Source of the DNA: Planctomycetota bacterium
GTDB lineage: Bacteria; Planctomycetota; UBA8108; UBA1146; JAJFFE01
Direction: 5' to 3'
Assembly: GCA_021776775.1 (NCBI GenBank)
Contig: JAJFFE010000145.1
Span: 30,884 to 94,883, forward strand
DNA length: 64,000 bases
Made by a program: the position numbers and the translations under genes
Shown here: positions 1 through 64,000 of the stretch, one piece after another
Layout of the letters: each line of letters begins with the position of its first letter
Position numbering within the stretch: position 1 is the stretch's first letter
The notes under the pieces: model-generated
The model's database searches: none
The model's input: the letters and a program-made list of their open reading frames with translations, nothing else
What the model was told of the DNA's origin: nothing

Positions 1-405
1 CAGCAACTGCTGGGTCAATCGATAGCTCGCCTCGATCGGTTGATAGCAGTCGGTCGCTCCCGAGAACGCGATCAACTCTCCACGCCAAGAGCGCTTCTCG
101 AACGCGTCTCGCAACAACTCTGGCGCGTTCTTCTTCACCACGATGCGGCGGTCGAAGTCGGTACCCGCTCCGAAGTCCAGATACTGATGGGTCACTCGGG
201 CGTAACAGTAGGCGCAGCCGTGATAGCAGCCGCGGTACGGATTGACGCTGTACCGGAAACCGAGGTCCGGGCTCTTGTTCTCGGACAAGACGCTCTTGGC
301 GTCTTCCTCGTAGATCGTCAGGGGAATGCTGGGAGGCTCGCCCAGATACTCGTGATGCGACGTGTGCCATGGATTCGGGGGGTTGGAGAGTCGGCGCAGC
401 GACAT
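1..405 (-). CDS. radical SAM protein, SplB/COG1533-like (DNA repair photolyase family), partial. The C-terminus lies beyond the window edge.
   Basis: Reverse-strand translation from ATG at 403-405 gives MSLRRLSNPPNPW...NPYRGCYHGCAYCYAR...GATDCYQPIE. CxxxCxxC is the radical-SAM 4Fe-4S motif. The ORF track misses it because it runs off the window edge. The plus-strand ORF 40..564 is its antisense artifact. Confidence 0.6.
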   Translation of the reverse strand, partial: MSLRRLSNPPNPWHTSHHEYLGEPPSIPLTIYEEDAKSVLSENKSPDLGFRYSVNPYRGCYHGCAYCYARVTHQYLDFGAGTDFDRRIVVKKNAPELLRDAFEKRSWRGELIAFSGATDCYQPIEASYRLTQQLL

Positions 406-626
406 CGACGTCGGCCTCACAAGCTTGGACGAAGCCGCCCCCACGGCTTCGAGTACATCTCTCCCACGTCCGGCCCGATCCTACGGGGTCACTCGACGGA
501 ACAGAACCCCCGACATCGTCCGATAACTTCTGATTCTTTTCGGGTCACGTGGAATCGGACGTAAAGCTCTGCCCCACCTCCGCCGACGAAACGAAGGAAC
601 TCTCTAATTGGGTGGAAGGACAGAGG

Positions 627-1862
627 ATGTCGAAGCCTTGTTGCCGGTTTTGCGCAGCGCCGCTTTCACACACGTTCGTCGATCTAGGCATGTCGCCGCT
701 GTCGAACAGTTACCTCGCGGAAGATCAGAACGCCGACAACGAAGCGTTTCATCCTCTCCACGTCTTTGTCTGCGAAGAGTGCATGCTCGTCCAACTCCCG
801 GAGTGGGTCAGCCCGGACGCCATCTTCGATGACTACGCCTACTTCTCGAGCTACTCGACGAGTTGGCTGGCTCACGCCAAACAGTACAGCCTCGAGGCGA
901 CGCGCAAGTACAGTATCGACGAGACTAGCTTCGTGGTCGAGATTGCCTCGAACGACGGGTACCTGCTGCGAAACTTCGTCGACAACGACGTGCCGGTTCT
1001 AGGAATCGAACCCGCCGCGAACGTCGCCAAAGTCGCCGAAGAGAAGAGCATTCCGACGCTCAACGAATTCTTCGGTCAGGAACTGGCAACCCGACTCCGG
1101 AAGCGCAACATTCGCGCGGATCTGCTCATCGGCAACAACGTCTTGGCCCACGTCCCTGACCTGAACGATTTCGTCGCGGGAATGCAGACGCTGCTCGCCC
1201 CGTCGGGGGTGATCACCATGGAGTTCCCTCACCTGCTGCGACTGATGGAAGAGAACCAGTTCGACACCATCTACCACGAGCACTACTCGTACTTCTCGCT
1301 GCTCACGGTGCGCCAAATTTTCGCGCACCACGGCTTGAAAATCTTCGATGTGCAAGAGCTGACGACGCACGGCGGGTCCATTCGGATTCACGCCTGCCAA
1401 GCGCAGAACGACCAGTGGAATGTCTCCGACGCAATCAAGCGGGTCGAACAAGAAGAACGCGACTACGGACTCGACCGCATCGAGACGTACAGCAACTTCG
1501 CCGCGCAGGTCGAGGCGACCAAGACCCGCTTGGTCGAGTTCCTCGCTCAAGCGAAGCGCGAAGGAAAGACGATCGCCGGCTACGGTGCGCCCGCCAAGGG
1601 CAACACGCTGCTCAACTACTGCGGACTGGGAACAGAAGTCGTGGACTTCACGGTGGACCGGTCTCCGCACAAGCAGGGGCGCCGCCTCCCCGGGACTCAC
1701 ATTCCGATCCGTGCCCCCGAAGAGATCGCGGCGGCCAAGCCCGACTACGTACTGATTCTTCCGTGGAATCTCAAGAGCGAGATCGTTGAGCAGATGGCTC
1801 ACGTCAGAGACTGGGGCGGCCAGTTCATCGTTCCGATTCCGGAAGTTGAGGTGGTGGCGTGA
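627..1862 (+). CDS. NDP-hexose C-methyltransferase (TylC3-like class I SAM methyltransferase with N-terminal Zn-ribbon and C-methyltransferase C-terminal domain)
   Basis: MSKPCCRFCAAPLSHTFVDLGMSPLSNSYL is a Cys-rich Zn finger followed by a methyltransferase fold. The Shine-Dalgarno sequence ggaaggacagagg precedes ATG 627. The track ORF starts earlier at 549. Confidence 0.7.
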   Translation: MSKPCCRFCAAPLSHTFVDLGMSPLSNSYLAEDQNADNEAFHPLHVFVCEECMLVQLPEWVSPDAIFDDYAYFSSYSTSWLAHAKQYSLEATRKYSIDETSFVVEIASNDGYLLRNFVDNDVPVLGIEPAANVAKVAEEKSIPTLNEFFGQELATRLRKRNIRADLLIGNNVLAHVPDLNDFVAGMQTLLAPSGVITMEFPHLLRLMEENQFDTIYHEHYSYFSLLTVRQIFAHHGLKIFDVQELTTHGGSIRIHACQAQNDQWNVSDAIKRVEQEERDYGLDRIETYSNFAAQVEATKTRLVEFLAQAKREGKTIAGYGAPAKGNTLLNYCGLGTEVVDFTVDRSPHKQGRRLPGTHIPIRAPEEIAAAKPDYVLILPWNLKSEIVEQMAHVRDWGGQFIVPIPEVEVVA

Positions 1863-2422
1863 AGTTCACCGAATCGACGATCCCAGGCGCCTACCGAGTC
1901 GACCCTGAGCCGATCGAAGACGAACGCGGTCACTTTGCGCGGATGTGGTGTCGCGACGAGCTTCGCGAACGCGGATTGGTCGGCGAGTTGGCACAAGCCA
2001 GTGTTTCGTACAACAACCGACGAGGCACGATTCGCGGCATGCATATGCAAGCTCCGCCGTCGGCAGAAGCGAAGCTCATCGCCTGCACCAAGGGATCGAT
2101 CTACGACGTGATCGTCGACTTACGCCCCGACGAGCCAACCTTTCTCCGTTGGGAAGCATTCACGATCACGGCGGGAAACCGTCGCATGGTCTACGTTCCC
2201 GAGGGGGTCGCGCACGGGTTCCAAACACTCGAACCAAACACCGAGGTGCAGTACCACATCTCCGCTCCGTACGATCCGGAGCGATCCCTCGGGTTCCGCC
2301 ATGACGACGCCGCGTTCGATATCGCTTGGCCGTACGAGGTCACGTCAATCTCCGAGCGCGATCAAAATCACCCGAACTTCTCACTCGAGCGACTCGAGAA
2401 GCAATTGGAGTACACGGCATGA
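1859..2422 (+). CDS. rmlC: dTDP-4-dehydrorhamnose 3,5-epimerase
   Basis: Cupin with GHFARMWCRDE...YVPEGVAHGF. Its GTG start overlaps the upstream stop (GTGA). Confidence 0.85.
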   Translation: MKFTESTIPGAYRVDPEPIEDERGHFARMWCRDELRERGLVGELAQASVSYNNRRGTIRGMHMQAPPSAEAKLIACTKGSIYDVIVDLRPDEPTFLRWEAFTITAGNRRMVYVPEGVAHGFQTLEPNTEVQYHISAPYDPERSLGFRHDDAAFDIAWPYEVTSISERDQNHPNFSLERLEKQLEYTA

Positions 2423-3456
2423 AGGTTCTGGTCACGGGCCACCAAGGATACATCGGAACGCGGATGGTGCCCTACCTACAGGAGCGCGGCGTCGAAGTCG
2501 TCGGCCTCGATAACGGATTCTTTGCCGATGGGCAGCTCTTCCCGGTGCACTGCGACATCGAGACCATCGACCGCGACGTTCGCGACGTCACCGTCGATGA
2601 CCTGAGGGGGTTCGACGCGGTCATCCACCTCGCGGCCCTTTCCAACGATCCGCTGGGTGACCTCGACCCCGAATGGACGTTCGATATCAACCACCGCGGG
2701 TCAGTCCATATCGCGCGCGCCGCAAGAGACGCCGGCGTCGCCCGGTTCATCTTCTCGTCGAGCTGCTCGATGTACGGCGTTGCGGCTGATTCGGGCGATC
2801 TCGATGAAAGCGCCCCGTTCAACCCGGTCACTCCCTACGCCGAGTCCAAGGTTCGCGCCGAAGCGCACATCGCCTTGCTCGCCAATGACACGTTCAGCCC
2901 GACGTTCATGCGAAACGCCACCTGCTACGGATCATCGGACCGACTCCGCGCCGACATTGTGCTCAACAACCTGACCGCGTGGGCGTGTACGACCGGCGCG
3001 GTGAAGATCATGAGCGACGGCAGTCCGTGGCGACCGCTCGTCCACGTCGAAGACTTGAACCAGGCGTTCTACTGCGTACTCACCGCCGAGCGTGAGAAGA
3101 TCCACGCGGAAGCGTTCAACATAGGTGTCAACGGTCACAACTACCAAGTACGAGACATCGCCGAAGCGGTCTACGACACCGTTCCCAACTGTGAGTTGGA
3201 GTTCGCCGGCAGTGGTGAATCCGATCCGCGCAACTACTGCGTCGACTTCACCAAGTTCGAGACGACGTTCCCCGCGTACAAGCCACAGTGGAACGTCGAA
3301 CGCGGCGCCCGAGAGTTGTACGAGGCGTACACCGAAGCCGGTCTCACCCTGGAACAGTTCCAGGGTCGCGACTTCATTCGTTTGAACCAACTGCGCTGGT
3401 TGATCGACGAAGGCGCTCTCGACGGCACGCTCCGCTGGAGCACGGTCCCGGTCTAA
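2419..3456 (+). CDS. NAD-dependent epimerase/dehydratase family protein (SDR, sugar nucleotide modifying)
   Basis: MKVLVTGHQGYIGTRMVPYL Rossmann GxxGxxG N-terminus. ATG at 2419 overlaps the rmlC stop. The track ORF 2326 is a 5' over-extension. Confidence 0.75.
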   Translation: MKVLVTGHQGYIGTRMVPYLQERGVEVVGLDNGFFADGQLFPVHCDIETIDRDVRDVTVDDLRGFDAVIHLAALSNDPLGDLDPEWTFDINHRGSVHIARAARDAGVARFIFSSSCSMYGVAADSGDLDESAPFNPVTPYAESKVRAEAHIALLANDTFSPTFMRNATCYGSSDRLRADIVLNNLTAWACTTGAVKIMSDGSPWRPLVHVEDLNQAFYCVLTAEREKIHAEAFNIGVNGHNYQVRDIAEAVYDTVPNCELEFAGSGESDPRNYCVDFTKFETTFPAYKPQWNVERGARELYEAYTEAGLTLEQFQGRDFIRLNQLRWLIDEGALDGTLRWSTVPV

Positions 3457-3469
3457 CCAAAACCGAGCG

Positions 3470-4207
3470 TCAAGCGGGGCTGTCGGTCGAACTATCGACG
3501 GGCACCGCAGCCCCAGAAGACGTAGACGGCGCCGCGAGATCCGCCAACGCGTGAGCCCAATCAGGCAGGTCTTCTTGTCCCTTGGGCGAGAGATCGTAGT
3601 GGCCGGTCTTCACCCGATCGAACCAACCGTAGTGGTTATCGCGCAGGATGGCCCCGGCACGCTCAACACCGGTGCGCTCGCGAATTCCGCTGACTTTCAG
3701 CACACCCGCCTCGGCCAACTCGCGCGCGCAGCGCAACGCGTCCTGTCGATACGCCGTGAGTCGCTTGCGCGCCGCCGACCCCCCCGCCTCCGGATCTCCA
3801 ACTCGCTCAGCGAACTCTTTGAGCAAGCGTTCGCGGCGCGTGCTGTTCGCGCGTGGCCGATACGGCGCAGGATCCAACACCGCCACCACGTTCCCAAGCG
3901 CGGACACGGTCAGAAGGCCAACGCCGATGCGCCGCAACAACGCCTTCACTTGCTTCCCACGCGAACGCCACGATGCGCTGTTCCCTTTGCCTATCCGAAA
4001 CGCGATGTACACGTCGTCGGACGCCGAAAGTCGATCCACCGCCTGCAGAATCAACGCGAGGTTCAGCCGTTCCTTGAGTTCGACCACCACCGGCGGCTCG
4101 TCGCCGCGCACCGCAACAATATCGCAAGCCCCGATCTCCCCCTTGACGACGTAACCCTGCGCCTCGAGAAACCGCTTGATCGGATCGTAGAGCTGAACCT
4201 CAGACAT
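3470..4207 (-). CDS. hypothetical protein with N-terminal PD-(D/E)xK nuclease-like fold (CDIVAV...VVVELKER) and C-terminal winged-helix-like region. DUF2161-like.
   Basis: The D...ExK motif spacing is typical of restriction-endonuclease-like or Hjc-like folds. There is a TAGAAT -10-like box about 35 nt upstream. It is the same-strand neighbour of lexA across a repeat-filled gap. Confidence 0.5.
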   Translation of the reverse strand: MSEVQLYDPIKRFLEAQGYVVKGEIGACDIVAVRGDEPPVVVELKERLNLALILQAVDRLSASDDVYIAFRIGKGNSASWRSRGKQVKALLRRIGVGLLTVSALGNVVAVLDPAPYRPRANSTRRERLLKEFAERVGDPEAGGSAARKRLTAYRQDALRCARELAEAGVLKVSGIRERTGVERAGAILRDNHYGWFDRVKTGHYDLSPKGQEDLPDWAHALADLAAPSTSSGAAVPVDSSTDSPA

Positions 4208-4359
4208 ATGCCACCAGAGCCGGTCTCTTTCCCGCTTGCGCTTCGTTCGTTAGAGCGTGCATTCTAGCCTACTCCCAAAAGCGAACCAGCCGAGCGAAGG
4301 CGCCGCGCTTGCGTCGGTTGAATCGCGGGTGATGGTCGTTGAAGGTTGGAGAATAAGAC

Positions 4360-4650
4360 GGGCACATCATGGCGTGGCTCGAACACCAGTGGGTTGGGGA
4401 TGGTCACGTCGATGGCTCGCCACCGACTATGAGGCACGGGAATGGGGTTGTTCGCCGGGTTGCGGGTTGGCAAACAAGCACGCCGTGAGAACGAGGGACG
4501 AGCGCATCGAGGCGTGAACGATTCTGTTCCGGGCGAGGGGCACCGGGGATGCCCGACTCCGTTGGGTGTCGGTTGTGATACGTGGATGTTGCTAGGGGCT
4601 ATGTGATCCCTGACGGGGATGCCGATGGGCCATCTCGTCCGGACGGGATG
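4360..4650 (-). repeat. ~285-bp dispersed repeat, copy 1 (inverted relative to copy 2)
   Basis: It is near-identical along its length to the reverse complement of 29178-29459. It ends with GGGCACATCATGGCGTGGCTCGAACACC. Confidence 0.8.
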
Positions 4651-4989
4651 CGCGGCCGCAATGTTCCTCTGTCTTGGGCTCGCTTTTGTGCGATGAATCG
4701 GAACGGCAGGCCGGCCCTGACGCGGCTGGCTCGGCGGACGCAGATGGGGTTGCCCCAGCAAAACAAATGTCGAGCGATACAGTATCGCGCAGCCCGGGGA
4801 CCAGTGACCAACCGATCCACGCGAATCCCGTCCGGGCGAGGTCTACGTCACCGACTAGTGATGTAGACCGCAGTCTCAGCAAGACCCCGCCTGCGAAGCT
4901 GCGCTGTCGGGTAGGTACAGTCCCACAGTTCGCGTCACATCGTTTGCACGATGTCGCATTCGGCGGCGCAACCAAACGACGCCTCATGT

Positions 4990-5270
4990 TCGCCCCTCAG
5001 ATACCGCACACAGCCCGGTACGGATCACGCCGCCCAGCGAACATTGCTCATCGCCCAACACGCAGCCGCGAGCATCGGGCATCCTCGCTGCCCCTCGCCC
5101 CGAACCGACACGTTCGCGCTCCGATGCGCCCGTCCCTCGTTCTCAGCCGTGCTTGTTTGCCAAACCGCAACCCGGCGACCGACCTCACTCCCGTGCCTCA
5201 TAGTCGGTGGCGAGCCAGCGACTCGACCATCCCCAACCCACTGGTGTTCGAGCCACGCCACGATGTGCCC
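4990..5270 (+). repeat. ~285-bp dispersed repeat, copy 2 (more diverged in the 5' third)
   Basis: 5078-5270 aligns almost base-for-base with 29270-29459. It shares the terminal GGTGTTCGAGCCACGCCACGATGTGCCC. Confidence 0.75.
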
Positions 5271-5326
5271 GTCTCCTTCGTCTTCATCTCCCGCTGCGCG
5301 ACGTGATGGCCTCGCAACAGGACAGC

Positions 5327-5986
5327 TCAGATGGTTCGGCGAACCTCGACCACACGGCCGAGGATGCGAAACCCGCTCTTCGCCTCTGGGACGATGACTT
5401 CGTAGTTCGGGTTCTCTGGGTGGAGTTCGATGCGGCGACCACGACGGCGGAGTCGTTTGACGGTCGCTTCCGGTTCACCGCTTTCGCCGTCGATCAGGGC
5501 GACGACGATATCACCTGACTTTGCGGTGACCTGTTGTTTCACAATGACAACGTCCCCGGGCAGGATCGCAGCGTCGATCATGCTGTCGCCTTCGACTCGC
5601 AACGCGAAGTGATCGTCGGCCGCGCCGCTGGCGTCGAATGCGAGCACCCCGTCCGCGGTTTCGATCGCAACGTGCAGATCGCCGGCGTGCACGTGGCCCA
5701 CGAGTGGCACCCAACTGAGCGACGTGGTGGAGGTCTCGCCATCGAAGAGTTGCGGCAGTCGATAGCCGCGCGCACGGCCGGAGCGCTTGGTCAGCCGGCC
5801 TTCGGCGACGAGCTTCTCGAGGTGTTCACGCGCGGTTTGCACGGCGCGAAAACCGAACTCGCCCTGAACTTCACGGACGGTCGGCGACTCTCCACGCAGG
5901 AGCGAGTCCCGAACGAAGCGGAAGACACGCTCTCTCGTTTCGCCGGGTGGGGTTCGGGAAGACATGGGGAACATGGTACCAGACAC
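5327..5986 (-). CDS. lexA: LexA repressor (S24 peptidase)
   Basis: wHTH N-domain (ETRERVFRFV...TVREV), Ala-Gly cleavage region, and GDSM...VKRL Ser/Lys dyad. The likely true start is the internal ATG near 5965 (MSSRTPPGETRERVF). Confidence 0.85.
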   Translation of the reverse strand: MSGTMFPMSSRTPPGETRERVFRFVRDSLLRGESPTVREVQGEFGFRAVQTAREHLEKLVAEGRLTKRSGRARGYRLPQLFDGETSTTSLSWVPLVGHVHAGDLHVAIETADGVLAFDASGAADDHFALRVEGDSMIDAAILPGDVVIVKQQVTAKSGDIVVALIDGESGEPEATVKRLRRRGRRIELHPENPNYEVIVPEAKSGFRILGRVVEVRRTI

Positions 5987-6053
5987 ATGTATGCCACGAC
6001 ACTCGACATTGCGCGGAGGGGACCGAGCCCGGTCGACGATTGGCTAACTGTGA

Positions 6054-6731
6054 TCACTGTTGGCGGCGGGGCAGAGACTTGTCCGACCAAGGGTTGTCCT
6101 TAGGGCCGAGCTTTCGCAATCGGATGTTTCGATACTCGACATGCATCGCTTGGCCGCCGTGCAGCTGCAACGCCAGGTGGCCGGACCGGCGGCCGGTGTC
6201 GTTGTGCAAGGCCGACGTCTGTTGCCCGTTGATGAACACGGTGACGTCGGCACCCTGCGCTATGACAACCATGGAGTTCCACTCCCGCGGTCGGTAGTAC
6301 TCGGCAACTTCAGCGGGCTTCTTTTTGATGATCCACCCGCGGCCGCCGGTTTCGTACAAGCCGCCGGGCTCAATGTTGTCGACTTCGACCTGAATGCCGG
6401 CAACCCCGACGCTCGACCCGGTCTCTTCGACGCGGAAGTAGAACCCGCTATCGCCTTCGGTCACCTTGAAATCGAGCTTGGCCACGAAGTCCTCGTACTG
6501 GTCGTTGGTGACCAGCAGACCGTGCCGCTTTTCGGTGGCGGGGCTCGTGCCGCGAATGACGTCCCGATAGAACTTCCAGCTACCGCCCGGCAACGTGTGC
6601 CACCCGAATCGGTCGCCGTCGAAGACCGAGTCGTATCGCGGTCGGGTCGCGCACCCAGACAACACCGCGCACAACGTCGCGATGAGAAGTACCCAGCTAT
6701 GCCGCATCACTGGTAGCCGCTTTCGTTTCAC
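6054..6731 (-). CDS. DUF1080 (3-keto-disaccharide hydrolase / LamG-like) lipoprotein
   Basis: Lipobox LSGC. The C-terminal HLALQLHGGQAMHVEYRNIRLRKL is the DUF1080 signature. Confidence 0.75.
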   Translation of the reverse strand: MKRKRLPVMRHSWVLLIATLCAVLSGCATRPRYDSVFDGDRFGWHTLPGGSWKFYRDVIRGTSPATEKRHGLLVTNDQYEDFVAKLDFKVTEGDSGFYFRVEETGSSVGVAGIQVEVDNIEPGGLYETGGRGWIIKKKPAEVAEYYRPREWNSMVVIAQGADVTVFINGQQTSALHNDTGRRSGHLALQLHGGQAMHVEYRNIRLRKLGPKDNPWSDKSLPRRQQ

Positions 6732-7884
6732 CGCCCGAACCCATGAGCACCGCCAACCAGCGGGTGTCGTCGCTCGCTTCGAGCGCGATCTTCGCCGTCA
6801 TGGTCAGTGGCACGGACAAGAGCATTCCGATCGGGCCGAACACCCAGCCCCAAAATACGAGCGAGATGAACACGACAAGTGTCGAGAGGTCGAGCCCCTT
6901 GCCCATCAACCGTGGCTCCACGAAATTTCCGATGACGAAGTTGGTCACGATGTAGCCGCCCGCCGCCAGCAACGCCGCCGTGCCTCCCGGTTGAATCCAC
7001 GCCACGAGAACCGCGGGCACCGCAGCGATGATCGATCCGAGGTTCGGAATGAAGTTGAGCATGAACGCGAGCAGCCCCCACAAGAAGGCGAAGTCGACTT
7101 TGAGGACCATCAGCCAAACGCCGACGACGACTCCGGTGAGGAGGCTCATCATGGTCTTGATGGCGATGTATTGATTGATGCTCGTCGTGAAGCGCTGAAG
7201 CGCGCCTTCGACTTCGTTTGATCGAGTGAACGCGGCGCGTATCTTTCCCGGAAAGCTCGACGCCTCGGCGAGAATGAACATGACTGTCAACCCGATGAAG
7301 AGCGCGTTGCCGAGCAAGCCGCTCAGCTCGCCGAGGATCTGCTTCAGGTATGAGAAGATCACACCGAGATCGACCGACTCGAACGTCTTCTTCAGAGTCG
7401 CCACCCGGCCGGTCGGCGTGGCGCTCGGAGTCTCCGGGGAAGCGTCGGTCGGATCACTGGCCGTCGACGGTTTGTCTGTCGCGTCGGGCTCTTCGGCGGG
7501 AAGAAAGCGTTCGAGAGACTCGGAGACGTTGTCGCTGATCTCTTTGACCCGAGTTTGGTAATCGTCGTACTTGCTATCGAAGTCACGAACCGCCCCGGTG
7601 ATAACCGCGCCGATGGCCGTCCCGCACACGAGCAGCGCCGCGACTACGATCACCAGAGCGGCGGTGGTCGGAAGCCCACGAGATCGAAGCCAGTTCAACG
7701 GGGGGCCACTGATCACAGCGATGAATATGGCCAGGAAGCACGGAACGAGCAGAGGCGCCGCTGCTTTCATTCCCGCCACTACCACCACGAACGCGGCCGC
7801 GCTCAAGAGGACGGCGAATGCAGTCGACGAACGCCCGCGCGGAACATCGGGATCAGCGGTCATATAACTCCAAAAAGTTCTCAT
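6697..7884 (-). CDS. AI-2E family transporter (PerM/UPF0118)
   Basis: About 8 TM segments, with FIPNLGSIIAAVPAVLVAW and a C-terminal acidic tail. Confidence 0.75.
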   Translation of the reverse strand: MRTFWSYMTADPDVPRGRSSTAFAVLLSAAAFVVVVAGMKAAAPLLVPCFLAIFIAVISGPPLNWLRSRGLPTTAALVIVVAALLVCGTAIGAVITGAVRDFDSKYDDYQTRVKEISDNVSESLERFLPAEEPDATDKPSTASDPTDASPETPSATPTGRVATLKKTFESVDLGVIFSYLKQILGELSGLLGNALFIGLTVMFILAEASSFPGKIRAAFTRSNEVEGALQRFTTSINQYIAIKTMMSLLTGVVVGVWLMVLKVDFAFLWGLLAFMLNFIPNLGSIIAAVPAVLVAWIQPGGTAALLAAGGYIVTNFVIGNFVEPRLMGKGLDLSTLVVFISLVFWGWVFGPIGMLLSVPLTMTAKIALEASDDTRWLAVLMGSGGETKAATSDAA

Positions 7885-8007
7885 TGCCGTTGGCAGCAGT
7901 GCTCATGCTGAGGCCGCATTGTAGCCCGATCCATTCACGAAACGTAGCCGCTTCGGGCGTCCACGTACGAATCACTTCGAGAAACGCACGAAGGCGTGCC
8001 GGTGCCA

Positions 8008-8325
8008 TCAACGACTACGACTGGCGAAGGAAGTGGGCCGGTGGTCCTGGCGCGCCTGCTCGACAGCACGCTCGAGAAGTTTCGATCCGACCCCGCGTCG
8101 CTCGACGAACGATTGCAGGACGATCACTTCCAGACCGGTCGCATCGCAGCGGTGGACCAACAAGCCGACCCGCTCTCCGAAGTCGACGGCGACGAACGCG
8201 TCGAGATCTTCTGTTTGATACACGGAGCCGCGTGAGACCAGGGTGGTTGACCCCCACGCCTCCCGCACCGACTGCAACACCCAGTCGCGGTCCGCTTCTG
8301 TGATCTTTCGAACCTCGATCCCCAT
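8008..8325 (-). CDS. small GNAT-family N-acetyltransferase
   Basis: MGIEVRKITEADRDW...VERRGVGSKLLERAVEQAR (acetyl-CoA motif A). The track ORF is extended 5' to 8433. Confidence 0.5.
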   Translation of the reverse strand: MGIEVRKITEADRDWVLQSVREAWGSTTLVSRGSVYQTEDLDAFVAVDFGERVGLLVHRCDATGLEVIVLQSFVERRGVGSKLLERAVEQARQDHRPTSFASRSR

Positions 8326-8381
8326 TCGGGCACCTCCCGCCTCTAAACTAATCGCTGCACGCCAACTGGCAAAGGACCGAG

Positions 8382-9149
8382 ATGGCTTCTCTCGCACTAC
8401 CTGACGCATTGATCGAGACGCTGCGAAGCACAAGAAGTGTCGCCGCCGTCACCGGAGCCGGCATCTCCGCCGAGTCTGGGATTCAGACCTACCGGGGCAG
8501 TGGCGGGCTCTACGACGACCCGGTCGAAGGGGATCGGACCATGGAAGCGTTGAGCGCGCCGACCATCGCCACCGATCCCGACCGGACCTGGCGAGCGATC
8601 TCCCGCATGGCTGAGCAGGCGTGCCACGCCACTCCCAACGCCGGACATGAAGCTCTCGTCGAAATCGAACGGAGCGTCGACGACTTCGTCATTCTCACGC
8701 AGAACGTCGACGGACTACACCGGGCAGCGGGCAGCCAAAACGTCATCGAGGTTCACGGCACTGTGTTTCATACGACGTGCATGTCGTGCTCCGACTCCCG
8801 TCCGTTCGAACGCAACCGCTACCTCGGGCTAGCGGTGGCCCCGCGCTGTGAAGAGTGTGACGGCATACTGCGCCCGGACGTGGTGCTGTTCGGTGAGTTC
8901 CTGCCGGTCGAGGCGTCACGTCGGATGCAGGCCGAGTTCGATCACGAGCTACCCGACGTGGTGCTGGGCATAGGAACCAGCTCGATGTTTCCGTACATCG
9001 TCGCCCCGGTCCTGCGCGCGGCTCAACAGGGCAAGGTTTCGGTCGAAATCAACCCGGAAGAGACCGACGTCAGTGCAGCGTACACGCACGTGCTTCGTGG
9101 CACCGCCGGCGAAGTGTTGCCGCTCATCGCCGAGGTCTTGGCGAAGTAG
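8382..9149 (+). CDS. cobB: NAD-dependent protein deacylase (sirtuin, CobB type)
   Basis: GAGISAESGIQTYRG, TQNVDGLH, and Zn ribbon CMSC...CEEC. Confidence 0.8.
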   Translation: MASLALPDALIETLRSTRSVAAVTGAGISAESGIQTYRGSGGLYDDPVEGDRTMEALSAPTIATDPDRTWRAISRMAEQACHATPNAGHEALVEIERSVDDFVILTQNVDGLHRAAGSQNVIEVHGTVFHTTCMSCSDSRPFERNRYLGLAVAPRCEECDGILRPDVVLFGEFLPVEASRRMQAEFDHELPDVVLGIGTSSMFPYIVAPVLRAAQQGKVSVEINPEETDVSAAYTHVLRGTAGEVLPLIAEVLAK

Positions 9150-9263
9150 AAATAGCCCAGACGAACGAGCCATCGAGTACGCTCGGGTTGGAGGACGAAC
9201 CATGCTTCGAATCGTGAACCGGCAACGATCGACCGCGAAGGCTGGAATCCCGGCGGTGCCGAA

Positions 9264-9947
9264 ATGAACAACGACCCTCACCACGAGCTGTGGTTCGAAC
9301 GGTGGCGCGAAGACCGTATCGGATTCCATCAACCCGATCACAACCGACACCTAGTCGCGCACGGCCGCGCCGTGTTCGGGGAGACGCAATCGGGAGAGGT
9401 GAGTCGACGAGTCTTGGTGCCGCTGAGTGGCAAGAGCCTCGACCTGTTCTGGCTCGAAGATCAGGGCTACGACGTGACCGGTGTCGAGTACGTCCCACGA
9501 GCGGTCGAGGACTTCCACCGCGAGAACGACCGACCGTTCGAGCGGGTACGAACGGGCGGCATCGATACGTTCGTCAGTGGGCGAATCACCACGGCGCTGG
9601 GAGACTTCTTCGCGCTCGAGGCGACGACGTTCGGTCGGTTCGACGCGATCTACGATCGTGCGGCTCTGATTGCGATCTCTCCCGAGCGACGCACCGAGTA
9701 CGTCGCCAAACTGTGCGATCTCTTGAGTGACACCGGTTCGATGCTGCTCGTAACCGTGGACTACCCGGTTCACGAGAAAGAAGGCCCGCCGCACTCGGTT
9801 GCGGACGACGTCGTGCAAGAGCTCTTCGCCGACCACTTCGCGATCGAACAACTCCACTCTGAGGACATTCTCGACCGACAAGAAAAGTGGCGAGAAGACG
9901 GCGTTACTCGCTTACTCGAGTTGGTCTACAAACTCGATAGACGCTGA
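9264..9947 (+). CDS. thiopurine S-methyltransferase family protein
   Basis: N-terminal WFERWREDRIGFHQ matches the TPMT signature, followed by a SAM methyltransferase fold. Confidence 0.7.
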   Translation: MNNDPHHELWFERWREDRIGFHQPDHNRHLVAHGRAVFGETQSGEVSRRVLVPLSGKSLDLFWLEDQGYDVTGVEYVPRAVEDFHRENDRPFERVRTGGIDTFVSGRITTALGDFFALEATTFGRFDAIYDRAALIAISPERRTEYVAKLCDLLSDTGSMLLVTVDYPVHEKEGPPHSVADDVVQELFADHFAIEQLHSEDILDRQEKWREDGVTRLLELVYKLDRR

Positions 9948-9983
9948 CCTACGGGGTCGGCAACAGCGGAAGAAACGTCCGGC

Positions 9984-10718
9984 TCACCGCTTCTTGGCCG
10001 TCTTCTTTCGAACGAACTTCTTGCGCGGAACCTTCTTGATTGCCATCTGCTTGCGCGGAGTGGCCCTCTTGCTGGCAACTTTCTGGGCCGAACGACTCGC
10101 CGGCTCGTTCGATGTAGGTGTGCTCGCCCGGACCGCGGTCTTCTTCTTGGCCACCTTCTTCTTGGCCACTGTCTTCGTCGCCGCCTTCTTGCTCGAGCTC
10201 TTCTTCGCGACCTTCTTGGCGGCGGCCTTCTTCTTCCCGACCTTCTTTGCCGCCTTCTTGCTCGCGGCTTTCTTGCTTCCCTTGGACGCCGTCTTCTTCT
10301 GGGCTTTCTTCTGGGCTTTCTTCTTTGCCTTCTTTGCCGCCGGTGTCGGTTGCGTCGCGGTAGCACTCGGATCACCTAGCTGCGCTAACACGCGCTTCGG
10401 CGCGATCAATCGGAAACTCTCATGCACGAGGGTTTCGATGTAGTGCCAGTCATCGACAGCGTTGGCGTCGACCGAGACCCATCCGTGTTTACCGACGTAG
10501 GCAGATTTCGTGAATCGTTCGTCGAGGCTGATCAGCTCCAACGCGTGATCCATCTCTAGCTTGAACCCGATGCTGCGCTTGTCGCCCTTCTCGCTGTACC
10601 CGGCGAAGATCTTGTCTTTCACGCGGAAGTGGGGATTACCCCAAGTCATCGTCTCTTGGGTCTCGGGCAACGCGAGACAGATGGATCGCATCTTGTTCAA
10701 AGCTGTTCCGCCGCGCAC
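9984..10718 (-). CDS. MmcQ/YjbR-family domain fused to a Lys/Ala-rich histone H1-like C-terminal tail
   Basis: N-terminal ~120 aa is ICLALPETQETMTWGNPHFRVKDKIFA...HGWVSVD (YjbR-like). The C-terminal ~120 aa is AKKAKKKAQKKAQKK...VAKKK repeats. Confidence 0.7.
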   Translation of the reverse strand: MRGGTALNKMRSICLALPETQETMTWGNPHFRVKDKIFAGYSEKGDKRSIGFKLEMDHALELISLDERFTKSAYVGKHGWVSVDANAVDDWHYIETLVHESFRLIAPKRVLAQLGDPSATATQPTPAAKKAKKKAQKKAQKKTASKGSKKAASKKAAKKVGKKKAAAKKVAKKSSSKKAATKTVAKKKVAKKKTAVRASTPTSNEPASRSAQKVASKRATPRKQMAIKKVPRKKFVRKKTAKKR

Positions 10719-10772
10719 TACGACCTCCGAGTCTTATTGACACTGTTGTGCTGAGTATCGTGTCCCGCCGGA

Positions 10773-11282
10773 CTACGCGTCGGGGCGGGTTTTCTTCCAA
10801 CGACGTATCTTCGTTCGCGCCGATATGTACGGCGCGATGGTGTTCACTTGAATCCACTTAGCGAGCGGCCACTTGTCGCCCGCCCATTGCCGAGTCCCGA
10901 CCGTGAACAGTTCCGACTCGTCCAAAGATTCGATCCACTCGCGTAACCGTCCGAGAAGCCGTGAGAACTCGGCACGCATCGCGGCGAGTTCCGTCTCCCG
11001 CCAAGCGTCGTAGAACGAATCAGCCAGTGGTCCGAGTTCGTTCCATTTGTATCCAGTCGCCGGCATGTCCGGCTGCTGGCCGCTCTTCTCGGTCGCCTCC
11101 CAACGCAACAAGCATTCGCCCCAGCCGATCTGATAGGCGATCAAGTCCGCGGGAGAGACCTTGCCCTCGAGATGTTTGATCTGGCTGTCGTACTCCGAGA
11201 TGTCATCGAACTCCGCGTCGAACTTCTGATACGCGGCGTCGAGCTTTTCGAGTAGTTCGACATGTGAAGCGGGGAGGGGCAT
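10773..11282 (-). CDS. ClbS/DfsB family four-helix-bundle protein (DUF1706)
   Basis: LIAYQIGWGECLLRWE motif, ~170 aa. Confidence 0.65.
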   Translation of the reverse strand: MPLPASHVELLEKLDAAYQKFDAEFDDISEYDSQIKHLEGKVSPADLIAYQIGWGECLLRWEATEKSGQQPDMPATGYKWNELGPLADSFYDAWRETELAAMRAEFSRLLGRLREWIESLDESELFTVGTRQWAGDKWPLAKWIQVNTIAPYISARTKIRRWKKTRPDA

Positions 11283-11589
11283 GCTGATCGTACACTTCTC
11301 GCACAGGGGATCGTTCGCAGCGCGTCACGTTATTTCTTCCGCTTCCGAGGCACAACAGAGAGTAGGGGGACTTCCGACGGCTGCCGGCAGATCTCGCCAG
11401 CCGTCGCCATGGTCGCGACAATGGGTCGGACTCCGGTGGCCGGACTCCAAGCAACCGCGCGCTCCCGCGTCGATCGCACTCTGAACCTTGACAGTCGGCA
11501 ACCCCGCCCCGAGACTCCGCCAGCCTGGATTCGGTGAGTGCCGCACGTGTGGCTCGATTCCTCGGGACTACCTGCGAGCGGAGAACGCG

Positions 11590-12348
11590 TTGATACCTTG
11601 GGAACTGATCGAGCAAGCCGACATACCGAAGCAATCGTCACGGGCGGGGCAAGGCACGGAGATCTCCTCCAAGTCAAAGATCTCTCTCTTTCGTCGCGGT
11701 GACGAGTATTCGATCCGCGTCGACAACTGGGAGTTGATGAACAGCCGCGCGTTCTCCAGCGAGAAGGAGATCGCGTCGGCGGCGTGCCTGCGCATCACGC
11801 AGCGACCCGACAGTGCGGACCGGCCGCAACCGATGGTGCTCATCGGGGGGCTCGGTATGGGGTTCACACTCCGGACGGCGCTCGACAACTTGCCCGCGGA
11901 GAGCACCGTCATGGTGGCGGAACTCATTCCGGAAGTTGTCGAGTGGAACAAGAAGTACCTCGGTAAGTTCGCCGGCGAACCGTTGGCGGACCCGCGGGTC
12001 GAGGTCTACCTGGGCGACGTCGCCGACCGCATTCGTTCGCACCCGGGCAGCCACGACGCCATCGTGCTCGATGTCGACAACGGCCCGCACGCGAAGCCGA
12101 CCGATAGCCAAGGCTGGCTCTACTCCCACGACGGACTCGACGCGATCCACCACGCACTACGACCCGATGGCGTCTTGACCATCTGGTCGGCCGGGCCGAC
12201 GACGGGTTTCACGCAACGCGTGAAACGTCGAGGGTTCGAAGTCGAGGAGAGCCGCTGTCGCAGCCGAGGCGACAAGGGCAACTGGCACGTCATCTGGGTC
12301 GCGCAGCGCAAAGAAAAGAAGGTTCGGAAAGAAGAGACCGAAGAGTAG
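11590..12348 (+). CDS. spermidine/spermine synthase-like methyltransferase-fold protein
   Basis: LFRRGDEYSIRVDNWELMNSR...MVLIGGLGMGFTLRTAL. The start is uncertain: TTG 11590 with a GGAG Shine-Dalgarno, or track ATG 11488. Confidence 0.5.
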   Translation: MIPWELIEQADIPKQSSRAGQGTEISSKSKISLFRRGDEYSIRVDNWELMNSRAFSSEKEIASAACLRITQRPDSADRPQPMVLIGGLGMGFTLRTALDNLPAESTVMVAELIPEVVEWNKKYLGKFAGEPLADPRVEVYLGDVADRIRSHPGSHDAIVLDVDNGPHAKPTDSQGWLYSHDGLDAIHHALRPDGVLTIWSAGPTTGFTQRVKRRGFEVEESRCRSRGDKGNWHVIWVAQRKEKKVRKEETEE

Positions 12349-12409
12349 TCGCGCTGATCGAGGCGGGCCGATCTCGTGGGAAAGCCTCGTGGGAAAGCGC
12401 CGAGGCCGA

Positions 12410-12910
12410 CTACTCGCGAGAGTCGAGGAACTTCTTGAGGATCGCTGTGGATGAGCCCAAGGTGCAATCCAGAATCACCACCTCGATACCGAACTCTTCG
12501 CACACCGCCATCTCGACCGGCGGCAACGTGCCGTCCCAGTCCTTACCCTTGACGTAGTACGCCGGGCGTAGGCGCCGCAGAGACTCGTGGGTGCCGCGAC
12601 TGGCAATGTGCACGCCGGCGATCGCTTCCATGGCGTCGATCACCGTCGCCCGGTCGAGCTGCTCGAGCACCGGCTCACGCTTCTTGCGGCCGCGGATGTA
12701 GTCGTCGCACGCCAAGTTACAGATCACCGGCAGACCGAGCTTGGCGGCCAGGCGGAAGTACTCGACATGACCGCGGTGGATGGGGTCGAAACAGCCGTCG
12801 ACCATCGCGAACTTGGCGGGTAGATCGGCGGGAAGCGGCTCGGTTTCGGCATTCAAATCGTCGAAGATCAACGCGGAAGCTCCTCCGGGGTAAGCGAATG
12901 TTCGCCGCAT
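12410..12910 (-). CDS. cytidylyltransferase-like nucleotidyltransferase (TagD / RfaE domain II-like)
   Basis: MVDGCFDPIHRGHVEYF is the (H/T)xGH motif. Only the C-terminal 166 codons of the 510-aa track ORF are real. The remainder is antisense to the plus-strand gene. Confidence 0.7.
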   Translation of the reverse strand: MRRTFAYPGGASALIFDDLNAETEPLPADLPAKFAMVDGCFDPIHRGHVEYFRLAAKLGLPVICNLACDDYIRGRKKREPVLEQLDRATVIDAMEAIAGVHIASRGTHESLRRLRPAYYVKGKDWDGTLPPVEMAVCEEFGIEVVILDCTLGSSTAILKKFLDSRE

Positions 12911-13141
12911 TCTGGAACCCGGTCGGGGAGGTTGCAAGGCCACGGCCGCGGGCGGCGTCGAGATACACTGCCTGGGCGTCACGCCGCCACCGTGGTAGAA
13001 GACGTCGTGCTGCGCATGACTGCAGAAACACGCCTGTTGAGGAATCGAGTTGGGGTTTCGTTGCTCGGTAGATTCTTGAGAACCAAAGGGACCGCGGTCG
13101 CTCCGCACGAGCGCACGGGGCTTGTCAGCGGTGCCCGTCGC

Positions 13142-14122
13142 ATGGCGGCGCGCTGGGAATCCCTGGTTCACACTCCCCTCACCATTCGCTGTCGAGTTCG
13201 CGCCGCTCTGCGCGATTCGTCGCGACCGATCCTCGTCGGACCGTGGTGTTCCGAGGTTGGCTTCGAGTTGCTCTACTGGATTCCATTCCTGCGCAAGACA
13301 CTCGGCGACGCGGGTATCGACCCCGCCCGAGTCATCGCCGCCTCGCGAGGCGGTGCCGAGCCGTGGTACTCCGGTATTGCCGATACGTACTACGACTTGA
13401 TGGACGCCAAGTCCCACGCGGAGTACCTCTCGTACACGACAACTCGAGAAGCGCAGCAAGGCGTCAAGAAGCAGCTCGACCTCGTCGCGTGCGAAAGAGC
13501 GCTGATCAACGAGCTCTCGTCCGACTTCGAAGACCCGGTGGTTTTTCATCCATCGCTCATGTATCGACTCTTCGCCGCCGTATGGCGCGGAATGAAGCCG
13601 GTCGAATACGCCCTGGAGCGGTGCCACCACGTTCCGATGGATCGCAACCTGCCGCTGCCGGAAGGTTGCCCGTTCGGCGACGAGCCGTACGCGGCAATCA
13701 AGTTGTACCGATCCGACGCGTGGCCGCAGAACGAATCGAGCGCGGCGTTCGTACGAGACTTGCTCGCGAGTCTTGCGTCTCGCATGCCGGTGGTCGTCCT
13801 GCAAGCAGGGTTCGACATGGACGATCACCGCGATCACAGCCTGCCCGACGGGGTCCGCATCATCGACGCGTCGCCATGGATCGAACCGCGCACGAACCTT
13901 GCGGTACAGTCTGCTATCGTCGCGCACGCCAGCGAACTGCACACGACCTATGGCGGCTTTGCGTATCTCGGGGCGCTACTAGGAGTCCCGACGACCGCGT
14001 ACTACTCCAACGACGGGTTCGTGGCGGACCACCTCCAAGTGTCGAACCAGATTTTTTCGGGCCCTGGCTTCGCTGCTATTCGCGAGCGCCGCATCGTCGA
14101 TGGAGCACTGGCGTCCGAATGA
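13142..14122 (+). CDS. GT-B-like protein, paralog of the C-terminal half of the 23668..26724 protein
   Basis: ILVGPWCSEVGFELLYWIPF and TYGGFAYLGALLGVPT match VVIGPWMGEVGFEVLYWIPF and TYGGFSYLAPFYGVPS in the fused paralog. The start is uncertain (track 12932). Confidence 0.55.
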   Translation: MAARWESLVHTPLTIRCRVRAALRDSSRPILVGPWCSEVGFELLYWIPFLRKTLGDAGIDPARVIAASRGGAEPWYSGIADTYYDLMDAKSHAEYLSYTTTREAQQGVKKQLDLVACERALINELSSDFEDPVVFHPSLMYRLFAAVWRGMKPVEYALERCHHVPMDRNLPLPEGCPFGDEPYAAIKLYRSDAWPQNESSAAFVRDLLASLASRMPVVVLQAGFDMDDHRDHSLPDGVRIIDASPWIEPRTNLAVQSAIVAHASELHTTYGGFAYLGALLGVPTTAYYSNDGFVADHLQVSNQIFSGPGFAAIRERRIVDGALASE

Positions 14123-14150
14123 ACCTTCTCTCGAACGCTCGACGAGCCGC

Positions 14151-15632
14151 ATGAAACCGAAGACACCGCTACGCGTGTTGATCGTGCTTCAGTACCCGGG
14201 CTACCTACGGTACTTCGACTCCGTCATCGAAGAGCTGTCGCGCCGCGGCCACTCGGTCACGGTCTCGTTCGACAAGTTGGACAAACAGCGCGAAGGGCTG
14301 ATCGGTCTCGAGGCAATCCCGCGGGTCACCCGCATCGATACGATCTCGAATCGCCACGACGCGTTTCGGATCGTCGCGCGCGAGTTGCGCACCGTCATCG
14401 ACTACGTCCGTTACAAGCACCCCGACTTTCGAAGTTCGCCGTATCTCAGCGAACGAATGCGCGACGCGCTCCCGCGACCGCTGCGCTGGCTCGGCGGGTT
14501 GTCGACGCTGTCGCCGAAGACGGTCGATCGCACGATTCGTGGTCTTCTCTACCTGGAGAAGTGCATCCCGAGCTCTTCGCAAATTCGTGCAGCCATCGAG
14601 TCGGTCGCGCCCGACGTCGTCTTGGTCAGTCCTCTCGTCACCAAGGGATCTCCACAGGTCGACGTCGTCAAAGCGGCGCAAGCGTTGGGAGTGCCGTGCG
14701 CGTTGGGCGTCGGAAGTTGGGACCACCTGACGACGAAAGGGTTGGTGCGTATCGTTCCCGATCGCGTGTTCGTTTGGAACGAACTACAACGCGCCGAAGC
14801 GGTCAAGTATCACCAAGTCGAAGCGGGTCGCGTGAAGGTGACGGGCGCGCAAAACTTCGACAAGTGGTTCCACTGGCGGCCGGGGAGCTCGGCCGACGAA
14901 TTCCGCGCGAAGGTCGGCCTGCCCCCGGGCAAGCCGTACGTGCTCTTCGTCGGATCGACGGCGTCGATCTCCGCCCCGGACGCCGAGGTCGAGTGGGTGA
15001 CGGAGTGGCTACGTCAAATGCGCAGTCAAGACGCACCGCTCGCCAAGACGTCGGTGCTGATTCGTCCGCACCCGTACAATCTGGGTCGGTGGGACAAGGT
15101 CGACCTGTCGGAGTTCGCTAACGTCGCGGTCTATCCACGATTCCAAGCAAACCCGGTGGCGTCCGACGACCGCCAAGACTACTTCGACTCGATTCACCAC
15201 TCGGCCGCCGTCGTCGGCATCAACACGAGCGCCATGATCGAAGCGGCCATCCTCGACAAGCCGGTGCACACCATTCGCACGGAAGAGTTCGCACGCACGC
15301 AAGAAGGCACGCTGCACTTCCGCTACATGCTGCCTGAGAACGGCGGCTTCCTGAACGTCGCGGCGGACCCTGCCGAACACTTCGAGCAGCTCGCCAGCAA
15401 CCTCAAGGATCCAGAGACGAGCCGAGCGATCACGCAACGGTTTGTCCGCCACTTCCTGCGACCGCTCGGCATCCATCGAGACGCCACGCCGACCTTCGCC
15501 ACGCAGCTCGAACGGCTCGGCGCCCAGCAACCATCGCCGCGGCGCGATCGTACGATTGCCCATCCGGTCACCGCGATGTTTGCGCTCGCCGGCTTCGCGT
15601 TGAACGCACTGCGCCGACTTCGACGCGGCTAA
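14151..15632 (+). CDS. TagF-like CDP-alcohol phosphotransferase / GT-B protein, paralog of the N-terminal half of the 23668..26724 protein
   Basis: LGVGSWDHLTTKGLV, VVGINTSAMIEAAILDKPVHTIRTEEFARTQEGTLHFRY and LIRPHP match the fused paralog. The start is uncertain (track 14100). Confidence 0.6.
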   Translation: MKPKTPLRVLIVLQYPGYLRYFDSVIEELSRRGHSVTVSFDKLDKQREGLIGLEAIPRVTRIDTISNRHDAFRIVARELRTVIDYVRYKHPDFRSSPYLSERMRDALPRPLRWLGGLSTLSPKTVDRTIRGLLYLEKCIPSSSQIRAAIESVAPDVVLVSPLVTKGSPQVDVVKAAQALGVPCALGVGSWDHLTTKGLVRIVPDRVFVWNELQRAEAVKYHQVEAGRVKVTGAQNFDKWFHWRPGSSADEFRAKVGLPPGKPYVLFVGSTASISAPDAEVEWVTEWLRQMRSQDAPLAKTSVLIRPHPYNLGRWDKVDLSEFANVAVYPRFQANPVASDDRQDYFDSIHHSAAVVGINTSAMIEAAILDKPVHTIRTEEFARTQEGTLHFRYMLPENGGFLNVAADPAEHFEQLASNLKDPETSRAITQRFVRHFLRPLGIHRDATPTFATQLERLGAQQPSPRRDRTIAHPVTAMFALAGFALNALRRLRRG

Positions 15633-15762
15633 AGCGCTTCGCTCCTTACCGAGCGTCATGCGCCGGCCAGTTGATTGCCCTTCGCAAAGAGCCCGTTGTC
15701 ATAATGCGATCGTGCGAACCAAGAACGCGGCTCTGTGAACATGCAGGGGCCACGGATACCCA

Positions 15763-17265
15763 TCACGGACACCCCACGTACATGTCACAGTCAAAACTGT
15801 CCAACGTAGTGTCTTCCCCACAAAGCGCAATCAGCGGTAGCGGTAGCGGTGAAGCACCAGGAAAGAAGAGTGTGATCAAGATAGCGACGGGATCAGCCAG
15901 GTCGAAGGTTCCGTCGTCGTTTGCGTCGCCTGCATCCTCACACGGCAGCGCTGGGAAGCCCGGCGTGAACAAGGCAGAAATGCAGGTGATGGCGTCGCCC
16001 ACATTGAACGCGCCGTCCCCGTCGGCATCGCCACGACGAAAGAACCCGGGGATCGAAACTTCATAGTAGTACAGTGCTCCACTTTCGACGGCGCCCACGA
16101 CATCAGCATTCGGCGCGCCTCCGAGCACCTGGAGACCGTGAACCGCCACCGATGAGCCGAGATAGCCGACCCATTCTGTAAACCCAGAATCGGCTGCGAC
16201 CCATTGAGACTGCTCGACCCAATCCCCGCCTTCGAGCCGAAAATGAAAGATCGCGCCTTCGGTCGAGAGATACCAAGGCGCCCCGACGAACACGTCGTCA
16301 CCCTGAAGCGCTACACACCAACCAAACCCTATGTTCTCGGCAGTCATCGCCGAGATCTTCTGCTCTTCGATCCAGGTTCCCGCGGACAAGCGAAACAGGT
16401 AGGCGGCTCCGTACCCGAAACCCGGCGTCAATGTGGACAGCGCGCCGACCGCGATCGTGTCGCCGTCCACGGCAACTCCTCTACCAAACTCGTCGAAAGG
16501 CACTCCGTCTGAGGCGACCAACCGTGTCTCTTCAGCCCAGTCCGATCCGGAATAGCGAAACACAACCGCCGACCCAGACGACACGGTCCACAAGGACGAC
16601 ACGATGACATCGCCAGATATCGCAGTCGCATGCCCGAGTGCCGTCGCTTCTCCCGGCGTCGGAGCGGCGACAAGAATCTGCTCTTCTATCCAGTCGCCCC
16701 CATCCCAACGGAAGACGTAGGTCGACCCCTTGTTGGGAGCCATGTCGAATTGCTGCAACGCTGAAATCGCAAGTACGTTTCCGGACGCTGCCATCGACCA
16801 GCCGAACCAACCCTGGGTCGCAGCGTCACTGGCAACTAGCTTCCTCTCCTCGTACCACTGCGTGCCGTTGTAACGATACAGGTAGACCGCGCCTGCGTTG
16901 AGCGCCTCGTCGTCATCTCCGTACGCCGAAACTGCGATGAAGTCGCTACCCACGACGCACGACAAACCGAAGTAGTCCCCGCCGTCCAAGTCATCAGGAA
17001 CAAGGATCTGCGACTCTTCCCAAATTGAACCATTCCATTTGAAAACGATGGCCGCCCCGCCCGTCACATGACCATCCTGAATCGTGCTCGGAGCACCCGC
17101 CACCGCGAACTCTCCGTGCATCGCGACCGACTTGCCCATGTTCAAGAAGAGCGTCGGGTCGCTCGCTCTAATTTCTTGGACCTCCGTAATCGTCTGAGCA
17201 GCGACACTGTTCGTGAACACCACAACAAGAAAGCTGACTACCGTAGCTGTTGAAACGATACGCAT
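15763..17265 (-). CDS. secreted repeat protein (FG-GAP/beta-propeller-like repeats) with C-terminal dockerin and Cys-rich tail
   Basis: Signal peptide MRIVSTATVVSFLVVVFTNSVAAQ. Repeated GxxAYLYRxxGxxW units. The C-terminus is GDADGDGAFNVGDA...DANDDGTFDLADP...CGEDTTLDSFDCDMYVGCP. Confidence 0.7.
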   Translation of the reverse strand: MRIVSTATVVSFLVVVFTNSVAAQTITEVQEIRASDPTLFLNMGKSVAMHGEFAVAGAPSTIQDGHVTGGAAIVFKWNGSIWEESQILVPDDLDGGDYFGLSCVVGSDFIAVSAYGDDDEALNAGAVYLYRYNGTQWYEERKLVASDAATQGWFGWSMAASGNVLAISALQQFDMAPNKGSTYVFRWDGGDWIEEQILVAAPTPGEATALGHATAISGDVIVSSLWTVSSGSAVVFRYSGSDWAEETRLVASDGVPFDEFGRGVAVDGDTIAVGALSTLTPGFGYGAAYLFRLSAGTWIEEQKISAMTAENIGFGWCVALQGDDVFVGAPWYLSTEGAIFHFRLEGGDWVEQSQWVAADSGFTEWVGYLGSSVAVHGLQVLGGAPNADVVGAVESGALYYYEVSIPGFFRRGDADGDGAFNVGDAITCISALFTPGFPALPCEDAGDANDDGTFDLADPVAILITLFFPGASPLPLPLIALCGEDTTLDSFDCDMYVGCP

Positions 17266-17733
17266 GAGATTCCCGCTCTCTTCCCCACTGGCAAGCCACT
17301 CGTCGCTGCAAAGAAGACATCTTCGCGCAACACTCAGCGACGACTCTCGAGTAGTTCGACGCGTCGCCAGTCTCGGCCATGGGTTCAACATTCGCATCCA
17401 GGAGGGATCGTCTGGAGAGGAAGCGAGTGACTGGTCTCCAGTCGAGGAAACGAAAACTTCAGTGCACCGGGGCAAGGATGTTCACGAGGGACAATGAACT
17501 TGGCTCGCGATTCTCGGCCTGACTGATCACGGTGGCGGGAGAGACCTCTCAAAGTCGGCTTCTGTGGAAGTCCCGGTTGGCTCACCCTACTCTTGCGTGA
17601 TCTCGGCCCAGACCCTAACGTACACCAGGCATGTCAAGCGTTTGATCGGCCGTTGCGTTAGGACGCAACGCCTGCTGGCGGAGCGACGGTGTGCCTGGAC
17701 CTCGTCTATGGTGTTCTGGGTGGAGGAATCTTC

Positions 17734-18240
17734 ATGGGTACTGCTAACCATCGGGGAACTCGGTGTGGCGCGTCGAACTCTCTTCGAGGCGCGTTTCGCG
17801 TCATCGTTCCGATCGCTCTGGCAACGCTCGTAGGGCTCTCGTCGAGCGGGTGCGAGTCGCCGAAGCGCAAGAAGGCGGGCCCCGAGTCGATCGATGCGCT
17901 GAGTGGAGATCGCGGCAAGAGATCAAAGGCAGGCAGACCAGAGTTCGGAATAGCAGTCGAGCCTCCGACTGGAGGATCCGTCGGAGACGACGGAGTCATT
18001 CTGCTGTCTGTCTCGAGTGATTCCGATGTCCAAAGAGACATCGATTTCTCTGGCTTCTCCCCGACGAGTGTCACGGTGAGTCCCGATCTTCCGAGCGGCC
18101 TTCGAGTGGGGATGTCCGGTGGCAAAGCCCGGCTCATGGGCAAACTCACGGGCACCGTCGACTCGGCCAAGTCATACACCGTGACCGCCAAGGGTGGTGG
18201 CAAGACGGCGAAGAAGTCGATCAAACTCTCCGGGCAGTAG
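17734..18240 (+). CDS. hypothetical lipoprotein
   Basis: Lipobox LSSSGC followed by a Ser/Gly-rich secreted domain. Confidence 0.45.
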   Translation: MGTANHRGTRCGASNSLRGAFRVIVPIALATLVGLSSSGCESPKRKKAGPESIDALSGDRGKRSKAGRPEFGIAVEPPTGGSVGDDGVILLSVSSDSDVQRDIDFSGFSPTSVTVSPDLPSGLRVGMSGGKARLMGKLTGTVDSAKSYTVTAKGGGKTAKKSIKLSGQ

Positions 18241-18270
18241 CACACCGCACCAACCAACAAACGGTGCAGA

Positions 18271-18996
18271 CTACCCTTGAGGAATGGTGTTGAGTCGAAC
18301 CGGCACCACAGTGTGCCAGTCGTTGACGAGGTCGCGCATGTCGATGGTGAGATAGAGTTCATCGCCGTACTCTCTTGCGATGCTCCAATCAAAGAAGAGT
18401 GCGCCCTTCTCGACGGCTCCGGGACCCAACGCCCGCTTACTCCATTCGACGCTGATCAGGTTCTCACAGATGATGGCGTCCTTCAAATCGCGTCCCTTTT
18501 CATCTCGCCAAACGTCGTCCCATATCGCGAATCCGTAGAGTACCGGCATGAGCATGACGCTGATCGGAATCCCCAACGCGTAGATGTCCCAACGCGACGT
18601 TAGAAACTCAGATGCAACTTCGCCTACCGGCAACTGCGGAATTTCGTAGTAGTCACTGCCGTCCTTTCCGAACAGTCGGCAGTTGGCGTTCGAAGCCAAG
18701 ACTCGCGTGAGCGATCGATTTTCGATTCGCAGGTAGACGCCCAGAACTCCCTTCGCGCATAGATCGCCCAAGAAGTACTTGTTCGACAATTCGCTGTCGA
18801 GGAAGTGCCCGACCTGAATTCCGATCAGACCGTCTTCTGCGGCAAAGACGGCTTCATTCGGGAACTTGTCTGGTAACTCCGGTAGCGCGAGCCGCGACGC
18901 CTTCGGCGTCCCGCTACAACCGGCGAGAAGCGCAGCCGCTAGCACCGCCGAGACAACTAGCAGCAACGATCGGCGACCGGTGGAAACGTAGCTCAT
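18271..18996 (-). CDS. hypothetical lipoprotein
   Basis: Signal and lipobox LLAGCSG. The track ORF is over-extended at the 5' end. Confidence 0.5.
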   Translation of the reverse strand: MSYVSTGRRSLLLVVSAVLAAALLAGCSGTPKASRLALPELPDKFPNEAVFAAEDGLIGIQVGHFLDSELSNKYFLGDLCAKGVLGVYLRIENRSLTRVLASNANCRLFGKDGSDYYEIPQLPVGEVASEFLTSRWDIYALGIPISVMLMPVLYGFAIWDDVWRDEKGRDLKDAIICENLISVEWSKRALGPGAVEKGALFFDWSIAREYGDELYLTIDMRDLVNDWHTVVPVRLNTIPQG

Positions 18997-19064
18997 CGTG
19001 ACTCCATCTCGAGTTTCAACGAACGCTTCAACGCAATGAGATCTTGAATGATTGGTCCGCGAAC

Positions 19065-21218
19065 CTAGCGGGGTTGATACATCGAGCGGCGAATCCGGTA
19101 GTTGTACGATCGGGGCGCGCCGTCCACTACGGACTGGTACGCCTCGTGGGCGCGCTTCAGATCTTCTTCTCCGATATCCTGGGCTCGAGCCCACGCCACG
19201 GCCCTCGAGCCAAACTCGGCAAGCTCTTCATCGGAGTCGAGATCGAAGACTTCGCGGAACACGCTCTTGAACGATTGAGACTCGTCGCGATGCACGAGCC
19301 GCGCTTCGTACTCGGCCAACTTTGCAGAGTGTTCGCGAGACAAGTACTGATAGTAGAGCCAGACGCTTGTGTACCCCTTGAACGACTTGCCACCGTCAGA
19401 GATCTCTTCGTACTGTCGGTCGACGAGATCATCCAAGCTCAAGACGCCGTGTTCTCGAAACTGCCTCAACCATGATTCGTTGGTGGGGTTCACGAACTGA
19501 CCGAACCTGATCTGTCCGGCGAAATCGACGGGGTACTCGTGATACGTCGTGAAGCCGTCGGACTGAAACGGTGGCACATTGCCGTCGAGAAGAAGGTTGT
19601 TGACGTGATGGCCGATCTCGTGAGGAAGCGCTCCCCATAGAGTCTCCGTCGCGGGCATGGGCTTGCCGTCCTGACCGAGCTGGCCGTCCCAGAACAATAC
19701 GATTTGCTTGCGAGAAGAACCCTCGCTCATAGCGTTACTCTCGATGCCAGAGTTCTGAAGATGTTCCGGGCGACAGCCACTCCAGAAACCGCCCGAACTG
19801 CGCGCTATCCGGTGCCCACTGCGATCACACCACTCTTCGAACTTCTTCTGCGAGCGCAGCATGAGGAGGACGGCCTTCTTTTCCTTCGGCCGACTGCCCG
19901 GCAGCTCACGACTCAACCGCTCTGCGAGCTGATTTCGATGACCGTACTCGCGGATGTACGCTGCGAGAACTCTCTCCGCAGTTCGTGCAATCAGAGCCGA
20001 CTCACCGGGACCGACCTGAGACAAGACGACGAAGTGTGCGCTGTCGTAACGGCTAAACTCACCACTGCCGTAGGTGACCTTCGCTCCTTCCGCCGGCGTC
20101 ACGAGCTCTTGGCTACTGATCCCGAGAATCCTCGCCTTCTTGGCATCGACGGCGATGACACTCGACCCCGTGTTCACGCCGAGCGCTTCGATCTGCTCTT
20201 CGAACTCCTTCATGTCGACCGGTTGCAGCCCTTCGTGCTTCTTCCCCTTCGCCTCCGCCTTCTTTGCCTTCTCGTTTGCTATGGCGTTGACGAAACCGGC
20301 GACCGTCTTGGTCATTTCGATTCTCTGGACCGCACGCTTCCAGATATCTTGCGCAGCACTTTTCAGATGCTCGGTCCCCTTCGCGTGCGCCGCCGTGACG
20401 TCCTCGCCCAAAAGGCGCACGCGGTCGTCCGCGATCGCGATCGCGGCTGCGACGAGCGTCGTCTGGTCCGGGAACGTGAACCGGAGCTCCGTTCCGTCGC
20501 GAACCACTCGAGTCGCGGACTTGCCCAGAGACACAATCAGAGAGTTACAGAAGCGGGTGTAGGCGTTGTTGACCAACGAATCGACGGTATTGTCGTGCGC
20601 TGCTTCCAGACTCTCCCCGTCGATGACATCGCCCCAGAGTAGCTGGTTGTAGCGCAACGAATACGCCTCCATCTGGACGCGCATGCGACAACGGTGACCG
20701 TAGTAAGCCAAGTCCTTGTACGTGACCTTGCCGACTTTGACTTGCCCCGAGCCCAGGTGCTGAGAGCTGATGTTCAGGTGTTGCACCGCTGCCGAAATGA
20801 CAACGTCGACATCGCTGTACTGGTCGGCGATCTGTCGGAGTCGCTCGGGGCTCGGCTCGAGCAGAGCATCTTCTCCGTCCAAGACGACCACGTCTTCGTA
20901 GACCCCCGCTTCGCGAAGCGTCTGGATGAGAACGTCCTGCAGCGCGCCCGCCGCAGACTTCCCGAAGTACGCTCCGTCGCTAGTCCACGTCGGCGCGTGA
21001 AACGGTAGCGAGCGATCGTCGCGGAACGGGACGATGCCGACTTTTCCGCTGAAGATCGGGGTCGTGCCCTCCGGGCGGGCCAACTCGGCCGTCGCTCTGA
21101 GCGTAATCCGCTGCGCCGAACTGCAGCCGACGGCGGCCGCTGCCAACGCGATGATTAACGGGAACAGACGGCTGACGCTTGAATGCGAACTCAGCATGAT
21201 CATCTCCACTGCAATCAT
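19065..21218 (-). CDS. lipoprotein with C-terminal zincin-like HExxH (HEIGHHV) domain, putative metalloprotease
   Basis: Lipobox AAAAVGCSS. HEIGHHVNN motif near residue 540. Confidence 0.55.
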   Translation of the reverse strand: MIAVEMIMLSSHSSVSRLFPLIIALAAAAVGCSSAQRITLRATAELARPEGTTPIFSGKVGIVPFRDDRSLPFHAPTWTSDGAYFGKSAAGALQDVLIQTLREAGVYEDVVVLDGEDALLEPSPERLRQIADQYSDVDVVISAAVQHLNISSQHLGSGQVKVGKVTYKDLAYYGHRCRMRVQMEAYSLRYNQLLWGDVIDGESLEAAHDNTVDSLVNNAYTRFCNSLIVSLGKSATRVVRDGTELRFTFPDQTTLVAAAIAIADDRVRLLGEDVTAAHAKGTEHLKSAAQDIWKRAVQRIEMTKTVAGFVNAIANEKAKKAEAKGKKHEGLQPVDMKEFEEQIEALGVNTGSSVIAVDAKKARILGISSQELVTPAEGAKVTYGSGEFSRYDSAHFVVLSQVGPGESALIARTAERVLAAYIREYGHRNQLAERLSRELPGSRPKEKKAVLLMLRSQKKFEEWCDRSGHRIARSSGGFWSGCRPEHLQNSGIESNAMSEGSSRKQIVLFWDGQLGQDGKPMPATETLWGALPHEIGHHVNNLLLDGNVPPFQSDGFTTYHEYPVDFAGQIRFGQFVNPTNESWLRQFREHGVLSLDDLVDRQYEEISDGGKSFKGYTSVWLYYQYLSREHSAKLAEYEARLVHRDESQSFKSVFREVFDLDSDEELAEFGSRAVAWARAQDIGEEDLKRAHEAYQSVVDGAPRSYNYRIRRSMYQPR

Positions 21219-21382
21219 TCATGCACGCGCCAGGATCAGACTCATAGTGTCGTCACAATGAACCTGCTATTGCCTCGACGCCAATGCCGATGAAATAAAC
21301 ACGAAGACGTGTCGGCTGGATAGTAGTCGTTTGCAGATCGCGTTGGAACGCAGATTCCCGAAGGCAGAAAAGGGAACGCGGG

Positions 21383-23443
21383 CTACGCGCGGCCGCCCTC
21401 AGTGTCGGATCGACGGATCGATTCGATCTCGCGCTCTAGTTCGGCAATGCGTTTGGCGTCGTCGGAGTTGCCGAGGACGTTTGCGCGGTGACGGCGGCGT
21501 TGAGTGACCAAGAACCTCGCGCACAACGTGGCGCGCTGCATCCACGTGAGGGCGATATCGGGTCGACGTCGAGTCAGGAGGCGCCACGCCATCGACGCCG
21601 AGTGCTGGTAGTACCACGGCACTCGCGCCAGAAGGCTGCGGATGGGTGATCGAAACAACGACCGGTGCTGGCGATCGATGCTGCGGCCGCCGGTTTCGCG
21701 ACGGAACCACAGCTCTTTCGAAACCTGCAGTAGCTCTCCCTGAAACGCCAGCTCTGCGATCAGCAAACGATCGGGTGCAATGACCGGACGGAACACGTCG
21801 GCTCGCTCGATTGCGTCGGTGCGATACAGCCCGTAGACGATACTGCCTGCGCCCCGCAACTCCCGGAAGACGTGGCGAAGACGCGTGTCGGTATCGGCCA
21901 GTCCGCGCGTGTCGAACCGGATCGGCAAACGTGGAAGCTGCACGTTCTGTTCGTCGACGAGTTGCGTCAGAGGGTAGGCGAGGACCGCGGTTCGGTGGGC
22001 GTCGAGTTCTTCGACCAGCGTACCGAGCCACTTCGGATGCCACACGTCGTGATCGCTCGCCCATGCGAAATACTCCGCCTCCGGACACTCTCGGCGAACC
22101 ACCTCGAATGCACGTTGCCAGGTGCGCACCATGGCGAGGCGAGACGGGTTGCATACCGCGACGATGCGATCGTCGCGCGCGGCGTACTCGTCGATAATGG
22201 ACGGGGTCTCGTCGGACGAGGCGTCGTCGATGAGAATCAACCGAAACTCGCGGTACTCCTGAGCGAGCAACGAGTCGAGTGCTTCGCGTAGATACTTCGC
22301 GTTGTTGTGGAGAGTCATGCCGATGCCGACACGTACAGCAGGCGGACGCGTGGCATTGTCAGGCGCATTGACGACAACCGTCTCGCGGGATCGACGAGGG
22401 TCGCCGGCGCGACCCGACGCCACCTTCGCGCGCCCGACGAGGTGATGGTACGCGCGCTTGCGCTTACCCTTGCGCACGATCGGCTTGGCCGCCGCGGTGT
22501 AGTCATCGGGAAGGATGTCGATCTCTTCGACGCGAAAGCTCTCCGCGATCAACTCACCCACATGGCTCAGCTGCGGATTGTGCGACGACTTGTCGCGATT
22601 CAAGCTGTAGAGATACGGACACTCAAGTTTAGCGGCGGCGCTGACGTAGTCGCGCACTTGGGCCGTCGTCATTTCTTGAAACGACACCATGTTGATCGCG
22701 AGGTCGAGCTTCGGCGGTCGGAACGCATCCATGGCGGTGTTGGGCAAGAAGACGAAGTCGACACCCTCCCAACCGTCGAAGAGTTCGTCGTCCGGCCGCT
22801 CCCCGTAGAACTTCATGACGGCGTCCGGGAACAGCGCACTCAAATACGTCGCCGAGATCAGGAACAACTCCGGCAGGTCGACGATGACGTACGTGGTGTT
22901 GGGAACGACGCGCTTGAACTGATACGCAAACCCGCCCCAACCGGCGCCGATCTCCCAAACAATGTTGCGGTCGTCGTTGCCGAGCAGACGTTCGAGGATG
23001 CCCGACTTCTCCAGGCCGAGCATGATCTCGGCGAACTTGAGCGTGTCGACGTTGTACAAGCCACCGTCGATGTCGTGCCCGTATCCTCCGAGTGTCTCTG
23101 GTTCCGGGTGGATCAACTGGTGCGCGCGTCGTGGCGAAACCCGGCCGGCCAGGGTGCGCAACTCCTCAAAGCGCGCGGCAAGCGAGGCGCGCCGCGGCTC
23201 TTGGTGGCTGCGATAGTCGTATACCCGAATGCCGGTGACGTGGTGGCAGTGGTGGCGAAGCTTTCGAATGACGGCGGGCGACGCTTCGGCCAAGTACTCG
23301 ATGTTTTCGAGCTCTTCCGACCAGTACTCACTCGGGTCGGCACTTCCGGTAGGATCAGAACTCTTCATCCGGGCGAAGTGCTCGCGGACTTCGAGATACC
23401 GCTGGTACACGAACGATTCGTCGGAGAACTCGAGACGGCGCAA
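21383..23443 (-). CDS. bifunctional class I SAM methyltransferase / glycosyltransferase family 2 protein
   Basis: N-terminal WEIGAGWGGFAYQF methyltransferase fold. C-terminal GT2 with LHNNAKYLREALDSLLAQEY...LILIDDASSDET. Confidence 0.75.
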   Translation of the reverse strand: MRRLEFSDESFVYQRYLEVREHFARMKSSDPTGSADPSEYWSEELENIEYLAEASPAVIRKLRHHCHHVTGIRVYDYRSHQEPRRASLAARFEELRTLAGRVSPRRAHQLIHPEPETLGGYGHDIDGGLYNVDTLKFAEIMLGLEKSGILERLLGNDDRNIVWEIGAGWGGFAYQFKRVVPNTTYVIVDLPELFLISATYLSALFPDAVMKFYGERPDDELFDGWEGVDFVFLPNTAMDAFRPPKLDLAINMVSFQEMTTAQVRDYVSAAAKLECPYLYSLNRDKSSHNPQLSHVGELIAESFRVEEIDILPDDYTAAAKPIVRKGKRKRAYHHLVGRAKVASGRAGDPRRSRETVVVNAPDNATRPPAVRVGIGMTLHNNAKYLREALDSLLAQEYREFRLILIDDASSDETPSIIDEYAARDDRIVAVCNPSRLAMVRTWQRAFEVVRRECPEAEYFAWASDHDVWHPKWLGTLVEELDAHRTAVLAYPLTQLVDEQNVQLPRLPIRFDTRGLADTDTRLRHVFRELRGAGSIVYGLYRTDAIERADVFRPVIAPDRLLIAELAFQGELLQVSKELWFRRETGGRSIDRQHRSLFRSPIRSLLARVPWYYQHSASMAWRLLTRRRPDIALTWMQRATLCARFLVTQRRRHRANVLGNSDDAKRIAELEREIESIRRSDTEGGRA

Positions 23444-23667
23444 CGGCGTCGCTCCTCATGATCGGGGAAGTGCAAACAGCGGCAGCGGACGAGTTTTACC
23501 GAAAGAGCCGGTTCTCGACTAGAGGCCCGGCCGGCGCGTTCGTCAAAGCGGTGGAGGTACTGTCATCGATCGCCCCTTGCGACGCCCTGCTTTTCGACTT
23601 GATCTCGCCCTATGAACCTTCTAAACCCAACCATGGCCGCCGCTCTCCCAAGTGAGACGCTTCTTCG

Positions 23668-26600
23668 ATGATCGCTCCCCAACCTCCGAACGCTGACGCC
23701 GTGTCCGCGACCCCGTCGGTTTCGACGGGCGGCGCGACCGCTCCATCGAGACTCCATCTCGCGTTTTGCATGCGGCATTCGGGCTACTTACGACTTTACG
23801 AGTCTTTCCTCAGGGAACTCGCCGCACGCGGTCACACCGTTCATCTCGTGATCCGACAGTTCGACGCACTCTACGACGAGCGCGTGCTCGGAGCGCTCGA
23901 AGAAGAACTGGTGCCACACCTGACTTGGGAAGTACTCGACGAAACCCGTCTCGAGCCGGGTCGGCTGCTGCTGCGACTGCTGCGTTGCATGCAGGACTAC
24001 CTGCGTTACTTAGCCCCGGCGTACCGAACCGCGCACTCGCTGCGCGCGCGCGCAGCAACCCGCCTCCCACGAGTCGCGCGCGCTGTTTGCAACGTCGTCG
24101 GTCGATCGCAAGCGTTGAGCTGGGGGCTGATTCGACTCCTGCGCGGCGTCGACCAATGTGTCGGCGCCCCGACCTCACTCGTCGAATGGCTCGACGCCCG
24201 TCAACCCGACGCGCTGATCATCACACCGCTCGTCGACTTCGGGGCGACTCAGTTGCCGTGGATGAAGGCAGCGCGAGTCGCCAGCACACCGACCATTCTC
24301 GCCGTCGCGAGTTGGGACAATCTGACCAACAAGGGGTTGGTCCAGCTCGAACCCGACGGCGTCCTCTTGTGGAACCGCTTTCAAGAAAAGGAAGCGCGAA
24401 CCTTCCACCGGTTGACGCGGACACGCATTGCCACGACCGGTGCGCAAGTCTTCGATCCATGGTTCGCCATGAAGCCGTCGACGACCGAAACGGAGTTCCG
24501 CCAACGGGTGGGGCTCGAGCCCGATCGCAACCACCTGCTGTACCTGTGCTCTTCGCCTTTCATCGCCCCGGACGAGGTCTCTTTCGTGAAGCGTTGGCTC
24601 GACGCCTTGAGAAACTCGGATGCTCTCGGCGCGAAGACGGTCGGCGTGTTGATTCGGCCGCACCCACAGAATGCCACGCAGTGGGACGCGTTCGATGAAA
24701 CCGAGTACCCGAACGTCGCCGTTCACCCCCGCGGCGGGGCGACCCCGATTCACACCTCGACGAGAAACGACTTCTTCGACTCGATGGCGCACGCGCAAGC
24801 GGTCATCGGCATCAATACGAGCGCTATGATCGAAGCGGGCATCCTCGACAAGCCGGTGTTCACCATTCAAGACGACGACTTCGTGGCCACGCAGGAGGGC
24901 ACGCTTCACTACCACTACCTGGTCGACGGCGGTCTGCTGACAGTCGCCAACGACCTGCCGGAGCATCTCGACCAACTTCGGGGCACCTTGATCGGGGCCG
25001 ATCCCCAAGCGGAAGCGCGTCGTTCGTTCGTCGCGGAGTTCATTCGTCCGCACGGCTGGGAAACGCCGGCCGCCGAGGTATTGACCGACAGCGTGGAATC
25101 GATGACGGCCGAGCTGCGCGCTCATCCGCGAACGCCCAGCATCGGCGAACGAGTCGCCGCGCTCCCAAGTGGCGCGTCGAAAGCGCTCGCTCGCCACCCC
25201 CGCGCCGCGCTGTTGTTGACCGCGTTGGCGTTGCCATTCCTGACGCTCGGCCGCTGGATCGCCAGTTGGGGCAACAGTCGACGAGTGCTCCATCTTCTGC
25301 GCTGCGGACATCAACGCGACGCGGCGGCGATCCCCGATCCGTTGCTGTTCGGCGATCTCGTGCGAGCGCCCGGACGCAAGGTTTCCGTGCTGCTCAATGG
25401 ATCGATTGCTGCCCGCTGCCTCGGCGTGGCCCTGACGCCGTTGTTGCTCGTCGCGTTTTTCTTGGTGATCGTCTACGGCGCGGCCGTGGCCATCATCGAT
25501 CTCCCCTTCATGCTGGGGTACCCGCTGTTTCTGCTCTGCACTCGCTACCGCTCGCAACCACGAACATTGATCCGCCTCCTGATCGTCGGTCCGACCAAAG
25601 CGCGCACCAGCGCGAGCAAGCTGGACGCGATCCGTGATCCGATTCAGCTGCTCGACGCCATGGACCAACGCTGCTACGGAACGGCGCCGATATCAGCGGT
25701 GCTCAACAAGCTGCGCGCCAGCGATCGACCGGTCGTCATCGGACCGTGGATGGGTGAAGTCGGCTTCGAAGTTCTCTACTGGATTCCGTTTGTCTCATGG
25801 CTCTTGCGCGCGGCGAAGGTCGACAGCGACCGAGTTCATATCGCTTCGCGAGGCGGAACCGCGGAGTGGTATCAGGCGATCGGCGGCCGATACGAAGACC
25901 TGCTTGGCCACCACACGGTCGAAGAGTTCCGCGCGTTTCAGGACCGGCGGGTCCGCGAGATCGGACACCAAAAGCAGTCGAAGATCACCGGGGCTGATCG
26001 CTCGGCGCTGGCCCCTGTTCTCGACGCTTGGGATGTCCAGCAGTACGAGTTGGTGCATCCATCGATCATGTACGGCGTCTTCCGCCACTTCTGGTTCGGC
26101 GAGATGCCGCTACGCGCAATCGGCTTGCTGTGCGATTTCAAACGTCTCGAACACCACCGACCGGAGTGGAGCGTCGTTTCCGACTTGCCCGAACAATACG
26201 TCGCCATGAAGTTCTACTTCTCCGAGAGCTTCCCGGACACGTCCGAAACTCGTGCGTTCGTGCGCGACGTTCTGGAGACCGTGGCTCGACACAACAAGGT
26301 CGTGCTCCTCAACACGCAGTTGGAACTCGACGAGCACAAGGAACTGAGCGACGGAATACCCGAGAGTGTCTTGGTTCTGTCGAAGGAGATGCTTCCGCAC
26401 AACAACCTCGAGGTTCAAACCCAGGTGATCGCGGGGGCCAGTGCGTTCATCGGAACGTACGGCGGGTTCTCTTACCTCGCGCCCTTCTACGGAGTTCCGA
26501 GCTTCGCGTTCCATGCCAACGAAGACGGATTCGTGCCGGAGCATGTCGACACTGCTCACCTGGCGTTTCGAACGGCAAACGAACATGCCGCTCTTGCCGC

Positions 26601-26724
26601 GAACTTCACTATGTTCAGCACGCAACAGTGGAAAATCCTAGCCAGCTTCTTCGGTAGCGCCGCCGCCGCGAGCAAAGAAGAATGGCGACGACTTCCGAAT
26701 GACGTTTCCGCTCCGAAGCCTTAG
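23668..26724 (+). CDS. 1018-aa fusion of a TagF-like phosphotransferase/GT-B domain and a second GT-B-like domain (polysaccharide biosynthesis)
   Basis: The N-half is homologous to 14151..15632. The C-half is homologous to 13142..14122. A hydrophobic linker (LLLVAFFLVIVYGAAVAII) lies between the halves. Confidence 0.7.
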   Translation: MIAPQPPNADAVSATPSVSTGGATAPSRLHLAFCMRHSGYLRLYESFLRELAARGHTVHLVIRQFDALYDERVLGALEEELVPHLTWEVLDETRLEPGRLLLRLLRCMQDYLRYLAPAYRTAHSLRARAATRLPRVARAVCNVVGRSQALSWGLIRLLRGVDQCVGAPTSLVEWLDARQPDALIITPLVDFGATQLPWMKAARVASTPTILAVASWDNLTNKGLVQLEPDGVLLWNRFQEKEARTFHRLTRTRIATTGAQVFDPWFAMKPSTTETEFRQRVGLEPDRNHLLYLCSSPFIAPDEVSFVKRWLDALRNSDALGAKTVGVLIRPHPQNATQWDAFDETEYPNVAVHPRGGATPIHTSTRNDFFDSMAHAQAVIGINTSAMIEAGILDKPVFTIQDDDFVATQEGTLHYHYLVDGGLLTVANDLPEHLDQLRGTLIGADPQAEARRSFVAEFIRPHGWETPAAEVLTDSVESMTAELRAHPRTPSIGERVAALPSGASKALARHPRAALLLTALALPFLTLGRWIASWGNSRRVLHLLRCGHQRDAAAIPDPLLFGDLVRAPGRKVSVLLNGSIAARCLGVALTPLLLVAFFLVIVYGAAVAIIDLPFMLGYPLFLLCTRYRSQPRTLIRLLIVGPTKARTSASKLDAIRDPIQLLDAMDQRCYGTAPISAVLNKLRASDRPVVIGPWMGEVGFEVLYWIPFVSWLLRAAKVDSDRVHIASRGGTAEWYQAIGGRYEDLLGHHTVEEFRAFQDRRVREIGHQKQSKITGADRSALAPVLDAWDVQQYELVHPSIMYGVFRHFWFGEMPLRAIGLLCDFKRLEHHRPEWSVVSDLPEQYVAMKFYFSESFPDTSETRAFVRDVLETVARHNKVVLLNTQLELDEHKELSDGIPESVLVLSKEMLPHNNLEVQTQVIAGASAFIGTYGGFSYLAPFYGVPSFAFHANEDGFVPEHVDTAHLAFRTANEHAALAANFTMFSTQQWKILASFFGSAAAASKEEWRRLPNDVSAPKP

Positions 26725-26905
26725 CAGCTGTTCTCAGTTCACGCCGAACCAGCTTCAGTCGGCAAGACCCCCTCCGAACACAATCTGATCCTCCACCGCA
26801 AGATCGGTGAACGGCATCCACTCGACGCCACGCCCGCGCTTGATCTATACGTGGGCCCGATCTACACCCACGTCCCCGGCAAGAGAGCCAGTCAGTCCGC
26901 CCCCC

Positions 26906-27181
26906 CTACACGTGACAAGTTAACGTTGAACAGAAGTCGTGTAACGCCCCGACCAGGTTCTTCGCGTGGAGGCTTCTGACAGGCGGGTGGGGCGCATCGT
27001 GGCGTGGCTCGAACACCAAGTGCACCTGAAATGCCCGAATCTCCTCCGGCCCCATCCCCGAAGGACAACGCCCAAAGAACCGCGCAAACGCCGCAACACA
27101 CTCCACGTACCGACGAACCGTCACCTTCGAGTACTTCCGAAGCTGCATGTCCTCGATCATCCGCTGACGAAGCTGAGTCAT
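26906..27181 (-). pseudogene. intI: truncated integron-integrase-like tyrosine recombinase gene (intI-like). Only the N-terminal ~55 codons are intact.
   Basis: Strong RBS AAGGAG, 7 nt, then ATG. MTQLRQRMIEDMQLRKYSKVTVRRYVECVAAFARFFGRCPSGMGPEEIRAFQVHL matches the IntI N-terminal SAM-like pattern (R.YS..T..YV...F..F...P..MG..EI.AF..HL). The reading frame then enters the 28-bp repeat end (VFEPRHDAP...) and stops. Confidence 0.6.
26989..27018 (-). repeat. 28-bp terminal fragment of the ~285-bp repeat, located exactly at the intI truncation junction
   Basis: GGGCGCATCGTGGCGTGGCTCGAACACC is shared with the ends of repeat copies 1 to 3. Confidence 0.7.
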
Positions 27182-27426
27182 ACCATGACTCCTTTCCGCT
27201 TCGTCTGTCGGACAGATCCATCGAGTTGTATACTTGCGAGCGTAAACGGATGGTCAAGAGGGCGCCGCCCCAGAGCCTAGCGCGCAGCGCTTGAGTTCAA
27301 CTAGTCGCCGCAGCAGACCAAGGGCAGTCTTCCTTCTTCACCACCGGGTGTCACCGGGTCGCATCCGCCCGTACAATCCAAGCTTTCCCTAATGCTGCCC
27401 CTCGCAGCTGAGCTTCGACGTTAGGG
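27182..27426 (+). promoter_or_regulatory. attI-like / promoter region between intI start and first cassette core
   Basis: Perfect 13-bp palindrome TCTGTCGGACAGA at 27204-27216, just upstream of the intI start. TACAAT -10-like box at 27372-27377 faces the cassettes. First R' core GTTAGGG at 27420-27426. Confidence 0.4.
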
Positions 27427-27438
27427 GGACAACCGCAA

Positions 27439-27816
27439 GTGAGAAGGCGTTCGCACAGTATCGTACTACTCGCTCTCCTCGTCCCCGTGCTGCTCTGGTC
27501 GACGTGGCGCGTGGGTTTTCACATCTCTTACGAACCAACGCTGAATTTCCTTGTTTATCCCGAAACCGCTAACGGCGCCGCATTCGTAAAGCGCGTATAC
27601 CTGCCGCGCTTCGAGACGATGTACGACTATGGGCTGGACTGGATTGGCCGCGGGTGCCCGTTCTCAGAGTTCGAGCGTCACATCGACCCTGGCACCAAGA
27701 TCACGTACTATCCGCCAGACGGCTGTTTGTCGTTTGACGTCGTCTACGACAGAGTTGGCCTACTCGACAGAATATCGACCCTCGAGTATGCGCATATCGA
27801 CCTATCGCCACCCTAA
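27439..27816 (+). CDS. cassette ORF 1: small secreted or membrane-anchored hypothetical protein
   Basis: GTG start 12 nt after the GTTAGGG core with a GGGGGA Shine-Dalgarno. N-terminal signal or TM segment. The stop TAA is embedded in CCCTAAC. Confidence 0.5.
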   Translation: MRRRSHSIVLLALLVPVLLWSTWRVGFHISYEPTLNFLVYPETANGAAFVKRVYLPRFETMYDYGLDWIGRGCPFSEFERHIDPGTKITYYPPDGCLSFDVVYDRVGLLDRISTLEYAHIDLSPP

Positions 27817-27938
27817 CTCGTCGCTACCGACCAACGGGGCAGTAGCTTGTGCCACGTCGCGGTCACCCGCACAATGTCGCTTCGTCGAATCCAGTTTCAT
27901 CATCCGCTGCCCCCGGCAGCTGAGCTTCAACGTTGGAC
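27811..27938 (+). other. attC-like site 1 (128 bp): R'' CCCTAAC ... R' G|TTGGAC
   Basis: R'' is the exact complement of the upstream R' GTTAGGG. The 3' half (GCTGCCCCCGGCAGCTGAGCTTCAAC) is conserved with the other cassette junctions. Confidence 0.55.
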
Positions 27939-27945
27939 GGATCGA

Positions 27946-28362
27946 GTGGAAGTCACTCTCCCCGGGATATACATATCCGAGAACTTCGGGGTTGTGCGAA
28001 GCCTGTCGGAGCTCAATACCGGAAACGCGCTGAGCGTCAAAAGCGGCTTCTTTCGGGATCTGGAGTTCTACGACAACGCGGGCAACTCGTGGCGTCCGGC
28101 GAAAGTCGAAGTTCACCCGCGCCCGACATGGTGGCGGGTGCTCTTGAACCTTCGTTGCGAGGTCGAAATCGAGTGGCAACTTGTGGGTCCCCTCGTACCG
28201 TCTCAAGTCGCTGAACGCATTTGCGAGCTGATCGACCAGGACCCGGACGACCTATACGATCAGTTTGTCACCCACGAGGAGTTGAAGGCCCTGGTGCGCG
28301 CAGCACAGGATCCAGCGGCGCTCGTACGGGTGGTTGCGACTCTTGGCGACCCGGAGGAATGA
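27946..28362 (+). CDS. cassette ORF 2: hypothetical cytoplasmic protein (~139 aa)
   Basis: GTG 27946 with a GGACGG Shine-Dalgarno 5 nt upstream. The track ORF 27847 over-extends through attC1. Confidence 0.45.
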   Translation: MEVTLPGIYISENFGVVRSLSELNTGNALSVKSGFFRDLEFYDNAGNSWRPAKVEVHPRPTWWRVLLNLRCEVEIEWQLVGPLVPSQVAERICELIDQDPDDLYDQFVTHEELKALVRAAQDPAALVRVVATLGDPEE

Positions 28363-28366
28363 GACC

Positions 28367-28497
28367 GTCCAACACAGATGGCTTCTATACGAGATCGCCA
28401 AGCAATTGACGACACGACAAGGCCGCACCGACGTTGCCGAACGTGACAACGCAGACGGATAGAAGGTCGGCGGTCTCAGGGTAGAAGCGAGTTGGAC
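28367..28497 (+). other. attC-like site 2 (131 bp): R'' GTCCAAC (5 nt after stop) ... R' GTTGGAC
   Basis: Imperfect inverted repeat: GTCCAAC-acagatg-GCTTCTA-tac-GAGATCGCC ... GGCGGTCTC-aggg-TAGAAGC-ga-GTTGGAC. It has asymmetric unpaired bases, as attC bottom-strand hairpins do. Confidence 0.6.
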
Positions 28498-28634
28498 TCT
28501 GCCGCGGCGCGGTGTTCGGCTATGGAGTTTCTATTGAACGGAACTCTTGGTCGAACGCTTCGAAACGCCCGACGAGGTGGCGGCCAGGGTCGAGATGCGT
28601 TTGCGCATCGGGGAACGCCACTCACTTGTTCCAT

Positions 28635-29057
28635 TCATCCCTCGATCGGGATTCGCGTGGACCGGTGGTTCGTTGAGCCCCGTGTTGTTGGGTACAGGGT
28701 CACTGGATGTCGTGCCGCGTGATACTGAGGTCGCGGCTCGCGTACTCCGGTTGGTTGATCGATGGGTCCTGCCGACTTACGCGACGCGGCGATCTTTGAA
28801 CGCATGAACTCAGTTCCGAACTCCCGTTCCGCGTACCAAGCGTTGTGTGTTGGGCAGAGGGCTCGCAGGTTGATCTCGTCATTCGAGCCGTCCTTGCTGA
28901 ACGGAACCAAGTGATCGATCTGAAGGCCTGTTCGCACGCCACAGCGATGCTGATCACGGCCGACGAATTCGCACCGCTGCCCGGCTTGGTGGAGCACTCG
29001 CTCACGTGTTTCACTTGGAATGTATCGGGATCGTTCCTTGGCCTTTGCAGAGTCCAA
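28635..29057 (-). CDS. HNH endonuclease (inside cassette X, opposite orientation)
   Basis: CEFVGRDQHRC...LQIDHLVPFSKDGSNDEINLRALCPTHN is an HNH/Cys4 motif. Confidence 0.7.
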   Translation of the reverse strand: MDSAKAKERSRYIPSETRERVLHQAGQRCEFVGRDQHRCGVRTGLQIDHLVPFSKDGSNDEINLRALCPTHNAWYAEREFGTEFMRSKIAASRKSAGPIDQPTGVREPRPQYHAARHPVTLYPTTRGSTNHRSTRIPIEG

Positions 29058-29177
29058 GCCGTCAGAACTGGGCGAAACCTCGATGAAAACCCTGTCAAAC
29101 GAAACACGACAAAGTTCTAAAATTCATCGCGCGAAGCTGAATCCAAAACAGACGAACCACCGCGACCGCCAAACCTC

Positions 29178-29459
29178 GCCCGGACGGGGTGCCCATCCGC
29201 ATCTCCGACAGGGATCACATAGCCCCAGCCAACATCCACATATCCCACCGACACCCAACGGAGTCGGGCCCACCCGCTGCCCCTCGCCTGGAACAGAATG
29301 GTTCACGCCCCGATGCGCCCGTCCCTCGTTCACACCCGTACTTGTTTGCCAACCCGCGACCCGGCGACCAACGCCACTCCCGTCCCTCATAGTCGGTGGC
29401 GAGCCATCGACTCGACCATCCCCAACCCACTGGTGTTCGAGCCACGCCACGATGCGCCC
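29178..29459 (+). repeat. ~285-bp dispersed repeat, copy 3 (inside cassette X)
   Basis: Aligns with the reverse complement of 4360-4650 and with 4990-5270. Confidence 0.8.
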
Positions 29460-29652
29460 GTCACCTGCTTCAGGTCGCATGCGACCGTTTGCAGTGTTGG
29501 CACCGCCGCGTCGAACAAGAGCGTGTGCATCGACTTCGGATTGCCGAGCGCGATGGGACGCAACTGTTCCGGCAACGTGAACAGCGCGTGGGAGTCAGGC
29601 ATCATGAAATCACGTCGCGCGGCACTACCGCGCAGCGGTTGGGTTCAACTCG

Positions 29653-29772
29653 GCGCGGCAGCCGACAAAGGGCGTCTGCTCTCTTCAGTGCCAGGTGCTC
29701 TCGGCCCACATCCTCGGTTACAATCCACGCTCTAACGAATGCTGCCCCGGCAGCTGATCTTCAACGTTAGGC
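29653..29772 (+). other. attC-like site of cassette X (tentative): R'' GTTCAAC ... R' G|TTAGGC
   Basis: R'' is 6/7 complementary to the R' (GTTGGAC) that opens cassette X. The conserved 3' half is GCTGCCCCGGCAGCTGATCTTCAAC. Confidence 0.35.
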
Positions 29773-29776
29773 GGAG

Positions 29777-30220
29777 ATGAGCGAGGAGCGTGGGAAACAA
29801 GACAAGCCTGGGTGGACTGGGTCGTATGACCACAACAATGGTCGAACCGCGGCCACGGTCGAGCTCCTGTGTGAGTCCACCCAACTGGCAGCGGACTCTC
29901 GCTTTCAGGACTTCGCCAATCAGCTTGCCCAGCACGTGGCCGCCCTTGATCCCATCGCGCTGTCCACTGACGACATTCCCGAGGCTGTGTCCCGAATCCG
30001 CAGCGAGCTCTCTCGCACGTATGCGGACAAGCCGGGTGAGATTCGGGAGAAGCTTGTCGCAGCAAAGGCCCAGCTCTACGCAACCAACTCGTGCCTTCTC
30101 GACCAGAAGTGGGTGTTCGAGGACGAGCGCAGTGTTCGTGAAGTGTTGGAGCATTACGGCCAACGCTTCGGGGAACAGCTCTCTGTTGGGGCGTTCTCTC
30201 GAACAGAACGGTCCGCCTAA
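29777..30220 (+). CDS. cassette ORF 3: truncated EF-Ts paralog (core/dimerisation domain only, no N-terminal EF-Tu-binding UBA-like domain)
   Basis: Colinear match to the EF-Ts core: TAATVELLCESTQLAADSRFQDFANQLAQHVAA...KPGEIREKLVAAKAQ...LLDQKWVFEDERSVREVLEHYGQRFGEQLSVGAFSRTE. The stop TAA is inside GCCTAAC, the complement of the upstream GTTAGGC. Confidence 0.65.
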   Translation: MSEERGKQDKPGWTGSYDHNNGRTAATVELLCESTQLAADSRFQDFANQLAQHVAALDPIALSTDDIPEAVSRIRSELSRTYADKPGEIREKLVAAKAQLYATNSCLLDQKWVFEDERSVREVLEHYGQRFGEQLSVGAFSRTERSA

Positions 30221-30399
30221 CTAACCGGTCGCCGCAACAGCCACGGGTCGGTTACCTCTCCCCGCGGTCGGTTTCACCGTTTCGACGTTGGATCGCGCCG
30301 CCGGCTCGCTACGTTCACGTTGCTCGGTAACCGCGCCGGCAGCCGCGTGTCCACTTTTCCTCGGTGAGGTCCGCGCTTTGGACAGTCCGCTCGAGTCAG

Positions 30400-30801
30400 T
30401 CAGTTGGTGAAGCTTCCCTCGAAGACGATGGGGTACTCCGCGGCGTGGCCCGCCTCGAACTTCACCTCGCCGGACAGTCCCGCGAGTTCGCCGTAGCCCG
30501 AGTCGGCAATCACGTCCCACACCGAGTTCACGACCCCCTCGTGAAAGCTCCCGGTGTGACGAAAGACAAACCCTCCGCTCTTACCGTTGAGCGATCCCTT
30601 GAACTGCTCGACACCGACGAACTCCGCGTGCTCGGCGTTGACGTACACCATGAGGTAGTCGACATCGCCGGTGCCATCGAGCCCTCCCGAGTACGTCTTA
30701 CTAACAGACGCTTTGGTAACGCGACGATCCTTGTCCGGGGCTCCGGACACTTCCTCCTCCCATGAAGCGATCACAAAGGTCGACTCGATCTTTAAGGACA
30801 T
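30400..30801 (-). CDS. DUF3224 domain protein
   Basis: ~133 aa. YLMVYVNAEHAEFVGVEQFKGSLNGKSGGFVFRHTGSF fits the DUF3224 pattern. Confidence 0.55.
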   Translation of the reverse strand: MSLKIESTFVIASWEEEVSGAPDKDRRVTKASVSKTYSGGLDGTGDVDYLMVYVNAEHAEFVGVEQFKGSLNGKSGGFVFRHTGSFHEGVVNSVWDVIADSGYGELAGLSGEVKFEAGHAAEYPIVFEGSFTN

Positions 30802-30811
30802 GACCGTGGAC

Positions 30812-31171
30812 TCACTTCTTGTAACGGGGTTGGTACAACTGAACGCGAAGATCGCCGGGCATCTTGAAGTACGTCGCTAGCCCGTAGCCCATATCTTGAA
30901 CTGCGTCCGTGAACTCGACGCCGCGTTCCTTCATCTCCGCCATCGTCGCTTCGACATCGTCACAGTAGAACGAAATATCGTGCGTGCCGTTGGGCCGACC
31001 TTCTTTGCCCGACTCGTCCGAGGGGTGGACGCCCATGTCTGCTTCAGGCATGTCGAAGATCAACCACCCGCCACCGACATCCGTCGCGGAGAAACCCAGC
31101 TTGTCACGGAGAAACTCACGGAGCGCCTCGGCTTTCGACGAGTAGAACATCGTGTGTACGCCACGAATCAT
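30812..31171 (-). CDS. VOC (glyoxalase/bleomycin-resistance) family protein
   Basis: Short βαβββ module: FYSSKAEALREFLRDKLGF...GTHDISFYCDDVEAT. Confidence 0.6.
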   Translation of the reverse strand: MIRGVHTMFYSSKAEALREFLRDKLGFSATDVGGGWLIFDMPEADMGVHPSDESGKEGRPNGTHDISFYCDDVEATMAEMKERGVEFTDAVQDMGYGLATYFKMPGDLRVQLYQPRYKK

Positions 31172-31374
31172 GGCAGTGCCCTTTCAACTCGTTGGCCGGC
31201 TGCGGCCAAGAGAGGTGGGCGATTGTCGTTCGAGGTCGCCGAGGCGTCTAGTCACGAAAAGTTGAATCGGTCCATCGGCGGCGTGACGCGCCGATAGAGT
31301 CTGCGCTAGGACTAGCGTATCATCGCAGCACGACTCACGGCCACGAACTGACCTCTCTCGAGTAGCAACGCGAA

Positions 31375-33405
31375 GTGTCCATGTCTGAATTGTTCGACCC
31401 TGATCTGACGGAGCCTTCTCTCGAATGGAGAGATGGCGCCCCCTTGTCGACCGAGTTTGACGATGTGTATTTCTCCAACAGCGGCGGACCGGAGGAAACA
31501 CGACACGTGTTTCTCACCGGCAACGGCTTGCCGCAGCGATGGAGCGGCAGAACCCACTTCGTAATCGGCGAGACCGGGTTCGGAACCGGGCTCAACTTCA
31601 TCGAGACGTGGCGGGCTTGGCGGTCGGATCCCGAGAGCTGCACTCGACTTCATTTTCTTTCGGTGGAGAAGCACCCGATCAGTCGGGAGTTGCTGAGTCG
31701 CGCCCTTCGCGCGCATCCTGAGCGCGAGCTGGTGGACGACCTCATTGCAAAGTATCCGGTTCGCTGCCCCGGCTTTCACCGGGTGGAGTTCGAGTCCGGT
31801 CGGGTGGTCTTGACGCTGCTGTTCGGCGACGTGCTCACCATGCTGAGTCGAATCGGCAACGGCGCAGGGAGAACGGTCGACGCGTGGTTTCTGGACGGGT
31901 TCACTCCTTCGCGCAATCCCGAGATGTGGTCGATCGACGTGTTTCGCGAGATCGCTCGCCTGTCACGTACGGGCGCAAGTTTCGCCACGTTTACCTCGGC
32001 GGGTTTCGTGCGTCGCGGACTCGAGCAAGTCGGGTTCGATGTCAGGAAGTGCAAGGGGTTTCGCCACAAGCGGGAGATGGCGCACGGAGAGTTCAAGACG
32101 GTGTCCGGTTGCGATGAATCGTCAAAGCCGTGGCACCGGTGGCCGGCGGCGCCGACCGCAACGCAAGCACTGGTCGTCGGCGGCGGCTTGGCCGGCACCG
32201 CGACCGCTCGCGCTCTCAGTCTCCGGGGGTTTGACGTCACGCTATTGGAACGTCACGACGACATAGCGACCCAAGCGTCGGGAAGTCCGGCGGGTATCTA
32301 TCACGCCGACCTCATGCGTGAGTGCACGCCGCGCGAACGACTCTTCACGGGGGCGGTCGGCTTCACGGCCCGTCGGCTGCAGAGCTACTTCGATGGTACA
32401 TTGGACGTCGCCGGAGCGCCGTGTGGGGCGGTGCACCCCGTGACCTCCGCGAAGCGCGCGCAACACCACCGCGACGTGACGGAACGACGCGCCGTCTTTC
32501 CCGAATTCGTAGAGTGGCTATCGCCGGACGAGGCGAGCGATGTCGCCGGGCTTGCCATCGAACAGCCGGCACTCTTCTACCCGCAAGCGGGCTGGGTATG
32601 CCCGGCCGATGTGTGCCGTGCAAACATCGAGTCGGGACACGAGGTTCGCGTGCGTACCGGGACCCACGTGGCCGGGCTCGAACGGGTAGGCGATCGTTGG
32701 GTGGCGACGAACGACGAAGGCGACGTTGTCGGAGAAGCTCCGATCGTGGTGATTGCGACCGCCGGCGACGCGCTTCACCTTCCGATCGTCAACTGGCTTC
32801 CGTTGCGACAACTGCGTGGGCAGATCACTCGCGTCGAAGCGACCGCGGCCAGCGACCGCCTACGTTCAGTCGTCTACTACGAAGGGTATGCCACGCCGAG
32901 CCACGACGGATTTCACACACTGGGCGCCACGTTCGATCACGACTCGGTCGACGTCACGGTCCGCGACGAAGACCACGTCGCCAATCTCGACCGCCTCTGC
33001 GAAGGTTTCCCGGCACTTCATTCCTCGCTGGCGACACGGTCGGCACGTCGCGTGGGACGCGCAGCGCTACGAGCCGTCTGCCCCGATCACCTTCCCATGA
33101 TTGGACCGGTCCCCGACGAAGCACGGTTCCGCCGCCAGTACGACGGCTTGCGGTTCGGGCGATCGATCGACGAGCAGTCGCCGGCGCCGGTTCTGCCCGG
33201 GCTGTACGTGTCGGTCGGTCACGGCTCCCGCGGGATTGTCTCGAGCCAGTTCGGCGCGGAGATCATCGCCAGCCAGATTGCCGGCGACCCCATGCCGACG
33301 GAGCGGGGAATCGTCGACGCCCTGACTCCGGGCCGTTTCCTGGTTCGCTCGCTGGCGCGCGGCGGCGGCGACGGCCACGCCGAGGCTGACGAAGACGACG
33401 GCTAA
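31375..33405 (+). CDS. mnmC: bifunctional tRNA 5-methylaminomethyl-2-thiouridine biosynthesis protein MnmC (methyltransferase + FAD oxidase)
   Basis: N-terminal EFDDVYFSNSGG...WFLDGFTP (MnmC1/DUF752). C-terminal FAD-binding VVGGGLAGTATA and DAO-type oxidase. Confidence 0.8.
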   Translation: MSMSELFDPDLTEPSLEWRDGAPLSTEFDDVYFSNSGGPEETRHVFLTGNGLPQRWSGRTHFVIGETGFGTGLNFIETWRAWRSDPESCTRLHFLSVEKHPISRELLSRALRAHPERELVDDLIAKYPVRCPGFHRVEFESGRVVLTLLFGDVLTMLSRIGNGAGRTVDAWFLDGFTPSRNPEMWSIDVFREIARLSRTGASFATFTSAGFVRRGLEQVGFDVRKCKGFRHKREMAHGEFKTVSGCDESSKPWHRWPAAPTATQALVVGGGLAGTATARALSLRGFDVTLLERHDDIATQASGSPAGIYHADLMRECTPRERLFTGAVGFTARRLQSYFDGTLDVAGAPCGAVHPVTSAKRAQHHRDVTERRAVFPEFVEWLSPDEASDVAGLAIEQPALFYPQAGWVCPADVCRANIESGHEVRVRTGTHVAGLERVGDRWVATNDEGDVVGEAPIVVIATAGDALHLPIVNWLPLRQLRGQITRVEATAASDRLRSVVYYEGYATPSHDGFHTLGATFDHDSVDVTVRDEDHVANLDRLCEGFPALHSSLATRSARRVGRAALRAVCPDHLPMIGPVPDEARFRRQYDGLRFGRSIDEQSPAPVLPGLYVSVGHGSRGIVSSQFGAEIIASQIAGDPMPTERGIVDALTPGRFLVRSLARGGGDGHAEADEDDG

Positions 33406-33623
33406 CCTGCGCCAAGGAGGCTTCTTAGAAGATTGCGCCAGCCGCGCTTCACATCGGACGGGTGCCATCCCACTCCAGGTGAACGATTCCCACGTTTCGG
33501 GGGTCGTCTCGGCGTGCGAAGATGCACGATATACCGATATCGAGGCGGGATCGGCATCCCGCGGCGACGCTTCACGTGCCGACCTGGCGCGCGGGGGTTT
33601 CGGGCTCAAATCGGAGTGGTGGC

Positions 33624-36482
33624 ATGTCTCGACTCAATGCGCGACCGGTGCGCGAAATCCCGGACACCGAATTGATCGCGCGAACGCTAGCGGGTGATCG
33701 TGACGCGTACGGCGACCTCGTCGGCCGTTACCTCGACACGAGCTACGCCGTGGCGTACGGACTGACCGGCTGCCGTTCGGACAGCGACGACTTGGTTCAG
33801 GAGGCGTTCCTCGGAGCGTTCCAGGGACTCGGTCGGTTGCAGTCGCCCACTAAGTTTGGTGCCTGGCTGACCGGTATCCTTCGACGGCTAGATGCGAATC
33901 GCCGCCGCACCGCTCGACGACGTCGCGAAGTCATGCGCGATTACTCCGACCACCGACCGTCGGTGAGCGATGTCGATGGGCCCGTCGACGAACACGATGA
34001 AGAGTTGTGGCGTTCGATCCATGGTCTCCCGGATGAACTTCGCGTTCCGTTGGTGCTGTTTTACTTCGAAGGAGAGTCGACCGCGGCGGTCGCGGAGCGT
34101 CTCAATTTGGAACCGGCGACGGCCCGCAAGCGAGTCCAACTCGCCAGAGATCGGCTGCGCGAACGGTTGCATACGGATCCGCGGGCGCCGCTCGCTCGAC
34201 CCGAACTCAAGCGACTGCGTCCGTCTCGCGCGTTGCGGACAGCGATCGCGTTGACGATTGCAGCCGCCCCGTTCGGTGCCGAAGCGTCGGCCGCCGTGGA
34301 CCCGTCGCTGTTCGCCGACCGATCGCTAGGAGGTTGGCAGGAACCGTTCGGCGGTGCCTTCCCGATCAAGGTCGCGGCGGCGGCTCTGTTCGCGATTGGT
34401 TTGACGTTACTCATCGTCGCCGTGCGCGAAGACTCCGCCGTCCCGTTACCGCAACCGCAGTCGGCACGATCACCCGTTGCAAGTCGCGACGCGACGCCCG
34501 AACGTCAGTCGACGGCGGCCGACAACAGCGTGAGCGCATGGCAGCCGGCTCCCGTACAAGCAGCGCACGCGCCGACCACCCCGCCCCCGTCGACCCCCAA
34601 TGTCACTCGCACCGCCCAAATCCGCGGGACCGTTCGCATGGCAGACGGCTCGCCATTGGTCTGCCGACAGGTCTTCCTGGGGGAAAGCCGACAACCGTGG
34701 GCACGAGCGGAGTCCGCGTCGCTCGACGAGTCTGGGACGTTCCATTTCAACGTCGACAGTGAGGAAGACCGCTGGATCTACCTGCTGCTCGACCACGCGC
34801 TGGTCTGTCCGCGCGATTCGTGGGTACGACCGAGCTTCTCGCTGGAGAAGCAGCTAGACATTGTGGTCGAACCCGGCGTCACGCTGTCCGGCGTGATCGT
34901 GGACCCCGACGGTCATCCGGTTCGTCGAGCGCGCGTCACGTTGGAAACGTCGGAGCCCAATCAGCAGGGCGAAGCGCTCATCGAAACGAACCGGGACGGG
35001 GAGTTCGAAATCCCCCACGTCCCGGTCGGTGAGTACCAGATGTCGATATCACACGCCCAGCACTCTCGGCATCTCGAGCGAATCCAACTTCGCGGCGACG
35101 TCCGCCGAAACTGGACGCTGCAGCCTCCGCGAGTGTTGAAGTTGACGATCGCGGGACTGCCGGCCGAATCCCGAGAGTCGGTGATCCGCTTCTCGTTGAA
35201 GCAGCGCGACGCCGGGCTCGCGGCCGACGTGCTAGCGCACCGGGAAGAGCTACTGTTTCACGGAACACCCGACTCGACCGGCACGATGACGCTCCAGGCG
35301 CCGCCGCCCGGCGTGTGGACCGGCACCTTCTACAAGACTCTCCCGAAGCGCCGTTTCGAGTTGGTGATTCCTGAATCGGGGGACGAGGTCCACGCGACCG
35401 TCGACTTGGCCGTCGGCGCAGTGTTGAGCGGTTTGGTTCGAGTTGTGGGAGGCAGCGTATTGACCGAAGCGGTACTCGTTGACGTCTCTGGTCGAGGCGG
35501 ACGCGGCGCCCAACTGCGCACCCCGATCGAAGTGTTGACGAGCTCTTCGACGCCGATCCTCAAGTACACCCAAACCGGAGTTCCCGCTGGCGGCTACCTG
35601 GCCGGAGTCAAACAGTGGATCGCCGGCCACCCCGCAAACACGGACCAGCCCGAGTGGATCTTCTACGGCACCGAACGACTGCAACTCGACGGATCCGAAT
35701 CTCACACGCTCGACCTGACGCTACCGACAACCCAGCCGGTTCATGTCACGCTGTCCCCCGAGAGTTCGACGAGATCCACCTCGTTCACCGCGTTGACGAT
35801 TACGCCGGTCGCGGTGCCGGGATTGTTCACGTTCACCTTCGAAGACGGTGCGGTGGAACCGGCGGCACACATCGGGGCGCTGGGGCTGGTAGCGAGCCAT
35901 CGCGTTGCGGTGTTCGATCATCTTCCCCCTGGGCGCTACCAAGTGTCCGCGATGATCGACGGCGTTCGCACCCGGCCGACGCAGATCAACGTCGGCGACG
36001 CTGGGCAAGCACCGGTGATCGTGGAACTCGCTTTTCCGCAGTTCGTGCGCGTCGAGCTTTCCGTCGAGAGCACGTACCTGCCGAGCCGACTGCTGGTCCA
36101 ATGCCCGCCAGCTCCGACCTCGGATCGATTCTCGAGTTCCCGCGCTTGGTTCGAGGAGTACTCGAGATGGCTCGCTGGCGCGCTGGTCCGCGATCGCGTG
36201 GATCCGGAGTTCTCGAGTAGCGCAACCGTTCATCACTTCGGACGCCCGTACAACGACTTCGTCGTAGGGTGGCACTACTGGCGGTCGTTAGTGGTCCGCG
36301 ATGTGAAGTTCGAGGGCAATCTTCACGTCGGATCGAGCGGGCGCGCAACCTTGGAGTTTCCAGCCCACGCCCCGGACGACGCGATCGTGCGCATTCAGGC
36401 GCCCGGGTTCGACGCGATCGAGATGCGGGTGCGCGAACTGCTCGAGTACCAGGACTCACCCGTGCCACTCTTCCTCAAGTAG
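33624..36482 (+). CDS. ECF sigma-70 factor fused to a TM helix and a ~700-aa extracytoplasmic domain with carboxypeptidase-regulatory-like repeats
   Basis: GGAG Shine-Dalgarno then ATG 33624. Region 2 LVQEAFLGAF and region 4 EGESTAAVAERLNLEPATARKRVQLARDRLR. TM segment IKVAAAALFAIGLTLLIVAV. The track ORF 33522 over-extends at the 5' end. Confidence 0.7.
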   Translation: MSRLNARPVREIPDTELIARTLAGDRDAYGDLVGRYLDTSYAVAYGLTGCRSDSDDLVQEAFLGAFQGLGRLQSPTKFGAWLTGILRRLDANRRRTARRRREVMRDYSDHRPSVSDVDGPVDEHDEELWRSIHGLPDELRVPLVLFYFEGESTAAVAERLNLEPATARKRVQLARDRLRERLHTDPRAPLARPELKRLRPSRALRTAIALTIAAAPFGAEASAAVDPSLFADRSLGGWQEPFGGAFPIKVAAAALFAIGLTLLIVAVREDSAVPLPQPQSARSPVASRDATPERQSTAADNSVSAWQPAPVQAAHAPTTPPPSTPNVTRTAQIRGTVRMADGSPLVCRQVFLGESRQPWARAESASLDESGTFHFNVDSEEDRWIYLLLDHALVCPRDSWVRPSFSLEKQLDIVVEPGVTLSGVIVDPDGHPVRRARVTLETSEPNQQGEALIETNRDGEFEIPHVPVGEYQMSISHAQHSRHLERIQLRGDVRRNWTLQPPRVLKLTIAGLPAESRESVIRFSLKQRDAGLAADVLAHREELLFHGTPDSTGTMTLQAPPPGVWTGTFYKTLPKRRFELVIPESGDEVHATVDLAVGAVLSGLVRVVGGSVLTEAVLVDVSGRGGRGAQLRTPIEVLTSSSTPILKYTQTGVPAGGYLAGVKQWIAGHPANTDQPEWIFYGTERLQLDGSESHTLDLTLPTTQPVHVTLSPESSTRSTSFTALTITPVAVPGLFTFTFEDGAVEPAAHIGALGLVASHRVAVFDHLPPGRYQVSAMIDGVRTRPTQINVGDAGQAPVIVELAFPQFVRVELSVESTYLPSRLLVQCPPAPTSDRFSSSRAWFEEYSRWLAGALVRDRVDPEFSSSATVHHFGRPYNDFVVGWHYWRSLVVRDVKFEGNLHVGSSGRATLEFPAHAPDDAIVRIQAPGFDAIEMRVRELLEYQDSPVPLFLK

Positions 36483-36575
36483 TGCCGGAGCGTGCGCTGT
36501 GTAGCCATTGAACTTCACCGCTAGCCACACCTCTAGTCTTGATTCGCACGTCCACCTGTTATCCAGTAGGCCGCA

Positions 36576-37454
36576 ATGGCCACCGCACTTCGCGTCCTCA
36601 CCAGCGGCGACGAGCCGCTCCTCGAATCGTTCCTCGGTGTCCGACCAGAGACCAGCATGTTTCTGCGATCGAACTTGCGGCTCAGCGGGATCGTCGATCA
36701 GGGTAAACCGTACCAAGGGACGTACGTTGGAGTGTTCGATGGCGACTCCATCTCCGGCGTGGTCATGCACGCGTGGCAGGGCAATCTCCTTTTGCAGTTG
36801 CCGCACTGTGAACGAGAGGCGATCGAACTCGCAGTTCATACGTCGGGACGTCCGATCGCCGGATTGGTCGGTCCGTGGGAGCAGGTGGAGGCCGCACGCC
36901 ACAGCCTAGGCTTGGTCGATCAAGCCACTGCGATGGACAGTTGCGAAGATCTGTTCACTCTCTCCTATTCTGACCTCGTCGTCCCCAGCGGTCTCGCCGA
37001 TGGCTCCCTCGTGTGTAGAGCTCCGCGTGTAGATGAGTTCACCCTGCTCTCCAAGTGGGGATTCGACTACGCCGTCGAAGCACTGAACTTCGAAGCGGGC
37101 GACGCGCTGGCCAAGAGCAGTCGAAAGTCGGTCGAACTGCAAGCGTCCAACGAGACGTTGTACATTCTCCTCGACCGAGGCACGCCCGTCTGTCGCACCG
37201 GGTTCAACGCGACCTTGCCGGACTCCGTTCAAATCGGTGGCGTTTATACGCCACCCAAATCGCGATCTCAGGGATTCGGACGGGCCGCAGTCGCCGGTTC
37301 TTTGATCGACGTCGCGCCACGCGGAGTGGTGAGTTCGCTTCTTTTCACCGACAAAGAGAATCACGCCGCGCAGCGCGCTTACAAGAGCTTGGGGTATCGT
37401 TGTATCGGCGAGTACGGATTGGTCCGATTCGCGGAACCGATCCGGCATCGGTGA
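36576..37454 (+). CDS. GNAT family N-acetyltransferase (two-lobed)
   Basis: C-terminal GFGRAAVAGSLIDVA...ENHAAQRAYKSLGY. Confidence 0.55.
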   Translation: MATALRVLTSGDEPLLESFLGVRPETSMFLRSNLRLSGIVDQGKPYQGTYVGVFDGDSISGVVMHAWQGNLLLQLPHCEREAIELAVHTSGRPIAGLVGPWEQVEAARHSLGLVDQATAMDSCEDLFTLSYSDLVVPSGLADGSLVCRAPRVDEFTLLSKWGFDYAVEALNFEAGDALAKSSRKSVELQASNETLYILLDRGTPVCRTGFNATLPDSVQIGGVYTPPKSRSQGFGRAAVAGSLIDVAPRGVVSSLLFTDKENHAAQRAYKSLGYRCIGEYGLVRFAEPIRHR

Positions 37455-37508
37455 GTGTCAGCCGGCCTATTCTTCGGTTACGATCCGCGCCGAGGAGGTC
37501 GATTGCGC

Positions 37509-38807
37509 ATGTCGTCAAGCATAGGACTGTGGATTCTATCGCTCGTTCTGAGTCAGGTTGCCACGCCGGATACAGCAGGCAGGCCTCCGACGCTGCCAAC
37601 ACTCGATGCTGAGACCTTCGATCGATGGTTGCGGTACGTACGTCCAACTCCGGAAGAGCTCGCGTACAGCAAGATCGATTGGCGTCCGGAACTGTGGCCG
37701 GCGCTCCGCGAAGCGAATGATCTCGACAAGCCACTTTTGATCTGGGTCATGAACGGCCACCCGCTGGGCTGCACGTGAAACAACGGCGTCATCGACCGGA
37801 AGGCTTCCTGGTCCAATATCGAGGTTCAACGCCTCGCTGAGCAATTTGTCCCCGTCGCCGACGAAGTCGGCCGTCTGCAACGTGATAACGATCCCGATTG
37901 CCTCTGGTTTCAAAACCTCGCTGAACAGGGTCACTACGGCGGCAGGGAGGGTCGCACCCGGCAAGGGATCTATCTCGCCGCTCCCGATGGCACGCTTCTG
38001 GGTTCGCTCAATCGGCGACAACCGGAGCGGGTGCTCGCCACGATGAAGAGTGCGCTCGCGCACTGGGAGACGCTGTCCACCGGCGAACGATCCTACGACG
38101 GTGATCTCGATGCGGAGAGCGACTCGATACGGCGCCTTGAAGAGTGGTACCCGGAAGGCGGAGCCACGCTCCGTGTGCACGCCAGAGACTTGCCGAGACC
38201 GAAAGCGCAATCACAGCCGAAAGGACGTCCCCGCCCCGACTGGCGATCGCAAGCGTGGAACTCGGACAACGTGTGGCTGACAAAGAGTGAGACCGAGCAG
38301 CTGGTGCCGTCGCCCCGGACTGTCGGAACTACGACGTCGGTGCCGCGCGACTTGGTCGTGCGCTTGGCGCGATTGAATCTAGTCGACAACGTTCGCGGCC
38401 AAACTCGTTCGTACTCACCCGAACACGTGGAGTTGGCAGAACTCACGGCGACGATCGTGGAGTCGCCGAACGATCATTTGGCAATAGAGTTCTCCGGCAA
38501 CATCCATCTCAGCGAAACCGGTAGTTGGAACCAGGGCCGCGGCGAGACCGAAGACGACACCAAGCGCGGATTCCGCGGGACACTCCTCGGACGAGGCCAA
38601 TACGATCCCAAACAAAATCGCCTCGTCGAGCTGGAACTCGTGTCGATCGGCGAGCGCTGGGGAGGGACTCGCTACAACGCCCGCGGGGGTGATCTAACGC
38701 CACACCCAATCGGGTTCGCGTTCACACTACTGGCAGAAGACGACCCCAGAGCTCGTATCGCGCCGACAGCCATCTGGCACTACCACTGGAAACCACCGTG
38801 GAAGTGA
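37509..38807 (+). CDS. secreted thioredoxin-fold (Thioredoxin_7/DsbD-gamma-like) protein interrupted by a single in-frame TGA at 37776-37778. Selenocysteine candidate, or otherwise a pseudogene.
   Basis: Track ORFs 37455..37778 and 38031..38807 are in the same frame, and there is no other stop between them. The thioredoxin-like domain spans the TGA: KPLLIWVMNGHPLGCT-TGA-NNGVIDRK...FVPVADEV...IYLAAPDGTLLGS. Signal peptide MSSSIGLWILSLVLSQVA. Confidence 0.45.
37794..37813 (+). ncRNA. candidate bSECIS-like hairpin 16 nt downstream of the in-frame UGA
   Basis: GACCGGA-AGGCU-UCC(U)GGUC is a 7-bp stem with one bulged U and a GG-containing apical loop. It does not match the E. coli fdhF geometry exactly. 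Confidence 0.3.
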
Positions 38808-38832
38808 ACACCCCCGCAACCCGGGTCACACG

Positions 38833-39879
38833 CTAGGCCGGTACGGGGACCGCCGGAAGGCGGACGCGGAAAGCAGTTTGGCTGCCTTCCTCACTATCAA
38901 CCCAGATTTCTCCTCCGTGGCTCCAAAGAACGTGCTGGGCTGCTGCCCGTCGTAAGCCAAGCCCGCTCACGTAGGACACTGTGCCTTCCGCGAACGCCTC
39001 ACGGAGCTCGTCGGGGCCGAGGGTCGGCCCGGAATCGAGCACGGAGATAACGACGAACTCGTCCAAGGCTTCCGCCTTGATCGAGATGCGGCCGTCCGGG
39101 TTGCGCGCTAACCCGCCCTCGATCAGGGTCCGCAACACGAAGGTCATTTCGTCGTGATCCATGTCTGCACTCAAGTCGGCCGGAACGTCGGCCTGGATAT
39201 CGATGGGCGCGCCCGCGTACTCCATTGTCACAACGTGCAGAAAGTCGACGACGGACTCATGACCGAACGAAAACTGCAGCTGCTTCGACTTCAACGACGT
39301 CAACTTCAACACATAGCCGAACAACTCCTGCAGTGACTTCGCGCTGCGATAGGCGTCGCCGATAAACTCCAGCTGCTCGTCGGGCTGAAGTAGATCTCCC
39401 GACAGCAACAGCTCGAGGGGGCCGAGTATTCCAGCCATGGGTGCCGAGGTTCGGGAGCCTAGGCTCTCCATAACGCTAACCTGCAGTTCCTCCACTTCTT
39501 CGCTGGCGCGGAGACGCAGGTGAACGTGGATCTTGGCGACTAGCTCGTCGTGGTCGAACGGCTTCGTCATGTAGTCGTCGGCGCCCGAGTCGTACCCGGC
39601 CAGCCGCTCTGCCACCATCGCCTTTGCCGAAATCATGATGATCTTGGTATGTCGAAGGTTCTCGGTCTTGCGAATCCTCTCGCAGACCTCGTAGCCGTTC
39701 ATACCCGGCATCATGATGTCGAGCAGGACGAGCTCTGGCCGGTATCGATGGAGCTTCTCGATCGCTTCCGGGCCGTTTTCCGCGAGAATAATCTCGAAGT
39801 CGTCTTCGAGTAGCTCGACGAAAGTGGCTCGGTTGATCACGTCGTCGTCGACGCAAAGGATCTTCGCGCGCACCTTCAT
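38833..39879 (-). CDS. response-regulator receiver fused to histidine-kinase core (hybrid REC-HisKA-HATPase)
   Basis: ILCVDDD...DIMMPGMNGYEV...KPF (REC domain), followed by a dimerisation/ATPase-like region. Confidence 0.65.
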   Translation of the reverse strand: MKVRAKILCVDDDVINRATFVELLEDDFEIILAENGPEAIEKLHRYRPELVLLDIMMPGMNGYEVCERIRKTENLRHTKIIMISAKAMVAERLAGYDSGADDYMTKPFDHDELVAKIHVHLRLRASEEVEELQVSVMESLGSRTSAPMAGILGPLELLLSGDLLQPDEQLEFIGDAYRSAKSLQELFGYVLKLTSLKSKQLQFSFGHESVVDFLHVVTMEYAGAPIDIQADVPADLSADMDHDEMTFVLRTLIEGGLARNPDGRISIKAEALDEFVVISVLDSGPTLGPDELREAFAEGTVSYVSGLGLRRAAAQHVLWSHGGEIWVDSEEGSQTAFRVRLPAVPVPA

Positions 39880-40038
39880 GGCATCTCCGGTTCCGATAAT
39901 GGACGGTTGCCTCTCGGGCCCAGCCGAGAGACGTCGCTTCCATTCAATCGGCAGAACCGGTGGCAGATCTTTGGTGCCGGGGTTACGGAGAACTCGAGCC
40001 AGGCAGAACCCTCGACACCGAAGATCTTTAGCGCGCGC

Positions 40039-41325
40039 TTACTGATCGCCGAGCGGAGTCAGGATGATGTTTCGGAAGTGGATCGGTACCCCCTCGGACT
40101 GAAGGCAGATCTTGCCGGCGACCTCTGAGCATTCCCACGCTTCGTTGATGATCTTCCCGTTCACCTCGAGTTCGATCTTTCCTCGATTGACCAAGATTCG
40201 ATAGTGGTTCCACTCGCCGGGTGGGTTCTCGTTCTGCATCGTGTGACGGGTATTGCGCCCGCTCGTTCGATCGGGGTCCGCCTTCATCTCCAGACCGAGA
40301 TTCCAAAAATCGCCCGCGTGGTCCGCCTTCAGCTGACCCTCGATGCAAGTCGGCCACACTTTGTCTTCGCCGACGGTCCGCAGCAGCACACCGCTGTTGC
40401 CGGGTTCACTCGGCCAACGCCAGTCGAGTTCGAGGACAAAGTTCTTGTAGTCGTCTACGGTACGAATGTAGCCAGCGGGCTTGCCGGTGCAGATGATCAC
40501 GCCGTTTTCGACCGACCATGTATCTTCGACCAGACCGCCGTCCTTCAGGAAGTGAGTCCACCCGTTCAAGTTCACACCATTGAACAACGGAATCGGCACG
40601 CCACCTTCAGCAAGCCGTAGTGAGAGCGGGCGAATCTTGATGTTTCGATACCAAACATCATTGCCATGCTCCTGCAACGCGATGTGGCCGCGACCAACGG
40701 TCCCGAAGAGCGGCATTGCGCCAAACTTGCTTTTTCCGACGCGTTCGTACCAGTCCGGCGAATGGAGTTCGCACTCAACGATCATGGTACCGTTTAACCA
40801 GTGCTGAACTCGGTTACCACAAACGACGACTCGAGCGCGGTTCCACTGCCCGATCGGCTTGAGCTCTTTGTTCTCGGTATCGTAGAGGGCGTACAGGCCG
40901 CCGGCAGATGTGCTGCTTGACGTTGGCTCTGGATCGCCGAAGACCTGCATCTCCGGACCGGTCTCATAGCTCGCGTTCTTGACTTCGGAGACTCGGTAGA
41001 TGATGCCGCTGTTGGCGTTCGGCTCGTTCACTTTCCATTCGAGAGAGAAGTCGAAGTCGTCATACTGGTCGACAGTGACGATGTCACCACCGCCACCTCC
41101 GGCCACGACGTGAAGCGCCCCGTCTTCCACGAGCCACCCCTTCGCCGGGAACCCTTCCTTGCGGTATCCACGCCAGTGCTCGGTCGAAGATCCGTCAAAC
41201 AGAGTCTCCCAACGAACAACTTCTTTGACCTCTTCGACCGCGTCCGTGATGGAGCGAGAGTCAGACATCTCCTTCAACCCGGAACAGCCACAAGAGAACA
41301 ACGCAACGATGAACAAGAAACGCAT
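40039..41325 (-). CDS. lipoprotein with two tandem DUF1080 (3-keto-disaccharide hydrolase-like) domains
   Basis: Lipobox FSCGCSG. Two copies of the W..E(D)G.L......GD..T...Y.DF.L..(E/D)(W/F)(K/R)...N.NSG(I/V) pattern. Confidence 0.7.
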   Translation of the reverse strand: MRFLFIVALFSCGCSGLKEMSDSRSITDAVEEVKEVVRWETLFDGSSTEHWRGYRKEGFPAKGWLVEDGALHVVAGGGGGDIVTVDQYDDFDFSLEWKVNEPNANSGIIYRVSEVKNASYETGPEMQVFGDPEPTSSSTSAGGLYALYDTENKELKPIGQWNRARVVVCGNRVQHWLNGTMIVECELHSPDWYERVGKSKFGAMPLFGTVGRGHIALQEHGNDVWYRNIKIRPLSLRLAEGGVPIPLFNGVNLNGWTHFLKDGGLVEDTWSVENGVIICTGKPAGYIRTVDDYKNFVLELDWRWPSEPGNSGVLLRTVGEDKVWPTCIEGQLKADHAGDFWNLGLEMKADPDRTSGRNTRHTMQNENPPGEWNHYRILVNRGKIELEVNGKIINEAWECSEVAGKICLQSEGVPIHFRNIILTPLGDQ

Positions 41326-41515
41326 AACACACCTCCGGCAACACTGAGAGACATCAAACCTCACCTAGAGAACGGGCAAGGTTGCGCGGTTGCCGCGCGA
41401 GTGTCAACGGGGGCAGGCCCAATAGAAGAAGCCCGAGGGCCAGGCGGAAGGATGGGGATCTCCAGCCGAGGCCCTCAGGGCGATGTTCTCGAGACGGTCG
41501 AAAGTCGCGGGCGTG

Positions 41516-44221
41516 CTACGGCGTGTAGGGCGCCTGCTGATCGGTCTCGTCGATCCAGAGATCGTAGCGATACACGTTCTCGTCCGACTGGCCGGGTGAG
41601 ACGGAGCCGAGGTTTCCGGAGAACTCGTTGTCGATGAAGGTCATCAAATTGGCTCCGCCTGATCCGAAGGTGTAGCGGTACACCCCCCAACCGCAGTTGG
41701 GACAGATCCAACCGTTGTCCTCGATCGTGTTCTCGATCAGCGTGATCTCGGTTCCCCGGTATCCCGCGTCGATCCCGCTCAAGCCGTTGTCCGACATGTC
41801 GGTGCCTTGAACAAAGTACGGCCCCGATCCCCAAGCGAAGACCCCCGAGTAGACGTTGCCGGTGAGTTCACAGTCTCGAACCACAATGTCCGAGTTGCCG
41901 GACCGCAACGTGATACCGTCACCCATGTCGTCGACCACACAACGATCGATCAGAACCTGGTGACTCGACGCCCACCCGCCGTAGAACCGAAAACCGTCCC
42001 AGTAGTACTGGCTGTAGACATCGAACCCGCGAATCGCAATGTCGTGGCAGCAGACCACCCGGAACCCTCGCATCTGAACGGTGGATTCGGCGGAGAGCGC
42101 CTCGATGGTCAGCCCACTCAGGTTCCACGCCCAAACCCGCTCGGCATACGTTCCGGGACTCACGTAGACCGTCTCGACAGAGTCCGCTGCCGATTTGTAG
42201 AGCGCTTCCTGGATCGTTCCGTAGATGAACACCGTGCCGTCGTCCCGCACGCCGAAGATGCTCGAGGGCGGCACTTCGACTTCGAGCGTCGCACTCTCGC
42301 TGATGGCGTCGCCGTTGACGGTCGCGGTGATCGTATCGGTGCCGAGCGCCGTGGCGCCGAGCAGCTGGGTGTAGGTGCCGTCGCCGTTATCGACCACGCC
42401 GCCGATCTGCACGTTGGCGGAGCTCACGTCAACGTCGAGTCCGGCGCCGAGGAGCTGGCCGTCGCCGTCCGTCGGAGTGACCACGACCTCTGCGTATCCA
42501 CCGAGGAACGTCGAACCCGGGCGAACCTCGATCGACCCGTCGCCGTCGACCGGAGGCGCGTCGGCAGTCTCGAGAGACAACGCGGCGCCCACCCAGATGA
42601 TGTCATCGATCTGCGGCGGAGGGCCGGACGGAGTCATTATTCTTACCGAAAGATACTCGACACCAGCGGGAACCGTCACCGGCAGAGACACCGTGTCCCA
42701 GATCGCGCCGTCGGCGCCCGACAACAGGTTGTCGTAGCTCGTCGTGTTGCCGTCGACCGTCACTTCGATCGTGTCCAGGCCATCGTTGGCACTGCCGACG
42801 AACAGATCAATGCGAGCGTCACGGGACGCGTCGGACCCGTCGAAGTCGAAGTACTGACGAACGGTGTCACCACGTACAGTCGGGAAGCCGCCGATAGCGA
42901 CGTCGATACCATCTCGGAGGTGAACGTCGACGGCCGAACTTCCGTCGTCGTAAATGACGAGAAGGCTGGCTCCGCTGTTTTGAGCGAAGAAGTCCATCTC
43001 GAGCTCGAGGGTGTTCGATCCAGAACCGACTAACCCGAGGCCAGTGATATCGGCGCGGTAGCTGGAGAAGTAGAAGTCGCCGGTGAACGGACCACACGGA
43101 GTACACGGAAACGCGAAGGTCGGTAACCCGACCTGGGTCCCGGTGACCGTCGTGCCGTTGACGAGCATAGTATCGTCACCGTCGACATCACCGAGCATGG
43201 CGCCCGACCAATACAAGATTGCCTGTACGACCGAGCCGGGCACATCGATCTCCAGCGCGTCAGACGGGGACGAGTCGAGCCCGATTCCCGCGGCGATGAC
43301 GCCGGTCCCGCTCGCGGTGGCCAAACTGGAGATTCCCAGGAACTCACGACGACCTTCGGGTCGGCTCGCATTTTCGAGCTGGAGCGCAGCGTTGACCCAA
43401 ATCAGGCTGCCGCCGCCGTCGATCATTTCCACGGTGACTTCGTCGACGCCTGCTGGCACGACGACGTTCGTAGAGAAGGTATCCCAAAGAGCGCCGTCAC
43501 CGCTATCGAGTGCGCCTTCGATCTCGGTCACGTCCGAACCGATGGTGATGCGTATCGTATTCGCCGGGCTGTTCACGTTTCCGACGAACGCGGTCAACGT
43601 CCCCGACCGCTCGCTAACGGAGCTGTCGAAACGAAACTCGCGCGGAAGCGTCACTTGGCGAGCGCCGCCAAAGCCTTGGAAGGCGAAGTCGGTGCCGTCG
43701 ATCACTTGCACTTGGTGAACGGGCGATCCGTCGTCGTAGATGACGATCATGCCCGCGCCGGTCGCAAATCCACCGATCGACGAAGTCACGGAGAACGAGT
43801 TGTTACCCGCCGCGACCAAACCGAGGTCGGTAATGTCTGCGCGGTAGGTCGTGTAGTAGTGGTCGCCGTCGAGCCCCGCCCCGCAGTCGTTGCAGGTGAA
43901 GAAGTACAAGGGATCGGAGACGGGTCGGCCCATTACCGTGGTGCCATCCAATTCGAGCGAGTTCCCAGCCGAGACGGGGGCAAGCTCGCTACCGTTCCAA
44001 TACATCAGAACCTGGGTGATCGTCGAACCAGCCGGCACGTCGATATTCAGCAGGCCGGGTTCGATATCGAGACCGGTCCCGGCCGCGACGAATCCGCTAC
44101 CCGACTGAACTGCGATCTGCGCTTCGAACAGCCCTTCATTCCCCTCCGCATAGATCGAGGAGACGCCAAGAACCATCGAAAGGATGGTGCACAATATTAC
44201 GTGTGAGACTCTGAGATTCAT
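41516..44221 (-). CDS. large secreted protein with an internally duplicated ~270-aa domain, an Ig-like region and a C-terminal right-handed beta-helix (pectate-lyase-like) domain
   Basis: Signal peptide MNLRVSHVILCTILSMVLGVSSIYA. Duplicated YW(N/S)G...FFTCNDCG/FAFPCTPCG...YRADIT(D/G)LGLV...(I/V)VIYDDGS units. C-terminal NVYSGVFAWGSG...DNGLSGIDAG repeats. Confidence 0.65.
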   Translation of the reverse strand: MNLRVSHVILCTILSMVLGVSSIYAEGNEGLFEAQIAVQSGSGFVAAGTGLDIEPGLLNIDVPAGSTITQVLMYWNGSELAPVSAGNSLELDGTTVMGRPVSDPLYFFTCNDCGAGLDGDHYYTTYRADITDLGLVAAGNNSFSVTSSIGGFATGAGMIVIYDDGSPVHQVQVIDGTDFAFQGFGGARQVTLPREFRFDSSVSERSGTLTAFVGNVNSPANTIRITIGSDVTEIEGALDSGDGALWDTFSTNVVVPAGVDEVTVEMIDGGGSLIWVNAALQLENASRPEGRREFLGISSLATASGTGVIAAGIGLDSSPSDALEIDVPGSVVQAILYWSGAMLGDVDGDDTMLVNGTTVTGTQVGLPTFAFPCTPCGPFTGDFYFSSYRADITGLGLVGSGSNTLELEMDFFAQNSGASLLVIYDDGSSAVDVHLRDGIDVAIGGFPTVRGDTVRQYFDFDGSDASRDARIDLFVGSANDGLDTIEVTVDGNTTSYDNLLSGADGAIWDTVSLPVTVPAGVEYLSVRIMTPSGPPPQIDDIIWVGAALSLETADAPPVDGDGSIEVRPGSTFLGGYAEVVVTPTDGDGQLLGAGLDVDVSSANVQIGGVVDNGDGTYTQLLGATALGTDTITATVNGDAISESATLEVEVPPSSIFGVRDDGTVFIYGTIQEALYKSAADSVETVYVSPGTYAERVWAWNLSGLTIEALSAESTVQMRGFRVVCCHDIAIRGFDVYSQYYWDGFRFYGGWASSHQVLIDRCVVDDMGDGITLRSGNSDIVVRDCELTGNVYSGVFAWGSGPYFVQGTDMSDNGLSGIDAGYRGTEITLIENTIEDNGWICPNCGWGVYRYTFGSGGANLMTFIDNEFSGNLGSVSPGQSDENVYRYDLWIDETDQQAPYTP

Positions 44222-45131
44222 GCGAACGCCCTTTTCGCGAGTTGCGCTTCTAGCCAACTACAGGTTCCGAGGCCCGAAACGCACGATGGGCGAACATCAG
44301 CACAGGTCGCGCGGCGACTCGAAAGTCGCGCGAGTCCCCTGACGGCCGAGACCGGGGTCTCTGGTTATGTTGTTCACGCACCCAACGTGATCCGACTTCG
44401 CGCATGATCGCCTCGGCGGCTAACGAGCCGCCGACCCCAACGATCGCATACACGGTTCCAAAACCTACATCACGGCCTACCGATGGGCTTTCCATAGGCT
44501 GCCGCAAAGCGCGTTCATGTCGGATTTTCAGTGAGCCTCGTTCAGACGACGAGATTTTCCATGTGAAAAGCTCGCTCGTCTACCAGATTGTTTGCAGTTT
44601 CTACGGGACCCGGCGCGGAGCTGTTGGTGGACAGATCACGGCGAGACGAAAAACAGGCCGGAGGCCACCGAGCTTCATACGTCAAAGGACGTCTGGAATT
44701 GCTCTCGGTCGCGCTCTGGCGCTCGGTCTGGATGTGGAAAGAGAGGTCCGACGGAGTCGAGTGCTTCACTTCGTAGGGTTTGAAGATTGTTGTAGACTCG
44801 ATCCGTCAGACGCGGCGAGATAGACAACCCCCCCGCCGAGCCGCGAGGTTGCGTGATCAAATCTACCGGGACCGCGCGGCGCCGCGGGCAGAACGCGACA
44901 TCTGCATGGCGAACCGCTCGTGTACGTTGACGACCGGGCGGAGTCGCTTCCAGACTTTCCACTGGGCTGAGGATCCGAGCACGGCTCATGAGGTGAGCCC
45001 GTCACGGATACCGTTGCGGAGCCCCCGCTTCTACCATCGCGGCCGTCCCGCTTCCCGGCTTCCGTACTCACAGCTATACTGCCGAGTTCTGTTCAAGTGC
45101 CAACACCATCGCCAACGCGAGAGGGAGTCCG

Positions 45132-46652
45132 GTGTTTCGGAATCCAATCCTAAGAACGAAACCGAGCTCTCGAGGAGCGGCGCGACCGCTCCTGGTGGGC
45201 GCGCTCCTGTTCGCCCTCGCCGCCTGCAGCTCCACGCGACCGCCAGTCATTCCAGCGGCACCGGAACCTGCGATGACGGCGGCCGAGCGGCAAACGCACC
45301 TGGAGTCCTTCGACCACGTTTGGAGCACGATCCACGAGCGGCACTTCGACGCGTCGTTCGGCGGGCTCGACTGGCCGGCGATCAGGCTCGAGTACCGACC
45401 CCGCATCGCGACCGCCACAAACGCCTCAGAGGTGCGGATGATCATCAGCAAGATGATCGGGCGACTCGAGCTGTCGCACTTCGGCTTGATACCGGCCGAT
45501 GCCATTCAAGCGATGAACGAAGCGGAAGCCGCGGAGAATGAAGCGGATGCTGCGAAGAACGAATCCGCGTCGCTCGGCGACGCGCCACCGGCGAAGACAG
45601 ACGATTCCAAACCGACGATCGCAACCTCGCCCGACACACCGAAGAAGAAGCGCAACCTCGATGGCAAAGGCCGACCCGGATTTGACCTGCGAGTGCTCGA
45701 CGGTCGAGCCATCGTCACGAACGTGGTCCCCGACGGTCCCGCTGACGTAGCCGGTGTTAGCCTCGGCTGGGAACTGATTTCGATCGATCAACGCGCGATA
45801 GAACCAAGGATCAGAACCGTTGCCGCGGCCTACGCCGAAAGCTCGCTGAGAGATCACATTCTCCGGGCAACGGTCGCAAGCCGGCTGCACGGCGACCCGG
45901 GAGACGAGGTCGACCTCACGTTCGTCCGCGAGAACGACCTCGAAGAACGTCGCGTATTGGAGCTTTCACCGGCCCGAGGGCGGTATGCAAAACTCGGTAA
46001 GATCGCGGAATACGTTCACGTCGAATCCAAGAACGTGACCCCGAATGTTGGCTACATCGGGTTCAACATGTTTCTCGGACCCGCGCTACTGCAAGAGTTT
46101 GCGGCTGCGGTCGAGCAATTCCGCGACGAGGAAGCGGCCGGCATCATCGTCGACCTGCGTGGGAATCCCGGCGGGATCGGCTTCTTTGCAAATGCCATGG
46201 CCGGTTGGTTCTTCGAATACGGTGAGCACGATGTCGAAGATCTGCAACTCGGACAGATGTTCAACCGGGACGCGTCGCGGCCACTCATCTTTTCCATCAA
46301 CCCTCGAATAGACTCGTACGGAGGCAAGCTGGCGGTTCTCATCGACAGCTGCTCGGCCTCGACGTCGGAAATCATGGCCGGCGGACTCAAGGATCTGGGT
46401 CGCGCGAGGCTGTTCGGCACCCAGACGGCGGGCGCAGCTCTTCCGTCGACTATCGAGACACTTCCCAACGGCGATGGATTTCAGTTCGCAATCGCGAATT
46501 ACGTCTCTCGCGGTGGCGATGTGCTCGAAGGGGTCGGAGTCGCTCCGAATGAAATGGTTGAGTTGAGCCGAGATGGGCTACTCGCGGGGACCGATGAAGT
46601 GCTACGCGCCGCGATTCAATGGATAGAACAAACAGAAACGAACCGACAATGA
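45132..46652 (+). CDS. S41 family C-terminal processing peptidase lipoprotein
   Basis: Lipobox LAACSS, PDZ-like region, and IIVDLRGNPGGIGFFANAMAGWFF S41 core. Confidence 0.75.
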   Translation: MFRNPILRTKPSSRGAARPLLVGALLFALAACSSTRPPVIPAAPEPAMTAAERQTHLESFDHVWSTIHERHFDASFGGLDWPAIRLEYRPRIATATNASEVRMIISKMIGRLELSHFGLIPADAIQAMNEAEAAENEADAAKNESASLGDAPPAKTDDSKPTIATSPDTPKKKRNLDGKGRPGFDLRVLDGRAIVTNVVPDGPADVAGVSLGWELISIDQRAIEPRIRTVAAAYAESSLRDHILRATVASRLHGDPGDEVDLTFVRENDLEERRVLELSPARGRYAKLGKIAEYVHVESKNVTPNVGYIGFNMFLGPALLQEFAAAVEQFRDEEAAGIIVDLRGNPGGIGFFANAMAGWFFEYGEHDVEDLQLGQMFNRDASRPLIFSINPRIDSYGGKLAVLIDSCSASTSEIMAGGLKDLGRARLFGTQTAGAALPSTIETLPNGDGFQFAIANYVSRGGDVLEGVGVAPNEMVELSRDGLLAGTDEVLRAAIQWIEQTETNRQ

Positions 46653-46693
46653 AGACGGACCGAACAATTCGTCTGGATCGAAAGAAGGCCGAC

Positions 46694-47545
46694 ATGCGAA
46701 CACTCGTCCTAGGCGCCGCGATCGCCGTCCTTGTGGCTCTGCCGTGCACCAGCTTTGCTCAAGGTGACGAAAAGAAGCCCGCACCTGCGGACCCGACACC
46801 CGTCGAGGCCGTCCTCGCGAAGTTTGCCGCGGCCAGTGGCGGCCCGGCACTCAAGAAGATCAAGAGCCGGAGCGTCGAAGGCACATTCGAAGTCGTCGGC
46901 CAAGGCATCAGCGGAAAGTCGAAAGTCGTCCAACGCGGAACCGACATGGTCACCGAGATGGATACGCCGTTCGGAAAAGAGACGCACGGTGTGTTGGGCA
47001 AGGTCGCTTGGGAGATGTCGAGCCGTGGTGATCGACTGAAGACGCCCATCGAGTTCGAGCAGATCATGCGATCGCTCCACCTCGACATGCCGCTGCGCTT
47101 CAAGTCCCTGTACGCGAAGATCACACACGAGGGCGTGGTCGAGTTCAAAGGCAAGAAGTGCGCGAAGCTCATCTGCACGCCACCGTCGATCAAGCTGAAA
47201 GACGGCACGACGAAAGTCGTTCCGGATGAAGTCTACTTCTTCGGTGAAGAATCAGGTTTGGTCCACGGCATGGAGATGGAGACCGAATCCCAAATGGGCA
47301 AGCTCAAGGTCCTCACGACGGCGGCGGACTACCGAGACGTCGACGGCGTCATGATCTCGTTTCTTTCTACCCAAGAGGTGGCCGCGTTCGGCATGACCGT
47401 GAAGTTGATCACGACGAAGGTCGAACAGAACATCGAACTGCCAGAAACGGCATTCGCCTTGCCCGCGTCGATCGTGAAGCTGATCGAAAGAGACAAGGAA
47501 GCGGCTGACAAGAAGAAGGATACACCGGAGAAGAAGGCGGGCTAA
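46694..47545 (+). CDS. hypothetical secreted protein (possibly LolA-like fold) with K/E-rich C-terminal tail
   Basis: Signal peptide MRTLVLGAAIAVLVALPCTSFAQ. The track start at 46619 is an alternative. Confidence 0.45.
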   Translation: MRTLVLGAAIAVLVALPCTSFAQGDEKKPAPADPTPVEAVLAKFAAASGGPALKKIKSRSVEGTFEVVGQGISGKSKVVQRGTDMVTEMDTPFGKETHGVLGKVAWEMSSRGDRLKTPIEFEQIMRSLHLDMPLRFKSLYAKITHEGVVEFKGKKCAKLICTPPSIKLKDGTTKVVPDEVYFFGEESGLVHGMEMETESQMGKLKVLTTAADYRDVDGVMISFLSTQEVAAFGMTVKLITTKVEQNIELPETAFALPASIVKLIERDKEAADKKKDTPEKKAG

Positions 47546-47574
47546 CCACCGCGCCGTCTTTACTGGCTGTGTTC

Positions 47575-47616
47575 GAAAATCGTGTCTCCACCCGGGTCGG
47601 GTGGGACACGATTTTT
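47575..47616. terminator. bidirectional intrinsic terminator between convergent genes
   Basis: GAAAATCGTGTCTCCACCCG-ggt-CGGGTGGGACACGATTTTC is an ~18-bp GC-rich stem flanked by an A-run and a T-run, so it reads as a T-tract on both strands. Confidence 0.6.
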
Positions 47617-47625
47617 CTGTGTCCA

Positions 47626-49740
47626 TCAACGACGGTACAAGTGACCGGCGGGAATTTTCTGTCGGCGCATCGTCGAACTAGACATCTCCAGCTGCAGCTC
47701 GGCGTCTCCCGTCGCTTGGAAGTACTCGATCCGAATGGGATGCGCACCAGTCGCCAGCGCGACGACCGCTGAGCGTTCGACCATGCCGTGCAGCCCGTCG
47801 TTGTCGATCAAGAGTTTGTCGTGGAGATACAGACGACTACCGTCGTCGCTCGTCAAATAGAGTGTGTAGACGTCGTTGGTGGGGACTTCCAAATACGCCT
47901 CGAACACGATCGCGTACTGCTCTTTTCGCTCCGTCACATCGATTCGAATTCCGTCGATCTCACCACTGCGTGTCGGTTTTCCCTCGAGATCGGCCAAGCT
48001 CTGCCAAGCACGTTCGTACAACGCGAACGAAACTCCGGGTACCAATGCGACCTTGGGTCGCGCGCCGACTTGCAATTCAGCGGGCGAGTAGCGCCGAAAC
48101 GAAAGGCGAGCTTCGGCTAAGCTCGTCACTTCGCCACGCACTGCGATCGCTCGAACCTCACATGTGCGATCGACCCGTATGGGTCGCTGATACCGGGTCG
48201 ACTCACGACTAGGCGACGCCCCGTTTGTCGTGTAGCGAATCTCAGCCTTGGGATCGTCGGAGCGTAGGGTGACGGTAGTCTCGCCAAAGAAGTGCGCCGC
48301 CGGTGTGTGAATCGCTACCGAAGGTGGCGCGGCATAGACCTCGACCGAGGACAGTATTGGGCACGCTCGTGACTCATGAATCGTAACCCGAATGCGGGAG
48401 GCGCGGACGGTTCCGGTCAACACGATTCGCTTGTTCCCGATAGTGGTTCCCCGTGCGATTTCTACCCACGAATCCCCCGTCCCGGCGTCGATCGAAAACG
48501 ACTTCGTCCTCTGCCCGAGCGCGATGGGTTCCCGAAGCACGACGCGATCGAAGACTTGGGGAGCGCGGAAGTCGATCAACGCCGACGCCGATTGGACCGA
48601 ATCGTTGGTTGCCCAGTAGGTTTCGTTGCTGCCGTCGGTCAGGTTTGCCGGACTAAATCGGACCGACGCACCGCGGACGTTCGACGCGGTAGCGCTTGCG
48701 CCGCGGGCGATGTCGTTCGCGTAGATGCGATCGAGCGCGGCGCGAAACTCCATGACACTGGCGACGTCGCGTTCGTGGACGAGCCCGCGCCGGTCGACGG
48801 GGAAATTGAGAAGCAGATTGGCGTTTCGCCCGACGGAACCGTGATAGATGCGAAGAAGGTGCTCAGCGCTCTTCACTTTCTCGTCCTGCGACGCGTGGTA
48901 GTACCACCCTGGACGTATCGACACGTCGCATTCGGCCGGAACCCAGTGCGTCCCGTTCGCATGTCCAACGGTGAGTTCGCGGGCGTGCGGGTAACCGGGG
49001 TACACTTCGCCCCTTCGCAAGAACGACCAGCACGTCTCTCCGGCAAAACCCCGTTCGTTCCCGACCCAACGCACGTCGGGGCCGCCGTCCGAAAAGATAA
49101 CTGCATTCGATTGGCATTCGCGCACCACGCCGACGAACGCCGGCCAGTCGTATTGCTGACGCTTTCCGTTGGGTCCCTCGCCGCAAGCACCGTCGAACCA
49201 AACCTCGAACACTTCGCCGTAACCCGTCAGTACCTCGCGAAGTTGGTTCTTGAAATATTCGTTGTATACGTCGGAGTTGCCGTAGTCCGGGTGGTGTCGA
49301 TCCCAAGGCGAGAGGTATACGCCAAACTTCAGCCCGAACTCGCGGCAAGCCTCGGATAGCGAGCGAAGCACGTCACCCCGGCCCTCTTGCCAATCGCTCG
49401 ATGCGACGTCGTGCTCAGTGTAGTCCGAGGGCCAAAGACAAAAGCCGTCGTGATGCTTGGCGGTGATGATGACGCCGCGAAGCCCAGCGTCTCGGAAGAC
49501 TTTGGCCCATTGCCGGCAGTCGAGTTCGGTCGGGTTGAATTGCTTGGGATCTTCCCGGCCCTCACCCCATTCGTGGTCCGTAAACGTGTTCATGTTGAAA
49601 TGAACGAACGCGTACAGCTCGAGCTCCTGCCACGCCCTTTGCCGTGCATGAGGAACGGGGCCAACCGGCGCCGGGGGCTCTGAGCTCGATTGGGAGAAGC
49701 CGAACGAGACGACCGCGGCAAGGAGAATATGGCCGATCAC
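47626..49740 (-). CDS. alpha-L-fucosidase (GH29) with F5/8 type C (discoidin) and C-terminal PA14 domains
   Basis: FVHFNMNTF...AKHHDGFCLWPS...GVYLSPWDRHHP...EVWFDGACGEGP. Discoidin-like middle region and PA14-like tail. Confidence 0.8.
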   Translation of the reverse strand: MIGHILLAAVVSFGFSQSSSEPPAPVGPVPHARQRAWQELELYAFVHFNMNTFTDHEWGEGREDPKQFNPTELDCRQWAKVFRDAGLRGVIITAKHHDGFCLWPSDYTEHDVASSDWQEGRGDVLRSLSEACREFGLKFGVYLSPWDRHHPDYGNSDVYNEYFKNQLREVLTGYGEVFEVWFDGACGEGPNGKRQQYDWPAFVGVVRECQSNAVIFSDGGPDVRWVGNERGFAGETCWSFLRRGEVYPGYPHARELTVGHANGTHWVPAECDVSIRPGWYYHASQDEKVKSAEHLLRIYHGSVGRNANLLLNFPVDRRGLVHERDVASVMEFRAALDRIYANDIARGASATASNVRGASVRFSPANLTDGSNETYWATNDSVQSASALIDFRAPQVFDRVVLREPIALGQRTKSFSIDAGTGDSWVEIARGTTIGNKRIVLTGTVRASRIRVTIHESRACPILSSVEVYAAPPSVAIHTPAAHFFGETTVTLRSDDPKAEIRYTTNGASPSRESTRYQRPIRVDRTCEVRAIAVRGEVTSLAEARLSFRRYSPAELQVGARPKVALVPGVSFALYERAWQSLADLEGKPTRSGEIDGIRIDVTERKEQYAIVFEAYLEVPTNDVYTLYLTSDDGSRLYLHDKLLIDNDGLHGMVERSAVVALATGAHPIRIEYFQATGDAELQLEMSSSTMRRQKIPAGHLYRR

Positions 49741-50195
49741 AAGTGACCCTTCTCTCGAGAGGAAGGGCCAATCTTGCCTCTGGGGGCGCCAGGTTCAAGG
49801 ATAAGGGGGAGCGGGGGCGATCGTGGTGCGTATCAATGGTGCTTTTGGGGGGTTCAGTACGATCGCCCCGCCCGGGGGGAGTGGGAAGGAGTCGGAGTGG
49901 GAAGGAGTGGGAAGTTGTCTCGGATCGGGCGGCTTGTACTCGTCAGGGTTGTTGAGTTTGGTGTTCCACCCGATCCGCGAGACGACCAAGAAAGACGCGC
50001 CGCTCGGTTGTCGCGCTGGGAGGCCGAGATTTCACACAAGTAGTTCTGCCACTGAGCTTTGTTCCCGCGTCCGTCAAAAGACTTCCGATACGGGAGTACC
50101 AACGGGTACGCAATTCGACCAAATCTTCGGGAACAGCTGACTCCACTCGCGCCACCACGTCTGTCCGACGCACCTCCGCCACGCAGAAATCCGCC

Positions 50196-51689
50196 ATGCC
50201 GACACCGAGACCTGGGCCTCACACGAACCGCAAGGATCATCAAGACTTGCGAACCCCGGGATCCCAAAATCTAAGACCGGGACGACCGTGCGCCACCTCA
50301 CGCCGTGGCTCCGGCACGAAGCGACACGACGTGCAACTGAACGTCGCGGAGGACGACACCGCGCAACTGCACAACCTTGCGCAACACCTACTCGGCGATC
50401 CCCATCGCGCGGACGACGCAGTGCAAGACACGCTGCTCGCGGCAATCAATGGTGCTAGCTCTCCCGTCCGAGACACCGGGGCGTGGTTGCGCGGAGTTTT
50501 GCGTCGCGTCAGCGCCAACGCGCGGCGAGCCGATCACGTGCGTCGCGTGAGAGAGACGCGCGGCGCGACCCTCGATCAGCACCACTCCCACTTCCATGTC
50601 GAACAGGACAGGGTCGTCGATCGCGAGAGGGCGGCCGACGTCGCACTCGCCATCGACGAGCTCGACGAGCCGTACCGCGTGGTGGTCCGTCTCACCTACT
50701 TCGAAGAGCTAGACTCGGTCCAGGTGGCGCGCCGTTTGGGCGTGGCACCCGCCACGGTGAGAACGCGCCTCCATCGAGCGCGCGCTACCCTTCGCGATCG
50801 ACTCTCTGCCCAACACGGTCCCGCGTCGGTGGCCCTCTTCCCGTGGTTCGGCTCTTGGTTTCAGCGAGGGACCCATAACCCGATCGCGGCCACCGCGCAG
50901 ACGGGAGTGGGGCTCTCCCTAGCCGCCAAAGTCGCTGCGAGCGTCGTCCTCTCTCTGTCACTGGCCGTCGCGTTCATGGCGGCTGACGGTACGGTCGTCG
51001 CGATCGCTCCCGCGTCTGAAGCACCGCCGACGACGCCGTCGTTCGTTGCAACCACAGCCGACGACATCATCGAACGCGCGCAACAGTTTCCCCCGCCGGA
51101 TCCATGGATCACGCACGGTCAACCGATGTCGCCCGCGTCGGCTCTTCGCCGATCGACTCCGTTTCGATCCACCCCGTTTCGATCGGACGCACGAGCGCGT
51201 CTCGCTCGCTTCGAGCACAGTGTCGGCGCTCCGTTTCTTCTGTACCATGACCTCCCGACTTGGCTACGCCGTCATGCACCGAGATACGGCTTGTTCCTAA
51301 AACGACGCGGCGGGGACATCGCGATCCTCGATCTGCGCGACGAGCACAATCATCCCGTTCTCATCGACGCCAACGTTCGACACCTCGCGGAGTCCATGCT
51401 CTTCGAATACGACGCGCAACTCGTCGCGCAAGAGGCGTATGTCGCGCAGTGCGTTACCGACGGGGGGGCTCGCCTGCTTCAAGCCGGTTCGATTCCCACG
51501 ATCCAGGTGGACGCCAACAAACGGGGTGTCATTGTCGACAGTCATCGCGACGGTCGGGTGACCGTCGTCGATATCGATGACGCATTCTTGGCCGACCGCG
51601 CTGCTCGATCCGATCGGCTCGAGGACCTTCGCCAGCGGCTTGCGGTCGATCGCGCGGTGCTCGCGGTGACACCCGCGAAAGACGAGTAG
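50196..51689 (+). CDS. ECF sigma-70 factor fused to a TM helix and ~250-aa C-terminal extracytoplasmic domain
   Basis: Region 2 DAVQDTLLAA and region 4 EELDSVQVARRLGVAPATVRTRLHRARATLR. TM segment VAASVVLSLSLAVAFMAA. The start is uncertain (possibly an internal GTG). Confidence 0.6.
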   Translation: MPTPRPGPHTNRKDHQDLRTPGSQNLRPGRPCATSRRGSGTKRHDVQLNVAEDDTAQLHNLAQHLLGDPHRADDAVQDTLLAAINGASSPVRDTGAWLRGVLRRVSANARRADHVRRVRETRGATLDQHHSHFHVEQDRVVDRERAADVALAIDELDEPYRVVVRLTYFEELDSVQVARRLGVAPATVRTRLHRARATLRDRLSAQHGPASVALFPWFGSWFQRGTHNPIAATAQTGVGLSLAAKVAASVVLSLSLAVAFMAADGTVVAIAPASEAPPTTPSFVATTADDIIERAQQFPPPDPWITHGQPMSPASALRRSTPFRSTPFRSDARARLARFEHSVGAPFLLYHDLPTWLRRHAPRYGLFLKRRGGDIAILDLRDEHNHPVLIDANVRHLAESMLFEYDAQLVAQEAYVAQCVTDGGARLLQAGSIPTIQVDANKRGVIVDSHRDGRVTVVDIDDAFLADRAARSDRLEDLRQRLAVDRAVLAVTPAKDE

Positions 51690-51896
51690 CGTCTTCGCAT
51701 CGAGCCAACAACCACCAAAGGCGACTGGTGCTGTCCAGTCTCGCTGGCCCCAGTCCATGCAGCCCGCCCGCACCACGAGAATCTAAAAAAGCTTTGAACC
51801 ATCACTCGGCCCGTCGCCTAGAACATTGCTTGGCAGGCCGCGATGACGCGGCCCGCGGCAACTAATGGCACTCGTGCTCTCTATTGGGGGATCTGT

Positions 51897-52637
51897 ATGA
51901 AATGGGTGGTAGTAGCGGCAATGCTCACCTGCGCCGGGTGCGCGTCAATGCCGGGCGAATCGGCGTGGATCGCCAATGACGTCGCTTCACGCACCCTGGA
52001 GGCCTCGGCCGGGTACCTCGGATCAGACCGAGGGCTCAGCTCCACCGTCGCCGCCGATCAAGCCGAGATACGGGTGTCCGTCGATGACGCGCCCGACGCC
52101 GGGCGGCTGATGATCTACGAAGGCTCTTTCACGATCATCGTCGGCAACCCGGACGACGCGATCGGATCGCTGATTCGTCGTGTGCAAGAGACCGGTGGCT
52201 ACCTGGTGGAGAAGAAGGACCGCAGTGTCACGTGCCGAGTTCCGGCGGATCGATTCGACGAAGTCGTGGCTGGTGTCCGCGGTTCCGGGCAGATCGCACA
52301 CGAACATGTCACGGCACAGGACGTGACACGCGAATACATGGACATCGGTATCCGACTCGAGAACGCCGAGACGTCACGCACGCGGCTGCTAAAGCTTCTA
52401 GAGAAGGCAGAAGCAGTCGAGGCGATCCTCAAGATCGAGGAGCAGCTGCGCCGTTTGACAGATGAGATCGAACGGATGAAAGGCGCGCTCCGCTACATGA
52501 CCGAGCGTGTCTCGTTTTCGTTGATCACCGTGAGCTACCAGGCGCCTCTGATCAATAATTCACGATCGGCGCGTCAGGCGAGTCGGTTTCCATGGATCAA
52601 CCGCGTCGGCATCCGTTCGGTATTGGAGCGCTTCTAA
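51897..52637 (+). CDS. DUF4349-like lipoprotein with coiled-coil
   Basis: MKWVVVAAMLTCAGCAS lipobox. A coiled-coil region, then a hydrophobic C-terminal segment. Confidence 0.45.
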   Translation: MKWVVVAAMLTCAGCASMPGESAWIANDVASRTLEASAGYLGSDRGLSSTVAADQAEIRVSVDDAPDAGRLMIYEGSFTIIVGNPDDAIGSLIRRVQETGGYLVEKKDRSVTCRVPADRFDEVVAGVRGSGQIAHEHVTAQDVTREYMDIGIRLENAETSRTRLLKLLEKAEAVEAILKIEEQLRRLTDEIERMKGALRYMTERVSFSLITVSYQAPLINNSRSARQASRFPWINRVGIRSVLERF

Positions 52638-53080
52638 TGAAACGACTGAGCATCGCCCTCGTCTTGTCGATCGTTGGCGTCACCACTGGGTGCGGACTAA
52701 CCATCGACGCGCCGCGCGACTTCCTTCGCTTGAATTCCAAAGAGGGTCTGAAGCTGACCACCGCCGACGACGCCCGAGTCTGGGTTCGTGAACAGTCGAC
52801 ATCGGTACCGGCGGACCTCGACTTCTGGACCGAAGCATTACTCAATGACCTCGTCGAACGCCGGGGCTACCTGGTCGTTTCGGACGACGAGGTCACCGAT
52901 TGCGGGCCAGGCCGCGAGTTGGTGTGCGACGCCTCCGTCGAGGGGATTGACTACCGCTACTCGATCACGGTCTACGTCGTTGCGCCGAAGCGAATCCGTA
53001 CCGTCGAGTATCTCGCGCCCAAGGAAGAGTTCGAGCGATACATCGCCGGCGTACGTGAGGCTCGGGGCACCGTTCGCTAA
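52637..53080 (+). CDS. hypothetical lipoprotein
   Basis: ATG overlaps the upstream stop (TAATG). Lipobox TTGCG. Confidence 0.45.
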   Translation: MKRLSIALVLSIVGVTTGCGLTIDAPRDFLRLNSKEGLKLTTADDARVWVREQSTSVPADLDFWTEALLNDLVERRGYLVVSDDEVTDCGPGRELVCDASVEGIDYRYSITVYVVAPKRIRTVEYLAPKEEFERYIAGVREARGTVR

Positions 53081-53097
53081 GAGACACCGTTCGGCCG

Positions 53098-53463
53098 CTA
53101 GCCAATGTACTGAGACAGCGTCCATTCGTTACCGTCGGGATCGCGAAGTTCGGCGAGCTTGATCGGCTCGCCGGGGCGCGTTTCCGGTGCCTTCAGCACG
53201 GTTGCACCGTGCTCCTTGGCCGCGGCGCACGCCGCCTCTACGTCACTGACTTGGAAACCTAGGCCTGATCGATTCGGCGTGCCGTCCCCGCCGCCGTGGA
53301 GCGCGATCACGGTGTCCCCATGTTTCAGCTCTGACCAGTGCGGAGATTGAAACCCGACTTCGAGCCCAAGGGCGTCGCGCATGAAGCACACCGCACGATC
53401 CATGTCTTGCGCCCACAACATCACCTTGACGACTTGAACGTCGAATTTCTCAGGCACGGCAGC
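53098..53463 (-). CDS. VOC (glyoxalase) family protein
   Basis: GTG start preceded by a GAGAGAGAGG Shine-Dalgarno. VKVMLWAQDMDRAVCFMRDALGL...DPDGNEW. Confidence 0.6.
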   Translation of the reverse strand, partial: AAVPEKFDVQVVKVMLWAQDMDRAVCFMRDALGLEVGFQSPHWSELKHGDTVIALHGGGDGTPNRSGLGFQVSDVEAACAAAKEHGATVLKAPETRPGEPIKLAELRDPDGNEWTLSQYIG

Positions 53464-53483
53464 CTCTCTCTCATCGGAAGAAT

Positions 53484-54653
53484 CTACATGAAGCGGGTGA
53501 TGTCTATTTCCATCGCCCCCGAAGCAGCTATCGACTCGAAGACAACGGCCGAGAGGCCGGTGCGCTCTTCGTAGTTCTGTAGCACGTGACTCTCGAACGA
53601 CTCGACACCATCGGAGTCGACCAACGCCACCGCGCAGCCGGCAAAGCCGGCTCCCGAAAGTCGCGCGCCCACGCACGCCGAGTGACCTCGTGCAACATCA
53701 ACGATGACATCGAGCGCGACGCTGGACACCTGGAAGTCGTCTCTCAAGCTGCGGTGGCTGGCGTTGATCAGCTCTCCGAACTGGACGACATCGTCCGCGC
53801 CCATGGCTGCGACCGCCAGTAGCGTCCTTTCATTCTCGGTGACCACATGGCGGGCCCGCCGAAAAGTCGTGTCGTCGATACGCCCGCGGCGGGCCGCTCG
53901 CTCCAGATCCGTCAGCGGGACGTCACGGAGCTCCGCCACGCCGAGCATCTCGGCCGCGTTTCGACACTGCTGACGTCGCTCGTTGTAGGCAGAGTCCTGA
54001 AGGCGCCGGCGAGTTCCGGTGTCGAGAACGACGACGGAGAATCCCACCGGAAGGGGCAGAGCGGAGATCGTGTGCGTTCGACAGTCGATCAGCATGGCGG
54101 AATCCGCCACCGCCGCCGCACTGGTCAGCTGATCCATGATTCCGCACTCGACACCGACCCAATCACACTCTGCTCGCTGAGCGTGCTGGGCCATGACGAT
54201 CGGGTCCCACTCCAGCCCCGAGCTCGTCGCGAATCCACGCGCCACCGACAACTCCAACGCGGCGGAAGAGGACAAACCCGCGCCGCAGGGAACGTCGCTC
54301 GTGATCACACCGTCGAACCCGCGTAGCTCGTGGTTGAGCTGGAGCTGATGTGCGACCCCTTTGACATACTCTATCCAAGTGTGACCTTCGCGCTGAAGGG
54401 AGTCGAGGTCGAACGACATGACCTCGTCGAACGTGGTGGCTTGCACTCGAACCGTCCGATCTTCGCGGGGACGCAACGCAATCCACACCGAGCGATCGAG
54501 CGCCATCGGCAGCACGAAACCACCGTTGTAGTCCGTGTGTTCGCCAATGAGATTGATGCGGCCCGGAGCGCGAACGATCGCCGACGGCTTCGACCCAAAA
54601 CTCGAAGTGAACGTTTCAATCGCCGCGATGGCGGGCGCAATCCTCGACTCCAA
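53484..54653 (-). CDS. galK: galactokinase (GHMP kinase)
   Basis: APGRINLIGEHTDYNGGFVLP and PCGAGLSSSAALE. TTG start with a GGGAGG Shine-Dalgarno. The track ORF is extended to 54926. Confidence 0.8.
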   Translation of the reverse strand: MESRIAPAIAAIETFTSSFGSKPSAIVRAPGRINLIGEHTDYNGGFVLPMALDRSVWIALRPREDRTVRVQATTFDEVMSFDLDSLQREGHTWIEYVKGVAHQLQLNHELRGFDGVITSDVPCGAGLSSSAALELSVARGFATSSGLEWDPIVMAQHAQRAECDWVGVECGIMDQLTSAAAVADSAMLIDCRTHTISALPLPVGFSVVVLDTGTRRRLQDSAYNERRQQCRNAAEMLGVAELRDVPLTDLERAARRGRIDDTTFRRARHVVTENERTLLAVAAMGADDVVQFGELINASHRSLRDDFQVSSVALDVIVDVARGHSACVGARLSGAGFAGCAVALVDSDGVESFESHVLQNYEERTGLSAVVFESIAASGAMEIDITRFM

Positions 54654-54756
54654 GCGAACCTCCCGCGTACAATGCCAAGTCTCCCGTTGTAGCAAATCAC
54701 AATCGCTCGGGTAAGTTCCATCGAAGAACTGAGCTCTCTCGTCGAGGCGACTCTCA

Positions 54757-55707
54757 ATGCATGTTCGAATCGCGACGCCAAGTTGGGATGAACCCACGGG
54801 GAACGCGCGTACCGCGGGGCGCTGGCAAGCACTGCTCACCGGTCTCGGGCACGTCGTCTCAGTCGGTGAGCAAGACGATTCGACGACCGAGCTATTGATC
54901 GCGATACATGCCCGAAAGAGCGCCACCGCGGTGGCGTCGTTCCGGTCCGAGTTTCCGAATCGCCCAATTGTGTTGTTGTTGTCGGGAACCGATTTGTACG
55001 GAGATCTTCACCAAGATCCGATCATGACGCGGTCGCTCGAGGCGGCGGATCGTCTGATCGTTCTGCATGAACGCGGTGGGGAAGACGTCCCCCCTCAATT
55101 CCGAGAACGCGTGCGCTGGATCCCGCAGTCGGTGTTGCCTCCGACGGAAATTCCGGCGCGTCCCCACGATCATGTCCGCGTTGCCGTGGTCAGCAACCTC
55201 CGAGACGTCAAGGACCCGCTGCTCACGCTCGAAGCGCTCTCCTACCTACCCGAATCGTCGACGATCCATGTGGTTCACGTCGGCCAACCCCTCGACCCCG
55301 TCCTCGAGGAGCGCGCGCGTCGAGCATCACAGTCTCAGCCCCGGTACACGTACCTCGGACCGACTAGCCTGGAGGATGCGCTGAGACACATCGGTTCAGC
55401 TCACGTTCTGTCGCTCACGTCGAAGTTGGAAGGTGGGGCAAACGTCGTCTCGGAAGCGATCGTGCTGGGGACACCGGTGATCTGTACGGAGATCGCCGGC
55501 AGCGTCGGTATGCTCGGGCCAGACTACGAAGGCTACTATCCCGTCGGCGATGCGCGAGCGCTTGCCGAGCGACTGCACCGCGCCGAATCCGACCCGTCGT
55601 ACTACGAGCGGCTCTCACGCGCGTGCGCGGAGAATCGCGAACAGTACACGCCGGCGTTCGAGCGAGAGAAGTGGCGACTACTTCTCGGTGAGTTCGAACG
55701 CGACTGA
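54757..55707 (+). CDS. short GT-B (GT4-like) glycosyltransferase
   Basis: C-terminal LTSKLEGGANVVSEAIVLGTPVICTEIAG is the GT4 EX7E-like region. 316 aa. Confidence 0.55.
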   Translation: MHVRIATPSWDEPTGNARTAGRWQALLTGLGHVVSVGEQDDSTTELLIAIHARKSATAVASFRSEFPNRPIVLLLSGTDLYGDLHQDPIMTRSLEAADRLIVLHERGGEDVPPQFRERVRWIPQSVLPPTEIPARPHDHVRVAVVSNLRDVKDPLLTLEALSYLPESSTIHVVHVGQPLDPVLEERARRASQSQPRYTYLGPTSLEDALRHIGSAHVLSLTSKLEGGANVVSEAIVLGTPVICTEIAGSVGMLGPDYEGYYPVGDARALAERLHRAESDPSYYERLSRACAENREQYTPAFEREKWRLLLGEFERD

Positions 55708-55727
55708 CGAAAGCCAACGGTTCCCGC

Positions 55728-56903
55728 TCAACGCAATAATGGAAGTTCCCGAGGAGTGGGCGACATCCATTCGCACCCGTCGTCACCCACGAGCACCATG
55801 TCCTCGAGTCCCAAGTATCCTCGCCCCTCGACCATGACACCGAGTTCTAGCGTGTATACCTGTTGTGACGCCACGGTTCGCTCGACCGTCTCGCCGTACC
55901 GCTCCCACCGCGGCCCGAGAAGTGTCCCACCATCGTGAACCGCCTGACCCACCTGGTGCCCCACACAGTGGGCGTACTCTTCATACCCCGCGTCGGTGAT
56001 GACCTTGCGCGACGCCGCATCGACGCGCCACCCTTCGATCCCCGGTTCGAGAATCGAAAACGCGGCGTCGATCGCCGCCCTAACGGTATCGAACGCTCGC
56101 GCGACGTCATCCGGCAACGCAGTCTCACCGTCGTGCGGGACGTACCACGATCGTTGCAAATCCGAACAGTACCCACGCGCCTTGACTCCCACGTCGATGT
56201 GGAAAATCTGGCCGGGTGCGACGGTGAGCGCAGCCGAGGGAGCGCCGTGGCCCACTTCCGACTCAGGTCCACTCGTCACGAGCGGGCACGGATCCCACGC
56301 CGCTGGTACCCCGCGTTCTTTCATGGCATCGCGAACGAAATCATAGACTCGAGTCTCGCTCCAACCGGGTGCGACTTGGTGCGAGACATCGTCGATGATC
56401 GAATTCGTGATGGCGATCGCCTCGCGCATTCGCTCGAGCTCGGCCGCGGTCTTGTGACCACGGAAGACATCGAGAATCGCAGCGGCGCTCTCCAGACGAT
56501 CGGCGTACTTCGTGTCTCGCAAATAGTCGACGAGTCGTAGATACATCCCGTGCGACAACCCGTCCGATTGCGTGTCGTCCAACGAGTAGTTGATCGCGAT
56601 CCTCGCCGGATCCAACCGCGAGATCTCATCGGTCAACAGCTGTCGCGGAGACTCGACGTAGGTAACGACGCGGGGCCAGACTTCCGACTCGCGCACGCCG
56701 TCGTGGCGCCCCACGATGGCGACCCGCTCTCCGTTGGCCGCAACGAGGAAGCAACTCTGCCAAGTCACATCGTGACCCAATATGAGCGATAAGACCGGGT
56801 CCCCGCCACAGCTCGACTCGCGGACAAAGGTGAGCCACAGATCCACTCCTTGGCTACGCAAGATGTCTGGGGTGATCCGGAGTTTTTCGGCCGGTATAGA
56901 CAT
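55728..56903 (-). CDS. M24 family metallopeptidase (Xaa-Pro aminopeptidase / creatinase-like)
   Basis: Pita-bread domain: HCVGHQVGQAVHDGG...YTLELGV. N-terminal creatinase-like domain. Confidence 0.75.
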   Translation of the reverse strand: MSIPAEKLRITPDILRSQGVDLWLTFVRESSCGGDPVLSLILGHDVTWQSCFLVAANGERVAIVGRHDGVRESEVWPRVVTYVESPRQLLTDEISRLDPARIAINYSLDDTQSDGLSHGMYLRLVDYLRDTKYADRLESAAAILDVFRGHKTAAELERMREAIAITNSIIDDVSHQVAPGWSETRVYDFVRDAMKERGVPAAWDPCPLVTSGPESEVGHGAPSAALTVAPGQIFHIDVGVKARGYCSDLQRSWYVPHDGETALPDDVARAFDTVRAAIDAAFSILEPGIEGWRVDAASRKVITDAGYEEYAHCVGHQVGQAVHDGGTLLGPRWERYGETVERTVASQQVYTLELGVMVEGRGYLGLEDMVLVGDDGCEWMSPTPRELPLLR

Positions 56904-57127
56904 GTATCGCTCACTATCTTTGGAGATCCGAAAGGCGGTCGAGCCAAGTGAGACTAGCGTTCCCGAAGCGGAAGGAAAGAGCCATACGGGTATGATATCG
57001 AGCTAGCAATCGGTTACTCTTCGATCGCCGAGTCCCGACGGACGCTGGTCTCACGAGAAGCAAAGCGTTCGGAGCAAAGTCCGGCGCGGACTGTTGTTCC
57101 GTCGAAACTTCGGCTTGGGAGTGCGTT

Positions 57128-57574
57128 TTGGACGGCTGCGTTTCAGGAGGATTGTTGGACGAGAGATCGGCCGCCGTCGCGGTCACCGCGAAAATGGCGC
57201 TCATGGACGGCGAGATCGGCAACCCCGAGCGGGCGCTTCTCGAAGAGCTGCTCGGGACTGGACCGATCGTCGACGAGGTCGTCGAGTACGCTCGAACCGT
57301 CCCGCTGAAAGACCTTCTAACTCGCGTCAATCGCTACGAGGATCGCTTCTTCGTAACCTACCGCGCGTACTTCATGGCCGCAGCAGACGGGACCCTCGAT
57401 ATCGCCGAACTTCGCATCTTCAATCGATTGGTTCGCGAGTTCGCCATCGCATCCGGCGACCGTGACCTCATCGTCGAAACGCACGCTCGCCTGACGGCCG
57501 AAAAGCCCGCCGACCCAGACCCGCGCGTGATGGAGCTGTATCGAGCTTCGAGCTTCTTCGAGCAAGATGGATAA
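57128..57574 (+). CDS. TerB-like (tellurite-resistance / DjlA N-terminal like) domain protein
   Basis: Acidic helical protein with ALMDGEIGNPERALLEELL and MAAADGTLDIAELRIFNRL repeats. Confidence 0.4.
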   Translation: MDGCVSGGLLDERSAAVAVTAKMALMDGEIGNPERALLEELLGTGPIVDEVVEYARTVPLKDLLTRVNRYEDRFFVTYRAYFMAAADGTLDIAELRIFNRLVREFAIASGDRDLIVETHARLTAEKPADPDPRVMELYRASSFFEQDG

Positions 57575-57614
57575 CTCTCAGCGTGAGGTTGGACCTCCGA
57601 CGAGCTCGAAGCCT

Positions 57615-58571
57615 ATGCGCCTATGGGTGGCTCGTCCAATAGTCGCCTTGTTGCTTGCCCTAGTTACCGTCGGTTGCTTGCCGTCGGTCCGCCACATCCC
57701 GATCACGACTTCCATCGATCCGAAGAACTCGCGGCTGCCGATGGAGTACCGCAGCGGAGAGATCCTGGCGTTGGCGAACGTCGATAGCACCGGCCCGTAT
57801 CGATTCAAGCTCGACACGGGGGCAAGCGTGATGGCCATCACGGCAAGCGCGCGGGACCGACTAAAGCTCGAAACCCGAAGCTTGCCGTGGCGATTGACCG
57901 GAGCGGGCGAGAGCCGCTGGAAGGTCATCGAGAGCGCACAGCTCACGGTAGTCTCACTCGGTGCGACCAAGTTCGAGGGCATCGACTGCTTGGTCTTGGA
58001 TGGCGTCGAAGACGACGGCTTCCTGGGTAACGGGCTGTTCGACGCCGGGGTCCTGGTGATGGACTTCCCGAACAACTCGTTCAACTTCCGGCCGACCGCA
58101 CCGCTCGACCTAGCAGACCCTAACCTGGTCCCTATCGTGTTCGAAGGTGGCGTCCCCATTTTTGAAGCCCGAGTCGACGATCAAACGGCACGCTTCACTC
58201 TCGACACCGGCTTCAACGGGTGGATCCGTCTACCCATCGAGTGGCGCGATCGCTTCGAGTACCGTAGCCGGCCCTATGCCGTCGACGTGCAAACGATTCA
58301 TCGCGTCCGTCGCGAAGAGTTCCGTCAGATCGACGGGGTCCTACGCGTTGGAACGCACGACCTCCTCAACCCGATCGTCGTTTTCGGAACCGGATCACCG
58401 CTGTTCGGTACCCGGGCCATGGAATACTTCGAGGTCACGCTCGACGCCAAGAATCGTCGCGTGGGTTTCGCCAGAAACTCTACGAATCCAATTGTCATCC
58501 CTCCGATCCAAGAGCTCATGCGGTTCGGATCGGTCTGGCTCCAACCTTCGGCGACAGAACGCCGACTGTGA
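57615..58571 (+). CDS. lipoprotein with retropepsin-like aspartic protease domains (two DTG motifs)
   Basis: Lipobox LVTVGCL. FKLDTGASVMAI and FTLDTGFNGWIRL. Confidence 0.5.
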   Translation: MRLWVARPIVALLLALVTVGCLPSVRHIPITTSIDPKNSRLPMEYRSGEILALANVDSTGPYRFKLDTGASVMAITASARDRLKLETRSLPWRLTGAGESRWKVIESAQLTVVSLGATKFEGIDCLVLDGVEDDGFLGNGLFDAGVLVMDFPNNSFNFRPTAPLDLADPNLVPIVFEGGVPIFEARVDDQTARFTLDTGFNGWIRLPIEWRDRFEYRSRPYAVDVQTIHRVRREEFRQIDGVLRVGTHDLLNPIVVFGTGSPLFGTRAMEYFEVTLDAKNRRVGFARNSTNPIVIPPIQELMRFGSVWLQPSATERRL

Positions 58572-58587
58572 GAGGAACGCTGCGAAC

Positions 58588-59778
58588 ATGAGCACGCTCA
58601 AGGGCAACGCGGTCATCGGTCAATCGGGCGGTCCCACCGCGGTGATCAATCAATCGCTAGTGGGTTGCGTGGAGGGCTTACGAACCTGCGACGCGATCGA
58701 GAAAATCTACGGCGCTCATCACGCCGTGCGCGGCATTGTCGACGGTGACTTGATCGACCTCACCGACGTGAGTGCCGAACGGCTCGAGCGAATCGCACAA
58801 ACGCCATCTTCCGCGTTGGGATCGAGTCGCGACAAACCGGACGAAGAGTACTGCCGAAACATCTGCCAAAGCTTCGAGAAGCTCAACATTCGGTACTTCT
58901 TCTACATCGGCGGCAACGACAGCTCGGACACCTGTCGTATCGTCAACGAAGTGGCAAAGAGTCAGGGCTACGAACTGCGCGCCTACCACATACCGAAGAC
59001 GATCGACAACGACCTCGAAGAGAACGACCACACTCCGGGGTACGGTTCAGCCGCTCGCTTCGTCGCGTGTGCGTTGATGGGGGACGCTCTCGACAACAAG
59101 GCGCTCCCGGGAATCAAGGTCGACGTCATCATGGGTCGTCACGCTGGTTTCCTCACCGCGGCAAGCTCCTTGGCGCGCACGTCCGACGACGACGGGCCGC
59201 ATCTGATCTACGTTCCGGAAGTCGCTTTCGACATCGATCGGTTCATCGCCGACGTCGACCGGGTGTTCTCGAGGTTGGGCCGCTGCGTGATCGCGACCTC
59301 CGAAGGCATTCACGACGCCGACGGAACCGCGATCGCGGCGAAGCTCGCGGCAGACGTCGAGAAGGACGCCCACGGAAACGTGCAGTTGTCGGGCAGCGGC
59401 GCACTCGGCGATTACCTCTCACAGCTCATCAAGGACCGCCTCGGCAAGAAGTTGCGGGTGCGGGCCGACACCTTCGGCTACCTCCAGCGGTCGTTCGCGG
59501 GCTGCGTCAGCGAAGTCGACCAGCGGGAAGCTCGAGCCGCGGGACGACGCGCGGCAGACCTAGCGATCGACGGGAGCGACGAAGGCTCGATAGCGATCCG
59601 TCGTACGAGCAACGATCCGTACCAAGTGTCCTACGATCGAATCGAACTCAGCGACGTCGCGGCGAAGACGCGAACCTTGCCGCTGGAATACATCGTCGAC
59701 GGCTGCGACATCGCGCCGAGCTTCCGGGAGTATGCGCTGCCACTGGTCGGGCCGCTGCCGATCATCGAGCACTTTTGA
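58588..59778 (+). CDS. pfkA: 6-phosphofructokinase (long PPi/ATP-dependent type)
   Basis: GAGAGGAA Shine-Dalgarno then ATG 58588. MSTLKGNAVIGQSGGPTAVIN, IGGNDS and GRHAGFLT motifs. The track ORF 58147 over-extends at the 5' end. Confidence 0.8.
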   Translation: MSTLKGNAVIGQSGGPTAVINQSLVGCVEGLRTCDAIEKIYGAHHAVRGIVDGDLIDLTDVSAERLERIAQTPSSALGSSRDKPDEEYCRNICQSFEKLNIRYFFYIGGNDSSDTCRIVNEVAKSQGYELRAYHIPKTIDNDLEENDHTPGYGSAARFVACALMGDALDNKALPGIKVDVIMGRHAGFLTAASSLARTSDDDGPHLIYVPEVAFDIDRFIADVDRVFSRLGRCVIATSEGIHDADGTAIAAKLAADVEKDAHGNVQLSGSGALGDYLSQLIKDRLGKKLRVRADTFGYLQRSFAGCVSEVDQREARAAGRRAADLAIDGSDEGSIAIRRTSNDPYQVSYDRIELSDVAAKTRTLPLEYIVDGCDIAPSFREYALPLVGPLPIIEHF

Positions 59779-59859
59779 AGCGCGGCGCCGGCCCAGGATG
59801 GACGATACAATGTAGAGGATTCCCGATCGTCGGAAATTCACTGCAAGGAGAACACTAGC

Positions 59860-61569
59860 GTGATTCGTATCATCCACCTGGGCCTAGTTTTGCTTACGCT
59901 CGGCACTCCTGCGTGGGCGCAGTTCACCGCCGTTGCCGGCGGCACCGCTACCCCAGGCCTGCCGGTTTCGGACACGAACCCGGTCGCGACGAGCACGATT
60001 TTCATCTCCGAGACTCTTTCGATCGCCGACATTCAAGTCGGCATCGACGTCACTCACACGTGGCGCGGTGACCTCGAAGTCGAGGTCACCTCTCCCGCCG
60101 GCACTACCTTGCGCCTGCACGATCATCAAGGAGGCAGCGGCGCCGATCTCATCCTGACGTGGTGGCAGTTCGGCGTTGCCAACGGCGACGAGGAGTACGA
60201 CTGCGCTTGCGAGATGCAGCCGGCGCCGGGGTCCTTCTTCGACTGGTTCGGCCAGTCCGCGTACGGCACTTGGACCATGACGGTCACGGACACCGTCCTA
60301 GACGATGACGGCACGTTCAACTCGTGGTCGGTGGCGATCTCCGACATGGGACCGCCGCTTCCGATCGAAGCGATCACCTGCAACCCGGAGCTCGGCACCG
60401 GCGTCGTCAATCTCAACTGGGGCAATCCACCGTCGGGATACGACGAGATCTTGGTACGTGTCAACGGAACGGTGATCGACACCATCGCGGGAATCTCGAC
60501 GACCTACTCGACCCCCGGGCTTTCACTGTCGACCATCTCGGACATTTGCCTGTCGGGTGTCCTCGACGGACTCGAATCACTACCGACGTGCTGTTCGACG
60601 TTTCTGCCCGGTCCGCCCTCCCTGTCGGCGTTGATCTTCGCCGGCGAGGGGCCCGGTGACATCGACAGCGCAGCCGCCCTCGAAGCGGCGCTCTCGGCGC
60701 AAGGAATCTCGGTCGATGTCGTCACCGGGTTGACTCCGTCGATCGTGGACACGCCGGCGAGTTTGTGGCTATGCCTCGGCACGTTTCCCAATGCCCACGT
60801 GATGACTCAAGCGGAAGGCGGACTGGTTCGCGATCTCGTCGTGGCCGGGATCCCGCTCTACGTCGAAGGGGCTGACACCTGGGGATTCCACCCCGCGACG
60901 CCAATGTGGCAAGTCGACGGCGTGGCAGACTTCGAAGCAGAGGACGGAGACGACTCGCTGGCCGTCTTGGTCGGGGCCGACTTCGCGGGCCAATCGTTTG
61001 CGGATTTGACGGCGGAGTACGACCACGACCAACCCGGGAGCGACTGGACGGATCGACTGGTACCGGCCATCAACGACATTGCCGGTCCTGAATCAGGCGT
61101 GATCTGGCGCAGCGAGGCAGCTCCGGGCGGAGCGGGATACGACGTCGGCGTCCTTTACGATACGGTAGCGCCGTTCGGCCGGGTGATCGCGCAGTCGTGG
61201 GAGTTCGGCGGGTACTCCGGAGATCAAGCCGAGGTCGCCGCTCGCTACGTCGAGTTTCTCGGCCAGGCGAAGCAACCGTCCGGGGTGCACTTTCTGCGCG
61301 GCGACTCCAACGGCGACGGATCGTTCAACATCGCAGATGCGGTTTCCACGCTCGCCTTGCTGTTCACGCTCGGCGCGCCGGTGGTCACGTGCTTGGACGC
61401 GGCAGACGCCAACGACGACGGTCAAGTCGACATCGGCGACCCTATCTTCACGCTCAGCGCTCTGTTCATCAGCGGCGCACCACTGCCGTACGCCCCTGGC
61501 CCCACCGGATGTGGACTCGACACGACCGCCGACGCCATCGACTGCGCGTTCTTCCTCGGCTGCTTCTAA
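59860..61569 (+). CDS. secreted protein with proprotein-convertase P-domain, FN3-like Cys module and C-terminal dockerin plus Cys-rich tail
   Basis: AAGGAG Shine-Dalgarno then GTG. Signal peptide. VTHTWRGDLEVEVTSPAGTTLRLHD is a P-domain. The C-terminus is GDSNGDGSFNIADA...DANDDGQVDIGDP...CGLDTTADAIDCAFFLGCF. Confidence 0.65.
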   Translation: MIRIIHLGLVLLTLGTPAWAQFTAVAGGTATPGLPVSDTNPVATSTIFISETLSIADIQVGIDVTHTWRGDLEVEVTSPAGTTLRLHDHQGGSGADLILTWWQFGVANGDEEYDCACEMQPAPGSFFDWFGQSAYGTWTMTVTDTVLDDDGTFNSWSVAISDMGPPLPIEAITCNPELGTGVVNLNWGNPPSGYDEILVRVNGTVIDTIAGISTTYSTPGLSLSTISDICLSGVLDGLESLPTCCSTFLPGPPSLSALIFAGEGPGDIDSAAALEAALSAQGISVDVVTGLTPSIVDTPASLWLCLGTFPNAHVMTQAEGGLVRDLVVAGIPLYVEGADTWGFHPATPMWQVDGVADFEAEDGDDSLAVLVGADFAGQSFADLTAEYDHDQPGSDWTDRLVPAINDIAGPESGVIWRSEAAPGGAGYDVGVLYDTVAPFGRVIAQSWEFGGYSGDQAEVAARYVEFLGQAKQPSGVHFLRGDSNGDGSFNIADAVSTLALLFTLGAPVVTCLDAADANDDGQVDIGDPIFTLSALFISGAPLPYAPGPTGCGLDTTADAIDCAFFLGCF

Positions 61570-61594
61570 AGGGAGCGAGCCGCCGGGGGCGCGG

Positions 61595-62464
61595 TCACGC
61601 CTGTAGTTCGGTGAGACGTGTTCGCAGTGCAGCGTCTTGCCACTGCTCGGTCAGCGCTTCGAATTCGGGTGTCGGTCCCTGCCAACGCAACTCGTCGACA
61701 TTGTCGAAGACGTCGACGTCGGTCCGAAGCACGGCGAGCTTCCTGAACAGCTCAGCAAGTTCGAAGTGGTTCGACAACGTTTGCGCAAGCTTGACCGCGC
61801 TGCGCACCTTGATATCCCAATCCGCCGCGTCCGCCGGAATCTCTTCGAGCTTGCCGTACCGCGCGAGCACGGTGGCGGTGGACTTGGCCCCCCACCCTTC
61901 GAGCCCCGGGAACCCATCGGCCGAATCCCCGACCAACGCGAGGTAGTCGGGAATCGAATCCGGCGATACACCGAACTTCTCTCGGATACCGTCGGCGTTT
62001 CGAATCACGTCGCGGCGACGGTCCCACTGCACGATTCGATCACCGACGACACACTGTCCGAGGTCTTTGTCGGGTGTGCAGATGACCACTTGCTCGACGC
62101 GTTCATCGGCCGCGGCGCGCAATGCCGCCGCTGCCATGGCGTCGTCCGCCTCGACCTCGACCATCGGCCAGACCTTCACTCCCATCGCGCGCAGGCCATC
62201 TTCAAAGGGATGAAACTGCGACAAGAGTTCGGGTTCGATGCCTTCCCCAGACTTGTACGCGGGCCAGAGTTCGTTGCGGTACGACTCGATCACGTGATCC
62301 GTGGCCACGCCGATGTGCGTCGCGCCATCTCTCAGGAGAGAGATGACCGAGTGCAAGACACCGAGCATCGCCCCGATCTCGTTGCCCTCCCGATCGCTCT
62401 TCCCCGGTACCGCAAAGTAGTGGCGGAACAACTCGTACGTGCCGTCGACGAGATGGACTTTCAA
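61595..62464 (-). CDS. 5'-3' exonuclease / flap endonuclease (Xni/ExoIX-like, PIN-like plus H3TH)
   Basis: LKVHLVDGTYELFR...VATDH...EADD...GFPGLEGWG(AK)STA. TTG start after an AGGAG Shine-Dalgarno. Confidence 0.75.
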   Translation of the reverse strand: MKVHLVDGTYELFRHYFAVPGKSDREGNEIGAMLGVLHSVISLLRDGATHIGVATDHVIESYRNELWPAYKSGEGIEPELLSQFHPFEDGLRAMGVKVWPMVEVEADDAMAAAALRAAADERVEQVVICTPDKDLGQCVVGDRIVQWDRRRDVIRNADGIREKFGVSPDSIPDYLALVGDSADGFPGLEGWGAKSTATVLARYGKLEEIPADAADWDIKVRSAVKLAQTLSNHFELAELFRKLAVLRTDVDVFDNVDELRWQGPTPEFEALTEQWQDAALRTRLTELQA

Positions 62465-62546
62465 CACGATCTCCTCACGCCTAAAGAAAACGAGCCAGTG
62501 ACGGTCTCCGTCACTGGCTCGCTTTCGAGTGTAATCTATTCGCTGA

Positions 62547-63881
62547 CTACGGGCACAACGGGAACTCGTCGCAACGAATCGCATCGTCGGTCGAATCAAA
62601 GCCACAGATCATGAACGGAGCCGGCGGTTCGGAGCCACCGGAGAACAGGTAGCTCAACACGTACACGGGGTCGGCAACGTCGACTCCTCCGTCGTCGTTA
62701 GCGTCGAGCGCGTCGTCACAATCGACGACGTTGTCGACTCCGATGAACAGCTCGAGCGACGCGATCGGATCGGCGATGTTGACCATTCCGTCTCCGTTGG
62801 AATCTCCGCGCGAGAACGGAGCGAGACACTCGGCGGTGCAGCAAGTCGCAGGCACCGGCTCCAAGCACACCGTCTCGCCGGAGATGCAAACGTCGAACGA
62901 TCCCGCGCCGGGCAGAACGATCACCGCCTCTTGCGCGTCACCGGGCAGCGTCACCACCTCGACGCCGTCGACTGTGACGGTGAGGAACGCGTAGATCGAC
63001 ATGTTGTTCCAACTCAGCGAAACCATGCAGCTCGTTTCGTCCTCGTCACAGACGAGGTTCTCCACGGGATCGGGGAACACGTCGCTGATCGCGCAGTCCG
63101 CCAGACAGCAAGTCTGCGCGCCCGCGATTCCGTCGCGAATCGGCTCGAAGCAGTAGTCCGCCACACCCGGCACTTCGATTTGAGCCATGGTCGCGGTGCC
63201 GGCCAACGTGTCGATCAACGCGCCGTCTTCGTAAACGTTGATCGAGTCGTACGGCCCCTGATTCGTCCATTGAAAGGTGAAGATGCAGGTGCAGAGATCG
63301 CCGGACTGCGTGCAATCGAGGGCGACGATGGGATCGACGTCTTCGACGATCTCGATGTCGCCGCACACTTGGGTCGGCGTGATACCGGCGCTGGCCGTGT
63401 CGACGACGAGTGTCGGCACCGGCGGACTGCCCAGCGTGCCACAGAAACAAACGGTGTAGCTGCCGGGCGCGGCGAGCAACCCGTAGTCGATGGTCAGCAA
63501 CTCGTATCCGGTCCCCGGACCGAGCACGGCGCACGACGTGAAGCAGATCACAACGCCGTGGGTGAGGCCGGCCGGGAACAGGTCGATCGACTCGAAATCA
63601 GGCTCGTCGCCGCCGTTGATCGTCGCCGTCGTCGACCCCGTCGCCCCGGCGGTGAGCGCGAGATCTGCGCTATCGTGGCAGACGCCGTACGACCAGCCGC
63701 GGAGATCGTCGCCCGCGTTGTCGAAAAGGACCGACGTGGTGGCCGAGGTGCCCTCGACGCCAGCACCGCCGCCAATGGCGATGGTGTACTGCGCATCGGC
63801 GAGCCCGCAAAGCGCTACCAGTGCGAGACATACGGAAAGAAGACGCAACGGGCGGAGCCCGGATGCAAGGTAGCGGTCCAT
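62547..63881 (-). CDS. secreted protein with repeated Cys-containing FN3-like modules and C-terminal dockerin plus Cys-rich tail
   Basis: Signal peptide LSVCLALVALCGLADA. Two modules of the form C..S.....L.W.N.....Y..I.V..DG........C. The C-terminus is GDSNGDGMVNIADP...DANDDGGVDVADP...CGFDSTDDAIRCDEFPLCP. Confidence 0.6.
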   Translation of the reverse strand: MDRYLASGLRPLRLLSVCLALVALCGLADAQYTIAIGGGAGVEGTSATTSVLFDNAGDDLRGWSYGVCHDSADLALTAGATGSTTATINGGDEPDFESIDLFPAGLTHGVVICFTSCAVLGPGTGYELLTIDYGLLAAPGSYTVCFCGTLGSPPVPTLVVDTASAGITPTQVCGDIEIVEDVDPIVALDCTQSGDLCTCIFTFQWTNQGPYDSINVYEDGALIDTLAGTATMAQIEVPGVADYCFEPIRDGIAGAQTCCLADCAISDVFPDPVENLVCDEDETSCMVSLSWNNMSIYAFLTVTVDGVEVVTLPGDAQEAVIVLPGAGSFDVCISGETVCLEPVPATCCTAECLAPFSRGDSNGDGMVNIADPIASLELFIGVDNVVDCDDALDANDDGGVDVADPVYVLSYLFSGGSEPPAPFMICGFDSTDDAIRCDEFPLCP

Positions 63882-64000
63882 TCGATTTCCTCTTCTGTGG
63901 TGAGTAGCCCAGACCCACCTACTCTATTGTTCCTGGGCAGGTGTTCAAGCCTGGTTGACAGCGAGCCGAATACTGGAATATCCTTACATGCGGATAAGCG

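Follow-up and report, generated by a model that had tools for sequence, protein, structure and literature searches.

We analyzed a 64,000-nucleotide stretch of planctomycete DNA, hereafter the window, in which a 1119-bp gap separates a DUF2161 PD-(D/E)XK gene (3470-4207, minus strand) from lexA (5327-5986, minus strand). Most of this gap is covered by two copies of a dispersed repeat, which we call repeat A. BLASTN placed copy c1 at 4357..4700, with its G-rich strand on the plus strand. Copy c2 lies at 4932..5273 with its G-rich strand on the minus strand, so that the two are inverted and arranged tail-to-tail. A third copy, c3, is found far away at 29118..29462 (G-rich strand minus). Each copy has one sharp end: that of c1 reads GACGGGCACATCATGGCGTGG from 4357, that of c2 is at 5273, and that of c3 is at 29462. 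The opposite side is bounded by GAAC at 4701-4704 in c1 and by GTTC at 4928-4931 in c2. Measured from GTTC to the common end, the units are 344 (c1), 342 (c2), and 345 nt (c3) long. The original prediction, made by reading the sequence, had described repeats of ~285 bp that differ in length; the units are longer than that, and all three measure 342–345 nt.

The three copies are closely related. Within the window, BLASTN aligned c1 (4357-4698, minus) to c3 (29122-29462, plus) with 85–87% identity over 304–344 nt (E 1e-101 to 1e-105), and c2 (5075-5274, plus) to c1 and c3 with 89.6% identity over 201 nt and 88% over 203 nt, respectively. The 23-mer GGTGTTCGAGCCACGCCACGATG occurs four times in the window, against 0.00 expected from 100 shuffles. 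A more permissive alignment extended c2 to full length: on the C-rich strand, the initial ~150 nt share just ~50% identity with c1 and c3. Since c2 includes this diverged portion, the gap between c1 and c2 is ~230 bp: the inverted pair beside lexA had been correctly recognized, but not its spacing, which had been put at 340 bp. Counted from the sharp end, the first ~200 nt are common to all copies (88–94%), and the ORF-proximal ~150 nt differ. The diverged ~150 nt of c2 resemble P0017, an ORF from another NCBI contig (see below). Because the c2-type sequence recurs in P0017, repeat A falls into two subfamilies, and we assign c2 to subfamily II. The unit lengths are equal despite the divergence of c2.

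What defines the repeat is its sharp end. On the C-rich strand, all copies terminate in ...CACGCCAYGATGYGCCCGTC. Outside ...GCCCGTC, the flanks of c1, c2, c3, and a fourth, 29-nt fragment of the same end are unrelated in pairwise comparisons (shuffling p 0.11–0.97). Including the other NCBI contigs, the sharp end is seen in nine junctions. The repeat A unit has one precisely defined end, GACGGGCRCATCRTGGCGTG. The terminal 20-mer CACGCCNCGATGCGCCCGTC occupies 29443-29462 in c3 and appears again at 29304-29323; in every window copy, this second occurrence lies 139 nt inward of the sharp end. With two per copy and one in the 29-nt fragment, the 20-mer is found seven times in the window (0.14 expected). 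No internal tandem duplication was found, and we rejected a tandem-duplication origin of repeat A. When the first 60 nt were compared to the reverse complement of the last 60, the best terminal inverted repeat was 5–8 nt (CATCG/CGATG). The flanks of c1, c2, and c3, inspected for target-site duplications as had been proposed with the original prediction, showed none.

ORFs are present over repeat A (4264..4761, 4674..5306, and 29020..29580), and none of them has a Pfam match. Substitutions between c1 and c3 are spread over the codon positions without periodicity (21/21/18), and the copies also differ by 1-nt indels. A profile of the C-strand translation found no match among 5.8 billion proteins. 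By these sequence tests, repeat A is non-coding, in agreement with the earlier suspicion that the ORFs 4264..4761 and 4674..5306 are spurious; the third ORF named with them, 29298..29735, is likewise present in the sequence. We also looked for signs of a structured RNA. Rfam returned no family at the gathering threshold over the whole window and none at E<=1 on both repeat loci, HEARO included. No tRNAs were found, and neither a sigma-70-like promoter nor an intrinsic terminator was predicted at the repeats. On both strands, the copies folded no better than dinucleotide shuffles (MFE z -1.5 to +1.6), and the minimum-energy folds differ among c1, c2, and c3. RNAalifold counted 11 pairs changed on both sides, versus 4.5 in shuffled and 1–5 in slid controls. 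This count draws on three sequences and on a structure predicted from those sequences themselves, and in c2 many of the pairs are broken.

An ORF of 140 codons encoding an HNH endonuclease (28635..29057, minus strand) follows c3 on the same strand after a gap of 60 nt. It matches Pfam HNH at 4.7e-6. Its best NCBIfam match is the HNH region of guided_IscB, the RNA-guided endonuclease IscB (E 1.1e-6); this match is confined to profile positions 181-250, and its 28 bits are far under the 175-bit cut-off. The next NCBIfam match is a phosphorothioate-dependent restriction endonuclease. At E<=1, Pfam recovered HNH families only, and no PLMP (RRXRR) domain, in both the HNH ORF and P0014, a related ORF from another contig. 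The HNH protein contains no RuvC domain, and a PDB profile search with it found no solved IscB, the best match being McrA at E 0.32. Phage HNH genes gave weak tblastn matches to the protein, and weak tblastn matches at 49.6–50.4 kb were judged spurious. A single-sequence AlphaFold model of the protein had a pLDDT of 46, too low to be of use.

A remnant of the same gene lies behind c1. The segment 4753..4869 (plus strand; the remnant proper is 4753-4863) holds the last ~35 codons and matches residues 248-286 of P0014 with 59% identity (E 1e-7). At the DNA level, 4795-4830 is 81% identical to 28682-28647 in the intact gene. The remnant contains the palindrome ATCCCGTCCGGGCGAG at 4825-4840, and its end is overlapped by a hairpin, GGTCTACGTCACCGACTAGTGATGTAGACC (4840-4869), at the point where the c1 and c2 units meet.

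Copies of repeat A also exist outside the window. Searching 1.84 billion representative proteins with a profile of the G-strand translation returned six ORFs (P0014-P0019). P0019 is c1 itself. Each of P0014-P0018 forms an NCBI cluster of one member, and together they come from five other contigs (19466, 11997, 34186, 3315, and 19291 nt). Thus, there are at least eight copies of repeat A. The five extra copies are known from translated ORFs alone and could come either from this genome or from that of a relative. In P0014-P0018, the repeat starts at one point, GRIVAWLEHQ (that is, GGGCGCATCGTGGCGTGGCTCGAACACCAG), behind five different flanks. In P0017, the terminal motif is additionally repeated in partial tandem copies. 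A dispersed family with one shared sharp end had indeed been proposed, and it is found here in three window copies that are 85–90% identical and in at least eight copies in total. P0014 displays the most informative order: the 5' region of a tyrosine-recombinase gene (int) in another frame, repeat A, an HNH endonuclease, and a tail. Its int part is 74% identical to window positions 27233-27153, its HNH part is 87% identical in amino acids to the HNH ORF at 28635-29057, and its tail matches the window at 4753-4863, behind c1.

Beyond these contigs, we found no relatives. An exact 23-mer had no matches in GTDB representative genomes. A 19-mer had 24 matches in JGI metagenomes, none extending past 19–24 nt; about half of these fall in one conserved gene that reads, by translation, like an ABC-F ATPase (VAWLEHH motif), and the rest are unrelated. 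An 18-mer gave one chance match in IMG/VR, and blastn found no repeat A copy in plasmids. As judged by these searches, the repeat family has no detectable relatives beyond a handful of NCBI contigs, and since no relatives appeared in any searchable DNA collection it would be lineage-specific. Among GTDB representative genomes, the nearest LexA shares 56% identity, and this best LexA locus has no neighbors in common with the window that could serve as an empty site.

Because c3 and the HNH gene are on the same strand, P0014 has repeat A followed by HNH, and an HNH tail follows c1, we conclude that repeat A is the 5' non-coding module of a larger unit, which we call A+HNH. These arrangements establish the linkage of repeat A to the HNH gene. 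The repeat had originally been taken for the whole element. The copies are not duplicated fragments of a larger gene, but they are fragments of a larger unit, and the full-length parent whose existence had been raised with the original prediction takes the form of this longer unit, although no transposase-bearing parent was found. In the window, c3 and the HNH gene apparently make up a near-complete A+HNH unit, c1 appears as a derivative that kept only the last ~35 HNH codons, and c2 as one that has lost the gene entirely. The core of the terminal motif, CCCGATGCGC, occurs in inverted orientation at 28603-28612, within a hairpin, GATGCGTTTGCGCATC, and lies 22 nt past the HNH stop codon; this 10-mer occurs twice in the window, the other occurrence being within c3. 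The hairpin marks a candidate for the other end of the c3 unit (28594..28613, minus strand), defined by one 10-nt motif in a single copy. With this candidate second end, the complete A+HNH unit would span about 0.87 kb (28594-29462, minus strand). The HNH sequences of c3 and P0014 diverge by 13% in amino acids, which is near the divergence of the neutral-looking repeat A region, suggesting that the HNH gene may itself be decaying.

The 29-nt fragment mentioned above lies at 26990..27018, with its G-rich strand on the plus strand. BLASTN identified it as the opening 29 nt of a unit, counted from the sharp end. On the minus strand it shares 100% identity with c3, 97% with c2, and 93% with c1. 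Outwards, its boundary is intact at 26989/26990; inwards, it joins antisense int at about codon 58. The int remnant (27008..27183, minus strand) consists of the N-terminal ~58 codons of a tyrosine recombinase, with a SAM-like domain (Phage_int_SAM_4, 4e-12). In NCBIfam it matches integron integrases best, at a weak E of ~2e-4; among plasmids, its nearest relatives are site-specific integrases of the ordinary kind. The portion of int in which the IntI-specific extra domain would lie is missing. By profile, similarity to tyrosine recombinases ceases at codon 58–61, i.e., at the 29-mer, so the proposed coincidence of an end fragment with the break in the reading frame held up. The junction carries a CACT(T)GGTG microhomology. 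Read on the plus strand, the truncated unit points towards int, and int is convergently oriented. The simplest reading is that a single deletion joined unit nt ~29 to int codon ~58 and would thereby have removed the body of the unit together with the 3' part of int. The original prediction that an event involving the repeat killed the integrase thus stands in substance, but this deletion was not necessarily the first lesion. Two other models were tried and rejected: a continuation of int past the 29-mer (RLSEAS, RLLFNVNLSR) is colinear yet not significant with the family HMM, and an inversion of int, proposed from a plus-strand IYTHV motif, had no profile support.

The surroundings of c3 contain a second repeat, which is attC-like and which we call repeat B. 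Three copies of 127–153 nt are present, each ending in a GC hairpin followed by CTTCRACGTTRGR. B1 (27277-27429) is followed by a plus-strand ORF (27439-27816), B4 (27815-27941) by a plus-strand ORF (27933-28362), and B2 (29625..29775, plus strand, near c3) directly by a plus-strand ORF with an EF_TS-like domain (29777-30220). The cores are GTTAGGG, GTTGGAC, and GTTAGGC, two of the three fitting GTTRRRY exactly, and the flanking R''/R' arms covary (CCCTAA/TTAGGG, TCCA/TGGA, and CTAACG/CGTTAG). The int remnant lies upstream of B1, on the opposite strand. From these features, c3 and its HNH gene appear to sit within a small integron-like array of B repeats. By reading of translations alone, the int leader in P0014 is the one that follows B1.

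A trace of repeat B is also found near c1. A B-like segment at 4245..4268 (minus strand) matches the left side of B2 at 21 of 24 positions, a score reached in 0 of 2000 shuffles. It lies upstream of the sharp end of c1, in the same relative orientation as B2 at c3. The spacer from B to the sharp end is 85 nt at c1, counted from this 24-nt remnant, and 162 nt at c3. Repeat B is absent at c2; both c1 and c2 lie beside lexA, 23 kb from the array of c3, and neither has a complete attC. In P0015, and possibly in P0017 and P0014, a B-like sequence can be read upstream of the sharp end, by reading of translations alone. The B-like segments at c1 and c3, read also in P0015, suggest a recurrent linkage between B and the sharp end, in which the spacer varies in length and its content is unrelated from copy to copy. 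Between c3 and B2, a 44-residue fragment of an IS91-family transposase (29463..29591, minus strand; profile positions 88-131 of 356) abuts the sharp end of c3. We found no further transposase sequence on either side of the fragment and no IS91 transposase elsewhere in the window.

Taken together, these results suggest that repeat A is probably the non-coding module at the left of a selfish A+HNH unit that is multi-copy and lineage-specific, c1 and c2 being its decayed derivatives. The existence of at least eight copies with identical sharp junctions in unrelated flanks leads us to infer that the unit is or was mobile and would act at the DNA level through its end motifs, even though no transposase, terminal inverted repeats, or target-site duplications were found. 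It could have spread by HNH-initiated homing, by means of a transposition enzyme supplied in trans, or by recombination linked to the attC-like repeat B. The 29-nt scrap would then be what is left of a fourth unit, the deletion having taken the rest of that unit and the 3' part of the tyrosine-recombinase gene. Because the complete form carries a small HNH nuclease gene, the family looks less like a classic MITE than like the relic of a lineage-specific mobile element.

Several known systems resemble this architecture in part. Since attC-like B sequence lies upstream of the sharp end in both c1 and c3, the unit might be cassette cargo and not self-mobile. Paralogous and ORF-less cassettes are common in chromosomal integrons, and the copies could be paralogous cassettes of this type (a reversed HNH gene, A, and B) that an integron integrase moved at B. 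The near-complete copy does lie inside an array of three B repeats with recognizable cores, covarying arms, and same-strand ORFs, beside a tyrosine-recombinase remnant; the attC-like segment recurs upstream of the sharp end of c1 in the same orientation, and in P0015 likewise by translation reading; and the short contigs of the other copies would fit a hard-to-assemble array. We nevertheless consider this origin unlikely. The sharp boundary of repeat A is not at the G|TT core, and its spacer to B varies between c1 and c3, with unrelated content. The c3 spacer holds the IS91 transposase fragment, whereas in P0014 the int start abuts the sharp end. Moreover, c2 has no B and c1 just 24 nt of it, no B separates the ORF at 27933-28362 from the HNH unit, and B1 occupies the position expected for attI. 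It is far less probable that repeat A is by itself a small non-autonomous transposon, the MITE-like element of the original prediction. Like MITEs, repeat A is short, non-coding, multi-copy, and intergenic, with a shared terminus, and c1 and c2 derive from a longer unit and lack its gene. However, c1, c2, and c3 lack both target-site duplications and terminal inverted repeats beyond an end-to-end match of 5–8 nt. In addition, homology does not stop at the supposed second end but carries on into the HNH gene or what remains of it, and the only parent found carries the HNH gene and no transposase. IS91-family elements (HUH Y2 rolling-circle) target GTTC or CTTG next to oriIS and have neither terminal inverted repeats nor target-site duplications (PMC13181058). 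Repeat A could accordingly be the oriIS-side end of such an element, or a deletion derivative of one: GTTC lies 1–4 nt outside the 5' end of its C-strand in all three copies, and the transposase fragment that abuts c3 has the orientation expected if A lay downstream of tnpA. But that fragment lies beyond the sharp end, without additional transposase sequence on either side, and is missing from c1, c2, and the other copies. Furthermore, homology extends across GTTC as far as the HNH region, and that segment is missing altogether from P0014; GTTC therefore lies inside the longer unit and is no target site. We regard an IS91 origin as the least credible of these readings.

A different kind of alternative assigns a function to the RNA. 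Under this hypothesis, repeat A encodes an omega-RNA-like guide scaffold for the adjacent mini-HNH, as in an IshB/HEARO-like OMEGA element. Copies c1 and c2 would then be RNA genes on their own, with the guide supplied by the variable sequence that flanks the sharp end on its 5' side. IshB and stand-alone omega-RNAs have been described (PMC11610941, PMC10734217). The layout does match that of the HEARO/OMEGA systems (IscB, IsrB, and IshB, of the IS200/IS605 superfamily): a conserved non-coding region of ~300 nt (~345 nt in repeat A) has a sharp 5' boundary and lies directly upstream of an HNH ORF, many copies are present per genome, some without the ORF, and terminal inverted repeats and target-site duplications are lacking. 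Among curated families, the HNH ORF best matches guided_IscB, in its HNH region (E 1.1e-6). Conservation reaches 88–94% over the 5' 200 nt while the ORF-proximal part is subfamily-specific, and RNAalifold found 11 two-sided pair changes versus 4.5 in shuffled alignments, in what is a circular test on three sequences. Unlike those systems, the A+HNH protein is HNH-only and just 140 aa long, with no PLMP/RRXRR or RuvC domain, 28 bits to IscB against a 175-bit cut-off, and only McrA (E 0.32) in the PDB. Repeat A has no Rfam match even at E<=1, HEARO included, and shows no sign of a stable conserved fold (MFE z -1.5 to +1.6, with the three copies folding differently), and the ORFs examined around the copies include no IS200/IS605 TnpA. 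We therefore give the guide-RNA hypothesis only a small chance. The more specific proposal, that A+HNH is a minimal OMEGA-type system in which a 140-aa HNH-only nuclease without PLMP or RuvC is guided by a new ~345-nt RNA, appears slightly more doubtful still. If it were true, the family would comprise stand-alone RNA copies (c1, c2) and two scaffold subfamilies, and the system would be related to IshB but smaller, in a lineage that has not been cultured. The pairing of a mini-HNH gene with a non-coding leader that has a sharp boundary is the layout that led from HEARO to the RNA-guided IscB nucleases, which makes the unit a cheap candidate for RNA-guided activity, weak as the RNA evidence is.

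The architecture is thus a variant of known selfish HNH-associated repeats, one that lacks defining features of MITEs, IS91 elements, and HEARO. The REP13E12-type repeats of mycobacteria are dispersed chromosomal repeats of ~1 kb that encode an HNH-domain protein. They may offer an analogy to A+HNH, by layout alone, and A+HNH has no DUF222 domain. If repeat A is indeed the non-coding module of a selfish A+HNH unit, the family would represent previously uncatalogued selfish DNA in a poorly sampled bacterial lineage. This reading would account for the 1.1-kb "empty" gap beside lexA and for the loss of the recombinase gene, as well as for the NCBI-annotated ORFs that lie over the repeat, three of which (P0001, P0013, and P0019) are in the window. 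The repeated linkage of the unit to attC-like sites would also bear on how integron arrays are colonized by selfish units.

Two short inverted sequences were noted in or between the units formed by repeat A, the ~345-nt non-coding dispersed repeat, and the HNH endonuclease gene. The palindromic motif ATCCCGTCCGGRCGAG gave four matches versus 0.25 expected, with sites at 4632-4649, 4825-4840 and 29175-29190. It lies near the ORF-proximal side of A and recurs at the 3' terminus of the remnant HNH gene behind the first copy. A near-perfect 30-nt hairpin, GGTCTACGTCACCGACTAGTGATGTAGACC (4840-4869), is the exact point where the units of the two copies beside lexA meet tail-to-tail. Its first half was also found in P0014, the translated ORF on another NCBI contig that reads A and then HNH. 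The hairpin may represent a site of recombination or the end of an element.

We found that a 19-mer from the end of repeat A, TGGTGTTCGAGCCACGCCA, is present in many metagenome contigs (loci L001-L024). One conserved gene, which from its translation reads like an ABC-F ATPase with a VAWLEHH motif, accounts for about half of these matches. We rejected the matches as homologues of repeat A and regard them as coincidental. GTDB representatives included no close relative of the source organism: the best LexA match, in an Acidobacteriota MAG (CAWGOF010000002.1), was 56% identical, and that locus and the window had no gene order in common.

The window holds other repeats. Two direct-repeat pairs (15177-15329 versus 24769-24921, and 13223-13287 versus 25726-25790; 77-78% identity) have no relation to repeat A; an ORF of 1018 codons (23668-26724) contains one arm of each, and the pairs may be paralogous gene segments. 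A CTTCTTGGC-type repeat run with 12/15-nt periodicity occupies 10128-10289; its minus-strand translation looks like a Lys/Ala-rich repeat inside ORF 9984-10718.

At copy 3 of repeat A, a 44-residue IS91-family transposase fragment (29463-29591, minus strand; NCBIfam NF033538 positions 88-131) is sandwiched between the copy's sharp end and B2, the copy of the attC-like repeat B at 29625-29775. No other part of this transposase gene was found within the 64-kb window. Repeat B occurs three times (27277-27429, 27815-27941 and 29625-29775); its cores are of the GTTRRRY type and its arms covary. A plus-strand ORF follows each copy (27439-27816, 27933-28362 and 29777-30220, respectively), the last of these ORFs being EF_TS-like, and the copy at 27277-27429 (B1) occupies the expected attI position. 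The three copies with their trailing ORFs form a putative small integron-like cassette array.

Follow-up and report, generated by a model that had tools for sequence, protein, structure and literature searches.

The dual-module KpsC and the capsule polymerases of Neisseria W/Y are examples of multi-module glycan polymerases. A comparable organization is seen in the ABC-transporter-dependent O-antigen and capsule polymerases, like those of Klebsiella O4/O7, in which two complete modules occur in one chain or are coded by neighboring genes (PMC11231755). The 64-kb stretch of DNA analyzed here (the window) encodes two kinds of module, A and B, in both of these configurations. As in the O-antigen and capsule loci, genes for methyltransferases and for nucleotide-sugar synthesis accompany A and B, and some of the loci also have ABC-2 permeases. 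The A/B loci differ in that neither module can be placed in a named glycosyltransferase (GT) family by sequence, in lacking coiled-coil ruler and terminator domains, in forming far larger arrays of paralogs, with up to six A and eight B interleaved within 20 kb, and in coming from uncultured soil and water bacteria. A second point of comparison is provided by transferases for nonulosonic and related acidic sugars, which are poorly known beyond a few pathogens (PMC5420450, PMC7439481); knockouts of genes of the BFO_1060 family (Tanf_01245 and TFUB4_00887) result in loss of the terminal Pse/Leg derivative (PMC5420450). Drawing on homology, folds, architectures and gene linkage, all of which rest directly on the data presented below, we consider it likely that A and B are two self-contained GT-B transferases of a single surface-glycan pathway, and that a 1018-aa protein of the window is a bifunctional enzyme with B preceding A.

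Gene A (13142-14122, plus strand, 326 aa) is followed after a gap of 28 nt by gene B (14151-15632, plus strand, 493 aa), with the starts of both agreeing with those of the proteins called in the database, P0001 (326 aa) and P0121 (493 aa). The fused protein (23668-26724, plus strand) is encoded 8 kb from this pair. An earlier sequence-only reading had matched A to the C-terminal and B to the N-terminal half of this protein, and BLASTP bears this out: residues 23-305 of A align colinearly with 682-967 of the fused protein (102/288 identities, 35%, E 3e-55), and residues 7-484 of B with 29-507 (189/483 identities, 39%, E 3e-101). Every shared motif quoted in that reading is visible in the alignments, namely the pairs ILVGPWCSEVGFELLYWIPF / VVIGPWMGEVGFEVLYWIPF and TYGGFAYL / TYGGFSYL for A, and SWDHLTTKGLV / SWDNLTNKGLV, IRPHP and GINTSAMIEAAILDKPVHTI / GINTSAMIEAGILDKPVFTI for B. 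Family-specific profile HMMs delimit a full B module at approximately residues 29-507 (nucleotides 23752-25188, plus strand; HMM match 32-503, E 1e-195) and a full A module at approximately residues 677-983 (25696-26616, plus strand; HMM match 677-983, E 2.5e-112), such that a single polypeptide houses two complete transferase modules. When run against the six-frame translation of the 64-kb window, these HMMs recovered exactly two copies of A and two of B (370-780 bits) and no further diverged copies of either, consistent with the earlier claim of a split and a fused paralogous set. That the likeness reflects the mere sharing of generic GT-B motifs, or chance, has a negligible probability: we find nothing in its favor, and it is refuted by the full-length colinear alignments and the HMM scores.

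The same reading had taken the pair and the long protein for the two-subunit and single-chain forms of one enzyme, which is contradicted by several lines of evidence. The predicted structures of A (pLDDT 91) and B (pLDDT 88) are each complete two-domain GT-B folds, with 228 and 325 residues, respectively, aligned to whole GT-B enzymes in structure comparisons. This is at odds with a single glycosyltransferase split in the manner of Alg13/Alg14, with one Rossmann half in each product. Similarity between A and B is undetectable (hhalign probability 0.2%), and their copy numbers are not 1:1, as 15 of the 77 related loci have A with no B within 20 kb, and some contain up to four A without B or up to eight B without A. 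Given that A and B are each complete, mutually dissimilar and unequal in number, the long protein is best understood as two enzymes in tandem. One could still conceive of A and B as an obligate heteromer of the GtfA/GtfB type, in which catalysis is left to one partner while the other serves as a scaffold or acceptor-binding subunit, with the fusion being its single-chain version. The very frequent fusion and the tight adjacency of the two genes are classic signs of physical association, and complexes are known for components of O-antigen polymerases (PMC11231755). However, the above imbalance in copy number, compounded by B-B, B-B-B and A-A fusions, is hard to reconcile with obligate pairing, and in both families many polar residues at active-site-like positions are invariant, and these are retained in the genes of the window (e.g. 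all 26 of the 26 residues invariant across 32 members of the A family are present in the fused protein). Hence, we see little chance that the heteromer is the correct description and favor two self-contained transferases.

The opposite order of the modules in the pair and in the fusion, which had also been noted from the sequence, turns out to be a family-wide pattern. A search of a representative library (clusters at 50% identity) with the fused protein gave 5567 relatives. Among the best 150 of these, in which architectures were read, B-A is the commonest (68), followed by B (37) and B-B (16), with single instances of B-A-B, B-B-B and A-B-A; fusions of the A-B type are practically absent. 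Across the 77 genome loci, modules in the order B-then-A are fused in 43 of 53 cases and separate but adjacent in the remaining 10, whereas those in the order A-then-B are separate and adjacent in 44 of 44 (0/44 fused). Order and fusion thus follow a general rule, with B-then-A usually being one chain and A-then-B separate genes. Both families are large and co-occur as multi-copy arrays in Vicinamibacterales, Planctomycetota, Thermoleophilia and Alphaproteobacteria; relative to these, the window represents a minimal version of the system, in which the pair is present once as separate genes and once as a fusion. Culturable carriers include Tistlia consotensis USBA 355. In neighbor-joining trees computed without support values, the split and the fused copy of the window fall in separate, old sub-lineages, which does not support a recent fission or fusion. 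The two modules of the fused protein are connected by a hydrophobic linker (25204-25542, plus strand; residues 513-625) with three hydrophobic segments in a Kyte-Doolittle scan, which is probably a membrane anchor. While a 1127-aa protein (P0244) aligns through this region (query 29-642), a hydrophobic linker is missing in 64 of the 69 other B-A proteins, P0251 being a typical linker-less relative, and is atypical of such fusions. Neither family reaches the threshold of any Pfam, NCBIfam or PDB sequence model, and we found no description of them in the literature.

Gene A codes for a stand-alone protein of an unnamed GT-B family. Its fold is closest to that of the GT9 heptosyltransferases, WaaC/WaaF being the GT-B enzymes most similar to its predicted structure. 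At the sequence level it shares 11-15% identity with the ADP-heptose:LPS heptosyltransferases (WaaC, WaaF and TibC) and misses the HMM thresholds: PF01075 (Glyco_transf_9) does not match the window's A and matches 2 of 32 relatives at E 0.071 or weaker, while TIGR02193 matches 3 of 32 at E 0.01 or weaker. Unlike the GT9 enzymes, A possesses an extra N-terminal helix and motifs of its own (GPWxxEVGFExLYWIPF, DDH and TYGG). Neither GmhA nor a heptose kinase turned up in the related loci surveyed, and an epimerase adjoining A scores under the cutoffs of the GalE, RmlB, LegB and HldD models; with HldD among these, it is not identifiable as an ADP-heptose 6-epimerase.

The sequence-only reading had placed a cytidylyltransferase immediately upstream of A. 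This small nucleotidyltransferase (12410-12910, 166 aa) belongs to the cytidylyl/adenylyl-transferase superfamily (PF01467, E 5e-9) and is indeed part of the system, with homologs of 43-58% identity in 47 of the 77 related loci. Being on the minus strand, however, it is divergently transcribed from A rather than lying co-directionally upstream of it, and its best NCBIfam model is rfaE_dom_II (70.9 bits, cutoff 181.5), ahead of TagD (26 bits). Its homologs occur within 400 bp of an A gene in 17/45 and 7/9 cases and never adjoin B. A longer minus-strand ORF from the same end (12410-13942, 510 aa), which overlaps gene A, was rejected as a gene because its PF01467 match is confined to the last 166 codons and the gene called here in the database spans 153-166 aa. 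Scans for promoters and terminators near A and B gave nothing above the shuffled expectation. The GT9-like fold of A, together with its linkage to an RfaE-II/TagD-like enzyme, suggests that its donor is probably the nucleotide-activated product of this nucleotidyltransferase.

Gene B is a stand-alone representative of the second unnamed GT-B family. Its N-terminal domain has an arginine-rich helical insert of about 80 aa and its C-terminus a basic helix, and it carries the motifs SWDxLTxKG (invariant) and RPHP. Three invariant histidines, H221, H307 (in RPHP) and H389, are at most candidates for the catalytic and pyrophosphate-binding histidines of TagF/TagB. B had earlier been ascribed a Glyphos_transf (TagF/TagB) pattern. 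On this model it would be a CDP-alcohol phosphotransferase that builds a capsule or a poly(alditol phosphate) akin to teichoic acid, with the CDP-alcohol coming from the adjacent TagD-like enzyme and A acting as a priming or glycosylating partner. Several searches failed to recover such a relationship: PF04464 is absent from the Pfam matches at E 0.1 to 1 of B and 26 relatives; no TagF or TarL was found for B in a PDB profile search at E 10; TagF/TarL are not its nearest structural neighbors; and B has no sequence-level match to the TagF/TarL-type phosphotransferases and TagF-like capsule polymerases (PMC5974469). We regard this proposal as improbable, though less so than the other alternatives considered here. 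Of the pathway envisaged along with it, the glycan-type character is supported but the identification of B as TagF is not.

The fold of B is a generic GT-B, and its best structural matches are UDP-GlcNAc (NDP-sugar) 2-epimerases rather than transferases. This raises the alternative that B is not a transferase but a 2-epimerase or hydrolase-like enzyme of the NeuC/LegG/PseG type feeding an ulosonic-acid pathway. However, the likeness is one of fold only, as PF02350 matches B at 13.4 bits (E 0.035), under its gathering score of 30.6 bits, and 4 of 26 relatives at E 0.013 or weaker. By comparison, the model for the BFO_1060 transferase family is matched by all 26 of the 26 B proteins tested, with a best E of 6e-17. 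Moreover, the presence of up to eight paralogous B per locus and of B-B and B-A fusions suits transferases diversified in specificity rather than a single metabolic step, and the window carries B in the absence of NeuB. Taken together, these observations make an epimerase or hydrolase role very unlikely, and we continue to treat B as a transferase.

BFO_1060 / Tanf_01245 of Tannerella forsythia typifies the only sequence family that B matches consistently, the alignment being colinear and covering both domains. The two share an HP motif and a nonulosonic-acid gene context, which in the case of B is found in related loci; the window, unlike the context of BFO_1060, is without NulO synthesis genes. 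With the NF046086 model (cutoff 200 bits), B proteins score 37-60 bits; the window's B reaches 37 bits and the fused protein 17.7 bits. B also exceeds the Tannerella family in length by about 130 aa and carries the arginine-rich helical insert and the basic tail. Judging by these sequence scores, B is a remote relative of the BFO_1060 family and not a member of it. The RPHP motif, the remote tie to the Tannerella Pse/Leg transferases, and the richness of the related loci in NeuB and CMP-sugar synthetases together point to a donor that probably has a CMP leaving group, i.e. a CMP-ulosonic acid or a CDP-alcohol. Among the related loci, NeuB is present in 47/78 and CTP_transf_3 in 51/78. As both of these adjoin A as well as B, context cannot separate the donors of the two. 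Neither was found in the 64-kb window, and a CMP-ulosonic acid donor is thus not supported locally.

With respect to catalysis, donors, acceptor and product, we infer that the system is most likely a modular surface-glycan assembly apparatus in which the B-A protein acts as a bifunctional enzyme. The transferases A and B, both of GT-B fold but different from one another, would act in the same assembly pathway; the 1018-aa protein would join one B module and then one A module through the probable membrane anchor, and the separate genes would provide the two modules as an older, paralogous pair. Each module may add one residue, as the analogy of the multi-module polymerases for capsule and O-antigen suggests. 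The B-A chain or the A+B pair could then transfer two consecutive, possibly alternating, residues onto an acceptor, either lipid-linked or polymeric, on the cytoplasmic side of the membrane.

The significance of these observations is greater for the families than for the window itself. Two large families outside Pfam, NCBIfam and PDB sequence assignments are confidently predicted to adopt GT-B folds, and the A/B pair, genetically welded and situated within sugar-acid biosynthesis loci, forms the core of a widespread surface-sugar cluster in soil and water phyla that are abundant but have received little study. Should the enzymes be active, CAZy would gain new families, and Acidobacteriota and Planctomycetota a new envelope polymer; the fusion rule and the linkage of A to the nucleotidyltransferase offer concrete handles for expression and assay. 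More speculatively, and with appreciable doubt, A and B might be founders of two new glycosyltransferase families that, along with Zn-ribbon methyltransferase arrays, the small nucleotidyltransferase and an unusual NeuB/SDR/aldehyde-dehydrogenase/transketolase block, make an undescribed, heavily methylated ulosonic-acid surface polymer in Vicinamibacterales, Planctomycetota and their relatives, in which B would represent a new nonulosonic-acid transferase class and B-A would act as a co-polymerase.

The sugar-related genes of the related loci include those for an SDR epimerase/dehydratase, DegT aminotransferases, hexapeptide acetyltransferases and an ABC-2 permease, as well as a deacetylase, a formyltransferase, a GT2 and a polyprenyl-phosphate sugar transferase. 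In the window, a block of genes between the A-B pair and the fused gene (15763-21218) codes for an FG-GAP protein, lipoproteins and a 717-aa protein; these lack counterparts in the related loci, and a spermidine-synthase-like gene (11488-12348) has no homolog there. Neither was retained as part of the system. Divergent from the fused B-A gene is a gene (21383-23443, minus strand, 686 aa) for a fusion of a TIGR04371-like sugar O-methyltransferase (E 8e-25, above cutoff) with a GT2 domain (PF00535, E 2e-22), homologs of which, at 40-48% identity, are present in about 20 of the related A/B loci.

The stand-alone genes A (13142-14122, 326 aa) and B (14151-15632, 493 aa) and the gene for the 1018-aa fused B-A protein (23668-26724), all on the plus strand, are present in the window as the sequence-only reading had described, and the database gene calls P0001 (326 aa) and P0121 (493 aa) match the start codons given for A and B. 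BLASTP aligned A colinearly with residues 682-967 of the fused protein (35% identity, E 3e-55) and B with residues 29-507 (39% identity, E 3e-101), bearing out the claimed homology of each gene to one part of the fusion; all the motifs previously quoted in its favor are readable in these alignments. Profile HMMs built from relatives and run against the six-frame translation recovered two A modules, two B modules and no others in the window, and the fused protein keeps all 26 residues that are invariant across 32 A-family proteins. The full colinear alignments, the HMM matches and these invariant residues rule out the sharing of generic motifs of the GT-B (two-Rossmann glycosyltransferase) fold as the source of the resemblance, and chance similarity is likewise refuted. 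A 510-aa ORF on the minus strand (12410-13942), running antisense through A, is a high-GC shadow ORF, a typical case of its kind that could mislead annotation; the real gene comprises only its last 166 codons (12410-12910) and encodes a small nucleotidyltransferase (NT).

No Pfam or NCBIfam model reached its threshold for A or B, and PDB sequence profile searches with either returned nothing relevant even at E 10. A word-indexed search found more than 1119 homologs of A and more than 2462 of B, all named 'hypothetical', and the fused protein as query retrieved 5567 cluster representatives at 50% identity (E <=1e-3). AlphaFold models computed on the family alignments predict that A (pLDDT 91, pTM 0.91) and B (pLDDT 88, pTM 0.89) each adopt a complete two-Rossmann GT-B fold; no similarity between the two is detectable (hhalign probability 0.2%). 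Since each appears to be a whole GT-B fold, the 1018-aa protein is predicted to be a tandem of two transferase modules, and the suggestion that the split and fused sets are two-subunit and single-chain forms of one enzyme does not hold. The only consistent sequence link of B, a remote one, is with the BFO_1060 family of glycosyltransferases (NF046086), which was matched by all 26 B members tested (best E 6e-17), with scores far below the model's 200-bit cutoff. Knockouts of the BFO_1060 family genes Tanf_01245 and TFUB4_00887 in Tannerella forsythia result in loss of the terminal pseudaminic or legionaminic acid derivative (PMC5420450). The RPHP and SWDxLTxKG motifs are invariant in B, the N-domain of which carries an Arg-rich helical insert of ~80 aa, and the C-terminal helix of which is basic. 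Fold ranking favors a 2-epimerase or hydrolase function for B, but paralog arrays and fusions speak against it, and we regard such an activity as very improbable.

The related loci confirm the independence of the A and B modules as units. Within the top 150 of the 5567 representatives, the commonest architectures are BA (68, with ~15 further partial cases), B (37) and BB (16), with BAB, BBB, ABA and AA as single cases. The 77 genome loci surveyed contain 197 A modules and 152 B modules; at 15 of these loci A occurs without any B within 20 kb, and the copy number reaches six A or eight B in some. An obligate A+B heterodimer with one non-catalytic partner is quite improbable, given that the copy numbers of A and B are not 1:1 and that polar residues are conserved in both. 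We instead consider a modular arrangement of two transferases to be likely.

In these 77 loci, the order B then A takes the form of a fusion in 43 cases and of mere adjacency in 10; for the order A then B there are 44 adjacent pairs and no fusion, and an A-B single chain is practically absent among database proteins. The 'opposite order' of the split (A then B) and fused (B-A) forms is the rule of the family, and the arrangement in the window is therefore its standard behavior. Several Vicinamibacterales loci (e.g. L021, L041, L053, L058, L061) carry a B-A fusion, a separate A and a separate B as a direct run. The stand-alone B of the window is 50-51% identical to stand-alone B genes lying 3' of an A elsewhere and only 39% identical to its own fused paralog. 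In neighbor-joining trees, the stand-alone A groups with stand-alone A genes of Alphaproteobacteria, and the fused A module belongs to a clade of 65, with B-A fusions making up 20 of the first 25 members listed; these trees, which are without support values, require a minimum of 10-13 changes of fusion state. On account of this identity pattern, the tree placements and the number of changes, the two sets are best interpreted as old paralogs, neither having arisen recently from the other by fission or fusion. The window fusion is atypical in having a linker of ~170 aa, in which three segments are hydrophobic (residues 513-625, window 25204-25542): 64 of 69 other B-A proteins join the modules directly, and a hydrophobic linker of any kind is present in only 5 of the 69. 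Were the number of true membrane spans here odd, the two modules would end up on opposite membrane faces; hence, these segments may be re-entrant anchors.

The cytidylyltransferase-like NT (12410-12910) does lie directly beside A but, being on the minus strand, is transcribed divergently from A and not co-directionally with it. RfaE domain II is the model that it matches best (70.9 bits; cutoff 181.5), with TagD behind at 26 bits. Homologs with 43-58% identity occur in 47 of the 77 loci, less than 400 bp from an A gene in 17 of 45 cases at A-centred loci and 7 of 9 at B-centred loci, and never within 400 bp of a B gene at either. That the nucleotidyltransferase tracks A, not B, argues against the proposal of a CDP-alcohol polymer made by a TagF-like B; this proposal is without sequence support, and although the 64-kb window has no CMP-sugar genes, NeuB and CTP_transf_3 both being absent from it, we consider it rather unlikely. 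In Tistlia consotensis, NT is fused to a methyltransferase of ~220 aa (L002:13136-14245), and elsewhere the two are adjacent separate genes (L081:3415-4469; L082:1577-2753), a hint that methylation acts on the activated donor or on its precursor. An O-methyltransferase-GT2 fusion gene (21383-23443), diverging from the fused B-A gene, recurs in about 20 related loci. Because NT and this gene both recur in related A/B loci, the parts of the window at 12.4-15.6 kb and 21.4-26.7 kb constitute one conserved system. They are separated by unrelated genes for an FG-GAP repeat protein, two predicted lipoproteins and a 717-aa protein without family assignment (15763-21218), which have no counterparts in related A/B loci.

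The housekeeping-protein neighbors of the window, together with domains typical of planctomycetes, point to an uncultured Planctomycetota-like genome as its source. In one-genome-per-species data, relatives of A occur at 389 places, for the most part in Acidobacteriota (Vicinamibacterales and others), Planctomycetota, Actinomycetota (Thermoleophilia and others) and Alphaproteobacteria, the last including Tistlia consotensis. When all ORFs of these loci were clustered, the A/B modules proved to be embedded in nucleotide-sugar and glycan-export gene sets. The neighbors include a NeuB-type synthase (47 loci), a CTP_transf_3 CMP-sugar synthetase (51 of 78 loci), an SDR epimerase/dehydratase (33 loci), an ABC-2 permease (10 loci), aldehyde dehydrogenase, polysaccharide deacetylase, formyltransferase, FkbM methyltransferases, Gfo/Idh/MocA oxidoreductases and hexapeptide acetyltransferases. 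Genes for ~310-aa proteins combining a four-cysteine N-terminal Zn-ribbon with a Methyltransf_23 domain (representative L045:8242-9168) are present in 223 copies in 55 of the 77 loci and in none in the window; they often stand 3-8 in tandem beside A/B arrays (e.g. L020, L067, L077, L036), and methyltransferase arrays of such length are unusual. A block of NeuB-type synthase, short-chain dehydrogenase, aldehyde dehydrogenase and CTP_transf_3 genes is found at L081:12099-18981, where it extends into a transketolase and a HAD phosphatase, and in Tistlia (L002:16449-21278). The NeuB of this conserved block scores below both the NeuB and PseI cutoffs, suggesting a non-standard ulosonic acid pathway. 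As CTP_transf_3 and NeuB adjoin both A and B in other genomes, context assigns the CMP-sugar to neither module.

A and B are thus unrelated, complete GT-B modules that are strongly conserved, genetically coupled and often fused as B-A. We posit that both would act as transferases, adding one after the other to the same growing glycan on the inner side of the membrane. A would probably use the product of its partner NT as donor; that of B would probably leave as CMP, be it a CMP-ulosonic acid or a CDP-alcohol, in light of its HP motif, its link to the BFO_1060 family and the genomic setting of the related loci. Any particular donor assignment carries low confidence. That glycosyltransferase modules occur both split and fused is well known, and GT-B is a common fold; what is new is that A and B belong to large families without a name, Pfam model or solved relative, that their fusion follows a strict order, and that they are the core of a type of glycan gene cluster, large and apparently undescribed, in environmental phyla. 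It is conceivable, if doubtful, that the product of the wider system is a novel methylated ulosonic-acid polymer and that B represents a new class of nonulosonic-acid transferase.

Elsewhere in the window, three co-directional genes 9 kb upstream of A (549-3456) encode an NDP-hexose C-methyltransferase (Methyltransf_13/14/23), a dTDP-4-dehydrorhamnose 3,5-epimerase-like protein and an SDR epimerase/dehydratase, and might provide a branched deoxysugar. About 27 kb downstream of the fused gene, a galactokinase-like GHMP kinase gene on the minus strand adjoins one for a GT4-type glycosyltransferase (Glycos_transf_1; 53484-55707). Two ECF-type sigma factors with long C-terminal extensions are encoded at 33522-36482 (986 aa, with a CarboxypepD_reg domain) and 50196-51689 (497 aa).

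Follow-up and report, generated by a model that had tools for sequence, protein, structure and literature searches.

The region at about 26.9-30.3 kb of the window (the whole 64,000-nt stretch of DNA analysed, part of a 116-kb contig) is probably the remnant of a chromosomal integron-cassette array without an integron integrase, of the CALIN type, broken by two other mobile elements. A CALIN-type attC cluster disrupted by insertion elements is an already known kind of feature, and breakage of a cassette array by mobile elements is an ordinary outcome. What a first-pass annotation had taken for a dead intI is debris of an IS91-type element, which probably inserted at a cassette recombination site and was later disrupted by a foldback repeat. 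No recombinase catalytic domain was found in the 64 kb window; intI may lie elsewhere. The island has a GC content of 57-60%, against 62-67% in its flanks, and the flanking genes are core genes. Its features, and one reference copy outside it, are as follows:

4351-5279, no strand assigned: FB1, complete foldback copy (reference), terminal inverted repeats of ~200 bp
26925-26931, plus strand: GTTGAAC, possible upstream core of a "cassette 0", uncertain; complement GTTCAAC at 27295
26990-27018, plus strand: foldback tip T3 (terminal 29 nt); only the tip is left, its inner side fused to integrase codon 55
27019-27181, minus strand: stub (residues 1-55) of an IS91-associated IntI-like tyrosine recombinase; Pfam Phage_int_SAM_4, E 4e-12
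27182-27298, minus strand: 5' leader of the IS91-type element, with a terIS-like end made up of the palindrome AGCGC-GCA-GCGCT (27279-27291) and, on the plus strand, GTTC (27295-27298)
27295-27426, plus strand: attC0, by family alignment; R'' GTTCAAC (the IS GTTC plus the attC AAC), R' GTTAGGG
27421-27932, plus strand: cassette 1; ORF 27439-27816 and attC1; cores swap 4/4
27811-27938, plus strand: attC1; R'' CCCTAAC, R' GTTGGAC
27933-28491, plus strand: cassette 2; ORF 27946-28362 and attC2; cores swap 4/4
28367-28497, plus strand: attC2; R'' GTCCAAC, R' GTTGGAC; sequence unrelated to the attC family
28492-29121, no strand assigned: broken unit "X"; starts TTGGAC, ends at the FB2 breakpoint, foldback homology running from 29122
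29122-29462, minus strand: FB2, one foldback arm and part of the core; tip T4 at 29431-29459/62
29474-29602, minus strand: IS91-family transposase stub, residues about 92-134, ending beside tip T4
29625-29646, minus strand: second terIS-like end; ACCGC-GCA-GCGGT, then GTTC at 29643-29646
29643-29772, plus strand: attCx, family attC and paralogue of attC0; R'' GTTCAAC, R' GTTAGGC
29767-30287, plus strand: cassette 3; ORF 29777-30220 and attC3; cores swap 4/4
30215-30293, plus strand: attC3, 79 nt, heavily eroded; R'' GCCTAAC, R' GTTGGAT

Three cassette-like units (cassettes 1, 2 and 3) each open with a core of GTT plus four bases, and in all three the exact reverse complement of that core opens the recombination site at the same unit's end. 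The four variable bases after G|TT at the unit start are the exact complement of the four bases before AAC of the unit's own attC, and the complementarity runs to the unit's own start, not inside one site. Such start/end complementarity is the product of excision and re-insertion of circular cassettes. The six heptamers named in the first-pass annotation were all found in place (GTTAGGG at 27420-26 with CCCTAAC at 27811-17, GTTGGAC at 27932-38 with GTCCAAC at 28367-73, and GTTAGGC at 29766-72 with GCCTAAC at 30215-21). Its argument that three perfect 7/7 pairs exceed chance fails for bare core/inverse-core 7-mer pairs, which occur commonly, at 17 per strand across the 64 kb; it holds for the three 4/4 matches because the boundaries are fixed independently, by family register and motif or by a hairpin, so that the chance of three such matches is ~(1/256)^3, about 6e-8. 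The boundary motif CTTCRACGTTRRR is found at four boundaries, with one unrelated one-mismatch match at 60856, and the boundary at 28367-28497 is set by its hairpin, independently of the cores. The reported conservation of the 3' halves of the sites was borne out, GCTGCCCC..GCAGCTGAGCTTCAACGTT occurring in this locus only, with 0 expected. The units measure ~510-560 bp, each with one co-oriented ORF that ends at the site; these ORFs start 12, 7 and 4 nt past their cores rather than the 10-18 nt given before, and GTCCAAC lies 4 nt, not five, past the TGA.

The cassette 1 ORF has no homologues among 5.8e9 proteins, and that of cassette 2 was likewise an orphan in the homologue search. The cassette 3 ORF encodes a stand-alone, divergent EF-Ts core domain (Pfam EF_TS, E 4e-19), at most 38% identical to any representative protein. 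Unit X carries an HNH endonuclease on the minus strand (28635-29057; Pfam HNH, E 5e-6); its own attC is absent, and no GTCCAAC partner was found downstream. At the left edge of the locus, the GTTGAAC/GTTCAAC pairing may be coincidence, because the GTTC at 27295 is also a conserved IS-element end; family arm profiles detected no family attC arm left of 26925. To the right, the array had been thought to extend into DUF3224 and VOC genes, where neither the inverse core ATCCAAC nor an attC was found.

One sequence family takes in the sites at 27295, 27811 and 29643; on a soil metagenome contig (L021) it shows the canonical attC layout, with an R box, a spacer of 5/6 unpaired nt, and a stem whose R''/L'' arm carries two single extra bases. 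The two L021 sites, L021_a and L021_b, form arm duplexes of -28.2 and -33.2 kcal/mol (z -7.4 and -6.8) and keep 19/19 stem pairs in register each; a toxin-antitoxin-like pair lies between them, and the first site's core does not complement the R'' of the second. In the pairing comparison 76% of cells are paired; sliding the partners lowers this to 28-48%, and seven pairs are altered on both sides, as compensatory changes. The attC0 arm profiles give E values of 8e-6 and 3e-8, attC0 itself being among the profile-building sequences; the right arm of attC1 is identical to that of L021_a at 26/26 positions, a match subject to ascertainment bias, as L021 was found with a right-arm pattern. That 27295-27426 is itself a member of this family had been missed in the first pass.

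Most of the attC hairpins in the window are eroded: attC0, attC1, attCx and attC3 keep 15, 11, 11 and 6 of 19 stem pairs, with arm pairing at z -1.5, -3.1, -1.2 and -0.4. The one structurally intact hairpin is attC2, which folds over its full length on either strand (z -2.5), its arms pairing at -21.2 kcal/mol (z -6.3). Of the 120-131 bp imperfect inverted repeats previously described, then, the one at 28367-28497 stands and that at 27811-27938 is marginal, whereas those at 27295-27426, 29643-29772 and 30215-30293 (just 79 nt) score no better than shuffled sequences. Since there is no IntI nearby and the hairpins are mostly degraded, the cassettes are probably immobile.

Weak folding at four of the five sites (attC1 marginal) is also what would be expected if the 130-nt units were not integron-derived at all, being instead a lineage-specific REP-, MITE- or terminator-like intergenic repeat whose core complementarity is coincidental or due to some other process. 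In the same direction, a family-independent hairpin scan does not discriminate in this GC-rich window (the sites rank only 24th-458th among 2726 candidates), the window is without IntI, and the sites matched no Rfam family and no plasmid integrons. We nevertheless regard this explanation as very improbable, given three independent 4/4 complementary swaps at register-defined positions, each toward the unit's own start; the full attC layout of the L021 members, with bulged bases and compensatory changes; the regular unit size and single co-oriented ORF; and a GC content below that of the flanks. A decayed integron-type cassette array with related attC sites of the species type is supported.

The minus-strand ORF at 26906-27181 does carry the N-terminus quoted in the first-pass annotation, and its integrase homology stops at codon 55/56. 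Its identification as a truncated intI was rejected, however, as the N-terminus scores as a non-IntI recombinase: the stub aligns to the L001 and L002 integrases gaplessly from residue 1 at 55-58% identity and 66 bits, against 32 bits for IntI1 and 21 bits for TIGR02249, the integron-integrase model (cutoff 265 bits), and a cognate tnpA fragment lies in the locus. At the three plasmid loci examined (L001, L002 and L003), an IS91 tnpA is directly downstream of the stub-family integrase in every case. Judged by these similarities, the stub belongs to an IntI-like but distinct family of integrases found upstream of IS91 transposases, and is not an integron integrase.

A chromosomal integron that has decayed but kept its original layout, with a truncated intI at 27181-27016, an attI at 27182-27426 and cassettes reading away, would account for the divergent orientation of stub and cassettes, which mimics an intI-attI-cassette order; IntI4 is the best PDB match of the stub (E 0.032), integron-integrase models are its top NCBIfam matches, at only 20-21 bits, and its family is IntI-like. 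We give this layout almost no credence. The stub resembles IS91-associated integrases twice as closely as it does IntI1, IntI1-bearing plasmids are absent among its 374 tblastn matches, and its truncation point is a foldback-element tip. The supposed attI resolves into an IS leader and terIS-like end (27182-27298) and the rest of a family attC (27299-27426), an arrangement duplicated at 29625-29772 without an integrase stub.

The IS91 family and its terIS end are described elsewhere (PMC13181058). A 25-nt terIS block with 19 invariant columns is common to the window and three plasmid elements, lying about 120-135 nt from the integrase ATG in both; the terIS-like block is conserved across five copies and is predicted to form a hairpin. 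Two diverged copies of the terIS end (subterminal palindrome and GTTC), at 27295 and 29643, each run directly into the AAC of an attC R'' box; the second lacks the leader, the integrase and tnpA residues 1-91. The transposase fragment at 29474-29602, absent from the first-pass annotation, matches NCBIfam transpos_IS91 (E 8e-8, profile positions 89-131 of 356) and the L002 tnpA by tblastn (E 7e-7, 42% identity).

The integrase and transposase stubs both end at foldback-repeat tips. FB2 is 85% identical to FB1 positions 4357-4698 over 344 nt (E 4e-105), and T3 matches the two FB1 tips (4360-4388 and 5242-5270) at 93-97% identity. FB1 accounts for the repeat in the locus, and the repeat formerly assigned to "cassette X" is one arm of a foldback element also present 22 kb away. 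T3 and 29431-29459 form a perfect 29-nt inverted repeat, which the earlier reading did not record.

From these junctions we reconstruct a history in which an R'' box (GTTC|AAC) would have received an IS91-type element after its GTTC, the transposase gene of that element would next have been entered by a foldback element, and the composite would then have been duplicated. Unlike deletions may have left copy 1 with the integrase stub (foldback tip joined to codon 55) and copy 2 with the transposase stub. Reading the transposase across an excised 26990-29459 gains only 3 bits, the left flank alone scoring 17.7 bits, with a stop codon.

The same junctions could reflect arrival and partial duplication of the array by one-ended rolling-circle transposition, with read-through past terIS co-mobilising the adjacent attC and cassettes, like ISCR1 beside class 1 integrons. 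Both copies have cassettes directly beyond the terIS end, the side co-mobilised when termination fails; the terIS-attC junction recurs with other cassettes on its distal side, and the block as a whole, which is without IntI, forms a low-GC insert flanked by core genes. Neither an oriIS end nor a GTTC-flanked outer junction is identifiable, however, the ~80% identity of the copies points to old events or ordinary duplication, and explanations independent of IntI (rearrangement, intI loss) suffice (PMC4889954); we consider this route unlikely. Our preferred reading remains an array broken by the two elements.

Among known systems, the foldback element resembles foldback/MITE-like non-autonomous elements in its size (~920 bp), its terminal inverted repeats of ~200 bp, the lack of a convincing ORF, and its presence in at least two copies with the tips best conserved; it differs in showing neither a recognisable target-site duplication nor an identified autonomous partner. 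With IntI (TIGR02249; IntI1, VchIntIA) the stub shares the N-terminal SAM-like domain pattern, IntI being its best NCBIfam match, and its family is ~32-34% identical to IntI1 over the full length; its full-length relatives (L001-L003) score 182-199 bits, below the IntI cutoff, lack the ~40-residue IntI-specific insertion (aligned to IntI1 198-245), and are associated with IS91 transposases rather than with attI or attC. Within the IS91 family (IS91, IS801, IS1294, ISCR), the closest subgroup has an upstream tyrosine recombinase gene, as in L001-L003. As in that family, the transposase fragment is of the Y2/HUH type, intact copies carry an integrase gene immediately upstream, a subterminal terIS-like palindrome precedes GTTC or GTCC, and insertion is after GTTC with no target duplication; here, in contrast, only integrase residues 1-55 and transposase residues ~92-134 are left, oriIS was not found, and the target is an attC R'' box.

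Like sedentary chromosomal integrons (the Vibrio superintegron with its VCR repeats), the array is chromosomal, its attC sites are related in sequence and comparable in length (128-132 nt), its ORFs have no known function, and it shows the R''/R' exchange signature; unlike them it lacks intI, attI and Pc, has only 3-5 units, includes one site unrelated in sequence (28367-28497), and has degraded hairpins. A CALIN is a cluster of attC sites lacking an integron-integrase (Cury et al., 2016; PMC4889954), and in that survey 38% had a neighbouring IS and 95% no recognisable intI pseudogene. The locus differs in that most of its sites have eroded stems and might escape the covariance model, and in that the IS element sits exactly in the attC R'' box; it agrees in having at least two attC-type sites within 4 kb, few cassettes with unknown ORFs, no nearby integron integrase, and an adjoining IS.

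The six core-type heptamers from which the first-pass annotation had deduced a cassette array were all found where it placed them, and the minus-strand ORF at 26906-27181 begins with the 55 residues it quoted. Because bare GTTRRRY/RYYYAAC pairs no more than 2.5 kb apart are common in the window (17 per strand), the six heptamers alone prove nothing. The junction motif, CTTCRAC joined to GTTRRR, was found at 27413, 27925, 29759 and, with one mismatch, 30280, and elsewhere only as an unrelated one-mismatch match at 60856; a longer motif, GCTGCCCC..GCAGCTGAGCTTCAACGTT, is confined to the cassette locus (0 expected), and the boundaries of the unit at 28367-28497 are set by its own hairpin. Three cassette units are delimited in this way, each with one co-oriented ORF that stops at or just before the site:

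27421-27932, cassette 1, 512 bp
27933-28491, cassette 2, 559 bp
29767-30287, cassette 3, 521 bp

The four bases that follow GTT at the head of each unit complement exactly those preceding AAC in the site that ends the unit (AGGG with CCCT, GGAC with GTCC, AGGC with GCCT), and the chance of three exact 4/4 matches at independently fixed positions is about (1/256)^3. The first-pass observation was largely right and statistically sound. These perfect swaps provide what defines attC boxes, namely RYYYAAC and GTTRRRY with a complementary variable part, and the R'' and R' boxes fit that consensus with one exception, CCCTAAC/GTTAGGG, which is one position off. The complementarity reaches the unit's own start and does not lie within a site; circular cassettes integrating between the G and the TT leave complementarity to the unit's own start.

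Sites of the attC type are recognised by an R box, an unpaired central spacer, an L stem with extrahelical bases and a length of about 57-141 nt; the candidates in the window measure 79-132 nt, within this range. All but attC2 belong to one sequence family, and direct pairing of left arm with right arm gave the following z scores:

27295-27426, attC0, arm-pairing z -1.5
27811-27938, attC1, arm-pairing z -3.1
28367-28497, attC2, arm-pairing z -6.3
29643-29772, attCx, arm-pairing z -1.2
30215-30293, attC3, arm-pairing z -0.4

Folding had been proposed as a check for attC1 and attC2. Of all the sites, attC2 alone formed an end-to-end hairpin (z -2.5 on both strands), and attC1 was marginal; the family sites of the window do not beat shuffles in folding tests. 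A family-independent scan for attC-like hairpins ranked the sites 24th to 458th of 2726 candidates, and so did not single them out in this GC-rich DNA. No match was returned by an Rfam 15 scan of the whole window, by blastn of attC1 against plasmids, or by the exact right-arm pattern in 185,579 species genomes, and profile HMMs of the two attC arms detected no further significant copies in the window, including the region left of the integrase fragment. Within the window the right arms of the family sites are more conserved than the left arms, and three of them carry a local palindrome, GCTGC(C)-N2-5-(G)GCAGC (27394-27410, 27906-27920 and 29741-29754), which competes with the long-range attC stem in MFE folds.

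Relatives of the family were found on a soil-metagenome contig, Ga0137373_10210078 (here L021):

241-331, minus strand, attC site L021_a, same sequence family as the window sites
1331-1429, minus strand, attC site L021_b, same sequence family as the window sites

This contig was retrieved by the right-arm pattern, so that its perfect right-arm identity is biased; the left arm and the structure are unbiased. Both sites show the full canonical layout: the R box is paired, the 5-nt/6-nt spacer is unpaired, and two single extra bases in the R''/L'' arm break the 19-bp stem. The arm duplexes of the two sites reach -28.2 and -33.2 kcal/mol (z about -7). Pairs in register number 19 of 19 in both, and 15, 11, 11 and 6 of 19 in the window family sites; several stem positions differ between the two L021 sites on both sides of the pair, and when the six sequences are pooled 76% of cells pair, against 28-48% for slid partners. 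From the canonical layout and these register counts it follows that the family is a genuine attC family, of which the window copies appear to be eroded versions. Between the two L021 sites lie a 142-aa ORF and a ParE/RelE-like and Phd-like pair (the toxin-antitoxin call was made by eye), and a toxin-antitoxin-like pair with an ORF is typical cassette cargo. The 3' end of an apparent short-chain dehydrogenase gene precedes the first site. The R' of this site and the R'' of the other do not complement each other; L021_a lacks the right-arm palindrome. Together with the 4/4 core swaps, the L021 family supports the part of the earlier interpretation that saw a cassette array remnant here.

The cassette block has a GC content of 57-60%, compared with 62-67% in its flanks, and ordinary chromosomal genes adjoin it, a GT2 glycosyltransferase neighbourhood on one flank and, on the other, MnmC with an ECF-sigma fusion. 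Beside the glycosyltransferase, the ORFs at 23668-26724 (1018 aa) and 19065-21218 (717 aa) gave no Pfam match at an E threshold of 0.001; the fusion, at 33522-36482, is a 986-aa ECF sigma factor (regions 2 and 4) joined to a long C-terminal part with CarboxypepD_reg. Unit X (28492-29121) opens with TTGGAC and contains an HNH ORF in reverse orientation; it reaches the foldback breakpoint described below without an attC of its own. It had been suggested that the array may run on into reverse-oriented DUF3224 and VOC genes. GC stays low to about 31.4 kb; since neither an ATCCAAC nor a family arm occurs beyond the GTTGGAT at 30287, these genes are not demonstrably cassettes.

The ORFs of cassettes 1 and 2 matched only themselves among 5.8 billion proteins. 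The third cassette has a recognisable product:

29777-30220, cassette 3 ORF, 147 aa, a stand-alone divergent EF-Ts core domain (Pfam EF_TS, E 4e-19)

It lacks the EF-Ts N-terminal domain, and none of 1.8 billion representative proteins exceeds 38% identity to it; nearly all of its matches are ordinary full-length EF-Ts. A PADLOC screen of the cassette ORFs gave no meaningful match to known defence families, and a promoter and terminator scan stayed at chance level. Synteny sought through the flanking MnmC yielded relatives of at most 42% identity in unrelated Proteobacteria only, and hence no orthologous locus to compare. The locus extends integron-type cassettes to a lineage that is poorly sampled, as there is no close relative among 185,000 species genomes.

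The minus-strand fragment beside the array (27019-27181, 55 residues) had been read as a truncated intI. Pfam assigns it the generic N-terminal SAM-like domain only, integron-integrase models score it at 20-21 bits (cutoffs 265 and 435), and its best match among solved structures is IntI4, at E 0.032. A tblastn search with the fragment against plasmids matched 374 records (50-61% identity), most of them belonging to rhizobia and further non-enteric genera; the class 1 integron plasmids, abundant in the plasmid collection, were absent from them. In all three of the plasmid loci examined, an IS91-family transposase gene comes after the matching integrase gene at a distance of about 10-30 nt, that of L002 scoring 367 bits on NF033538:

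L001, 4001-4882, integrase gene upstream of an IS91 transposase
L002, 4001-4879, integrase gene upstream of an IS91 transposase
L003, 4001-4864, integrase gene upstream of an IS91 transposase

The fragment aligns with integrases of the L001 and L002 type without gaps from residue 1 (66 bits, 55-58% identity), against a gapped 32 bits for IntI1, whose sequence as used is adequate as a probe. On these scores the fragment belongs with the IS91-associated integrases, and the reading as a truncated intI is not supported. The impression was not unreasonable, given that the best NCBIfam match of its relatives is itself an integron integrase: L001 and L002, the two scanned, match TIGR02249 best, at 182-199 bits in two stretches (cutoff 265). 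The IS91-associated integrases are 32-34% identical to IntI1 and have a gap of about 40 residues opposite IntI1 198-245, the IntI-specific region; the fragment ends, at residue 55, far upstream of this insertion. Because these enzymes are such close IntI look-alikes, a short stub is uninformative on the presence of an integron integrase; they could be mis-called from fragments, and a SAM-like N-terminal stub beside attC-like repeats is no evidence for one. A tblastn search with IntI1 and two relatives found no tyrosine-recombinase catalytic domain in the 64-kb window, which thus holds no intI gene with the IntI-specific additional domain that marks a complete integron. We also considered the short homologues of the stub as a conserved mini-protein, and rejected this reading as several are fragments at contig ends.

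The DNA upstream of the stub, annotated at first pass as an attI-like region (27182-27426), resolves into two parts. The three plasmid elements have a conserved block in common, which lies about 130 nt before the start codon of the integrase. The window holds two copies of this block, the first about 120 nt ahead of the ATG of the stub and the second at 29625-29649; 19 columns are invariant across the five copies. Read on the window plus strand, the block consists of a 5-bp subterminal palindrome, 3-4 nt, and then GTTC (GTCC in one plasmid copy). The palindrome is AGCGC-GCA-GCGCT in copy 1. In copy 2 it is ACCGC-GCA-GCGGT, as in the plasmids apart from a small difference in the loop; the change in the stem is compensatory, and four of the five copies are predicted to form the small hairpin. 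IS91-family elements use a GTTC/CTTG/GTCC tetranucleotide repertoire and make no target duplication (PMC13181058); all five copies of the block have the subterminal imperfect palindrome and GTTC-type tetranucleotide, with no target duplication, of a terIS end. Left of the block, in the sense of the integrase, plasmids and window no longer resemble each other, and the window has the left arm of an attC there. As plasmid homology stops at the block and the attC arm lies beyond it, we assign the region as follows:

27182-27298, minus strand, IS leader and terIS end, with the block shared with plasmid elements
27299-27426, plus strand, rest of a family attC, from the family alignment and arm profiles

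An attI beside an intI at the head of the array is accordingly not supported. GTTCAAC at 27295-27301 is the GTTC of the IS joined to the AAC of the attC R'' box, and the junction recurs at 29643-29649; a rolling-circle element inserting after GTTC would regenerate GTTCAAC if the original R'' box had been GTTC followed by AAC. The pair GTTGAAC at 26925 and GTTCAAC at 27295 was first read as a fourth swap enclosing the stub, a "cassette 0", and was downgraded on the grounds that GTTC is the conserved IS end; GTTGAAC is an uncertain core, its partner heptamer being partly IS sequence.

The second terIS copy has a transposase remnant of its own:

29474-29602, minus strand, IS91 transposase fragment of 43 residues (residues 92-134)

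It scores 31.7 bits on NF033538 (E 8e-8), under the whole-protein cutoff of 125, and tblastn aligns it (E 7e-7) with a genuine IS91 tnpA, itself at 367 bits. An oriIS end beside a GTTC/CTTG target was not identified, and the region left of 26990 has no significant transposase or end homology. In the reference loci, collinear similarity ends at about transposase residue 285 and is followed by an inverted match (L002 5743-5872, L003 5744-5873), with the C-terminal motif of the L002 transposase (…EFIRRFLLHVLP…RIRHYGLL) on the opposite strand; by this layout the L002 and L003 copies may themselves be rearranged.

Both stubs end at a second kind of element. A 29-nt perfect inverted repeat (26990-27018 and 29431-29459) begins exactly where integrase homology ends and lies 15 nt from the end of transposase homology, and further copies at 4360-4388 and 5242-5270 belong to a complete element elsewhere in the window:

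4351-5279, FB1, a foldback/MITE-like element of ~920 bp whose terminal inverted repeats (about 200 bp) are 90% identical

With long terminal inverted repeats, multiple copies and no transposase gene, the element has the attributes of the foldback/MITE-like class, and the 29-nt tips are its most conserved part across copies; FB1 shows neither a convincing ORF nor a recognisable target duplication. A small internal inverted repeat (4634-4654 / 4820-4840) was noted in FB1, which adjoins a LexA-like minus-strand ORF at 5327-5986, identified by eye. The segment 29122-29462 is 85% identical to FB1 over 344 nt (E 4e-105) and comprises one arm and part of the core; it is what had been placed in cassette X as a repeat. 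At 26990-27018 the tip alone survives. The integrase stub adjoins the inner side of one tip, and the transposase stub the outer side of the other. The 29-nt repeat had also been considered as coding for the transposase LHTWGQ motif, and this was rejected in favour of a foldback tip.

One order of events is consistent with these contacts. An IS91-type element would have inserted at an attC R'' box, and a foldback element then into its transposase gene; the composite would have been duplicated, the two terIS-attC junctions being about 80% identical. Copy 1 would next have lost everything between a point 30-odd nt into the foldback element and integrase codon 56, and the deletion in copy 2 would have removed the integrase together with transposase residues 1-91 and most of the leader. 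Reading the transposase frame across the excised 26990-29459 gained only 3 bits with natural boundaries; in the same test the left flank alone gave 17.7 bits, with an internal stop.

The IS91-type terIS end is fused exactly to attC R'' boxes, and the cassettes lie where one-ended transposition would co-mobilise them; use of the R'' box as an IS target follows naturally from the GTTC preference of the family. The fusion hints at movement of cassette arrays independent of IntI. It seems to us rather improbable that IS91-type elements with IntI-like integrases home to R'' at GTTC followed by AAC, and then move the adjacent cassettes by one-ended rolling-circle transposition past terIS; if true, this would provide an IntI-independent route for the origin and spread of CALINs outside the clinical ISCR1/class 1 context. 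The main value of the locus is corrective, and current understanding is unchanged by it.

CALINs are defined as clusters of at least two attC sites, spaced by 4 kb at most, in whose vicinity there is no integron integrase. They outnumber complete integrons, 95% of them are without a recognisable intI pseudogene, and 38% adjoin an insertion sequence, for which disruption of integrons by IS has been proposed (Cury et al., PMC4889954). The window has five candidate sites within 3 kb and no IntI, which leaves 26 kb or more clear on each side of them; conditional on the attC calls, the locus fits this category. It shares with the CALINs of Cury et al. (PMC4889954) an attC cluster without an integron integrase, and is a clear example of insertion elements breaking orphan cassette arrays, as proposed for CALINs.

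Follow-up and report, generated by a model that had tools for sequence, protein, structure and literature searches.

attC sites are imperfect palindromes of 57–141 bp with RYYYAAC and GTTRRRY ends, and they form a hairpin when single-stranded. In canonical sites the R box is set apart from the L box, on either arm, by an unpaired spacer of 5–6 nt (PMC5027507), and two or three extrahelical bases stand on the R''/L'' arm, the first and the last being separated by a 6-bp stem that is required (PMC5027507, PMC7439510). Read on the bottom strand, these extrahelical bases are typically a G, 9 nt from the R box, and a T, 16 nt from it (PMC7439510), and the crossover position is at G|TT (PMC5027507). 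In mobile integrons the bottom strand of attC is on average 2.1 kcal/mol more stable and enriched in purines (PMC5027507). Clusters in which two or more attC sites lie within 4 kb of each other without an integron integrase are termed CALINs, for which rearrangement or loss of intI has been proposed as origin (PMC4889954).

In this study we focus on site X, a 131-nt imperfect palindrome located in a window of 64 kb, by which we mean the whole stretch of DNA that was analysed. X resembles the attCs of aadA1/aadA7, cmlA1 and qacE and the Vibrio VCRs by its RYYYAAC/GTTRRRY ends, its position at the 3' end of a promoterless ORF and the complementarity of its R'' to the preceding R', and as in the class it folds, single-stranded, into a hairpin with unpaired regions. 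It differs from those sites by a spacer of 7 × 2 nt instead of about 5 × 6, by the lack of single-base bulges separated by a 6-bp stem, by a reversed strand-stability and purine bias, and by a covariance score of 0.1 bit against 16–32 bits for held-out attCs. The four other sites of the array (A to D, referred to as type 1) form a homogeneous attC family comparable to those of sedentary chromosomal integrons, and are related to the attCs of a Gemmatimonadaceae MAG (L004, L010). Like described CALINs, the locus has few cassettes, no nearby intI and IS elements alongside, which fits an origin by rearrangement or intI loss. attC sites and CALINs being already well described, X would be a new and atypical member, and the finding an ordinary one.

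Site X within the cassette array

The array (27295–30293) comprises five sites of 79–132 nt, all on the + strand, and four cassettes of 512, 559, 1275 and 521 nt, with stop codons within or just ahead of R''. The sites and the cassette that concerns us are the following.

27295–27426, + strand: site A, type-1 attC, R'' GTTCAAC, R' GTTAGGG (from motif search and model R2)
27811–27938, + strand: site B, type-1 attC, R'' CCCTAAC holding the TAA stop of ORF 27439–27816, R' GTTGGAC
27933–28491, + strand: cassette 2, 559 nt, from the TTGGAC after the G of B R' to the G of X R'
28367–28497, + strand: site X, 131-nt imperfect palindrome, attC-like site of cassette 2
29643–29772, + strand: site C, type-1 attC, R'' GTTCAAC, R' GTTAGGC
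30215–30293, + strand: site D, short degenerate type-1 attC, R'' GCCTAAC holding the TAA stop of ORF 29777–30220, R' GTTGGAT

Site X itself, with the + strand taken as top strand from the orientation of the array, is built as follows.

28367–28373, + strand: R'' box GTCCAAC, fitting RYYYAAC, 7/7 complementary to site B R' and to its own R'
28374–28380, + strand: unpaired spacer ACAGATG of the R'' arm, 7 nt
28381–28387, + strand: second box GCTTCTA, L''-like, pairing 7/7 with 28482–28488
28388–28390, + strand: TAC, R''-arm side of a 3 × 4 internal loop
28391–28399, + strand: third box GAGATCGCC, pairing 8/9 with 28469–28477
28400–28468, + strand: variable centre, VTS-like, 69 nt, A- and C-rich on this strand
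28469–28477, + strand: partner of the third box, GGCGGTCTC, read from the sequence
28478–28481, + strand: AGGG, R'-arm side of the 3 × 4 internal loop
28482–28488, + strand: partner of the second box, TAGAAGC, L'-like (from the sequence and the pair probabilities)
28489–28490, + strand: unpaired spacer GA of the R' arm, only 2 nt
28491–28497, + strand: R' box GTTGGAC, fitting GTTRRRY

The sequence-only reading had placed these boxes with 7/7, 7/7 and 8/9 pairing and had put the start of the site 5 nt after the stop codon of cassette 2. Both points were confirmed on re-reading the sequence, X starting at 28367, 5 nt after the TGA (28360–28362) that closes the upstream ORF. In the third box a single pair is mismatched, as A.C, on the − strand; on the + strand this pair is a T.G wobble, which gives 9/9 if counted. 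By analogy with described attCs, the crossover point in X R' would be G28491|T28492.

The junctions follow a common register. The R'' box can pair with the R' of the site before it at 7/7 positions for B with A, 7/7 for X with B, 6/7 for C with X and 7/7 for D with C, compared with only 4/7 between R'' and the site's own in-array R' in B, C and D (the invariant AAC/GTT plus one position). With a crossover at G|TT, the TTRRRY that follows each site belongs to the next cassette, so that its R'' complements the preceding R'. This R-box register is the strongest evidence that the junctions would have been made by an integron integrase. B R' and X R' are identical (GTTGGAC), so the 6/7 match of C is by itself no proof of the boundary at X. 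Nonetheless X lies 3' of an ORF, in a co-oriented array of five sites, and its R'' matches B R' at all seven positions.

The ~130-nt elements A, B and C are mutually homologous and share the motif GCAGCTGAkCTTCrACGTTrG, a shorter relative (D) being found after the next ORF. The type-1 L'-spacer-R' motif is also present in bona fide attCs of the Gemmatimonadaceae MAG cassette array (L004, L010), and among the nine loci retrieved by scanning metagenome contigs with the type-1 motif no further cassette array was found. X shares no sequence with this resident family beyond the R-box consensus. X is a foreign-type site standing in the array in register and in the same orientation, and its lack of relationship to the four other sites indicates that cassette 2 was probably captured from a different cassette pool.

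Type-1 sites have features of their own. A conserved TACAATCC box lies about 45 nt upstream of R' (27372–27377 and 29719–29724; CACAAT in B), and in site A it is part of a sigma-70-like promoter match (GTGTCA, 18 nt, TACAAT) directed toward the next cassette. A conserved local hairpin, GCTGCC(n2-4)GCAGC, competes with end-to-end folding. Downstream of site D, small DUF3224 and glyoxalase-family genes (30400–31171, − strand) precede an mnmC-like housekeeping gene (31375–33405). After them no convincing attC was found, a 9.9-bit match at 31179–31299 being dubious, and the array probably ends at D.

The ORFs of the array are typical cassette cargo, being small and either devoid of a Pfam match or carrying an odd domain. 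The cassette-2 ORF spans 27946–28362 when read from the first start after R' (a longer reading, 27847–28362, overlaps site B) and is coding-like in its GC content by codon position (0.69/0.39/0.71). Among 5.8 billion proteins its product matched only itself, and the Pfam scan was empty; the cassette 1 ORF has no Pfam match either. The cassette-4 ORF (29777–30220, 147 aa) contains only the C-terminal part of an EF_TS domain (Pfam E = 4e-19), and such a fragment is unusual as cassette cargo. None of the array cassettes matches the Pfam resistance families scanned.

Cassette 3 is largely inserted mobile-element debris; it holds an HNH gene that is truncated, and also a repeat of 341 nt, named U, of which the window has a further occurrence at 4356–5274. 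The HNH endonuclease ORF (28635–29057, − strand) is opposite to the cassettes and lacks N-terminal sequence present in its homologues; the homology that it shares with these and with the repeat element ends near 28647, ~150 nt from X. At 4356–5274 the repeat is part of a 919-nt element with 201-nt terminal inverted repeats that are 89.6% identical, with a DUF2161 gene on one side and, on the other, an ORF that is putatively LexA-like (the latter from translation only). The solo 341-nt copy in cassette 3 (29122–29462) is 85% identical to it. HNH homologues of 203–216 aa on other NCBI contigs are 82–92% identical to the HNH ORF of cassette 3, and in at least one of them (P0018) the C-terminal end runs on into sequence similar to the repeat. 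This may be a mobile element carrying an HNH gene.

Folding of site X and comparison with canonical attC geometry

Folded as single-stranded DNA, both strands of X form the long hairpin that the sequence-only reading had anticipated, with z about −2.5. The + strand reaches −23.1 kcal/mol (z = −2.49; 3/200 shuffles as stable) and the − strand −21.3 kcal/mol (z = −2.47; 2/200 shuffles as stable), and ensemble pair probabilities are 0.88–1.0 for the R box and the 7-bp box on both strands. X had also been called the best-resolved site, and it is indeed the best-paired hairpin of the array, the four others folding no better than shuffles. Most of the pairing is gone from these four too, in an array that is probably old as well as integrase-less. 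Neither of the canonical extrahelical bases of the bottom strand is bulged in the predicted folds: the G is paired, and the T lies in a 3 × 4 (or 2 × 2) internal loop.

The palindrome is not a chance product. We scanned for RYYYAAC...GTTRRRY pairs 50–150 nt apart, of which the 64 kb contain ten over both strands. The full rule further asks for R boxes complementary at 7/7 positions and for another helix, of 7 bp or more and free of mismatches; X alone passes it, being counted on both strands because its ends are palindromic. Among dinucleotide-preserving shuffles of the window, one in 300 yielded any rule-passing site, and the expectation is about 0.007. Two other pairs far from the array (49064–49174 and 46928–46999; 7/7 and 6/7) have inner helices of 4 bp and fold z of −0.9 and −0.3; they are probably not sites, the count of pairs being near chance (~1.8 per window at 6/7 or better). 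A search of the window with Rfam gave no family that reached the gathering threshold, and down to E ≤ 1 no relevant match either. X was also considered as a terminator and rejected, as it is not terminator-like and has no T-run.

No relative of X was retrieved. The repeat search found no second copy in the window or in any fetched locus, blastn-short of X against all 31 fetched loci returned nothing, and a two-arm pattern of X had 0 matches in metagenome contigs and 0 in viral contigs. One contig (L001) is from the same organism, with one mismatch in 5966 nt, and begins at window position 29554.

For the geometry of canonical sites we used 22 reference attCs, 13 from the Gemmatimonadaceae array and nine from plasmid-borne class 1 integrons. 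An alignment on the outer arms shows, on the R'' side, R'' (7 nt), a spacer of 4–5 nt, 3 bp, a bulge, 6 bp, a second bulge (usually A on the top strand) and the stem, and on the opposite arm 6 bp, 3 bp, a spacer of 5–7 nt and R'. In this shared geometry, which agrees with the published one (PMC5027507, PMC7439510), 84.7% of the cells pair, versus 25–41% when the partners are slid. Spacer lengths were taken from alignment-based threading; a measure based on the first helix after the R box was dropped as too noisy, because short chance helices form inside spacers. The best canonical threading of the reference sites gives spacers of 3–5 nt and 4–6 nt, and X has 7 nt and 2 nt.

The R'' arm of X is in canonical register: counted from the R box, position +9 of the bottom strand is G and position +16 is T. 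On the top strand these positions are C28382, which is paired despite being the canonical extrahelical position +9, and A28389; an A at +16 of the R'' arm is present in all five array sites, X among them. The R' arm is off register, with 2 nt from TAGAAGC to R' and 4 nt to the next helix. Compared with the 22 reference sites, it is ~4–5 nt short beside R', and it is 2 nt long further in, which accounts for the 7 × 2 spacer, the paired G and the T in the 3 × 4 loop. When X is threaded on the canonical L-box and extrahelical geometry, eight of 13 pairs form (seven when reversed), at the level of chance (null mean 7.8), while the reference sites form 8–13 of 13, mostly 11–13.

Two covariance models were built. 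R1 was made of 56-nt pseudo-hairpins, to which each arm contributed its outer 28 nt. It did not recover the long sites on which it had been trained, and since it cannot report matches longer than ~70 nt its silence on X is uninformative. R2 (97 positions, 19 pairs, 19 full-length sites) recovers all its training sites at 45–83 bits and gives 16–32 bits to five held-out attCs of other families: cmlA1 (31.7), a 37-nt L004 site (26.3), estX (20.0), the 141-nt qacE site (17.4) and the site of an orf cassette from L024 (16.0). X obtains 0.1 bit on the − strand, through its R box only, and less on the + strand. The strict expectation that X would score as an attC fails accordingly with R2, a model built here that differs from those of IntegronFinder and HattCI.

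With the same model, A scores 13.8 bits, B 13.1 (from an inner start), C 13.2 (over its inner 43 nt) and D 6.1. In the 64-kb search A, B and C have E values of 0.3–0.5 and are individually at noise level, matches of 12–13.7 bits occurring elsewhere in the window. Taken together, the interval 27295–29772 holds four of the window's five best matches, all of them + strand: sites A, B and C, and a weak site at 28436–28520. Site C contains a mini-hairpin of 43 nt (29730–29772, CTCTAAC...GTTAGGC) that is aligned by both models (16.1 and 13.2 bits) and has a counterpart in site A (CCCTAAT...GTTAGGG); it may be a nested or vestigial short attC inside the long site.

Missing integrase and mobile elements around the array

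A tblastn search with IntI1 against the 64 kb found no tyrosine-recombinase catalytic domain (best E 0.29). Sites A, B and C were found at E < 1, within 2.5 kb, on one strand and with cassette-phase R-box complementarity, and with no integrase in the 64 kb the locus is a CALIN, as judged by our own model and rules and for an integrase search covering 27 kb upstream and 34 kb downstream. Two gene fragments recall recombinases.

26906–27181, − strand: integrase-like ORF of 91 aa, with an N-terminal SAM-like domain only, divergent from the array
29474–29581, − strand: Y2-transposase fragment of 36 codons

We considered the first as a remnant of intI and rejected this possibility. Its homologues are short fragments located beside IS91 Y2 transposases; in locus L014, such a homologue is followed by a Phage_integrase ORF and a Zn_Tnp_IS91/Y2_Tnp ORF, and the integrase of that locus, which is full-length, lacks the IntI-specific insertion, with a gap opposite IntI1 residues 209–236. 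The missing insertion and the IS91-type neighbours point to the integrase of an IS91-like element and not to intI.

Within this ORF, 26993–27181 (− strand) is a 55-codon N-terminal fragment of an IS91-associated integrase. The integrase and Y2 fragments are both cut at a 29-nt sequence, GGGCGCATCGTGGCGTGGCTCGAACACCA (26990–27018 and 29431–29459), the two copies being 100% identical and inverted. As they bracket A, B and X, the sequence suggests that a rearrangement may have occurred between them in the past.

At the end of the IS91-like remnants stands a conserved hairpin, CTAnCCGCGnAGCGGnTTnn, with no gap between it and the GTTCAAC R'' of A and of C. These junctions are at 27277–27301 and 29625–29649 in the window, and others were found in L012 (~3130–3152), L014 (~7846–7868) and L013 (~5276–5296). 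The GTTCAAC junction is repeated in the metagenome loci L012 and L014, and the third locus has GTCCGAT. The family thus seems to insert next to GTTC, and hence to land on attC R'' boxes. L012 also contains two attC matches, of 24.7 bits at 1020–1079 and 19 bits at 6028–6120, both on the − strand.

Further repeats were noted upstream. A 1018-aa ORF without Pfam match (23668–26724) lies just upstream of the array, and several stretches at 13223–13368 and 15177–15502 are 70–78% identical to 24769–26088, indicating a diverged paralogue of this ORF ~10–12 kb away. Periodic repeats of 12–15 nt at 9990–10340 (CTTCTTGGCCRCCTT...) probably encode a Lys/Ala-rich repetitive protein segment on the − strand.

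Nature of site X and alternative readings

The identification of X as an attC by the sequence-only reading was broadly right; what was not supported is strand selection by the unequal loops and, with the model built here, the score as an attC. We consider it probable that X is an attC-type site at the 3' end of cassette 2, in an array devoid of integrase, and that it is an atypical or decayed attC instead of a textbook one, with an unusual or decayed R' arm. X presumably is, or was, an integrase substrate. In such a scheme single-stranded X would fold into a hairpin, the tyrosine recombinase IntI would bind the R box (GTCCAAC/GTTGGAC) and the next helix, strand exchange would take place between A and C in AAC on the recombinogenic strand, equivalent to G28491|T28492 on the + strand, and cassette 2 would be excised or inserted as a unit. 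Given the predicted geometry, the activity of X and the choice of its strand by a canonical integrase are doubtful. An unlikely variant is that X works fully as an attC in which R' and L' stand closer together, its non-canonical hairpin being read by some integrase, perhaps that of the donor lineage; the strand might then be chosen by the large asymmetric spacer and not by extrahelical bases.

X might instead have nothing to do with integrons and be a palindrome of another kind: a structural hairpin, a stem by which a transcript is stabilised or attenuated, or an element of REP/MITE type lying by chance between two ORFs. Cassettes 2 and 3 would then form a single one from B to C. We give this reading little probability. 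X fails the attC covariance model and the canonical geometry, no second copy or homologue shows that it is mobile, and the R'' of C fits B as well as X, B R' being the same as X R'. On the other hand both termini fit RYYYAAC/GTTRRRY exactly, with AAC and GTT outermost, for which the chance is ~1/1024 in an arbitrary palindrome, and X begins 5 nt past a stop codon within an attC array. Indels separate its matched blocks, as they typically do in the arms of attCs but not in the inverted repeats of transposons. It has no T-run and no flanking direct repeat, and unlike REP or MITE elements it has no other copy. From its termini, position and junction register, an integron origin is much more likely than an unrelated palindrome. 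Hairpins are also formed by the ends of IS91-family elements. Remnants of such elements flank the array, and the HNH/U fragment lies 150 nt to the right, so that X might be the terminal hairpin (ori/ter-like) of an invading IS91-like or HNH/U element. This is highly improbable, as the terminal hairpin of the IS family is a different one (CTAnCCGCGnAGCGGnTT, abutting GTTC), conserved in five junctions, X resembles neither that hairpin nor U nor any fetched locus, and the HNH homology stops at ~28647. Equally hard to credit is that the attC of cassette 2 is the weak site at 28436–28520 (GCCGAAC...GTTCGGC), which overlaps the right arm of X. It is the top R2 match of the window (14.1 bits, E = 0.28 window-wide and 0.021 within the array) and its ends are 7/7 complementary. 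Set against this, its CYK score is only 6.7, both boxes depart from RYYYAAC/GTTRRRY at position 4, no pairing extends past the R box (fold z −0.6 and −1.0), its R'' is not complementary to B R', and noise matches reach 12–13.7 bits. With non-consensus R boxes, this low CYK score and no stem, we regard it as noise.

The orientation of X cannot be read from its R boxes because they are perfectly palindromic, and a site inverted relative to A–D, with the + strand as recombinogenic strand, serving a reverse cassette to the right or allowing either strand, would leave the identity of X as an attC unchanged. The + strand of X is more stable by 1.8 kcal/mol (−23.1 vs −21.3), is 60% purine with an AT skew of +0.33 and carries the G.T wobbles, all traits of a bottom strand (PMC5027507), so that with + taken as top X shows the reverse of the usual bias. 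Sites A–D are opposite to X, their + strand being 42–44% purine and their bottom strand 0.6–3.2 kcal/mol more stable. The extra base of the inner 3 × 4 loop is likewise on the 3' arm of the + strand, and the HNH ORF to the right of X is on the − strand. Inner loop and base composition thus point to the + strand as bottom. Other indicators conflict with them: on the + strand it is the AAC arm that has the net unpaired excess (10 vs 6), and G at +9 and T at +16 are obtained only with the − strand as bottom, in agreement with the array, the reverse reading giving T and C. Moreover the cassette-2 ORF stops 5 nt ahead of X on the + strand, and the HNH gene is part of a repeat-flanked element whose homology ends near 28647, ~150 nt away. 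We hold an inverted site to be improbable. The internal loops are indeed unequal, as the sequence-only reading had it (7 vs 2 nt and 3 vs 4 nt), but the two asymmetries oppose each other, and the claim that they are the feature by which IntI selects a strand is not supported.

Our preferred reading remains that X is an atypical attC ending cassette 2. At the level of the organism, the locus is a small, decaying, integrase-less cassette array in a bacterial chromosome of ~61% GC, a routine annotation result. Neither of the two points that X raises touches a long-standing open question. The junction logic, in which R'' is compared with the preceding R', marks the limits of cassettes whose sites get no more than noise-level scores from a canonical attC covariance model, a clean example relevant to the number of cassettes such models miss. 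And if it is true that X recombines, the accepted geometry of attC sites would be widened.
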